Shown here one piece after another: positions 1 through 64,000 of a DNA stretch of 64,000 nt (the first letter of the stretch is position 1; each line of letters opens with the position of its first letter). This stretch comes from Podarcis melisellensis. Lineage: Eukaryota. The stretch is taken from the NCBI GenBank assembly GCA_964234715.1, contig OZ174275.1; one strand, written 5' to 3'. The position numbers and the translations under genes were made by a program. The notes beneath the pieces are model-generated. The model was not told the origin of the DNA. It saw only the letters and a list, made by a program, of their open reading frames with translations, and made no database searches.

Positions 1-19
1 CACACAAATAGTCACTGAC

Positions 20-376
20 CTTTCTTTTTCTCACAAGTTCTCCTTGCAGACGGTTGATGTGAGCAACAGAGCCTCCTTGGATCACAGCACTGGTTGGGCG
101 AATCCGACAAACAGGCCTCGCCCCACGACACAGATTGGCGTGATGATCCCCAAAAGAAATGGTAGAAAGGGGAGATTTTCCAGTAAGCCCGTCAAGACTC
201 GGCTTGCCATTAGTAAAGGATGTTGTGGCACCAGCACCACTGCCATCGATAGTGGAAATGCCTTTGCCGCCTGCCGCGTTTTCCAGCAGAGATGGTTTCA
301 TCGACAGATTGGCCCTGTGCGGGTCTCTCTGGGACAATGTCTTTTGTGGCATATTTGAGAAGCGTTTCCTGGAAAT
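20..376 (-). CDS. Coding exon of an unidentified gene continuing off the left edge (MPQKTLSQRDPHRAN...SVAHINRLQGELVRKRK)
   Basis: Manual translation: stop-free for 119 codons. Acceptor ttctacag| before 376, ATG at 352-350, phase-0 donor AAG|gtcagt after 20. Absent from the ORF track because no stop occurs before the window edge. Confidence 0.6.
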
Positions 377-1587
377 CTGTAGAACTGCTGAGAGTTCCAG
401 TTCTACACTTTCTGGCTAAATAGCTGCTACCTCTTGCTTATCTGGTCAAAAACAGCCCTTCTACCAACTACTTGGGAGAGATAATGAAGATTGCAAGGCT
501 AGTGTGAAAAAAAGCCATCAACTAAAGGTATCACCTGGCATCAATTATTAAACTGTTACTGGAGCCCAGAATGAAAGGAGCAGAAATAGAAGCTTCAGAC
601 CAGGGATGCAAACAAGCAAAAGAAGATTTGAACTCAGACGTGCCAGGTAGTGTAAGCTGCAAGAATCTGGGCTTTTATTGCTTCAGTTAATTGATTAATT
701 GACTAAAACATCAGTCAATGGCAGTAACCGATTGTTGAAGTCAAAACTGAATTCCCAAGACTAGAAGTTAAAGCACACATTCTTTTCGGAGGTGATTTTA
801 GATCTGAAGTGTTACTGTAATAAAAAGGGAAATGTTTGACATTCCTTCTAGCTATGAATGACAACTTTCATGTACTAAGCTGCAAGCTCTTTCAGACTCC
901 TTTCAGTACCTCACAAAGGTATCTCTGTATTGATGTTTTGGACAGATAATCCTATATACACATCTGCCCAGAAGTCCCATTGACTTCAATTGGATTTACT
1001 CCCAGGTAAGTGGTATAGGTCTGTAGTAGCCTAAATTGGTTACAAAGCAGAAAACTAATCAGCTAAACATTCTGTAATTAATGGATAGACCCAATAAGCA
1101 TATTAATATAACTATTTCTTGGCTTTCCCCCCAGATGCCTATTGTCTTAATGTTTTAGCTTTTCAAAAATTCCATCTAAATCTTTATGGTTTAAGATTGC
1201 CCTCATTATTGCAGTTGAGTAGCAAAAGTTTTATGTAATTCACGAATTGTGACAGAGGTGAAAATTATGTTGCCTTTTTCCCTACAAAGCACATCATCCT
1301 GTATCATTTCTCCATATAGTTTAGTTTGCTACTCTATAAACAAAGATGGGAAGAGACTCTTAATTGAGTCAATAGTACAGGGCATATGATAGTAATGAAA
1401 GCTTGTGGTCAATTTACACATCATGCAGCTCTTGGGAGTCTTATCTTCAGACTGGATGGGAGATTTAACTTATTTCACAGGGCGTACTCTGTACTCTGTT
1501 CTGATCCAACCCATCATGTTATCAATGTTTCTTAAGGAATCAGTGGCCTCAGCCATTGTTTTGTGAAGAACCTAGCACTAATTTAGA

Positions 1588-1715
1588 GCAGGGATGGGGA
1601 ATCTGTGGCCTTCCAGATGTTGTTGGATTCCATCTACCATCATCGTTGGCTCTGCTGGTTGGGGCTGATGTGAGTTAGAAGTCCATTAACATATGAAGGG
1701 CCATATGTTCCATGC
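1588..1715. mobile_element. Palindromic hAT-type MITE (CAGGGATGGGGAA... family), degraded
   Basis: Self-complementary arms (tggccttccagatgttg ... aacatatgaagggcca); same family as 2501-2636 and 41593-41728. Confidence 0.6.
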
Positions 1716-2500
1716 TACCATTTTAGTGGGGCACATAATCCTTCTCACATAACTGACTTGGTCAGGGCTGTATGAGGGCACCCAGCAACCAATATAAAAA
1801 GCAGTAGGGTTTATAGACAGGTGTGTACGTTTGCTCCAAGTATTTATAGAATGAGTTTAGCAAGCTGAGCCAAGCTTGCTAAATTGCCTCTTGTCCATCA
1901 TCTTATTCCACATTGTTCTCTATTACATTTAGAAGACCCACTCATGGGGTCCATTTGACAACCTGCGAAAGCAGCCACAATTAAATGAAACAAGCAATCA
2001 TTAAACACACACAAAAATAACTACTGGTAATTCTGCCCTGTTTTTGTAAAAAGTAGCCATCTACCATATGTCACTGGCATTTTCTCGGCATGGCCCTCAA
2101 GCTATCTATAGAAAATTGAAGGACAAGCGACATAAAATCTAGCAATTATTCTATTTGTTTCTAGCATAGCAACTGTCTCCCCTTTTTTTGGCAGGAAATC
2201 AGACGTACCTACATTTCATATGGAGCTCCAGCACATGAGAAGTCAACAAGATTATAATCAAGGTATTAGGCAATCCAACACTTGAAAAACCTTAAAGTTT
2301 CTCAAGGAAGGAATGCACACACAGAGATAACTCAGAAGCTGTCTACATGAACAAATGGAAAACTATTTTCTCATAGAGTATCTTTTGAAAGTTTTCCGTA
2401 GCTTATAGTGGCCCTTCCTTTTAGAAACGTCCTTGAGAAAATATTACACCCTGTGTGGCACCCCCAAAGTACACCACTTATTGGTTTCTTCCATGTAAGT

Positions 2501-2636
2501 CAGGGTGGGAACCTGTGGCCTGCCAGATGTTGGTAGACTCCCAACTCCCATCATTTTTGACACTTGGGACATGCTGGCTGGTGGTGTTGAGAGCTGGAGT
2601 CCAAGAACATCTGGAAGGCCATAGGTCCCTGTCCCA
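2501..2636. mobile_element. Palindromic hAT-type MITE copy
   Basis: cagggtgggaacctgtggcctgccagatgtt ... aacatctggaaggccataggtccctg inverted arms. Confidence 0.6.
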
Positions 2637-3903
2637 GATCAAATTCTATAGGGGGGGGATAAACTATTAAACTTTATGACAGCGAGAGGTGGTTTAGAAG
2701 CAAAATTTTTACCATGGCTGGAGCAAAGCCAAAACTCTTCCTGGTCTTTTAGCATGTGCATACAATCTGCCCTACCAAAATAATGGCTTCTATCTCTCTG
2801 CTCCTCCCTAGTGAAGTTTTGATTGAGATGGTAAACTTGGGGTCACAGAGTGTAATTCTCCTTCACATACACACAATCCTCCACACAGAAGACTAGCAAG
2901 TTGGGGAAGCTAGGCTAAAAACCTCCTCAATATGTCATGTTTCCCTCAATATGTAAAGGATTACTTATTTGGGACTCGGGATGAAGCCATGTAAGCCCTT
3001 ACCTGCAACAGTCCGGACCAGCCTTTAGCAACCCTTTACATGTTTTGGACTCCAATTAGCTTTTTCCATCGTGGTACCACCATTCAATTAAAAAATGCAC
3101 AAGGGCCTGGGGGTTAAGCCAGGCATTTATAACCTTCCATGCAGATCTTAAACCCTAATTTGATAAAGCCTAAACTTTGTAACTCTTTAACAACGGTACA
3201 CATTTCCCTCCTGGGGAACTTCCACCTATTAGGTACTGTAATTAGGGAAATATAGCAAGATAAGCAAAACAGATATGCAGACCCCTCCCTTAAAGGCCAA
3301 TATAGCAGATGAGTAAGAATGAGCAATATATTTTGGCCCCGTTAACAGACCAAGCTTGCTACCAGCTCTTTTTACAATGAACCTAGAGACCCCCACAAAG
3401 AGTTTGGTAGGATCATGTGATGATATAGCCCCACCTTGAAGTGTCTCCTTCCCTTTGCTTCTTCAAATTAGATCTATTGAAAGCTACCACATAGACTCAC
3501 ACACAAAGCATGTACAAACTGGCCATGCCATGGGCAGCTCCCAAATCATTCCAGTTCAGTGAGGCAGGGAACAAAGTGATGATATCACTTTTTTTTTTAA
3601 CTGAGCATTTATCAGTCTTCTTCTTGCCTGACTCATTTACTCAGATCGCATCCCCATGTTTTGCCTTGCTGTCACTGGACTGGAAATTCATTTCATGAAT
3701 CATAGGAGTTGGACATTTGGAAACAGAATAGATCGGTTTCCCACGCTGTTACTCAGCTCTGCTAGCAGCTTCTTAGCAATGAAAGTGACTTGCAATAGGT
3801 AGGTGGGGAGATTGCGTGGATAACCACCTAGCTCTTTTAAACAGATAGAATTTCATGGGTGGGAGGGACCATACACTTTAGGTTCTCACACTGTAAGACA
3901 GTC

Positions 3904-3985
3904 TGTAAGCCGCCCTGGCTAGTGGGAGAAACCCAGCCAGATGGGTATGGTGTAAATAATAAATTATTATTATATTATTATTATT
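3904..3985 (+). mobile_element. LINE/SINE 3' tail ending in (TTA)n
   Basis: aagccgccc...cccagccagatggg...taaataataaattattattat; closely similar to 53565-53632. Confidence 0.5.
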
Positions 3986-4818
3986 TTTAGCAGTAGCAGC
4001 CGCCACCAACCTGGTGCCTTCCCCAAGTTTAAAAGGACAGGTGGTTGGGGAAGGTTGCTATAAGGAGCAGGCTCTAACATTTCCATTCTAAATTATATTA
4101 ATTTGCTTTAGAAGAACTTCAGTAGAGACTGTGCAATTCCACTAAAAGGGGACATAGTTTTCTTTAGGAAAGTTAAAGTTTTTCTATAAACGGTTTGATA
4201 AAGAGTGTTTTTCTTCAGAAACATTAATACTACCTACATTAGTGAAACACAAATTTATGAAGTGTTACATTGCTTTAGTACTTTAAAAAAGATACACTAA
4301 GTGATGTCTATCTTGAAATCAAATGAGTATTATAGAAGCAATTGTATCCCAGTGACTACTGAGACTGCTACACAGGAATGAGGAAAAACAGTTGCTTTTT
4401 TGAACAGGTAGCACTAGAACTTCAACAACAAATGGATATCCTTTGTTCTAGGGCCCATGAAAAAGATATGCTCAGTATGAAAATTCAATGGTGAAGTGTT
4501 GTATTCTTCGCCATCATCTGTACTGACCCAAAATTATAGGGCAAAGTGAGAAGGTTCCTAAAAATGACAGGTGAAAGATTTCACATGGACACTGTTCCTT
4601 CCAAAATTGTCTAGACACCCAATGTGTGAGAACAGGTAATGAAATGCACATTAAGGATAGCTTTTCCAAGTCTGTAGAATTCTACAGAGAATTATAAATT
4701 AAACCCTGAAGATATACAGTATGCCAAGTTCAACAATTCAAGAGTACTGGAATATGAGCTAACAAAACAATATTAAGAACAGTAGTAAGAGACTCTGAAC
4801 CAGATGGCAGCAACAGCT

Positions 4819-4824
4819 TTTATT
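4819..4824 (-). terminator. CTR9: Probable CTR9 polyadenylation signal (AATAAA)
   Basis: tttatt on + strand ~750 nt beyond the stop codon, followed on the minus strand by T/G-rich sequence. Confidence 0.55.
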
Positions 4825-5570
4825 AGATGCCATAAACAGATCTTTTCACTCCAAGGAGGCCTCTTAATTTATCATTTCTTTAAAAACTGCCAAGTCTCAA
4901 ATCTGACATTCATCTATATTTCCATAGCATTATTTTTATACATTTTGTTCAATTTTAGGCATTTTGCTACAGCACATATGTACTTTAACAAAACGTAAAA
5001 CTATACTTTATAAGAGCTACATAACCTGAAGGACTACTCTGTAAACCCAAACATTTTTTATATCACTTGAGAAATTCATGGGAGTTCTACCAAAATCCCT
5101 TTTCACATATATAATTTTGAAAAAGTACACTTGATCAGACTAGGCAAGACAGCATGAGCTACAGCCTTCCACTCAGTTAAATTTGCTTAAGCACCATTTG
5201 TTCCAGAAGGTCTTAAGCAAACATATCTGGATGCAGGATAACTATCCTGGTATTTTGTTTCTTCAGATCTTATGTGCACTCTGATAAAGTAAGCTTCTTA
5301 ACCCCCAATACAGCACATTGACCTCCAAGTACAGAATGCAAATAGATACTGTAGATGAACCCTGGCAAGTGTATAGTTCAGTAGAAAAAATGTTATAGGA
5401 AATGTTTCAGCTTTTTTTTTTTAATATATACTTTTCCCTAAAACACAGCTGTCCAGGTTTTTAAATCACAGTTTTCAAATATAAAATATGGATACCCTCC
5501 TCTTCCCCCCCACCCTCTTGAACCAAAATATATTTACAAAGCAGTTAATAAAACAGGTTGCAACTGAAAT

Positions 5571-29007
<23,437 letters not shown>

Positions 29008-29207
29008 NNNNNNNNNNNNNNNNNNNNNNNNNNNNNNNNNNNNNNNNNNNNNNNNNNNNNNNNNNNNNNNNNNNNNNNNNNNNNNNNNNNNNNNNNNNNN
29101 NNNNNNNNNNNNNNNNNNNNNNNNNNNNNNNNNNNNNNNNNNNNNNNNNNNNNNNNNNNNNNNNNNNNNNNNNNNNNNNNNNNNNNNNNNNNNNNNNNNN
29201 NNNNNNN
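29008..29207. other. Assembly gap (200 N)
   Basis: Run of N read directly. Confidence 1.
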
Positions 29208-29625
29208 CTCGACCTCGGAAGTGCTCGTAGGGAAGGGCGTGGAGAAGGAGAGGCGAAGGCGGCGCCACTGTCGTCGTCGTCTGTGGCTCCCGCCTCTGTT
29301 GCTCCGCCGCCTTCGCTCTCCCCGGCCTTCTCCTGCAGGGGGCAGCGGACCACGAGAGCGGGCGCCGAAAAGAGCGGCCTACCTGGGAACGGGCCTTCCT
29401 CCTCCTCCTCAGTAACATAAACGCCTTTTAAAAAAAAAGGCCGAATCCGCTCGTTATGCAGAACGGAGAGGCGGAATTCTGGACCACTTCCCTCGGACGG
29501 AGGAAAAATGTCGGAATGCCTCCGTGTAAAGGAGAAAACAGAAGCGAAACACGCACACTTATGTTAAATCGAGTGAATTAGGTCACGGATTTTATAGCAT
29601 AGCCCGTTCCCTGAGGCGCCGGTTG
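29208..29625. promoter_or_regulatory. CpG island: CTR9 5' leader/promoter, potentially bidirectional
   Basis: Abrupt GC- and CpG-rich non-repetitive segment at the 5' end of CTR9; ETS-type CGGAAGT at 29216-29222 and CACTTCC near 29485. Confidence 0.8.
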
Positions 29626-32600
29626 GTTTCACACAAGGGGATTGTAAAACCGGGGAAGAGTAAAAGTTTGCACCGCATTTTGCAGCCTAGAATTCCTTAC
29701 CAGCGCATTCTGCACAATTTGCTAAAAGAAAACGGCCGGCAGCATGGCTTGAGGCATGCCCGGAGACTGAAGTGCTTATAATGTTTAAAAGACGCAGCAG
29801 CAGTTCATAGTGCAACCAAACGCGTGTCTCCCCACAAGTAAGCCCTACTGAATTCAGTAGGGGTTACTCCCAGAAAAGTAGACGTTCAGTTGAATTCAAT
29901 GGGGTTTACTTAGGAGTAGGCATACCTATAATTGCACTTTGTTCTTGAGCGGGGTAGAAGATGCAGCTTGACATTAGTACAGGTACAAACACGGATGCAA
30001 ACTCGGCCTGCTCATTTTCTTTCACACAACCTAAACATCTACTGCTAAATCACATACTGCTAAATTTGTTGACGTTGCACCCAAATTCACTGCCTGAACA
30101 TTATTTTCAATTAAAAAATGAGCTACAGTCAACTTACCACCCCTCCTGTTTCCAAAGCAGATGTAGGACAGACCAAATGAATAACATGCAAGAGGGCCTT
30201 CAGCAATGTATGTTGTGTGTGCATACTGACTGATCCTTGTTCAAGAATAAAAGTGTTTCATATACTTCAAAGCAGTATTGTCTCCGAAATGTTGGAACAG
30301 GAACCAACCCAGGGTTCGTGTTTCCTTTGGATATGAGACACAGTGGAGATTGTGGTGTCTTTATGATATATGGCTTGTTTGCAACCTGAGCCTACATTGA
30401 AAGGGTTCAAAGCATTAAGCTCCAAGCGGGTACTGTTTCTCTCATGGCAGTGGATCAAACAGCCAGATCCCACCAACTCATTCTTCCCCCAGCTTGCAAA
30501 AAAACAACTATCTTTCTCTCAAGCTCCGCTTTTTGTGTCTGCTAACTCTCAGCTCAGGGTGAGACTCCATGCATGGTTACATGTATGTTAAATACTTGTT
30601 ATGTTAAATACTTTGAATAAAGACTAATGGAGGTGCTAAGTATTATTATTATTATGTTTCAGTGAAGTTCGTGTTATAGGACAGACACAAATTAGAAAAC
30701 ATCTCTTTGAATCTGTAGTTCACTAAACATGAATTACACATCAAGTATTTCTTCACAAAGCATGCTGTTATCAGGTAAGAGTCTTACTTCACAACTGAAT
30801 AGCTGCTCTTTTTCCTGAGCTTACATGCAGTATTGGAAAAACTTTAAAAACTGTATTGAGGAAGAGAAAGGAAACAAGCAGGTGTGGGGAAGAGTTAAGC
30901 ACTCCATTCCTGTCAATCAGTTATTTCCTGCAATAGTTCCTGTGTCCCTGCATTTCACTTACAAAGAAAGCACACATGTTCTCAGCCCTGTTTCTTGATA
31001 ATGTGGTGTTCCACCCTCACATACAAAGGTATAGAATGGCTATGGCTATGTTCCTTAATTGTTTCCCACCACTATTTCCCCACCTTCAAACCACTTGAGG
31101 AACAGTTTGGCTCCTATTTTGTCACTAATATTGCACTGCCTATTGTTTCAGGAAGAGTGTGTGATAAAGTCAGAGTGGCAGCAGAGAAACTTTATATATT
31201 TACTCAGGTATATGAATTTTCAGGATTTGTGAAAAATGCCTCTTACTGGGATCAAAAACAAAGACGTTTGGCATGGAACAGAACTCCATTTGCTACAGAT
31301 CTAGCTAGCTTCCTCCACGGCTTCCCCCACGCTAGCTGTTCTGTATGAAATCGCTATGCTATGTGTGCCTCACTCACATTTTACAGGTAGTGGGTGTCTA
31401 CCCAAGACCATCACCCATTTGTAACCCTCTCAATGCTTGTTTCATCTCTTTACTTAACACAGAAGGTCTGGGATGTTGTTGGAGAAGAACAGATAGGTAG
31501 CACCATATTTACAGGAGCAGATATCCTTAGCAATACTTTTCAGGTTGTTGTTTTTTTCAGAGGCATGATTTTGACATGGGCAGTGAGGTGTTCATACCTC
31601 ATCAAGCACACAGTATAGCCATCCTTCCTAATTGTGGGCACTGTTTGATAAAGCCATAAAAAGGCTGTAAACACTTTTCCAGCCATAATTCAAAATATAT
31701 TAAAATATTAGCAAAGTACCGCTTAAATCAGGAATAGCCAATGTAAGGCGCTCTAGATTTTGTTGGGACTGCAGCTTCCCTCATACCTTACCAGCATGGC
31801 CAGTGGCCAGGGATGATGGGAGCTGCAGTCCCCAAAACACGCAAAAGGCCCCTGGATTGAATGAAAAGGTGTTACAGCACTATAAAACGAAGAGTAAAAA
31901 TATTTTTAAGCGTGTGTCATTCCTACTTAAACACTTCCAATTCAAAATGAATGAGGAAATACTTTTTTAAAAATTCATGGGCAGTAATGGGTAAACACAA
32001 ATAGATAAGCACTTGGTGGTAAATCAGGGTGGAGAGACTGCGGCCCTCCAAGTGTTTCTGGACTGCAATACAAGAATCACAGTCCATCATCATCTACTGT
32101 TGGAAATTGTAGTCCATCCATATCGGTAGGGCCATCACTGTGCTAAATAAATAATTCTTTAATAAATTCTCACCTAAAATTAATATAATTTTTAATTGCT
32201 GCTCAGGGAAGCTGAACCATCTCCACCTACGGCAGCTACATCATGCTTCCCGGTGTTGAGTGAACACAGCAGAACATAGAGAAAATGTGTGATATCCCTA
32301 ATTAGTATGGAAATGCAATTGCAATTCTGTTTGTAGAAGAGAGCAATGATTTATACACTCCTAGGAACCACCTGTTTGGAAACAGTCAATGTTTACATAA
32401 TTCAGTCCTCTGTTTCCAGTAGTAAAAGCGTTTTTTTCTGCCTATATGCTGTTCAGGATGTTCATTTCAGTGTGCTCAATTTGTCTCTGGTTTTGGAGGT
32501 GCTAATACTTATAGATTTGGTTCTTGGATCTGGTGCTAAACGTTATGTAGGATTACAACACATGCTTCAGCAGAGCCAGTTAATATTACAAAATCTCTTT

Positions 32601-32884
32601 TCACAAACTGCCATTGTAATGTGTTAAGCTCTAAGCCCTCTAAGGTTCAGGTTAAGTACTAAGGGAACTAATGAGCACTGGGTTTTAAGTTCTGTACCTT
32701 TGTGGGAATTTGACAGCTTACACAACCATTGGCTTTGATAGAATTGTAAATTCATACCTTCTTCTGAGAGAAGGCTGATAGGAAGATTGTTCTTAGGCAT
32801 ACAGTTTCTTGAAAATGTAATCTACAGTTTTGTTTTTTAAGCGCTTTTTAAGTATCCTATCTTTCCACACCACTTTCATTTTAG

Positions 32885-33001
32885 GAAATGCCAGCTCTTT
32901 AGTTGATGAATTTGTAGCAAACAACATGTCACTCTCTGCTAATTGCTTGGAAGATGATTTAATCAACATTGCTTTTGAAGTTTGCAACACTAAAGAAACA
33001 G
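32885..33001 (+). CDS. KASH5-like exon A (first EF-hand helix; candidate ATG 32926)
   Basis: ttttag| ... MSLSANCLEDDLINIAFEVCNTKET ... G|gtacgt; cf. KASH5 LEEQILNSTFEACDPQRTG. Confidence 0.82.
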
Positions 33002-36000
33002 GTACGTTTGATGCTTTTCTAGATCTTATTCCTATGAGCAATTGGGTGTGTAGAGTCAGTGAAAGTTTGTACATTTATTTGTAACCTTTCAATAAAACTT
33101 ATCCAACCTTTCCTTATAACGTTTGCAATGTAAAATCAATTAAAATCACTGCTTCTTCCCTCCCACCCTGCTTTTTAAATAACAGAAGGTGTACCTGCAT
33201 ATGCTTTTATAAAGTATTTGGAGGATATGACTGGGCATAGCCTTGAGAATGGTAAACTGCTCATGCTCTACAACATGCTGGACCCGAAAAGGCAAAATGT
33301 TCTTGTTGACAGAGAAACGTTTCATGAAACTATGAAAGAATGGATAGCCATATGCTGTCAAGATTGGTAAGTGAAAGTCCATTTTACTCTTCTCTGCTTT
33401 CCCATTGGCTTTAATTGAGATACAATTTGATATAATTTCTAAAACGCAGAAGCAGTGGCAACAAGGCTTCTATTTCTTGTACTCTGTTCTTCATTCTTGG
33501 TCTCTGACCGCTTTGGAGCAAAGCTGGAAGCCTGCATAGTCTACAGGGTATGTAATGGGACCAGAAATAGAATGGTAAAGCCATTACGTTGTTTCCCACT
33601 GCCCAAGCCCCTTTATGCACACACCTTAAGTAGTGGAGCTACATGTTATAAAGCACATGGGTTACTTAGATTCTCTTAAGATTTACTTTTAAACTGCAGT
33701 TACAAATGTACAGGATAATGTATTTGCATTGTAATTGTAATATGGGGGCAGAAAAATTGCCAAGGAGAATTGCTGAAGAGCACATCTGTTTCCTCAAAAA
33801 TGCCACAGTTTTGGCTAGTTTTCCTAAGATGGCTTTCTTCGAACTGGGCTCTGACTCCAGAATAAGTCTTAACTGTAAGGAAAAATAGCCTGGGATGGTG
33901 GCGGAGAGGGATGTTTGTATTTGGGAAAGTGGAAACTGATAAAAGAACTGTCAACCACTGCCTCCCTGTCTACAAGTTCTTTCCCGCAAATCACCTCAGT
34001 CTCTACATTCAGGTTAATCAGCAGGTTTGGGAAACTGTTTTATAAGCCATGGTTTCTGCTATGATATTTATTTCATTTATTGTCTTTTTCTTTAGTATAG
34101 TTTTTTCCCACCCACCCCCCGGTCTATTAAGGACACATTTTGCTTATGAAAGACACACATGGAGAGGGAGGCAATAGGGGTTGGATAGTGTATAGTACAA
34201 CCAGTGCTTTTTTGCACCTGGAGCTTAGTTCTGGCAACCCTCAGGTGGGTGCCATTGCCATTATAAGAGAACCTCTTTTTCTAGATTAATAGCACTGAGT
34301 ACAACTCTGAGGTAGAATTCTTTGATTCTGTTTTGTTCCCTGCTGTTGACTTTCAGACTCATGTACTGTATGATTCCCAAGCACTCAGGTATGAAAAATT
34401 GGATTGATTGTTGCCTAGGGAGACAAACAGAGGAGTAATTTTATAGATAACATGGGCATTCTGTCTCTCCATATATTACCTCTCTGTTCTGCTGGATATA
34501 AATAAGGATGAGGCTGAAGTCAAATGTTCTCCTCTTAATTTTTTGACCTCACTATTAAGTTGACTGGGAAATGCATCCCTAATATAGTGCTGACAACTAA
34601 AACTGGAAATTCTTACTGTCAATTTCTGCTTAGCCTTTATTGCTAGCTACTTGTGGAGAAGATCTCAAGCACTTAGAGACAGTTTGAAGTGCAATCCCTA
34701 GATCATTGTTAATACAAATAAGATTTTGATCAAAATATTACTTCACAATATTTTATCACATTAATTCTAGGGTTTCTCTGTGAATTCTATAGCTTATGCT
34801 TAATATAATGAAGTTGTTTGCATAAATTCAGTAAAAGAATTTTGCAAGTTCTTGAAAAATCAACCTTACCATTACCAAATGTCTTCAGACAGTTTAAGAA
34901 CAGCTTTTTTTTTTAACCTAGCATGTCAGAAACAGAAGTTGACAAGTTCACTACTACCACTAACAGAAATCTGCATTGCAATGGTGAGTAGTTGGATGGC
35001 TTACTTCTCCAGTTATGCATTATTCTTCACAGATGTGGGTGCTATTTCTGTTAAAAGCAGAATCAATCATGACTTATTTCACTGACTACTATGAATGCAG
35101 TGTTTGTGTCAGGTCCTGTGGTACCTCGGGTTACAGATGCTTCAGGTTACAGACTCCGCTAACCCAGAAATAGTACCTTGGGTTAAGAACTTTGCTTCAG
35201 AATGAGAACAGAAATCGTGTGGTAGCGGTGCGGCGGCAGCAGGAGGCCCCATTAGCTAAAGTGGTACCTCAGGTTAAGAACAGTTTCAGGTTAAGAACGG
35301 ACCTCCAGAACAAATTAAGTTCTTAACCCGAGGTACCACTGTATCTGGAACTGGCCTTGTGGGCTGTCCTGGGAAATTTTTAATCAAATTATCCAGGAGA
35401 AGCTGTAAGTCTATGCTTAATAAAGGACAATTGCCACTACTACTGTCATTAACTTGAAGGGCATTACCCAGCACAATTTTGGTCTAGTGAATGTGGATAG
35501 AATGGGGTGTGGTGGACAGAATGTTGAATGAAATCTGGATTCAGTTCCTCACTAAGTCTTACTCAGTGGCCTAATCTACTTCTGAGGATTATTGTGAGGT
35601 TTAAATGGGATAACATCAAAGTGCACCTTCTGTTTTTCATGCGATGATTGTATTGAATTTTTATTTAAAGAAAATTAGATATGCTTAAGCTCAGCTGCCT
35701 CAAATATGCCTAACACTTGCATTACGGCCAACACCTACACATTCATTTTATGTGCCTACTTCTCACATGTTTGTGTTAGAGTTTTCCCAAAGCCTAGCTT
35801 GAAACAACCAATGTCGCCAACACAATGTCGATACGTATTGCAAAACAACATTTAATGCAACACCCTTTCCCCCCTTGAACAGATATGATGTCCTTCTTAT
35901 CTGATGAAGATGCTGACATATATGAAGGAAGACCTGGAGATTCTGAAATGGACATTTCCAAGTAATGTTTATGAATATGAAAGTTGAAGGAATTCAGCTG

Positions 36001-39000
36001 TGTACATTGCGTGGTGTTGCTGTTTACACTGCAAGAGGGGCAACACCATTGCCTCTTTCAACGTAGTGGGCATAACTCAATGCCCTCGTATTAGATTTTA
36101 TCAGCTATGATGGGTGGGGTCAAAAGGACACATTGTTGATCTTACCACCACAATCCTGTCCACGTCCTTGGCTGAAACAACTGAATCCTACTAGGTATAA
36201 TTTGATGGTGGTCCAGAGACCTCCAATGGACCTGAACTAACTGTGGCATCACGTTTAGCACAGATCTGGGTGATTTTGCCCATAAAGTGGTTCACAAATC
36301 TCTTACAGCAGGCTACTGACTGGTGTTTTTTTGGGGTGGGGGGTGGGGTTGGTCAATGATAGCACTCTGGTCTGGACCAGCTGGTTTACCACTCTAAACA
36401 GTGAATTGCTGGGCAATTTACTGAGGATGTTACAGAGACAGAGTATTAGACCTCTGCAGGGAGGTTGAGTCATAGCCAATCCGAACCGCACTAGTGAATG
36501 ATATATCCATGACGGTGGGACAATATTCACCTACTGATTTTTCTCAGTGTGCTCTGTAGCAAAAGCCTAGGACATTATCTGTGGTATGCATTGGGTGCAT
36601 CATGTATTGAGACAGCTCCATGGTTGCCATGACTGCCAGGAAGTCCTGAAGTGGCCCACATAGGGCAGCATCAACATAGATACTGATGACCCTTAGAATT
36701 AATGTCTTGGGATTCTCCAACATTACCCCTCCACCATCTCAGTGAGGGAAGTTGTAGGGCTGCAAGGCAGATGGTACTCCATCTAGAACCCTGTTCTGTG
36801 TCTGGCTCCCAGCACCAAGTACAAACTATCACACCCAGGTCCCAGATGGTCTGGCCTTCTGGTGAGAATGATGGGATTCTTATGGATCACTGCCATGCTC
36901 CCTCCCTATCCCTCCAACCTTGATTGGCATGGCACTGAATAACCAGGCATGCAAAGCTAGGTAAAGTCAGCCCTACCTCCCCAGGTCTCTGTAATACACC
37001 AGATTGGGCACCTCACCCATGATCAAATAATGGATGAGAATTGTTTTATTAGACTGACCTGGCATTAAGTAATACTGGATGGGAGGGCAGGCCAGCATGC
37101 TACCCAAGTCTGTGTTGGGGGAAGGCTGAGCAAGGCAACAGGTGTCAAGCATCTACTCCATACTTTTCTATGACAATATTGCCTATTCCCTGTTCCATTC
37201 CTCCCACACCCCAGGTCCTTAGCGATAGCTGCTTCCTGAATCTTCCTCACCTTCTGTCTCTGCTAAAGGCACATAATGCTGTTGCTGTTTTTTTCCTCTG
37301 CCCCAAGGCCACTGTTGAACATCAGTGGGAGAGCTCAGTATCATAGTACCACCCACCGAGCATCCTGCGTATGTACCCTCTAATGGTTTCCATGTTCTCA
37401 CCAGATTGCCATTCCCCAGTAGTCTATCTCTCACCAAGAGGCTGGGTTAGGCACATACACATCTGACAATTTTTTTTTCCTGGCTCTTGCCCAGGAATCA
37501 ATCCAATCAGTAATCAAACATTTTGCAGGGTTAATGCAAAGGCTTGGACAAGCAAGTATTAGCATGATTATTCCTCAGGTTCTGTTCATGTCATCCCAGC
37601 TAGGATGGGCACACTGGATCAGGGTGGGTGGATATTAAGTACACATTAGATTAGCACTTAATGACTTGTAAACCTGCCAAAGGTTATAAACTGAGGAAAA
37701 AGTGTCTTAATACTGAAGGCCTACATTTTAATTTATTAAGGGCTTTCGACTTAAACAGCAGCGTTGAAGACTTAAAATACATGAATCAGAAAATGACTGC
37801 GCAATTACTGGGAATGCAGAAAGTAATGGAGTTGTCTGAGGAATCCTATCTGCAATTGACAGATGATATTGTAGAGCTGAGAGACAGACTGGCAAGGTAT
37901 TATTTTCTAAGTGTGTGTGTATATATACTCTCTCCTTTTCTTATTTTTGGAAGCACTGTTTGAAAGCATGTTATTATGACTGTGCTGCCAGTGTACAAAA
38001 AGGTCAACTCACAGATCCAATATCTTGAGTGGATCGCTTTAAGAGAAGTATTTAGATAGATTGGTGGGTGGGTAAGAAACAGGACCAACCTGACATAGCC
38101 TATTCTTCTGATCGGTACTCACATGTAGTTTAAAAGCCAACAAGGCTAGCCATTTTCCAAAGCAGTGCCTTTTCTGGCTTTATAAGTAGGCAGTATTAAT
38201 GTTCTATTTAGTTTGCAACCTGTTCCTATGCATGTTTAATAGGAGGTTTCTCCGAGTAGGTTCTGTGGGACTTTCCAGGCAAGTGACCACATTGGGAATT
38301 TTGTAAAGATGCTGTGGGGTGTGTAGCATAATACCAAATGGATGCTTTGGGAGTAAGGCTGCCACATCTAAAGGAGCAAAAAAATTAAAAAGAACACAAC
38401 CACAAAATGCTGCAGCCATGCTCCTCTCCCATTATCCCTTCCTCAGTGGTAGAAAAATACACCTGTATCAGCTGCCACTGTGCTCGCTCACAGAGAGAAG
38501 TTATTTTCACTTCTCCTCTGTTCAGAACAGATGTGAGGCTGGGTGTCCAATCCTGGCATCCAATGAAATGTGGGCATATTTGAAGGGCATTCAGGACAGT
38601 AGAGACTGAGCTAGTGTAAACAGGAACTGAGTGGGAACCTTATTGAGGCTTTTTGAAGCAATGTTTACCAAGACCTTCTGTGGGTGCTATACTGGCGGGA
38701 CAACCCTGATGTAACTTGTTGATTCATCTTTTTTTTTACTGCTTATGTGCCTTGTCCAGCTTAAGAGCTTTGTAAAGACTGTACTGAAATGTATATAACC
38801 TTTTTTTTAAGCATGCAGAAGCCTTTAGAAAACTACAAAAACATATGGCGTGAACTTGAAGACACCAAGAATAAAATGGCAAGCTTGCATGAAGAGAATG
38901 GTGTGATCCGTAAATGTGTCGCAAGTCTGGTATTTAACAGCTCATTTTTTACTGAGGTTGCTGCTTTGAGAGAGATAATGAATTCATTAGTAGTTGACAT

Positions 39001-42000
39001 TTTGACCCTAATATGTTCAGAACTTTATTTTATTTTTAAATGGTCTTGCCAATAATCTGAACATCATCAAGTATAAATTCAAAAAACGCTATTTTTCAAA
39101 CTCATGCATTGTTCACATGCACTTTGATCCTGATATCTGGAACTGGCTGCCAATGACTCCTGCTAGTTGTATGTTTTGCAGTAAACCCAAGTTTGCTGCC
39201 ATGTAATGAGTGAAATGACTGTGGGTTTGAATGTAGGGTGCTTCAAATGATTTGATGGTAATCTGGCCTTTTACCCACTGTCCATGAGCATCCATGTACT
39301 GGTGTTTTTATGGGTACTTTATTGTGCTTGAGAGCCAAGGCTTAAGAAACCAGATTGCAGAAAGGCCTTTGGACAAGCACGAGACCCTTACCATATAATT
39401 TATGGTGCCTTCAAACCCAGAAGCCAGCCATTGTGAGTGGCATTTTGAGCCCCTTACAATTGAAGCCAAGTGTTGTTCATTCTGGCTTACCCATTGTGCT
39501 TATACAACCACCAGACCAGCTGTCGGGGGCTACAGGGGCAGCTTCTGCTGTGGATAAAGTAAATGGGTCCAGACCCTTGCTTCAAGGCCACCAAGAGGGC
39601 AAATCTTAATACAGTGCCTAGCAAATTGTAGCATGCAGCTGTGAGACGTCACCGTTGCGGGTGGAGTGTGTGTGTCCTATGCTTCAGTGTGTACACACAG
39701 CCTGTGTAGCACTTTAATATACCTCTCACACACTCATGAAAACAGGGATTTTCTAATGAAACCAGTGGTAATAACAAAAGGGCTACCTTTTCTCAACCAG
39801 CCCTGTCCATGATTGGCTACATTGTCATTTTTCCAGCCTTAAAATGAATAGTGCAGACAGACCCATCCATTCCTTACCTCCACATAAGCTTTGTGTAAGC
39901 AAATGCTCAATAAGTAGTTTGTCTGGAAGGGCCCTGAGTCTCTCCACCCCTAATGCATTTTCATTCATTTTCATTTCTTAAAACAGAAAGAAAGCGTGAA
40001 GTCCCTTGGTATAAAACTTGTTTCACTAGAGGAGGTAAGTTTTTTTTTTGGTAGCCATAAAATTTGCCCATGGGGCATATGTACAAAGCTCCTTGCATCG
40101 AGTCAGACAAATGGTCTATCTAGCTTGCCATTGTCTGCAGTGACTGGTAGCAGCTCTCCAGGTTTCTGACAGAGGTCTTTCACTGGGAGATGCCAGGGAT
40201 TGAAGCAGATACTCTGCCACAAATCTATGACACTTCTGAACAAACATCTAATATTAAAGGGGGTGGGGACTAAAGGGAGGACTACGATTTTGTTTATTGA
40301 GTATGCTATAATCTTGTTTCAAACATCTCTTTTGCCTGGTGTTTGATTTTTATCAACATATTGCTTTTGTCTTGTTGGATCAATATCTCATATTTGTTTT
40401 GAAGACTACTCACATCTTCACTTCTTTTCAGTTGGTGATTACAGTGCTAGTGAGTTAACCACCTAGGGCAGGGGTCTGCAACCTTTAAGACAAAAAGAGC
40501 CACTTGGACCCGTTTCCGAAGGGAAAAAAAACTGGGAGCCGCAAAACTCGTCATTATAAAAATAACTTTTTTGTCACTTTTTTATTATTTCTTTGTTTGA
40601 CCCCTCAGAATTACTCCTCCTCATAGAAATAAACGTTAAATTAACAAGTTACCTTTTTGTGTGTGTGTGTTCTTCACTCCCCTTCAAAACAGTGACCAGC
40701 GTACATGCCCCCTTTCAATGCAGTGATCAGCGTACATGCCCCTTACAATGTAGCGGGCGGGCGGGAAGGTGACTTCGGGACGGTGCATGACTAACGCACG
40801 CACCGCCCCATGCGACGTCACAGCCAGTACAGCGCCCGCCACAGTGGGGAGTGTCGGGGTGCACAATGCGCCTCCTCCCCTCGCTAGTATCCGCCCCAGA
40901 GCCGCGGCAAAGGTGTAAAAGAGCCACATGCGGCTCCGGAGCCGCGGGTTGCAGACCCCTGACCTAGGGGAAAAAACTGGTTGGCCTGAAGAGATTATCT
41001 TAACCATGCTGCTGATTTAAGTGTTTCTTTTTCAGATGCCTTCTTTGTAAATTCTGTAGTCTGCAGCTGAATGAAATTTAATCTGCCATAAATAAACAAT
41101 ACTTCTAGAGTATGCAATATAACATGAACCATCTCATGGGGGATTGCAACTGAATTCTCTGTTAGAAACAAGAAATCCATTTACATGTGTCTGCATCCTT
41201 TGTATTGTGAAGAATATACACATTAACATATAATCGTTTTGGTAATTTTCACTAATCTATCTCTTTGGCATTAGAATGCAAAAGCCCATGAAGAAAGAAA
41301 TACTTCTGTGTTTGAAGCATTATTGTTTCTGCATTCAAGGGAACACTTTGAGAATTTTTTACAGGAAATAGTCTCTCAGAAGGATAGCATGAGCATGTTT
41401 CAAGCCCTGATGGAAGAAATTGTAAGTAGTTCTATTACTGAATGTTTATTCTGGTGTTTCATTTGTGGAGACTGTCAAGCAGTAAAAATGTTCAAACTCC
41501 CACCTCCTCTGCCTAACTAGGCTCAAATCTTTAATTTCTCATTCACCTCTTTTCTTAAAGGGCAGAATAATAAAGGGATTATAAATATAGAACAGGCTTC
41601 CTCAAACTCGGCCCTCCAGATGTTTTGAGACTACAGTTCACATCATCCCTGACCACTGGTCCTGCTAGCTAGGGATCATGGGAGTTGTAGGCCAAAAACA
41701 TCTGGAGCGCCAAGTTTGAGAAAGCCTGATATAGAATGTGTGTATGTCACAGTGGACTTCCAGGTAGGAGTTTATTGTAGGATTGGTGTTTTTCATGGAC
41801 GTAGGTTTTTCACAGCATTCACTCAACATCATTGACATCAAAATGTCAATTTATTCATTCCTCCTGCCCTTTAATCTGGATTTGCACTTCCTATGGAAAA
41901 TCTTGTTACCAAGAATCTATTTGCAATATCTGAACAAACTATTTGCAGTATGAAGCCCCATCTGGAAGCAACCACGGTGATGTCTGTATTGAATCAAGAT

Positions 42001-45000
42001 TTGCCTTGAATGTAAAGCAAACAAATACATTATATTTGTACAAAAATAATAAATGTGAACTAGATAATGTGTCAGAAGAGGGCAGTATTCAATTATACAA
42101 TCAGAGTAGAAGCTAGTTAAGTAAAAGGTATGTGCCTTTTTGGTTATTTTCTAAGACTTTAACCTTATGGGATTGTAAAGTCTAATTTTATGACCTGTAG
42201 TTCTGATTAAACCTAGGCTGCACTTGGTCTTACAGTTATTCATGAGTCTTGTTACAGCTGATAAATTATAATCACAGGACTGAGGACTCTATAATATGTT
42301 TCAACACCTGAAAGCATCTTTTGTTCTGTAGTTTTCCCTCTTCAAACATCTATATCCTTATCTTTCTAGGAGCTGAAACAGAAAATGGATCACTCACTAG
42401 TAACTGTATTACAGACATTGGCCAACTTATGCCCATTCATTGAAACTTGGAACAAAGTCGTAAAAAGATTAGAAACTTTTCTGGAAGGGCCACAACTTTG
42501 GATGAAATCACCTTGGTATGTTTTGTTTTTCCTTAAATAAAGAGGCAGCAATCTTAAGCATACTTAACTTGGAAGTAAATCCTTCTGACATTAAATGGAC
42601 TTGCTTCAGGGTAACATAGATGAGCCTTGGCTGCCAGATTTTTGTACAGGAGCAAACAATGACACAATCAACAAGAGTTCAGCTGCAAAGTGAAAAAAAC
42701 ATTTTTGAGGCCAAATTGTGAGTGGGATGTTTGTCATGAGCTGACTGTAAATTGTCTTTTTGTGTTGGAAAATCCAATTGTGTGACTCCACCCGAAATGA
42801 AGTATTGGGGGGGGGGGGGAATCCTTAAATCTCTCATGTTAATCTCCACTCCCTCTTTGATTGTCAAAGCTTGAACTTTTGTTCTGTCCTACATACATAT
42901 CTAGCAGACAACCAGATGTCACCTAGTAGACAGTTTTTAGAAGGCAAGTGGCAGGAGGCAGTTGTGGATGCCAAGGATAATATCACTTGGGTGTGCCACA
43001 AGGTTGCCAAAATTGCTCAGGTGGAGATTTGTAGGGTTGCTGTTGTTGACATCTGCCTGTCTCAAGGGAAAATGGAGTGCGCCTCTGGGGGTGAAGTCAA
43101 TTTGCTACATTAGCAGCACCAAAGTGACCTCCCTGGGATGCAAGTCTGAGCAGTGTGTTTGGAGGTCCCCTCTGGAATGGTAAAATCTGGGACATTTGAA
43201 AGGCACAGGAACTAAGCTTCCTTCAGAACCAGAAGAGCACCTCAGGATGATTTGCAAGGGGGGGGGGACACAGGGCTAAAGTTAACTAAAGAGAATCCCT
43301 GAATGAGGGCAAGATTGGTAATTCTCTTGGGGGATTGTGGGACTTATGGTAAGAAAATCATCCCGGAAGCTGTAAAAAGGGAGGGTCATCAGAAGTAGTT
43401 AGGGTTTCATCCATTTAATCCTAGCCATTTCTACCAAGAAGTAAGTCCTCCTGAATTCAATGGGGCTTCCTGCTAGGTAAGCAGTTAGGATTGTAGCCCT
43501 AGTTGTTCATTTTGAACAGGAAGTCACATATTTACATTATATTGCATTTATAGAACATAAAAAATAAATGGAAAAACTATATCTAATGTAAGTTAGCCTG
43601 AGTGGAAGCCAGAGGGTTTCGGGTGGTTGTTTTTTTAGTGTTTGAAGGCTATGATTTAGCCAAAATGGCATTTAACTCACTCCAGTTTCTCTAAGGCTTA
43701 GATAAATGTCAGCTATTTATAACTCCTAAATTTCAAAATAAAACATAATACTGTTTTAAAGATTTCAAGGCACATCTTTGCTTAGCGGTGTTTGTTTCTT
43801 TTTTAAAAAAAATAATTTAACCTTGTGGTACCTAACAAAAATAGGAAGGGGAAAGGACACTAACAATAGTGAAAAGATAAATCCTGCCATCCGGGAACAT
43901 CTAATCTCATGTATACATTTCACTTTCTTTAGTGGGATTGTGTTATTATCTGTGTTATGGTTTAGTTAGTGTTTAGAGAGTCTTGCATCTTTGTTTAGCG
44001 CTGGGCAAAATAAAATGGGAAAGTGAATCCTTGTTCTAAATATAACCAGGAGGCGAGTTAATAAATCAAGGTTGAATGGAGTGCACAGCCCACAGTATGA
44101 AAAGGCCATGTTTTTAAATGAGGAATTCCTTCTGTGCAAAGAATAGTCATGTGCCCATTGGAATTCCCACAGCACTAAGACAAGGCAACTCTCTTGGCTG
44201 GAAAACATAATGGCAATATTGGTTCAGAAGCCAATGGTATCTCAACTGAATATGGGTAGCTGGCAGGTTTTATTAAATATACATAAGGAAACAACAACAA
44301 CAAAAATCCTAATCTTTATTGGCCCCCCTTTATTTTATAGCCTTAATGTTGAACTTCATGAGGAGGAGGAATTGGGTGAAACAAATGAACAATTGGAACA
44401 AAGCACACTTGAAGCAGAGTTTCAAGCTTCCACAAACTATATGATGAATTGTGACAGTTGCTGCTTTGAGAACGCGAACATCAGAACTTCCAAAAAGTAC
44501 CATGGAGCCAATCTAAGCAAAAAAGCTTTGCAAAATGTAAATGCAATCACTTTCAGCAGCCAAACGTTAACACAAACTCCAGAAAAAGACCAAATATTGG
44601 TACAATGTCAGATCTGGAAAAAATTGTTAGGAGGGAAAAAATGGTGGAATCCAGAAGGAAGGCTGGAAGCCATTTTGGAACTTTCTAAGACACTGGCAAA
44701 TGACAAGAATACTGTGTTAGATGAAAAAAAAGAATCATGTAAAGAGGAACATAAAATTCAGCCAGAACAGAAGGGAAACCTAGCTGCAGCTATAAAACTG
44801 AAAGAACTGGTTCTTAGAATTCCCAAAGATCTCTGTGAAGGTGTATCAGAAAGCAATGTGACAATTCTATACGCCCAACAGATGATAAAAGCACTTCAGC
44901 TGTGGATTTCTGAAGGGGAAGGAAACTTTCTGTTTCAGGAAAACTCAAAAGAAACAAAGGAGAATTTTCAAATGGATGAAAGGATGCCAAACTTCACTCA

Positions 45001-47408
45001 GGTAGTGTATGGAATGCAAAACTTAATATAATTTGAAGCTCAATGAGCATTATAATAGCTCATTTCTGTTGCCTTCATAGGAAGATTTCCCTGCTTCAGT
45101 GCACTTTATTTTCCAAGCTTCAGTTAACGAGCAGCATGCATGCTGTACTCATTTAACTTATTTAAGATTTTAAAAATCTGTACCCATAGACTATCTATAA
45201 TAGCTAAACAATTTTATTAAAATAGGTGACTACATGAGGGTCCTGAAAGCAACTCTGAAGCTATTTTGAGCACATAGAAGGCAAAAGCAGCCAAAGCGTG
45301 GGAATAATATCCAGTGTTAATCAGAGTAGACCTGCTACTACTACTACTAATAATTTAATTATTTATACCCCCAACATTTGAGAGCCAAAACACATGCACA
45401 TATGAGCACAGCTTCATGGGATAGAGCTGGATAGCTCAGTTGGTTACAGCATGGTGCTGATAATGCCAAGCTTGCAGGTTTGATCCTGGGACAACTGCAT
45501 ATTCCTGTATTGTAGGGAGTTGGACTAGATGATCCTCAGGGGTCCCCTCCAAATATACAATTCTATGATCAATAGGAGTTCAGAAGATTATGGGAGAGAG
45601 GGACCAAAAAGGTCATGTGTGTTGTGTGAAGACATCCCCACCACATCTCTAATGGGAACAACACAGTGATTTGACCTTGCTGTGTTTTAAGCTGCTAATG
45701 TGAACATACAGTTTACTTCTTTTCAGACACTATATGAAAAGAGAAACAGGGATCAAGCTGAAGCATGCCCAGCCTCCTCACATTAATTGTAGGGGTAGAG
45801 AGCACTGTCTACACATTTAGGAGTTCTCTGCAGGGTTTGGGCAGGAAGGGGTTGATGGAGCCCAAAGGATTTGTTTAAACTTCCTTCATTGTCCATGGTA
45901 AAGCGTGCCAGTTGGAGATTACTCAGGAGGGCTGCACAGAGCTAATGCTTGGAAGATGGCACCAACATGCCTCTTGCAGATTAATATTACAGACATTTTA
46001 GATAGGGAGCATTTCTTTTTCATGGTTTTGGTTGGGCTTCTTTTCATAGTCAGAGCATATGTTTTCTCATCTCTACAGGGATAATGCAGCTTTTAATATT
46101 CAGAACTAAAATATTGTGTTTATTCAGTCTGCAGAACCAACAAAGTGTGAGGACTTCAATCACAGCAGTGACAGCATAACATTTGTTGGCATGAAAAATG
46201 AGCTACACCATTGTTTTTCAATGGCTCATCAATGTTCAGCACATCAAGAAGACAACAATAAAATGAGTGGTAGGAGAAAACATTCCCTAGAAAACGCTAA
46301 ACAGAGTGCTGTTTCCTCTCTCCCACTATGCAATTTGGCTAATAAACCTGGAAGTGTGTTATGAAATTGACTTTAATTATTCAGCAAACATTGTATCCTA
46401 TATACCAAACAGAAATAAATGACATTTCTCCTTAGGGTTTCTCCAGACCTGCTATTCAGCATTCGTCTTGATGTGCTTGCTTAGAGCTTAAGTGTTAGTC
46501 TGTGTCTTTACTGAGCATTCATTCTGATTTGCTTATGGGATAGATATACAACAATGAGCATCCGTCCTGATACGTTTGCAGTGAGGGTACACGTGTTCCC
46601 ATTGATAATTTGTTCTTCCCAGACTTTTCAGTGAATGTCCCTGTCACTTTCCTAACCGCAAAAGAGGGGATTTATTGTGCTAGGGTGACAGAGCATTTCA
46701 ATCCTCTTTAATTGCACCAACCTTTATTTCCAATTTGTTCCTGAATCCCTCCTGCAAAATAGTGAGATTTGCCCCATTAATTTTTTTTGCCAGCAGCACA
46801 CAGTTAAGACTGTCACTCGGTTTCATGTTTTTTCTCCTGCCAACCGGACGATCTCACCCTCTCATTACTTTAACTGATGTCGTTATGTTTTAATTTACCC
46901 ATCCCAACTACTCAGGTATTTGCCATTGGACTTGCGGGCAACTGCCAGCTTCCTATCCTCCCCCCACCTTTAAAAGTCTATCAGATATAGAGGATTCAAA
47001 GTTGCAGTTTTTGTTAGCAAATTTATTTGTATGCAGCATCTCCATGAGCATCATTCCTGATTATTTAAATTTCAGTTGTTGAGTAGGAAGATAAGTTAAA
47101 CTGTTGCTAGGTATAATCAGACTGAATTGCCTGGAGTTGTTCTGATGGGTTATGGTTGCCAGGCTATTGTTGCCTGAGATAGAGAAAAACATATGCCACA
47201 TCTATACGCTTGAATGAGGATGTTCAAGGCAAGGATGGCACTGTTTCTGCAAAGTTTCATTTTTTCCCTAGCATTTCTTGTGTGGTTCAACTGTATCATT
47301 TTAATAAGTATCTAATAGTACTTCTCTGTTCTCTTTGTACGAGCAGATGAAAAATACTCTGAAATGGAAAAACCTGCATTGGTAATGAAAAACAGAAAAC
47401 CCAGCAAG
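32926..47408 (+). CDS. KASH5/long-LRMP-like EF-hand plus coiled-coil protein (predicted 12-exon model, at least 626 codons); separate gene or upstream module of IRAG1
   Basis: join(32926-33001,33186-33366,34922-34983,35883-35961,37741-37896,38812-38929,39987-40034,41275-41421,42370-42515,44341-45001,46128-46269,47347-47408); all AG/GT, phases compatible, no stops; N-terminal half aligns by eye with recalled KASH5. Confidence 0.8.
33186..33366 (+). CDS. KASH5-like exon B (EF-hand pair core)
   Basis: GVPAYAFIKYLEDMTGHSLENGKLLMLYNMLDPKRQNVLVDRETFHETMKEWIAICCQD, donor gtaagt; cf. KASH5 YLEAVTG...NSLDP...VDLDTFLVVMRDWIAAC. Confidence 0.9.
34922..34983 (+). CDS. KASH5-like exon C (linker)
   Basis: Poly-T acceptor aacctag|, MSETEVDKFTTTTNRNLHCN, donor gtgagt; supplies the required phase 2 to 1 bridge. 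Confidence 0.72.
35116..35341. mobile_element. Tc1/mariner (Tigger-like) MITE
   Basis: TIRs ctgtggtacctcgggtta / taacccgaggtaccactg followed by TA; internal ggttaagaac repeats. Confidence 0.85.
35883..35961 (+). CDS. KASH5-like exon D (acidic linker)
   Basis: ccccttgaacag|, MMSFLSDEDADIYEGRPGDSEMDIS, |gtaatg; phase 1 to 2. Confidence 0.7.
37741..37896 (+). CDS. KASH5-like exon E (coiled-coil start)
   Basis: AFDLNSSVEDLKYMNQKMTAQLLGMQKVMELSEESYLQLTDDIVELRDRLA; cf. KASH5 ADLLSSLEDLELSNRRL...QRSMETAEE...EEILALRKQL. Confidence 0.87.
38812..38929 (+). CDS. KASH5-like exon F (coiled coil)
   Basis: MQKPLENYKNIWRELEDTKNKMASLHEENGVIRKCVASL; cf. KASH5 QQALQFAKAMDEELEDLKTLARSLEEQN. Confidence 0.83.
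39987..40034 (+). CDS. KASH5-like exon G (coiled coil)
   Basis: aaacag| KESVKSLGIKLVSLEE |gtaagt; phase 0-0; cf. KASH5 EKEQQHLVAEMETLQEE. Confidence 0.8.
40469..40961. mobile_element. Non-autonomous hAT (Charlie-like) transposon
   Basis: Perfect 15-bp TIRs caggggtctgcaacc / ggttgcagacccctg; perfect 8-bp TSD ACCTAGGG at 40461-40468 and 40962-40969. Confidence 0.92.
41275..41421 (+). CDS. KASH5-like exon H
   Basis: ttag| NAKAHEERNTSVFEALLFLHSREHFENFLQEIVSQKDSMSMFQALMEEI |gtaagt; cf. KASH5 NGKLLAER. Confidence 0.7.
41593..41728. mobile_element. Palindromic hAT-type MITE
   Basis: TIRs caggcttcctcaaact / agtttgagaaagcctg; perfect 8-bp TSD ATATAGAA. Confidence 0.9.
42370..42515 (+). CDS. KASH5-like exon I
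   Basis: tctttctag| ELKQKMDHSLVTVLQTLANLCPFIETWNKVVKRLETFLEGPQLWMKSP |gtatgt; phase 0 to 2. Confidence 0.68.
44341..45001 (+). CDS. KASH5-like exon J (large 661-nt exon, E/K-rich)
   Basis: Inside the longest ORF of the window (44210-45031); ttttatag| LNVELHEEEE...ERMPNFTQ |gtagtg; phase 2 to 0. Confidence 0.72.
45423..45569 (+). mobile_element. tRNA-derived SINE with CR1-like 3' tail
   Basis: gatagctcagttggttacagcatggtgctgataatgccaag...ggactagatgatcctcaggggtcccctccaa...attctatgat. Confidence 0.8.
46128..46364 (+). CDS. KASH5-like exon K (internal donor after 46269, or terminal with TGA at 46362-46364)
   Basis: tattcag| SAEPTKCEDFNHSSDS... in phase 0; donor gtagga at 46270; alternatively reads to a stop with AATAAA at 46414-46419. 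Confidence 0.5.
   Translation, partial: SAEPTKCEDFNHSSDSITFVGMKNELHHCFSMAHQCSAHQEDNNKMSGRRKHSLENAKQSAVSSLPLCNLANKPGSVL
47347..47408 (+). CDS. KASH5-like exon L
   Basis: Pyrimidine tract then gagcag|, EKYSEMEKPALVMKNRKPSK, AAG|gtaagg; phase 1 to 0. Confidence 0.55.
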
Positions 47409-47953
47409 GTAAGGAAATGAGATTATAAGAACCTTTGGTATTTTATATTTGAAATTAAGCTATATTCATGTAGGCAATTTTTCATGTAGGAGTTGTTTCC
47501 TCTAATGGAACAACCTGCATTTCCAGGCAAACTGGGGTTACAGCATCATACCTCATTCATTTCCTGGTGTAGTGGTTTTTAATTTCTTGGTATCGATAGT
47601 GAACAGGTATTCGTTCATTCCTAGACTGAAACTAATTTCTACAAAGCAATAACAACTATATTCATGACTTTCGTAGTGGGATCTTGAACTACATCATGAT
47701 AAGCAAGCAGGTCTGGCTCTAGTAAGTAGAGACTGCCTGGCAACCCTATTGTGCTCTGTGGGTAAAGCTGGGTACAGATGGAATAAACTGGAATAAAGTA
47801 ACAGATTCTCCAAGCTTTATTGCCTTGATAGGTTTTTGTTGGCAATGGGTGGTTTGCAGAAATTACAAGTGTATAGGTATTGACAAAATGGGAATATGTG
47901 TCTTTGGAAAAGAAAATATAATAGAACTCTTGGTGCTTGGGAACCATTTCAAT

Positions 47954-48089
47954 CATGGGCGTAGCCAGGATTTTTGTTGGGGGACGCAGGCATTTTGGGG
48001 GGGCAGAATCTCAGCTATGTATTTTTATTGATTTTTATTGGTTTAGGTGGCCAGCTGCCCCTCCCTGCCCCCCCCCGGCTATGCCCATG
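47954..48089. mobile_element. hAT-type MITE
   Basis: TIRs catgggcgtagcc / ggctatgcccatg; degenerate 8-bp TSD atttcaat / attgcaac. Confidence 0.75.
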
Positions 48090-50971
48090 ATTGCAACGCT
48101 CTAAAGGAACATGAGGTGGACACCTGACTGAAGCTTAAGGACATGTGGGCCTAGTCAGGGACTAGATGGGAAACCACCTGAGATATGTGCTTTGTATGTT
48201 ACCTTGGGATTTATAATGGAAAAAAGTGAGATGTAAAATACCAACTTTCCAAATCTCAAGGGAAAGAATTTTGCAGAGGAGAATAAGAAAACTGAAATAA
48301 CTTTGGAAAGTTGCATGTAAGTATGAAGGTTGAGGTGGAACTGGAAGCAGCAGTCCAAGATAGTTCCTAGGAGTAAGGAGTTGTGCCAGGAAATAGGGGT
48401 TGAGGGATAAAACCACAAATAAGGATTAGAAAACCAGCAAAGAATACAAAATGCACTAAAGCTCAGGAAGACCATGCTGCTTGGCCAAGGCCCAACTAGA
48501 ACAGGGAGGCAACTTTTGCTCCTTCCTATCCAGGAAGAGATCATGGCCAGCCTGGGTGGGTGGAGTCAACTCAGGGCTTGAGAGTATTTCATTGTCTAAA
48601 TAAATGCTGCAACCTGCAGTTTGAGGACTTATTAGGCCAGCCACACACAGATCCAAGGACTTACATGTTTCCAGGTTCAAATTTAACATTATGCTAAATG
48701 TGTAGCTAGCGACTACACCCGATATTTTTCTTTATTTAAATACAGGCATGGTGGGGTGATTTTTCCATGGGGGCCACAGATGTGGGATGGGGAGGTTTGA
48801 TCTTTCTATCGCAGTCACAATATGGACAAGAATCCCCCATCCCAAGCTACAAAAATTAGGCAAATGAACTAGAACCTTTCTTAATACGTCTGATGCTCAT
48901 GCTTGAGGTGGGATTGGGACTGCAGCTAGGGAAGGAAGGATTAGATTTAAATACTCCTCATGCTGTGGACCCCATGAAAGTGAGCCTCCTTCCCCGGCAC
49001 CTGCAGTTTAACTAAGAAAACTCCCAAATATAGCTAGCCACACATTGAACATAACATAGAGTATCCTGAGTTGCATTAGCTGGAGAGAAGGAGAGATGGA
49101 AATGGATGCAATTCTGATTTAAGTACAGTTATGTTTTTAGGATCGTCCCCCGTCCCCTCCTTCATCTAGACTAAATTGTTGCATGCCACATTATTTTGTT
49201 ATAGTATATTCAGGACACTGGGCAGAACCCTGTCAGTGGAAGCCCTGCGTAAAGACTCCCACTTGTACAACAGGGCATTCCCACCCCCCATATCCTCCCC
49301 CCCAGCCTATCCCTGCACCTCCCAAAATTGGCTCTGGTAGTTCAGGAGAACCTCCAGAATAGTTTGCAGGGGGAGAGGACGTGGGATCATTCCATCTGGC
49401 AAGCTGATATGCCTGTGCAGACAGAATGTTTGTCACAGTGCAGTGTTGAATTCCATCCACTAAATGTTGCCATTTTAATGTAGGATTATAGTATGATGCA
49501 GTTTCATCAGCCTAGTTTGTTATACTCCCTTACTTGTTGTCTACTTTGAAACAAATACAGTACTGTAATTCTAATTCAGTTACTCTGCTCTTATAAAATC
49601 TGACTGCAGAATTAACAAATAGTTGAACCAATTTCCAAATGATCCTTATTAAATAGCTTTTACTAATGTAAAAGCATTCAGGACTCCTCAAAATTGCATT
49701 TCATACAGTTTTTAAAAGATAGTTGTCATTCCCCTTATTTTACTGGATTCTTGATCTGTGTGGAATAACTTTTTGTAGTTTAACAGTTTTGGTTTTTGAT
49801 GGCATGTCTCTCTTCCTTGGGGAGTAAATTCTCTTGCTAATGAACGGAGAATAGTGTTCCCCAGGCCTCTCTTGACTTTTGACTAAGAATAACATCTGTC
49901 ACTACCAAGAAGCTGTGTGTAAAATTAGAATTTCTCAGGGCAGATTGAGAACAAGATTTGTTTATGCCTTGTGCTTTTAAAATAGGATGACGTTGCAGAG
50001 TTTGCTTTATTGTTAGTGTGTGTGCTCTAGGCATCAATTGGAGAGAATGAGTATCTTCTACACCACCTATGGAAAAGAGGTTTCATTTATGGCCGCAAAA
50101 ACTTTCAAATATAATACCTTGTAAGAACATTACTTGATTTCTTGGTGAGAAAATTTCTTTGGAATAAAATAACTCAAATGTATCTATAAGAACTAGGCTA
50201 AGACCTGTATGAAATGAAATATTGCCCAAGAACATCTTTGAAACCTTATGCATGGCAAAAGCAGTACTGTATGTGACAAATACTTTATCTAGTCTTGGGG
50301 TACCCATGGCCAAAATGTACATGGCCAGACACTCTTCACTGTGTGGTAGAACCACTGTGTGGTTTTCATACCACATTCATTATCAGTTGAAGCTGCAGTT
50401 GTGCACAGCAAGGCAGAAGCTTCAGTGGAATGTTGCGGAGGTAGTATTGTCTGCAGAAGTCCATATCTTCCTTTCCTAGGTAGTATACATTTCACAACAA
50501 AGGGCTTGGGATGTTTGATTTTTTTTTTTAACTGAGTCTAGATACTTCTCTAAATCTATTTATTTACAGTATGTATATTCCACCTTTTAGATGGACAATG
50601 GGCTTCCAAGTGAAAGGCTGCTGGTCCCTTATTAAGGCTCTTGGGGTGGAGGAGTGATGATAGAAAATAAAAACTGCTTCTAGTGTTATAACTAAGCAAA
50701 CTTGCATGTGAAAATACTTCAATTTGCTCTTGGCACATTCTATCATTTGTTTTGAAGGTATCATGGAGAGTTTGGTGCATAGTTTTATGAAACTGGACAT
50801 CCCCTTTTGTCTTTAGTTTTTCTGTACTGGTGGGGTTTGATTCTGTTGATCAAGAATGGCAAAATGTCCCCCCTCCATGTCAAGCACTTTCCCAGTCTAT
50901 GTCTAAGCGAATTCAGATGAATAGACTACCTAAGGGCAAGCAGATGTGGTCTCTGGCAGCATGGTTGTTTG

Positions 50972-52508
50972 AAGTGCTGTTTTTCTAGAAAAAGAAGTGT
51001 CAGAACTCACCATGAACACTTCCCCTGTTCTCTTATAATGGCAATGACAGGGATGCATTCTGGCCCCCACATTGTTTTACCTATTCTTAAACGACGTAGA
51101 AGCGAGCCTAATGGACTCAGATGGACACCTTCCAAAACTAGGAATGAGAAGGACCCCCTTGTTGTTATATGCGAATGATGCGGCCATCATTTCACATTCC
51201 AGACCGGGTTTGAAATATCTGCTGAGGAAGTTTTCTGATTACTGTTTTGGAAATGGCTTATCCATTAATTACGAAAAATCAAAAATTTAAGTATTCAAAA
51301 GAAGCTTCTCCTGATTTAAATTGGTACTGGATGGCCATAACCTTGAACAGATTAAATACTTCAGTTATCTAGGGCTCACTTTCCATCATACAAGATCTTG
51401 GAAGTACCACTGGCAAACCTCCCTTCAAAAGGCGGAGATCACAAAGCTAGCCATACTCAAATTCTTTTTCGCAAAGGGTCTGTTCCAGCAAGTATGTTCC
51501 AGCAACCTTAAGGGTTTTCAGTGCAAAATCCGTTCCCCAACTCCTGTACACTGCAAATGTCTGGCATAATGGGGACCTGCCTAAGCTAGACAGCTTTCAG
51601 GCAAAATTTCTACGATCTCTGCTGCAGGTACCCAACTGTGTCCCCAACTCCATACTTCTCCTAGAAGCTGGTGAATGCCCAATTACAACTAAAGCATGGT
51701 GGGCTGCCCTAAAACACTGGCTCAGGATTGTAGTGTTTCATCTAGGGAAGAGTTTATATCAACACCTGACCAGTGAGGAGTTTGTCAGCAATTGGCAGAA
51801 AACCATGGCTAGAAAAGCCACCTCTATTGTCACCCCCCCAACCCTATTACCTGGGTTATGAAGGTGCCCTAAAGACATTAAAGCAAAGATTATGGGATAA
51901 TACACACAGTGACTTGCGATCCCGATCACATGCAGTCTGTAGTTCGTTGGCAGTAGGAGTACAATACGGGCATGTCTTTAAGTTAACACCTTACATTAAA
52001 AACCTGACAGTACCAAATTACCGAAGGTTATTCACCAAAGCCAGACTAAACCTTTTTCCTTCTGCAGTGTTGGATGGCAGGTTGAGAGGAGTTCCCTACC
52101 AGGACAGACTTTGCTTGTGTGCCCAAGTCATTGATTCTATAAAACATATTTTGCTGCACTGTGCGAAATACGAGCAAGCCAGAGCTGAATTGATATTACC
52201 CTTGCTGGTACCTTTCCTGGGAAAATCAGAGGCTCACTATGTCAGGTTCCTACTGGAAGACCGGACAAACGCTAGAACATTAGCAGTGACAAAGTTTTTA
52301 TCGGTGGTTGCAAGAACCAATGATCCCTATCTTTAAGTCTGAACAAAACACTTGTTTAACGTGGTGGTAGGCTGTCTAAATTGTGTATTGCTTTATAATG
52401 ATTTGTTGGGTCTCTGGACCGTAATAAAGATTGATATAATGGCAATGACGCCCACCTGAGAATTGCCGGAACTGAGTTTTGGTGAGTTCCGGCTGAAAAA
52501 AAGCCCTG
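50972..52508. mobile_element. hAT-type MITE split by a LINE (arms 50972-51048 and 52435-52508)
   Basis: Ends aagtgctgtttttc / gaaaaaaagccctg; TSD gttgtttg / attgtttg; related inverted fragment at 34202-34283. Confidence 0.7.
51049..52434 (+). mobile_element. 5'-truncated non-LTR retrotransposon (RT and C-terminal region, RTE-X-like), disrupted
   Basis: RT motifs QGCILAPTLFYLFLND, LLLYAND (YADD), YFSYLG; C-terminal RLCLC...IKHILLHC; aataaagattga 3' end; perfect 15-bp TSD tataatggcaatgac. Clade name is inference. Confidence 0.88.
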
Positions 52509-53519
52509 ATTGTTTGTATCATCCTTCTAAGCCATGGGGAAGATTTGGCTTGCATCCGATAACAGATGTGTGGTTAAGATGGCTTTGTGGACTTTGGAAG
52601 AGAGATCTTGACCTGACATGACCAAGAATAGAAGCACATGGACACAATGAAGCAGTTGGCGAGACAGGCCATAGCTATAGAACCTTGGAGAGCTCCGACT
52701 GATAAAAGGAATACCCCCCCAAACCCTGGCCCACCCCCACCAGGCTTTCTGTGTGTCTCAATTGCTTCTCATTCTGTGTGCTATTGTAGAGCAGGAGGTG
52801 CTTAGCCTCTTGGGTGAATTGAGCCTGGAAGGCCTAAGGATCCCAGTTCAGGCTCCACAGGTTCAAAGCTGTTATGTTTCAGGTTTTGTATCAAGACCTC
52901 CTGGTCATGTTCTTCAGCTCAAGATGTGATGGCCATGGGCTTGACTGGCTCAGTCTCTTCTCTTTCCAAACCTCAGCTATAACTCAAGGCCAGCACTACA
53001 GCAGGCGTTATTCCAGAGGTGCCAGTCATAAACATTTCCATTCTGTGTTCATAAGGTGGCTCAGTGGCCTGAGGAAAGTTGGTATCAGTGGTAATAAGGT
53101 AGTAACATAATTATGATAAGCTTGAAAGCACCAGAGCCTTTTTCGAAGAAACAGACTAGTCTTAGTAGAGATTTGTCTATTTTTGTATTGTGTTTGTGTC
53201 AAGCTTCTGACATTGATTGGCTGAGCTAGTGCAATGACATGGAGCATTCAGTTGCCCAGGGAACAAAAAGAGTTTGTGGTCTAGCTTCTGTGAAGAAAGG
53301 GAATGTTGCACACAAGAACAGGGTGACACTGTAGGAGAGCACCAAGGAGGCAAGAGGTAAGGAGGTTGAAGAAAGAGAGGAAACCAGGCACTAAGATTGA
53401 GAGAGGGGTGGAAGAGGAGGAGGCTTGGGGGAAAGGGTAGAAGAGGCAGGGAATTCAGGCAAGATGGGGCTAATTGGAGAGAACGCCGTAGAATCTGCGC
53501 AGCAGTTAAGGTCAGAAGG

Positions 53520-53632
53520 GAAGTTTTTAATATTTAATGCTGTATTGTTTTTAACACTTTATTGGAAGCCGCCCAGAGTGGCTGGGGAAACTTAGCCAGA
53601 TGGGCGGGGTATAAATAATAAATTATTATTAT
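53520..53632 (+). mobile_element. LINE/SINE 3' tail
   Basis: ggaagccgcccagagtggctggggaaacttagccagatgggcggggtataaataataaattattattat. Confidence 0.55.
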
Positions 53633-56616
53633 ATAAGAGACTTTATGGTTGGGGGAGAAGCAACAGAGTGCTAAGAAACCAGGGCTGGATCTACATTAAT
53701 CTTTTAAATGTTATTAGTTATATCGTTCTATAACATCACCTTACCATTGTGGGTGGCTCATAGCTCTGCAGTGCCCTCTGGTGTCATATTTTAATAACCC
53801 ATTATTAACCACGAGTGTAGATCCACTCCAGGTCAAGGGACAAAGCAAGTGTGGCCTGAGAAGGTACAGAAGAGAGATGGGAAGGTACAGAACTGAAGAA
53901 TGAATGGGACAAAATTGGGAAGTAGGATTGCTGCTGTGCACTACTGGTAGGAAGGAAGTTGGCCATTGGGACTGGTAGGGCAGGAGACAGGGAGGTCAGC
54001 AGTAGGTGGAGACAGAAACAACGATAGGTGGAGTCAACTAATTCTAGTTTTGTCCCCATCCTCCTCCCTACTGAGTTCTACAATGGGAACACTGACATTA
54101 AGGGGGAGGAAGCTGACAGCCAGTGCTGCCCCCTGGACTGGATATAAAACAGAAGGTAGGCAAGCAGGGCAGACAGAGGTTGATGGGGCAGTACCACATC
54201 TGCCCTAATGGACAAGCCTCCACAGGTTCACTGGGAGCAATATTCACTGGCCTTAAAATTTTGAGAGAGCACATTTAGCAATAGATAAGTGGAAGTAAAG
54301 CACCCTTTTGACTCAAGTGACATGTGTTGGCTCATAGGAGATTAAACTAGTGGTTTGCCACAATAGCTAACAGACTTTCCACCCATATACAAACTTACTT
54401 GTTGATTATGCTAGGATGTTGTTTTCATTCCTGTAGGATCGTGGACAGAAAACAGGATGTGACTGTGCATTATGGTTTGACTATTTCTTGGTGAACAGTA
54501 AATGGGCACCGTTAACCCTGAAAAATGTTACATACATTCTGTGGCAGTACTAATACTAATTAAAAAGCCTTTTAAATGTCTGTGACATATGTATTATGTC
54601 CCTGTGTGTAATATGAGACAAGTATTTTGTTACAGACTCATGGACTATTAACAAAGTAACTAACAAAGTATACAATTGTTTTCAGAAAACTAAAGGATTT
54701 GGGCAAGTTATTGATCTAAATAATAGATATACTTGTGTGATGAAATTTCTTGACTGGCAAAATTGATTGCTGCTTTTCTGGCTGCTGGAATATTCAGTAT
54801 TGGCTCAGTTAGGACATCTAAGTGTATTTGGCCTTCTTAATTATCAAATTAAAAACACTAAATGTGTTTCATTCTCAGTCTGGTTTTCCAAGAAAAACAT
54901 TTCTGCATCTGATTACTGAAGTTTTAAAAATTCTTTGCTCTTCTGTGATAATTGCTTCATGTAAAACAACAACAACCCTGTATTGCCTATGTCAGCTAAT
55001 CATTTTAAATTGGTGAATGACTTCCAGTTGTGCAAACTTGATAAATGTTCATCTTCCATCCTGCTAGGAACCAGTCCTAATATTATTTTCTAGCTTTGTC
55101 AATTTTACCACTTTCTTTGAGGGGGGTGGAGTCTATTGGACCTACATATGAATGGATATGCATTTTGTTTAGTTCATCATTAGCAAATATTGCAAGAATA
55201 GATATGCCTGAATTATAATGTATTCTTAGCATTGATCCACACTTTTCCATGTACAATTAGATTTAAGCTTCAACAGAAGTCTGAAAGACTACCGTATATT
55301 GTTGAGAGGGAGGGAGGGAGAATGTCCTCTCTATCTCATGAATGTGCCTTCCAAATATCTACAAAACTGCATAAGGATTACATGTCCCCATTTCAGGCTT
55401 GTTTTTACTGCCCTTTCTCTATCTTTGTCCTAGGGTTTAAGGATGTTCAATCTTTTGCCATTGTGTAGTTTACACTAGTCATTGTTTAGTTACGCAACTA
55501 GTTTGAGTAAGTCCTGTTCATGAGCAGCCATTGCATTGGGCAGAGTGAGGTGCCTACCTCAAGCAACTGATTTTGGGTGTGAAGGGCAGCAAATGTATGG
55601 TTATTTGTTTATGTGTTTTTCCTGCCAGACAGGAGAAGAGGTGGTTGCCTCAGATGCCAAAATAATGGGTACTGTGCACCTTGATTGGGTAGGGGGCCAG
55701 CGGGGGGGGGGGGGAGGTACTTTTCTGTTCTGGCTCAGGCAGAAAAATGTCTTCTGCCTGCTCTGGCTGGGGATGACAGAGCACTGATGTCAGCAAAGCT
55801 TGTTTACATTCTGCTTGCTTTCACAATGATTATCATCAGATTCTTGGAAGGTGGCTCTTCATTTCCCTAAGTTCCTTTATTTTCTACATTTATCCAGTAC
55901 AGTTTTTAAAATGTGGTATGTGTGTGTGTGTGTGTAATGCAAATGATACTTATGTAAAAGTGTTTTGGAAAAGTACTGACTGTGAACCAAGAGACTGCTT
56001 TCATGAGCCATAGAATTAAAATAGATGGCTTAAAAAAATTAACCCTTCCACCCTCAGATATTTTTGCAGATATAGACACCCAGTGCCTTTTCTTCTTTCT
56101 GGGGGTACTCGAGGGTACGCAGTACCAGCACTTCCCCCCTCCAGATGTTAAAAGGGTGACACTTATTGTAACAAATTCATGGGGAGTACCAGCAGCTTTA
56201 AACAAAACAAACCAAAACACTGCGGTAACCCATATAGAGATGATGTTAACAAGCAAGTGTTGTTTTTGATAGTACAGATGGATCTGTGTGTGACTATCAA
56301 AATGCAAATGCAGATGTTATTTTCAAACACAGATTTATCAGATTCCCAGGACTGGACTGGAGATCAAAGTGATAAAAGAGCTTTCTATTTCATGCCATAG
56401 TGAATTGAACTACAGAAAAGTACTTGATCCCCCCACCCCCCGCATAGGTTTGTTTATTTCCTTGTTGGGAATAATAGTCTTCAGAGTTAACTGCCATCTT
56501 ATTTATATCTGCTGTAAATAAATGTAACAAGAAGAATGCTATCCATTCACCTAATCATTTAAAATCCCAATGAAACATGAATAGGATTACCATGTAATTG
56601 GATTGTGAATGAGGCC

Positions 56617-56651
56617 TTGTTTGTTTGTTTGTTTGTTTGTTTGTTTGTTTG
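56617..56651. repeat. (TTTG)n microsatellite
   Basis: Read directly. Confidence 0.95.
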
Positions 56652-56939
56652 CCTTCTTTTGGGGATTTATACCCTGCCCTTCAATAGAATTCTCAGACAA
56701 TCTTAGAATAAAAACAAACAAACACAAAATATGCACAAGAATGACAATGAATAGCATTACTGGATTGTCACATGTACAAAACTGAGGACTGGAATCATTT
56801 TCCTCTTTTTGGATTAGAAGGCTGCATACTCTTACATCTTTATAATTTTGCTAGATTTAGAGTACAATTCTATACCTGGGATCTGATGGCTGAAGAGTGG
56901 TAGAATTTGGTGGGAACTGCTCTGTGTTGCATAAACAAG

Positions 56940-57144
56940 CACTGGTGGAGGAAGAGGAGTGCGGGGGGAGCGCACCGCCCCCAGCAGCGCAATCCCGGTT
57001 GGGTGTCATCGCGGCTGCCCCCCTCCCCGCTCCTACTGGGAGCCACACCCCTGCAGGCGGTGCACCACACCCCCAGGACACGCACCAGCCCCGCCCCCAC
57101 CTGCATTCCGCCCCCTGGTGCCGGAGCATGAAGCTCTGTCACTG
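56940..57144. mobile_element. GC-rich hAT-type MITE
   Basis: Perfect 8-bp TSD TAAACAAG (56932-56939 and 57145-57152); degenerate TIRs cactggtggag / ctctgtcactg. Confidence 0.75.
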
Positions 57145-57234
57145 TAAACAAGTCCACAATATGTTGCTGCTGCTGTGGAGTTACTAGAGAGCCCAGACAT
57201 GATGTTGCATAAAAAGAGCAAATGCAACTCAATC

Positions 57235-58495
57235 CCACATCACTAAAAAATATGCAGAGCAAAGCTCCAAAGACCTGAGTAAATAAAAATGTTTTTATCT
57301 GGTATGTAAAAAGAGATAGTGATAGTGCCACAGGTACCTCCCTGGGGAGGGCATTCCACAAGTGGGGAGCCACCATTGAGAAGGCCTGTTCTCATGTTAC
57401 ACCCCCCTCCATATCTCCCTTGGAAGGGAGTACACAGAGAAAGGCATTAGATGATGAACACAGGGTCTAGATTGGGTCATGTAGGCAGAGGAGATCCTTG
57501 AGCTATTGGAGTACTGAGCTGCGTAACACTTTATAGGCCCAAACCAGCACTTTGAATTGGACCTGGAAACAAATTGGTAGCCAAGTGCACTGTGCCAGGA
57601 TTGGTCTTATGTTCAGGCCATCTTGCCCCAGTCATTAATCTGGCTGGCTACTGAAGTCTGCACCAATTTCAGTTTCCAAACCATCTTCAAAAACACCCCC
57701 ATATATAACACAGTCATTTTGTAATCTAACCTAGACGTTACCAGATCATAGCCAACAGAAGTTGAGCTATTCCTGTCCAGATAAGGGCCTAGCTGGGTCA
57801 CCAGCTAAAACTGATTGATGGCGCTTCACACTACCAAAGCCACCTGGACCTTAAGTGATAGTAGTGAATCTAGAAATACCCCCAATCTTTGAACCTACTC
57901 CTTCAGAAGGAGTGTAACCTCATCCAAAGCAGGCCATGTCCCACCCATTTGGTCAGGTGAACCACCCACTAATAGTGCAACAGTCTTATCTGGATTAAGC
58001 TTCAGTTTATTGACTCTCCTCCAGTCAAGGCCAATACATCAGTCTAACCACTGCCACACTTGCAGATGTAAAGGAGAGATATATCTGTATATCAGCATAT
58101 TGCTGAACCTGTACTACAATTCTTTGGATTACCCCTGCCCTTCAGTAATTTCATGTAGATAATAAACAGCATAGAGAATAAAATTGAACTCTGTGCCTCT
58201 GCATACTGAAGGCTCCATGGGGTCAAATACTATACCACCATCTGGAGAAGGTCATCCAAGTGGGATCAGAACCACTGCAAAGCAGTGCCACCCACCTCCA
58301 GCTCAGATAGGCACTCTAGAATGCTCTGGTTGATGGTATTGAAAGCTGCTGAGAGATCAAGGTGGATTAATAGGGACACACTCCCATTTCTCTTTCCAGA
58401 CACAGGTCTTCAAACAGGGTGACCAAGGCAGGTTCTGTGCCAAAACTGGGCCTCAACCCCGATTGAAATAGATCTAGAAAATCGGTTGCCAGAAT
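57235..58495 (-). mobile_element. Degraded L2-clade LINE ORF2 fragment
   Basis: Minus-strand remnants LDLSAAFNTI, PYLDRNS...LVTSRLDY...KLKLVQ, VAPHLWNALPREV...IKTFLFTQVF, typical of L2 ORF2. Confidence 0.85.
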
Positions 58496-60834
58496 CTTGC
58501 CAATCTACTGGAAGTCACTCAGAGATTGATCAGTAGATTCTTCCCCATCTATCACATGGTGTTTTAGAAAATATATTCTACTTTTCTAGCTCCTTTATCA
58601 TGGTTAAAAGATCTGGCATTTCACTTTACATCTGACCTCCTAGTGGTTTGGCTTAATATATCTCTAACATTAAATATGCATCAATTTTAAATTTTGAAAA
58701 GTATTCCTTGATCATATACAGAGTGCTTTTCTTCGGTAGTGAGTAACTTCAAACAGCCTACATATATCAGTAATTTGGGAGGTGAAAAGGTCAGGAGGTC
58801 TAATTCTAGAAAACCCTGAACTTTGGTATCTCATGCTTGTAGAAATTAAGTACTAAATGTTGTTGTAAAAATTAAAAGCTTTGTTTTAAGTTAAAACTAT
58901 GAATCAAAAAAGAAGTTTTAGAAAGAAGATTAACAACCTTGGAACAGAACTCCATCAGTGGTTCAGATTTTTATTATTTTTTTATGAGATAGTCTTTGAA
59001 GAATCTCATGCTCTTTCTAGCTACAACTTCATAATGCCATGACTTTTAAATGCTTTGGCTTTTAAGAGGGGTTTTGTTTTGTTTTTTTGGGCTCTTACAC
59101 AGTCTAGGTCACTGACTGGTTGTCCCTGGCTTTGTTCCATTTCTGAACTCTTCTTTCCTTTGTGGTTTGTGTCCCTCTCTGTATGTTCAGTTGTTTATGT
59201 CTTCGTGAGTCTAGTTTTCACTACCATTCCATCAGAAGGTTAAGTGTCTCCCGGGCCCTTCAGTATGTTAAAAAGTAGAAGAAAAAGTTAAAACAACAAC
59301 ATTGTGATAAAATGAAAAGTCTGTGTGTTAGTTTTGGAAAATCAGTTTTTAAAGGTGCTGTTGCCCACATGGACTTCACTGCATGTATGTGGGTCTGAAG
59401 GAGTGGGAGAGAGATGCCGTTCGACAAAAAGAGAGGGAGAGATCTATGTGTGGTTGTATAGATGGGTGGGGGGAGATATATGCATGTTGGTCTGTGGTTT
59501 GTATGTGTACAGTGAGTGCTTGCGGGTGCAGCTCAGGTGCAAGGAAGAGTGTGGTGTGACTACCTTATATATCTTCCCTGGCATCAGGGAATGTTTTCTG
59601 TTGTTGTATGGAGAGGAGATCAATTTTGTGAGATCTTCTTAATCGAAACAAGCAGGACATAACTGACTTCCCATGGAAGGTGTGAGGTTGTCAGGTTTGG
59701 GTTGGGAACAGAAATGAGTGCACTTTCTCTAATTTTGTGTTATGCCACACGTCACTAGGGAACCATTTTGTGAGTGGCACCCATGGCACCTTCTCAAAAT
59801 TCAGAATGTGTCCAGTGAAGCAACATGACTGGCTACCCCTGCTCTACCATCTATTGAAAGTACATTGCTAGTTACTTAAAAGATTCAGGGTACAGGCCTA
59901 TGACACATATTTGTATATATGATAATATTCATGTGTATATGCTTAGATCTCTGAGCAGATGAAGATGGTGGTGTCTCACCAGTATTATGCTTTGCAGCCC
60001 TATAAGCACATTTTTAAAGAGCAGAGAAAGATGCAGACAATCCAGGGCAGACAAAAGATTTTGGCCTCAGACCTCCAATGGCCCTGGTCTGGAGTCATAG
60101 AAATGAAGTATTTATCGATCCCTTGACAGGCTAGGAATGATTCACGAACCACAAGTCTGACAGTTTAGTTTATGCTGAGTGAACTGTAGAACTGGGCCCT
60201 AGGCAAAATTTTGTGTACAGATACCAGCAGATTGTGAAAATAGCCTCTTTTCTTCTCATGGAAGTTGTAAATAGCAGCCCCTTGAGTTTACATTTAATAC
60301 TTTTTTTAACTTTCCCTTCAAGGACCTCAGAGGGGTTTACAGTTATTCCCCCTAATAGGAAAACACTATCCTTATGTGGAGCTAGGCCAAAGTTCTCTAA
60401 ATGTTTGCATGTACCGGTACCAAGTGGCTTGGGCTGGTGCCTTAGCCCCAAAGGGCTGTGTGTATTTGGAAATCCCAGAACGATTGCATTTGCTCTTGTG
60501 TGCACCTGTGTTAAGGGTTAACAAATACATCACTTCAGTCTTGCCATTTCATCTGCTTCTTCCTTGCCCGATTTAAATTTAGTTATTCAGAAATGAGTAA
60601 CATTCTCATGTTCTGAAGCGTGTGCGAATGCAAATGGGTGTTCTGCTGGTATTTGTTCTTGGCATTTGTGCTGAAAAGGGGGAAGCCTTTCACTCTAATT
60701 CCTTGAGACACCGAAGAGACTTTTTGAAGAGTCAGTTAAAAACAAAACTCATTTTTAACGTTAGTTGCTCAGCTTGCTTTCTTGAGTTAGAAAGTGCTTT
60801 AGCTTAGTTAAGGGAGCCAGATGTAACACATTGA

Positions 60835-60844
60835 CCTTAAATGG
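60835..60844 (+). promoter_or_regulatory. CArG box (SRF site) CCTTAAATGG overlapping the IRAG1 start codon
   Basis: Exact CC(A/T)6GG consensus at the 5' end of a smooth-muscle gene. Confidence 0.65.
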
Positions 60845-60946
60845 TAAAAGCTCCCAGAGCGAGCAGAAGGGAGAGAGAGAGAAAGAGAGAGAGAGAGAGG
60901 GAAGCTTCCCCGAAGGGGGAAAACAAGAGGAATAGCTCAGTTTTAG
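60841..60946 (+). CDS. IRAG1: IRAG1 (MRVI1) first coding exon; remainder of gene beyond the window
   Basis: MVKAPRASRRERERKREREREASPKGENKRNSSVL then G|gtaagt; matches the recalled mammalian isoform N-terminus MVKAPQSEERLARGGKENNSVLD; divergent orientation to CTR9 fits known synteny. Confidence 0.8.
60870..60899. repeat. (GA)n microsatellite inside the IRAG1 first coding exon
   Basis: gagagagagagaaagagagagagagagag read directly. Confidence 0.9.
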
Positions 60947-63900
60947 GTAAGTAATCTCAGTAAACCAAGAATAAACAGCTTTCTTCAGCTAAGATCCAAA
61001 ACGGAACGCTTTCCCCTCCTTAAAGGTACAGTACCTCATTCTTATGCTTTACGTGGGTGAAATGTTATTGATGTGCTGGATTTCAGTTTCCTAAACAGGA
61101 GTAGTAAGGCTGCGCACTTGACTGAATCCTCTTCCCTTTGAAAGTACACAACCATCCTAAAGAAATGTAAGCGCTTAGTCTGTGCTGAAGTCTGATATTT
61201 AAGTAATTTTATCAAGAGAACATGTCCTTGGCTTAGAATCATTAGCAGCTGCCCTGTACTTTTTGCTAACAAGTTGAAATGATTAGCTACTACTCTGATT
61301 GTTTATAAACAAGTAAGTGTAAAATGAGCTCACTGTAACAGTAGCATGCTATTGTATGAGCTTTTCTGCCACATGTTCCCTGAACAGAATATACACCAGA
61401 ACCACTTGCTTGATGGATTGCCTTGTAGCCTCTGGAACCTGTCTTTTAAGAAGAGCTTTGTGGAGCTGTTTCTTTGGTGTAGTAGTCCATATCTGCTTTT
61501 AAAAGAAGCTACTGTATAACTAAGCCAAAGGGATCTAGGATATGAAGAAGTTTTTTAATTTCAGGTAAAAGATTAACAAATATATTAGAGGAAGGAATTG
61601 GTGCAGTTATCATTTTAGCCACATGGTTTGCAATTCTAATTTACTTGTCATGAATTCTTTTAAAGTATATTTCCTGAGTGTTTTGACTTGTGTGAAAAGC
61701 ATAATTTCAGCTGCCATAAACTGAAAGTTTCAAGATCAATATTGTTTATATTCACGTTTATACATTAATGCAAGAAATTGTAAGCTGGCCAGTATTCCAG
61801 TTCCACATGGTAAAACTTTTCTTGTGGTACTGAGTATATTATGGGGAATGTGGCAAGAATAGTCAGTGTTTGGACAATACATATTTAAATAAGCCAAGAA
61901 CTCTTGCATATTGAAATAGTTACTGTACTTTTTTGACATTTGCTGAGGGTTGTGTTCTGCCCCATCAGATACTGCAGACAAACTATTTTTTGGATTGCAG
62001 CCATGATGTTTAATGCAAAGCGCAAGGAATACAGTTCTATATTCATAGTGAGTGTCACTATTTCTGTCACTCCTATGGCTGATCCATTCTTATGAAAATA
62101 TTTAACTTCCATCGCTATCTACATTATTTCTGTGTTTTTCGGCATTCTAGAACTTGCATTTATTTCATTTCACAGTATCAGTCTGGTAATTCTCATTTTC
62201 TTATTTAATTTATAATTGCTTTATAGCATATATGCTATATTCTTAGCTAGCCCAGTACTTATGCATTCAAGAACTTGATCTAGTTATAAAGTAGGAAGTT
62301 TGAAGGTCAAGTGAAGGCCTTCATAATACATATCCAATACCTTACTTTGGGATCCTAGAAACAAAGGGCCTAACAATTCCTCAAATACTTTTTTCTGTCT
62401 GATAGATGGCTTGTCTAATCTAAACACGAGAGCAGGAAACTGCCTGTTTTATTGTTAACATTTCAAAATCTCTTGCTAGTTTGCGTGTGAGAGAGGAGAG
62501 CAGAGTGGGATTAGGTGCCTAAAGATTTACTGGAAGGGGGATACTTGGTTAGCTCACTTCTGTACTGTTTGCAGTTGCCCTCTAAGGCCAGCTGGGTACC
62601 ATCCTGCTTTCATTTCTCAATTGCTGGAGAAATGTTTACTTGGTTTTAAACAAGTCTTAAATCTTTCAAGGTGAACAGGTGATGCACTTAACACTTACAG
62701 TAAGTACTGTGATTAGCTATGTGAATTGTTTTATTTTTCAAATGGCTGTGTGTGAATACGGACCCAGCTTGGTGGCATCAGTAATACAGTAAAAAATAGA
62801 AGTTGTACTAATTTTAGTGCTGTGAAATAGTATAATCAGTTAAGTGTTATGGTGGAGGTCCTTAGAAACGGAGTTCTTTATAGTAACCTGTTAACTGCAG
62901 TTTACCGGGATGTGCAAGCTGGGCCATTCTGTTTTGAAGTTCTCTTCTCCTAAGAATGAACGTATATTTAGTTAATGGAAATACCATGTGATTGGAAGAC
63001 ACAGTACAGCAAAAGCACACTATTGTGGAACAGGCCTCGATGAGGCGTTATACAACAGAGATCCTCCATCGCTTGGCTCAGGCATCAAACGAAGCCTCGC
63101 AACATAAGCCAAATGCTCTCTATTGGGAATAATTTTGTTGTACAATGGCACTTGCCCACATTATTGCATTCCTGCCTATGTCATTTCCCCATGTCAGATA
63201 ATAAGCTCCCATTTGTGTTGCCAATGTAACTGTGTAAGGCACCATGTAAACAACTGTGAACAATGAAATTTACATATCACCATTTGAGTGCTCAGATTTA
63301 AACACATTAACTCAGAAATCCTTATAACAACCATGTCAGGTACTTTAGTAATCACTGTATGTATTCTACACTGAAGGATGAGGGTGGTTTGCCTAAAATT
63401 ACCTAGTGAGTTCATGGATGAATCAGGTACAACTTGAACCAGGGACTATGCAGGACCAAGTCTATGGAACTAATAAAATTCAGAATTGCATAACTATATA
63501 CAGTACTATCCTGAACTAAATGCATAGGGCAGTGGTGGCGAGCACAGAGCCGACAGAAGGCAAGGGCAGTGTGTTGAATCCTCAGCTCAACTTGTGTCCG
63601 AGTAGAAGCGCCTCAGATGGGGAGTCGGGAGGTGTGTGTGTGCAAAACGGAGCAACAACCTCCTGGGCGCACGTTTTCCCTTGGGGTGCCTCCACTGTGG
63701 GTGGGGAGGGTGCAGCACTATGCTCAGAAGCATGCTGACGCAGCTCAGCTGGGGAGTGTGAAGCCTCCACTCCACTTCTGAGAGATCCCCGCCTCCAATC
63801 CTGCTTTGCCCTGCTTTGCATGCAAGTAGAAACAGGATCGGGCAGCTCAGCTGAGGAGCGCCTGGCTGCTTTCAGGTGGTGCAGGGGCTCTCAGATGCAG

Positions 63901-64000
63901 CTTCTGGGCTGCCTCCACCTTCCCCAACCTCAGCAACTATTCAGCCTGGCTGCCTTCATGGGGTTGCAGGGGATCTGATGCAGAGGTGGGGGTCCTTTAA

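Follow-up and report, generated by a model that had tools for sequence, protein, structure and literature searches.

A KASH5-type EF-hand and coiled-coil module beside CTR9 in Podarcis melisellensis, probably the 5' half of a long IRAG1

Introduction

Does the DNA beside CTR9 in the lizard Podarcis melisellensis carry a separate gene for a candidate dynein adaptor, or the front part of a larger gene? The initial annotation of this locus proposed the former, a gene hidden between CTR9 and IRAG1. Among dynein activating adaptors, the EF-hand class comprises KASH5, CRACR2a, Rab11-FIP3, and ninein. For the family concerned here, Horn et al. reportedly proposed a history in which a single duplication was accompanied by the loss of exons at the 5' or the 3' end.

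KASH5 (CCDC155) is a meiotic dynein activating adaptor whose EF-hands bind helix 1 of the dynein light intermediate chain (LIC) without calcium dependence (PMC10071310). The zebrafish protein Fue (Lrmp, Futile cycle) binds dynein and is required for pronuclear congression (PMC3787381, PMC10071310). In the literature, KASH5 and zebrafish long Lrmp are the only carriers of the dynein-binding head, and IRAG1 is purely a regulator acting with the IP3 receptor and PKG1-beta (PMC3787381, PMC10298018). No paper linking MRVI1/IRAG1 to an EF-hand and coil module was found in our literature search.

Exon chain and start codon

The window, that is, the whole 64-kb stretch that was analyzed, contains 12 plus-strand exons (A to L, 32926-47408) that adjoin CTR9. 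The chain proposed by the initial annotation was rebuilt with an identical list of end phases (1,2,1,2,2,0,0,0,2,0,1,0), with AG/GT at all internal boundaries and with stops absent from every codon and split codon. The chain as a whole was checked for phases and stops only, and the Pfam and homology searches were run exon by exon. The features are as follows.

32506..32925, plus strand: conserved upstream block and exon A 5' UTR, with blastn conservation running on through exons A and B
32926..33001, plus strand: exon A, from the ATG start codon; first EF-hand helix and loop, MSLSANCLEDDLINIAFEVCNTKET
33186..33366, plus strand: exon B, remainder of the EF-hand pair; Pfam EF-hand_9
34922..34983, plus strand: exon C, short linker; the sole right-phase AG..GT interval matching Sceloporus residues 86-106 (ISESEYERYRTMSNGNIQYN)
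35883..35961, plus strand: exon D, acidic linker MMSFLSDEDADIYEG...; nucleotide identity of 82% to Sceloporus and 78% to Phrynosoma; tblastn matches
37741..37896, plus strand: exon E, where the KASH5-type coiled coil begins; Pfam KASH_CCD; 69-73% amino acid identity to two phrynosomatids
38812..38929, plus strand: exon F, continuation of the coiled coil (RELEDTK...LHEEN); phase-0 donor at 38929
39987..40034, plus strand: exon G, 16 codons, KESVKSLGIKLVSLEE; splice sites cag/../gtaagt; counterpart KKGVESVTRLISLEE in both the protein and the locus of Phrynosoma
41365..41421, plus strand: exon H, 19 codons; donor gtaagt; candidate acceptors 41365, 41353, or 41275
42370..42515, plus strand: exon I, conserved helical segment ELKQKMDHSLVTVLQTLANL...; 66-72% amino acid identity to phrynosomatids; RNA-like joint to exon J
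44341..45001, plus strand: exon J, fast-evolving middle exon of 220 codons; joints at both ends
46128..46269, plus strand: exon K, joints on both sides; 50% amino acid identity to Phrynosoma, gaps in-frame
47347..47408, plus strand: exon L, last exon seen; end phase 0, frame open, donor AAG/gtaagg

The start previously placed at 32885 turned out to be simply an AG-preceded position. The ATG at 32926 is common to Sceloporus and Phrynosoma and was taken as the conserved start, since shortly before it the Sceloporus frame contains a stop. From this ATG the chain counts 596 codons; the 626 codons claimed earlier are reached if exon H uses the acceptor at 41275, which adds 30 codons. The blastn alignments that include the upstream block span 32506-33420 against Sceloporus (L001, 66%) and 32506-33425 against Phrynosoma (L004, 70%), and the upstream part at 32539-32753 has stops in all frames. 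One transcript contig (X4) extends 1,044 nt upstream of exon I, approximately 267 nt beyond the 777 nt that are coding from the ATG. We infer that 32506-32925 is likely the module's own promoter or transcription start region.

Exon C falls within a blastn block at 34821-35026. The donor of exon D is unlike that of the Sceloporus model, and the 3' end given for exon D is a predicted one. Conservation with Sceloporus at exon F stops at 38932-38934, i.e., at the donor 38929. For exon H, 41392-41442 is 86% identical to Phrynosoma, with a weak collinear peptide match in Sceloporus, and exon I has a weak collinear match to a whale-shark protein (P0134, residues 555-590). Elsewhere in the window, a run of N lies near 29.0-29.2 kb, an Rfam scan of 29-64 kb gave no match, and ARAGORN found nothing in a high-copy repeat at 45.2-45.8 kb.

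Spliced joints from exon I to exon L

Four sequencing runs that resemble RNA, from two related species, supplied the contigs; the RNA status of the runs is a guess, and their content is spliced. GT..AG joints at 42515/44341, 45001/46128, and 46269/47347, which connect exons I-J, J-K, and K-L, were present in contigs of the four runs. In the related species, exon J carried a 3-nt in-frame insertion. Contigs X2, X3, and X4 spanned 47346-47409 and then ran on for 394, 394, and 365 nt, a sequence absent from 42300-48299. Transcripts thus splice onward from 47408. Exon L itself has no stop, and read-through of its donor would meet one after 3 codons.

EF-hand pair and coiled coil

The Pfam gathering scores are 37 bits for EF-hand_9 (PF14658) and 43.3 bits for KASH_CCD (PF14662). 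Exon B alone matched EF-hand_9 at 19.9 bits (E 0.001, profile positions 15-66 of 66); exon A alone gave no EF-hand_9 match, the domain being split across the two exons. In an alignment with 24 homologues, exon A corresponded to the first half of EF-hand_9 and retained the invariant E and C. The peptide quoted for exons A and B in the initial annotation was exact, and its KASH5-like reading was borne out: all 13 of the nearly invariant EF-hand_9 residues are kept, 16 of the 19 EF-hand columns with conservation of 80% or more show identity, and the 97%-conserved valine column is retained. The Sceloporus ortholog passes both thresholds (EF-hand_9, 41.8 bits; KASH_CCD, 47.8 bits). A search of 1.84 billion representatives with exon B returned 105 homologues at E<=0.001, with nothing above 74% identity.

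In the AlphaFold model of the ortholog, a helix-loop-helix occurs twice as a confident EF-hand pair (pLDDT 82). The best PDB neighbors of this model were EF-hand lobes, at weak similarity (TM 0.5-0.6, E about 0.01-0.1), and no relevant solved structure emerged when the sequences of exon B, crocodile KASH5, and the Sceloporus protein were searched against the PDB. Judged by conserved residues and by the modeled pair fold, exons A and B appear to encode an EF-hand_9 domain.

The KASH5-type coiled coil proposed for exons E-H was recovered in part. The exon E open reading frame alone matched KASH_CCD at 31.8 bits (E 1.7e-7, positions 2-52), exon F alone did not match, and the Sceloporus ortholog of exon F aligned to profile positions up to about 86. 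The whole Sceloporus protein covers only positions 7-86 of 191, that is, the first 90 or so in squamates, and no window exon covers the conserved KASH_CCD columns beyond these. The recognizable coil is about 90-125 residues long (exons E-H). Since only this first part of the profile is recognizable in squamates, the coil may not reach the length that a full activating adaptor needs.

The lizard module shares with KASH5 the same EF-hand pair with non-canonical loops, the invariant residues, and a coiled coil of the same type behind it. It differs from KASH5 in its clade and locus, in having about half of the KASH_CCD profile, and in having 12 exons without a transmembrane/KASH tail or a conserved Spindly motif. 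No transmembrane-like segment was found in the 12 exons (top 19-residue Kyte-Doolittle mean, 1.03), nor was the C-terminal transmembrane helix with the KASH peptide of KASH5. No conserved Spindly motif, the feature by which such adaptors engage the pointed end of dynactin behind a long coiled coil, was found; exon J holds the single L[FA]xE candidate, LFQE, which was rejected, as it reads WLEE in Phrynosoma. Exon J had no Pfam match, and its structure prediction (pLDDT 35) was unusable.

Conservation in squamates

Exons A-K were all collinear in Phrynosoma, and exons A-F, H, and I in Sceloporus; the exons were conserved and the introns mostly unalignable with these two phrynosomatids. The dN/dS ratio was approximately 0.3 among close relatives (11 synonymous differences at 192 sites versus 15 nonsynonymous differences at 813 sites), 0.40 against Sceloporus, and 0.47 against Phrynosoma over 483 codons, where no stop and only in-frame gaps occurred. 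The ratio was 0.19 for exon B against Phrynosoma and about 0.8-0.9 in exons D and K. Fast-evolving exon J retained 46% amino acid identity to Phrynosoma across 214 residues, free of stops and with in-frame gaps only. Constraint on the module in squamates is moderate, with a dN/dS of 0.4-0.5.

Such values, together with those of exons D and K and the unrecognizable second half of the coil, would suit a decaying relic, in which exons of an ancestral long IRAG1 are still transcribed and no functional protein is made. Squamates are also the only tetrapods of their clade among 105 representative matches. We consider this reading improbable, however, as it would have to accommodate the 596 open codons, the intact Phrynosoma frames across a deep squamate split, the in-frame 3-nt indel and synonymous excess among close relatives, the low ratio of the EF-hand exon B, and the precise splicing in four runs.

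Three protein searches (an alignment with each exon as a row of its own, exon J, and a 294-aa open stretch around exon J) returned no protein from the lizard family to which the window belongs, with a length window that may hide longer proteins.

Phylogeny and synteny

The squamate module grouped with the Latimeria "KASH5-like" protein and the long mrvi1 proteins of gar, sturgeon, and teleosts (SH-aLRT 97, 26 rows). An EF-hand-only tree added chondrichthyan CTR9-adjacent genes to this clade (support, 89); in the same tree, a 116-aa relative (P0010) lay near the squamates. Long IRAG2, which is present with the module in birds and bats as well, formed a separate clade in both trees. Among the tetrapods, only squamates belonged to the squamate/mrvi1 clade within the 105 representative matches.

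The window carries CTR9 on its minus strand, as shown by open reading frames and by a match to CTR9 in the PDB (E 1e-37), and the module stands head-to-head with it in the window, Sceloporus, Phrynosoma, the ray Hemitrygon, and the characin Hoplias. As the initial annotation had supposed, the trees and this synteny point to a third vertebrate copy of the KASH5/long-LRMP module, a paralog linked to mrvi1/IRAG1. The suspected automated model also exists, under the name "protein KASH5-like", in Sceloporus undulatus (XP_042318079.1, 239 aa) and Latimeria (XP_005989770.2, 368 aa). The Sceloporus protein is the ortholog by synteny and tree, with 64-72% amino acid identity over exons A-F; its model stops at 239 aa past exon F, and the window chain adds six exons, four of them with spliced contigs.

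The NCBI names of these two models could suggest that a KASH5 ortholog has moved next to CTR9, a reading that we regard as highly improbable. The module is not KASH5: squamates possess a KASH5 that falls in a different clade, where Hemicordylus capensis X8 and a Gekko kuhli model group with the KASH5 proteins of the turtle Pelodiscus, Crocodylus, the bird Tyto, and the newt Lissotriton with good support. Latimeria carries both KASH5 and KASH5-like, the CTR9 adjacency is common to ray and characin mrvi1, and the exons lack the KASH tail.

A probable long IRAG1

In three fishes, the module is annotated as part of IRAG1. Long mrvi1/IRAG1 proteins of Hypanus sabinus (XP_059832226.1, 2,013 aa), Hoplias malabaricus (XP_066504120.1, 1,730 aa), and Oryzias latipes (mrvi1 X1, 1,526 aa) belong to the same module clade, have CTR9 head-to-head, and carry EF-hand_9, then KASH_CCD, and an MRVI1 domain within the same model; in the lizard, the link to IRAG1 would be analogous. 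We know of no function described for these automated fish models, which show no detectable similarity to lizard exons J-L.

The proposal of a separate gene between CTR9 and IRAG1 was not supported, since in ray, characin, and medaka the orthologs make up the 5' half of a single mrvi1/IRAG1 model with the MRVI1 domain at its end, and in the lizard the last exon lacks a stop, the 12 exons lack a membrane anchor, and transcripts splice on from 47408. The module is most likely the ancestral front of a long IRAG1, one that automated annotation already shows in fishes, and not a separate hidden gene. On this reading, exons A-L form the 5' module of the IRAG1 (mrvi1) locus and are expressed and under constraint, and we think it probable that they are spliced to IRAG1 exons to give a long isoform as in fishes, because the last exon has no stop and a strong donor, there is no anchor, and the contigs run on for 365-394 nt. 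Fish IRAG1 proteins and human IRAG1 motifs revealed no IRAG1 coding exon at 47.4-64 kb, and no MRVI1-type exon in the window: in tblastn, ray and teleost IRAG1/long mrvi1 aligned to exons A, B, and E only and to nothing past 47.4 kb, and the human motifs had no match.

Alternatively, the exons could belong to an independent "KASH5-like" gene whose terminal exons lie downstream of 48.3 kb, unjoined to IRAG1 and encoding a soluble dynein-binding protein or one with its own anchor. Separate models are annotated in Sceloporus, Latimeria, and Hemitrygon, the last with a 908-aa module gene and IRAG1 (905 aa) as a second gene. The module also seems to own the conserved upstream region at 32.5-32.9 kb, and the 365-394 nt that follow exon L in the contigs could come from such terminal exons. 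The Sceloporus model, however, is truncated rather than complete, because it ends reading into the intron after exon F; Hypanus, close to Hemitrygon, has the module and IRAG1 in one model, as do Hoplias and Oryzias; and 0 of the 12 exons has a stop or hydrophobic anchor. An independent gene thus appears rather unlikely.

If exons A-L are the 5' half of a long IRAG1, the isoform would consist of EF-hand_9, KASH_CCD, the MRVI1 domain, and a tail anchor. By homology to KASH5, the EF-hand pair would bind helix 1 of the LIC independently of calcium, and the coiled coil would dimerize. The IRAG1 half would anchor in the endoplasmic reticulum (ER) or outer nuclear membrane and bind the IP3 receptor and PKG1-beta. 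In combination, these activities could tether ER or outer nuclear membranes to dynein; any such cellular role, like the junction to IRAG1, is our inference. In principle, zebrafish Lrmp/Futile cycle likewise carries a KASH5-like N-terminal extension on a tail-anchored protein of the IRAG family, although it is long IRAG2 and hence a different paralog from the lizard module.

Implications for the family

The data show a third ancient copy of the module that stays with the IRAG1 locus in lineages ranging from sharks to lizards and is expressed and constrained in squamates. The annotation can be corrected accordingly: the squamate "KASH5-like" model is truncated, and several chondrichthyan and fish genes of the clade are named IRAG2 or LRMP. 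Tentatively, a functional long IRAG1 may persist in squamates, with a dynein-binding head of the KASH5 type joined to a tail-anchored body that binds the IP3 receptor and PKG. Such a protein would be a third, as yet undescribed member of the membrane-anchored dynein adaptors (KASH5, Fue/long IRAG2, and long IRAG1), all tracing back to a single Fue-like ancestor whose head mammals have lost or do not use, and could couple the positioning of the ER or nuclear envelope to calcium/cGMP signaling in germ cells or zygotes. If the head is joined to IRAG1 and binds dynein, IRAG1 would have begun as a membrane-anchored motor adaptor, and the family history of Horn et al. would need a third branch.

Exon chain beside CTR9

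The KASH5/long-LRMP-like module was rebuilt from splice sites, two phrynosomatid lizard loci (Sceloporus undulatus L001 and Phrynosoma L004), and RNA-like contigs, giving a chain of 12 exons.

Exons of the rebuilt chain (contig joints are those of the RNA-like contigs)
32926-33001, plus strand, exon A, start ATG at 32926
33186-33366, plus strand, exon B
34922-34983, plus strand, exon C
35883-35961, plus strand, exon D
37741-37896, plus strand, exon E
38812-38929, plus strand, exon F
39987-40034, plus strand, exon G
41365-41421, plus strand, exon H, putative short form; alternative start at 41275
42370-42515, plus strand, exon I, 3' end at a contig joint
44341-45001, plus strand, exon J, contig joints at both ends
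46128-46269, plus strand, exon K, contig joints at both ends
47347-47408, plus strand, exon L, 5' end at a contig joint; donor AAG|gtaagg

As the initial annotation had stated, every internal site is AG/GT and the chain contains no stop codon, split codons included; the peptide it quoted for exons A and B is identical in the window, and its end phases recur in the rebuilt chain. Its length of 626 codons is reached with the exon H start at 41275, but the chain from the ATG with the short exon H has 596 codons, and conservation would favor this short form. The ATG at 32926 was taken as the start codon because Sceloporus has an in-frame stop immediately upstream.

CTR9 occupies the minus strand at ~5.5-29.4 kb of the window, head-to-head with the plus-strand module, and one of its exons matched human CTR9 chains in the PDB (E ~1e-37). 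This arrangement is common to Sceloporus, Phrynosoma, Hemitrygon, and Hoplias. An N run lies at about 29000-29200, in the region of the CTR9 5' end and promoter.

Domains of the encoded protein

Domain searches of the spliced model were made one exon at a time. Exon B alone matched Pfam EF-hand_9 (E = 0.001, profile positions 15-66 of 66), and the ORF around exon E matched KASH_CCD (E = 1.7e-7, profile positions 2-52). Both predicted families were thereby recovered, but the KASH5-type coil was recognizable only over about the first 90 profile positions. Exons I-L, searched exon by exon, gave no Pfam match; no transmembrane-like stretch was present in any of the 12 exons, and no conserved Spindly motif was found in the module.

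When 24 homologous EF-hand pairs were aligned, all 13 nearly invariant residues proved to be kept in exons A and B, together with 16 of the 19 columns conserved at ≥80%, including a valine column conserved at 97%. Their loops are without canonical calcium ligands, as has been described for KASH5 (PMC10071310). For residues 1 to 95 of the Sceloporus orthologue, AlphaFold gave a confident EF-hand pair (pLDDT 82), whose PDB neighbors were EF-hand lobes with weak E-values.

A third paralogue

Exon B, searched against 1.84 billion representatives, gave 105 matches. Those named included a Sceloporus "protein KASH5-like" (239 amino acids [aa]), a partial Phrynosoma protein, "KASH5-like" as well as KASH5 in Latimeria, "mrvi1" (IRAG1) from Hypanus (2013 aa), Hoplias (1730 aa), and Oryzias (isoforms X1-X4, about 1520 aa), and long IRAG2 from sawfish, guppy, and bats. 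Automated models such as the Sceloporus protein, whose existence had been anticipated, mean that the sequence family is already in databases. Phrynosomatid lizards were the nearest relatives of the window in every search, and no module protein from its close relatives was found in the protein searches, including that of the 1.84 billion representatives.

The Sceloporus model (XP_042318079.1; L001 17433-17609) does not splice at the exon F donor but runs on into the intron, where it stops; it is truncated relative to conserved exons further downstream.

In the module tree (80 rows, 335 columns), the squamates grouped with Latimeria KASH5-like and the long mrvi1 of gar, sturgeon, and teleosts (SH-aLRT 97), separately from the group containing long IRAG2 and KASH5, which agrees with the initial proposal of a third vertebrate copy. 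The alternative of a translocated KASH5 orthologue is contradicted by squamate KASH5 itself, which lies in another clade with turtle, bird, crocodile, newt, and skate KASH5. Callorhinchus IRAG2 fell in the IRAG2 clade. With the KASH5 and IRAG2 clades named, the third paralogue is therefore represented by the one chondrichthyan clade left, whose Hemitrygon gene lies beside CTR9 and which joined the mrvi1 clade in an EF-hand-only tree (support 89). EF-hand_9, KASH_CCD, and MRVI1 occur within one model in Hypanus, Hoplias, and Pristis, and in Hemitrygon the same locus is annotated as two genes, a 908-aa module gene and a 905-aa IRAG1.

Source names were inconsistent for P0004, P0005, P0006, P0025, P0040, and P0133-P0136. 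Shark, ray, sturgeon, and loach proteins grouping with the CTR9-adjacent mrvi1-type module carry the names IRAG2, IRAG2-like, or LRMP, and the module of Pristis "IRAG2 X8" is nearly identical to that of Hypanus "mrvi1".

Long IRAG2 models with all three domains were also present in bats (Myotis, 1432 aa) and birds (about 1455-1466 aa) (P0126, P0137-P0139); thus, IRAG2 proteins with a KASH5-like head occur outside fishes as well, in contrast to the view of Horn et al. (2013), who worked from human and mouse and considered only Kash5 and Lrmp. No paper connecting MRVI1/IRAG1 with a KASH5-like module was found in literature searches, in line with the earlier remark that no functional description was known.

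Conservation among lizards

In blastn against Sceloporus L001, which ends before exon J, only exons A-F, H, and I and a few noncoding blocks matched; exon H gave only a weak peptide match. dN/dS was 0.40 over 235 codons. Exons A-K were all collinear in Phrynosoma L004, which ends before exon L, and dN/dS was 0.47 over 483 codons, with a minimum of 0.19 in exon B. Exon J (220 codons) was 46% identical to Phrynosoma over 214 residues. A pseudogene, for which frameshifts or a dN/dS near 1 had been named as signs, is unlikely given dN/dS values of ~0.3-0.47 and a Phrynosoma exon J that is free of stops and whose gaps are all in frame.

The intron preceding exon J contains a 450-nt noncoding block (43669-44121) whose identity to Sceloporus is 78% and to Phrynosoma 75%, equal to or above the conservation of most exons. 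All its frames are interrupted by stops, Rfam gave no match, and the block may be an enhancer or splicing element. A second intronic block, of 125 nt (47027-47151), lies 200 nt before exon L; it shares 80% identity with Phrynosoma, no frame is free of stops, and a collinear X1 contig of low depth covers 47005-47214.

Transcripts

No run on record as RNA contained 42300-48299. Four runs from two organisms and two studies (X1-X4), computationally guessed to be RNA, contained only 5-8% of the words of this stretch, i.e., the exons. The spliced joints sought for the module were present in their contigs as three GT..AG joints (42515|44341, 45001|46128, and 46269|47347; depth 5-30), and I-J-K-L was spanned by single contigs of 1535, 2311, and 2424 nt, which reach 126, 902, and 1044 nt further upstream. 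Divergence between the contigs and the window is ~3%, so the contigs come from related species. The differences listed were 11 synonymous and 15 nonsynonymous (192 and 813 sites; dN/dS ~0.3), and one indel was an in-frame AGA.

Past 47408, the contigs go on for 394, 394, and 365 nt in sequence absent from 42300-48299; thus, splicing continues beyond exon L. Read-through of the exon L donor meets a stop after three codons.

A high-copy repeat at 45300-45700 had contig depths in the thousands in X1-X4 and many loose ends, some bearing a tRNA-like GGTTCGATCC box. The repeat resembles a SINE; no tRNA was detected in it by ARAGORN.

A probable long IRAG1 isoform

A separate hidden gene between CTR9 and IRAG1 had initially been proposed. 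The best reading is that exons A-L are part of a long IRAG1 isoform, with a junction to IRAG1 that we infer, because the chain has neither stop nor anchor, the transcript splices onward from exon L, in several fishes the module and the MRVI1 domain are fused, and the next gene on the plus strand should be IRAG1. No IRAG1 coding exon was recognized at 47.4-64 kb of the window.

A GA-rich segment in that interval (60874-60946), with a strong donor at its 3' end (TTTTAG|gtaagt), is a candidate IRAG1 exon only; one of its frames stays open from an ATG at about 60842. Non-LTR retrotransposon ORF fragments lie on the plus strand at 51048-52333 (RVT_1, E = 3e-8; weak zf-RVT match).

Binding of the dynein LIC would follow from homology to KASH5 and to zebrafish Lrmp/Futile cycle (Fue) (PMC10071310, PMC3787381). 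Because the coil is shortened and no Spindly motif is conserved, full activating-adaptor function should be viewed with caution. The module itself is an IRAG1-linked paralogue of the KASH5/Fue head, and it is old, expressed, and constrained.

What the first reader, a model, noticed from the sequence alone, without database searches (positions are those of the whole stretch)
46128..60946. Possible long IRAG1 isoform: the upstream adaptor module has no membrane anchor and is phase-compatible with IRAG1 exon 2
Seen: I found no transmembrane plus PPPX KASH exon after exon L. Exon K has a phase-1 donor (46269|gtagga), and the canonical IRAG1 first exon also ends in phase 1 (60946), so a K to IRAG1 exon 2 splice would be in frame. 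Alternatively exon K reads to TGA at 46362 with AATAAA 50 nt later. Established: IRAG1 and IRAG2/LRMP share the MRVI1 coiled coil and a C-terminal membrane anchor, and LRMP has short and long forms. Inference: the locus may keep the ancestral EF-hand/coiled-coil/MRVI1/TM architecture. It could then make a soluble ~636-aa form, a long ER-anchored form coupling IP3 receptors to dynein, and the short smooth-muscle IRAG1 from an internal promoter.
Basis: inference. Interest (0 to 1): 0.78.

Follow-up and report, generated by a model that had tools for sequence, protein, structure and literature searches.

The report
Long KASH5-like IRAG1 isoform, lizard

Summary
The window is a lacertid lizard locus. 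It is colinear with the Podarcis muralis IRAG1 locus at about 95% DNA identity. Thirteen + strand exons (30729-47408) match residues 1-654 of RefSeq IRAG1/MRVI1 isoform X1 (1653-1656 aa), which carries EF-hand_9, KASH_CCD, MRVI1 and a C-terminal hydrophobic anchor.

Spliced contigs from relatives show the joints 42515>44341, 45001>46128 and 46269>47347. One contig runs 2763 nt beyond exon L. So the long isoform is real, but its route is K>L>exon 2. Exon 2 lies about 8 kb past the window end and has a phase-0 acceptor. A K>exon 2 splice that skips L would hit a stop after 6 codons.

The "IRAG1 first exon" near 60.9 kb is real but non-coding:
- An RNA contig reads through 60946 and uses the donor at 61026.
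- The ORF from ATG 60841 is out of frame with IRAG1 and is shifted by a 2-nt indel in Zootoca.
- The short form starts at a later ATG (833 aa in Lacerta agilis).

No contig covers the exon K read-through. A different module-only form, L joined to a terminal exon at 56333-56521, is annotated in L. agilis.

Fused long IRAG1 models exist in many fishes, rays and squamates. The architecture is therefore already in databases, though I found no paper describing it. This scan had already noted the module on this same window (s1-498152). Interest is moderate.

The parts
30729..30774 (+). E1, the lacertid first coding exon of long IRAG1 (ATG 30729, MNYTSSISSQSMLLS, phase 1 out, donor CAG|GTAAGA)
   Evidence: tblastn of Podarcis and L. 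agilis models; flanks. A 75-nt inverted copy lies at 25275-25349.
32885..33001 (+). It holds EF-hand 1 and the ATG at 32926 that other squamate models use as the start.
33186..33366 (+). E3 (exon B), EF-hand 2 and the exiting helix
   Evidence: Pfam EF-hand_9, E 0.0011 on this exon alone; 98-100% identical to Podarcis
34922..34983 (+). E4
35883..35961 (+). E5
37741..37896 (+). E6, start of the KASH5-type coiled coil
   Evidence: Pfam KASH_CCD, E 1.8e-7
38812..38929 (+). E7, coiled coil
39987..40034 (+). E8
41275..41421 (+). E9
   Evidence: in-frame 6-nt indel relative to P. muralis
42370..42515 (+). E10
   Evidence: spliced joint to 44341 in 4 runs
44341..45001 (+). E11 (exon J), a 661-nt linker exon
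   Evidence: joints 42515>44341 and 45001>46128 in 4 runs
46128..46269 (+). E12 (exon K), phase 0 in and phase 1 out
   Evidence: joint 46269>47347 in runs X1, X2 and X3
46270..46420 (+). Proposed exon K read-through: ORF to TGA at 46362, AATAAA at 46341 and 46414. No contig covers it.
   Evidence: contig depth 0 at 46300-46499 in all four runs; no more conserved than its flanks
47347..47408 (+). E13 (exon L), DEKYSEMEKPALVMKNRKPSK, phase 1 in and phase 0 out. Its internal ATG at 47364 starts the Zootoca 1010-aa model.
   Evidence: contigs continue 394 nt and 2763 nt beyond it, and the next base is G
56333..56521 (+). Alternative terminal exon: phase-0 acceptor, 62 codons, TAA overlapping AATAAA at 56517. 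It would give a module-only product.
   Evidence: L. agilis LOC117056380 (P0393) joins exon L to it; sequence; the tail's frame is not conserved among lacertids; hydrophobic tail in this species
60760..61026 (+). Exon 1b, the non-coding first exon of short IRAG1. Its 5' end is not mapped. Candidate donors are 60946|GTAAGT and 61026|GTACAG. It holds an upstream ORF from ATG 60841.
   Evidence: Logan RNA contig L004 nt 1-123 equals 60904-61026 and then continues into exon 2; 99% identical to P. muralis; 2-nt indel in Zootoca inside the ORF

Best explanation
The locus is one IRAG1 gene with two promoters and alternative 3' ends.

Promoter 1 lies head-to-head with CTR9, near 30.7 kb. It drives a transcript that splices E1-E13 (30729-47408) and then crosses a roughly 25-kb intron to IRAG1 exon 2, which lies beyond the window. 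The product is about 1650 aa: a KASH5-type EF-hand pair, a KASH5-type coiled coil, a long linker (exons J, K, L and exons 2-4), the MRVI1 domain and a C-terminal tail anchor.

Promoter 2 lies inside that intron, near 60.8 kb. It makes a non-coding exon 1b that joins the same exon 2. Translation then starts at the first in-frame ATG (MPTLPENEGQ), which gives the canonical form of about 833 aa.

Shown: the exon chain, its phases, the K>L splice and the continuation past L in relatives' RNA, the use of exon 1b in another squamate, and purifying selection on the module.

Inferred from the KASH5 and Fue/Lrmp literature: the long form is an ER/nuclear-envelope-anchored dynein adaptor that also carries IRAG1's IP3-receptor and PKG-binding region.
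For: - The window is colinear with the P. muralis IRAG1 locus at 93-96% identity from 29.2 to 64 kb.
- tblastn places residues 1-654 of P. muralis, P. raffonei and P. lilfordi IRAG1 on 13 exons at 90-100% identity. All splice phases agree, and the 1965 nt give 655 codons.
- P0272 scores MRVI1 590 bits and KASH_CCD 52 bits, above each model's Pfam gathering score, and EF-hand_9 23.6 bits, below its gathering score of 37.
- GT..AG joints 42515>44341, 45001>46128 and 46269>47347 appear in contigs of 3-4 runs from two related organisms. Introns are uncovered. X3 record 14 has J-K-L followed by 2763 further nt. Both long contigs have G after L, as exon 2 (GAG...) does and the 56333 exon (ATT...) does not.
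- Sceloporus IRAG1 X1 also reads J-K-L-exon 2.
- Exon 2 has a phase-0 acceptor.
- dN/dS against P. muralis is 0.18 for E2-E10 and 0.33 for J-K-L. There are no stops, and the indels are in frame.
- Exon 1b is seen in RNA contig L004.
- Met178 of the Zootoca protein is the start of the L. agilis 833-aa form.
Against: - The RNA evidence is Logan contigs from relatives (organisms A and B). It is not raw reads of this species, and the runs are only guessed to be RNA.
- I could not read the contig sequence beyond exon L, so the link to the MRVI1 exons rests on contig length, one base and the RefSeq models.
- Several annotations split the locus into separate genes: L. agilis 162 + 527 + 833 aa, Sceloporus 239 + 1246 aa, Lerista 560 + 991 aa, Hemitrygon 908 + 905 aa.
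- EF-hand_9 scores below Pfam's gathering score in lacertids.
- Dynein binding is untested.
Confidence: 0.85

Rival explanations
1. The module is a separate KASH5-like gene with a soluble or weakly anchored product. It would end at the 56.3-kb terminal exon or by exon K read-through, and the fused RefSeq models would be read-through artefacts.
For: Separate gene models exist in L. agilis (P0271 and P0393, with P0260 as the IRAG1 model), Lerista (P0394), Hemitrygon (P0022 and P0143) and Sceloporus (P0002). The 56333 exon has a conserved acceptor and AATAAA.
Against: Contigs continue 394 nt and 2763 nt past exon L, and the next base is G, which does not fit the 56333 exon. Sceloporus IRAG1 X1 contains J-K-L plus MRVI1. 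The Sceloporus 239-aa model ends in retained intron sequence. More than 60 species have fused models. The tail of the 56.3-kb exon is out of frame between lacertids.
Confidence: 0.08
2. One reading: exon K splices directly to IRAG1 exon 2 in frame, and a 636-aa soluble form arises by read-through of K to TGA 46362 with polyadenylation near 46430.
For: The TGA, the two AATAAA signals and the rather weak donor G|GTAGGA are present and conserved in P. muralis.
Against: K>L is the joint seen in 3 runs, and no K>elsewhere joint was listed. Contig depth is zero at 46300-46499. A phase-1 donor joined to exon 2 gives a stop after 6 codons in P. muralis. The read-through stretch is no more conserved than its flanks. 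Contigs drop rare variants, so a minor form is not excluded.
Confidence: 0.05
3. The module exons are decaying remnants in lizards, transcribed but without a protein function.
For: EF-hand_9 is below Pfam's gathering score and the KASH_CCD match is partial. The Zootoca assembly lacks the region. Birds and turtles show only forms of about 830-900 aa in the lists seen.
Against: All 13 exons are open. dN/dS is 0.18 and 0.33, and the indels are in frame. The module is conserved across squamate families: Pogona, Hemicordylus, Liasis, Eublepharis and Lerista.
Confidence: 0.02

Closest known systems
RefSeq predicted long IRAG1/MRVI1 isoforms of Podarcis muralis and P. raffonei (XP_028587133.1, XP_077786555.1, XP_053247151.1; 1649-1656 aa)
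   Same: Same exons, same order and same junctions (J-K-L-exon 2). Identity is 90-100% per exon, and the locus is colinear with CTR9 head-to-head.
   Different: A different lacertid species, with about 5% DNA divergence. These are computational models, and I found no paper describing them.
Zebrafish Futile cycle/Lrmp (long IRAG2)
   Same: A KASH5-like N-terminus (EF-hand-like region plus coiled coil) fused to the LRMP/MRVI1 part and a C-terminal membrane anchor. It binds dynein (PMC3787381, PMC10071310).
   Different: It is the IRAG2 paralogue and has a KASH-like PPPX end. The lacertid IRAG1 ends ...LQHDQRTE, without PPPX. Its role in pronuclear congression is shown only for Fue.
KASH5 (CCDC155)
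   Same: EF-hand_9 and KASH_CCD. P0272 residues 28-401 align to crocodile KASH5 residues 69-458 at 29% identity, E 6e-39.
   Different: KASH5 has no MRVI1 domain and ends in a KASH domain. In this window the X position of EF-hand 1 is N instead of D, and the EF-hand score is below the Pfam cut-off.
Canonical IRAG1 (MRVI1A/B, about 830-910 aa), the ER-anchored IP3R-I/PKG1-beta partner
   Same: Same gene and same 3' exons. The short form here starts from exon 1b at about 60.9 kb (PMC10298018).
   Different: The long form adds about 820 N-terminal residues that the IRAG1 literature I read does not mention.

Membership tests
IRAG1 gene (5' exons of the long isoform) | Exons match an IRAG1 protein and lie in the IRAG1 locus next to CTR9 | tested here: met
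   13 exons match residues 1-654 of Podarcis IRAG1 X1. The window is colinear with L003. CTR9 lies head-to-head.
IRAG1 gene (5' exons of the long isoform) | Transcripts join the module exons to the downstream IRAG1 exons | tested here: inconclusive
   The K>L joint and a 2763-nt continuation after L are seen in relatives' contigs, and the next base, G, fits exon 2. The continuation's sequence was not visible, and the runs are not from this species.
MRVI1 family (Pfam PF05781) | MRVI1 domain with the IP3R-binding coiled coil and a C-terminal hydrophobic anchor | not testable with these tools
   Those exons lie beyond the window end. The orthologue P0272 has MRVI1 at 590 bits and a hydrophobic stretch VLWIVAAVIIIFAVVLGISSLY near its C-terminus.
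KASH5-type EF-hand dynein adaptors | EF-hand_9 (PF14658) at Pfam's gathering score | tested here: not met
   Window exon E3 alone scores 19.8 bits and full-length P0272 scores 23.6 bits, against a cut-off of 37. The match is still significant (E 7e-5), and Sceloporus and Phrynosoma pass at about 42 bits.
KASH5-type EF-hand dynein adaptors | KASH_CCD coiled coil (PF14662) | tested here: met
   P0272 scores 52.4 bits against a cut-off of 43.3, covering profile positions 3-166 of 191. Window exon E6 alone scores 31.8 bits.
KASH5-type EF-hand dynein adaptors | Binds dynein LIC helix 1 and activates dynein-dynactin motility | not testable with these tools
   This needs pull-down and single-molecule assays, as in PMC10071310.
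KASH proteins (LINC complex) | A transmembrane segment followed by a short luminal tail ending in PPPX | tested here: not met
   No such terminal ORF exists in 46.3-64 kb. P0272 ends ...LQHDQRTE. The tail of the 56.3-kb exon is hydrophobic but has no PPPX, and its frame is not conserved.

The most novel reading that the evidence does not exclude
IRAG1, like IRAG2/Fue, has kept the ancestral dynein-adaptor N-terminus in squamates, fishes and rays. Its long form would then physically couple an IP3-receptor/PKG signalling scaffold on the ER or nuclear envelope to dynein. KASH5 would be the paralogue that lost the MRVI1 half. In Podarcis-like lizards, a module-only isoform might additionally carry its own short hydrophobic tail from the 56.3-kb exon.
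Probability: 0.45. Interest if true: 0.6.

Novelty: new member of a known kind. Interest (0 to 1): 0.42.

Why it matters
The IRAG1 literature I read treats IRAG1 as a smooth-muscle and platelet ER protein of about 900 aa. The KASH5-like extension is discussed only for zebrafish Lrmp, and Horn et al. 2013 state that land vertebrates have separate genes.

Here a land vertebrate keeps a constrained, spliced, roughly 1650-aa IRAG1 with the dynein-adaptor module. Database models show the same for many fishes and rays, and for IRAG2 in a bat and a quail. This makes two questions testable: whether ER calcium-release scaffolds are moved or positioned by dynein, and how KASH5, IRAG1 and IRAG2 diverged.

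For annotation, the result shows that the split gene models in L. agilis, Sceloporus and Lerista, and the truncated Zootoca model, most likely describe one gene.

Tried and rejected
- Distant fused proteins from fish and rays aligned only to the EF-hand and first coiled-coil exons, so they were useless for the 3' end.
- The PDB holds no sequence relative of the module.
- The Sceloporus and Pogona IRAG1 loci could not be fetched because the gene range exceeds 100 kb. L001 stops before exon J.
- No sequencing run is on record as RNA for this species. The runs used are relatives' contigs, so they show no starts, ends or expression levels.
- A Logan protein from the 3198-nt contig did not appear in the protein searches.
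- A TM/PPPX scan of 46.3-64 kb found nothing. It would also have missed the hydrophobic tail of the 56.3-kb exon, which came to light only through the L. agilis model.
- Conservation of the exon K read-through against P. muralis was uninformative: 3 differences in 95 nt, against 4 in 142 nt of the exon.
In one search I translated K and L joined in a local script, only to check the frame.
- No human sequence was used. The N run 29008-29207 was left as it is.
Full report
**What the window is.** CTR9 lies on the minus strand at about 5-29 kb (TPR-rich ORFs), with an N run at 29008-29207 near its 5' end. From 30.7 kb onward the + strand carries exons whose translations hit Pfam EF-hand_9 and KASH_CCD.

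A full HMMER search with the EF-hand exon gave two phrynosomatid lizard fragments as closest relatives: Phrynosoma (216 aa) and Sceloporus 'KASH5-like' (239 aa). The Sceloporus gene lies head-to-head with CTR9.

The same search found many long proteins that carry EF-hand_9, KASH_CCD and MRVI1 together. Some are named mrvi1/IRAG1 (Hoplias, medaka, the ray Hypanus). Others are named IRAG2 (sawfish, Callorhinchus, quail, Myotis).

A word search restricted to proteins of at least 1107 aa with an MRVI1 domain listed fused IRAG1/mrvi1 models in dozens of teleosts, sturgeons, rays and zebrafish. Among squamates it listed Podarcis muralis (1653 aa), Pogona (1617), Hemicordylus (1550), Liasis (1318) and Eublepharis (1386). 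It also listed gar, whose model carries KASH_CCD and MRVI1 but no EF-hand_9 hit.

**Identity of the locus.** tblastn of Podarcis muralis, P. raffonei and P. lilfordi IRAG1 isoforms (1382-1656 aa) places residues 1-654 on thirteen exons of the window at 90-100% identity. The window is colinear with the P. muralis IRAG1 locus L003 at 93-96% DNA identity from 29.2 kb to the window end. It is about 91% identical to Zootoca. The window therefore comes from another lacertid, and these exons are the 5' part of IRAG1.

Exon boundaries and phases were read from the flanks exon by exon:

| Exon | Coordinates |
|---|---|
| E1 | 30729-30774 |
| E4 | 34922-34983 |
| E5 | 35883-35961 |
| E6 | 37741-37896 |
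| E7 | 38812-38929 |
| E8 | 39987-40034 |
| E9 | 41275-41421 |
| E10 | 42370-42515 |
| J | 44341-45001 |
| K | 46128-46269 |
| L | 47347-47408 |

All phases agree. The 1965 nt give 655 codons, which matches the Podarcis protein.

**The 3' end of the module, which is the finding proper.**

However, the Podarcis and Sceloporus proteins read ...MPNFTQ | K | DEKYSEMEKPALVMKNRKPSK (exon L) | EAAAC.... The EAAAC exon is IRAG1 exon 2. It lies 24.5 kb downstream of L in both P. muralis and Zootoca, which is about 8 kb beyond the window end. Its acceptor is phase 0 (AG|GAG GCT...). Read after a phase-1 donor, it gives a stop after six codons. A K>exon 2 splice that skips L is therefore out of frame.

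**RNA evidence.** No run is on record as RNA for this species. Contigs of four small runs from two related organisms were laid on 42300-48299. They cover the exons and leave the introns empty.

They show these GT..AG joints:
- 42515>44341 in 4 runs.
- 45001>46128 in 4 runs.
- 46269>47347 in 3 runs.

Two contigs continue past exon L. X2 record 7 continues for 394 nt. X3 record 14 holds J-K-L and then 2763 further nt. In both, the match runs one base past L, so the next base is G. Exon 2 begins with G (GAG...), whereas the alternative exon at 56333 begins with A (ATT...).

Depth is zero at 46300-46499 in all four runs, so nothing supports the exon K read-through. Contigs can drop minor forms, so this is not proof of absence.

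**The 'canonical first exon'.** No IRAG1 protein matches 60841-60946. A Logan transcript contig from another squamate (L004, SRR12656982) begins with 123 nt that align to window 60904-61026 at 88% identity. It then continues into exon 2, exon 3 and the rest of IRAG1.

So a first exon does exist here. In that transcript, however, the GTAAGT at 60947 is read through and the donor at 61026|GTACAG is used. Unspliced, the ORF from ATG 60841 stops at TAA 60952. In Zootoca a 2-nt length change in the (GA)n run shifts the ORF's frame.

The region is 99% identical to P. muralis, against a background of about 95%, which suggests a constrained promoter or 5' UTR. In the IRAG1 frame, the Zootoca protein has no Met between residues 8 and 178. 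Met178 (MPTLPENEGQ) is the start of the L. agilis 833-aa IRAG1. The short form is therefore best read as exon 1b (non-coding) joined to exon 2 and the following exons, with translation starting at that ATG.

The L. agilis model LOC117056380 (527 aa) joins exon L to an exon at window 56333-56521. This exon has a phase-0 acceptor, 62 codons, and a TAA that overlaps AATAAA at 56517.

The acceptor and the poly(A) signal are conserved in P. muralis and Zootoca. A C-run indel puts the tail after ...NYRKVLD in different frames in different lacertids. In this window and in P. muralis the tail is hydrophobic (GLFISLLGIIVFRVNCHLI, KD 1.94), with no PPPX. It would give a module-only product. Its use in this species is untested.

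**Constraint.** Against P. muralis, dN/dS is 0.18 for E2-E10 (12 synonymous and 9 non-synonymous changes) and 0.33 for J-K-L (10 and 15). There are no stops, and the two indels are in frame. The counts are small but well below the neutral expectation, so the module still codes for protein.

**Mechanism.** Shown: one gene, two first exons and a shared exon 2. The long product carries the KASH5-type module, and P0272 residues 28-401 align to crocodile KASH5 at E 6e-39. It also carries the MRVI1 domain and a C-terminal hydrophobic anchor without PPPX.

Inferred: by analogy with KASH5 and zebrafish Fue/Lrmp (PMC3787381, PMC10071310), the long form is a membrane-anchored dynein adaptor. There are caveats. 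EF-hand_9 scores below Pfam's cut-off in lacertids. The X position of EF-hand 1 is N rather than D. No Spindly-type motif was examined.

**Comparison with what is known.** Horn et al. 2013 describe the fused form only for zebrafish Lrmp and state that terrestrial vertebrates have separate genes. The 2023 IRAG review mentions only 859-911-aa IRAG1 forms. No paper in the library pairs MRVI1 with KASH5 beyond that review. The fused IRAG1 models are nevertheless public in RefSeq and UniProt. I file this as a new member of a known kind rather than something new in kind. The scan had already noted the module on this same window (s1-498152); I tested that note here and it holds.

**Limits.**
- The RNA evidence comes from relatives' contigs.
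- The sequence beyond exon L in those contigs could not be read.
- Exon 2 and the MRVI1 exons lie outside the window.
- I sent no joined exon sequence to any search. The only join was a local K+L translation to check the frame.

Noticed in passing
window 26500-46800 compared with L002 (Zootoca vivipara GCA_963506605.1): The Zootoca assembly jumps from the equivalent of window 26.5 kb to that of 46.8 kb. It therefore lacks the 5' exons of CTR9 and module exons E1-K. Its CTR9 product is 1071 aa, against 1178 aa in Sceloporus, and its IRAG1 X1 starts at the ATG inside exon L. This is either an assembly gap or a real 20-kb deletion.
   Followed up: partly
window 30704-30778 and 25275-25349: The lacertid-specific first coding exon E1, with its donor, has a 75-nt inverted copy (91% identical) inside a CTR9 intron. 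Other squamate models start at ATG 32926 instead. E1 may derive from a small duplication or a repeat.
   Followed up: partly
window 45300-45700: A short stretch in the J-K intron has contig depths in the thousands and many loose ends in all four runs. It is a high-copy, transcribed repeat.
   Followed up: no
window 51048-52333 (+) and 57524-57990 (-): The L-exon 2 intron holds transposon remnants. One is an RVT_1 reverse-transcriptase fragment (E 3e-8). The other resembles the N-terminal part of a Varanus protein labelled 'LRMP', which is probably a transposon-fused gene model.
   Followed up: partly
P0131 (Myotis yumanensis IRAG2 X1, 1432 aa) and P0086 (quail, 1453 aa): IRAG2 models in a bat and a bird carry EF-hand_9, KASH_CCD and MRVI1 together, each above its Pfam cut-off. 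This is at odds with the published statement that land vertebrates lack the long Lrmp form.
   Followed up: partly
window 60862-60902: Exon 1b contains a (GA)n run whose length differs by 2 nt in Zootoca.
   Followed up: yes
window 29008-29207: An N run lies in the G+C-rich stretch between the CTR9 start and E1, the presumed bidirectional promoter. I left it as it is.
   Followed up: no
L001 17430-17606 (Sceloporus): The Sceloporus 239-aa 'KASH5-like' model ends in sequence read from the intron after the E7 equivalent. It therefore looks like a truncated model of the same long IRAG1 gene.
   Followed up: partly
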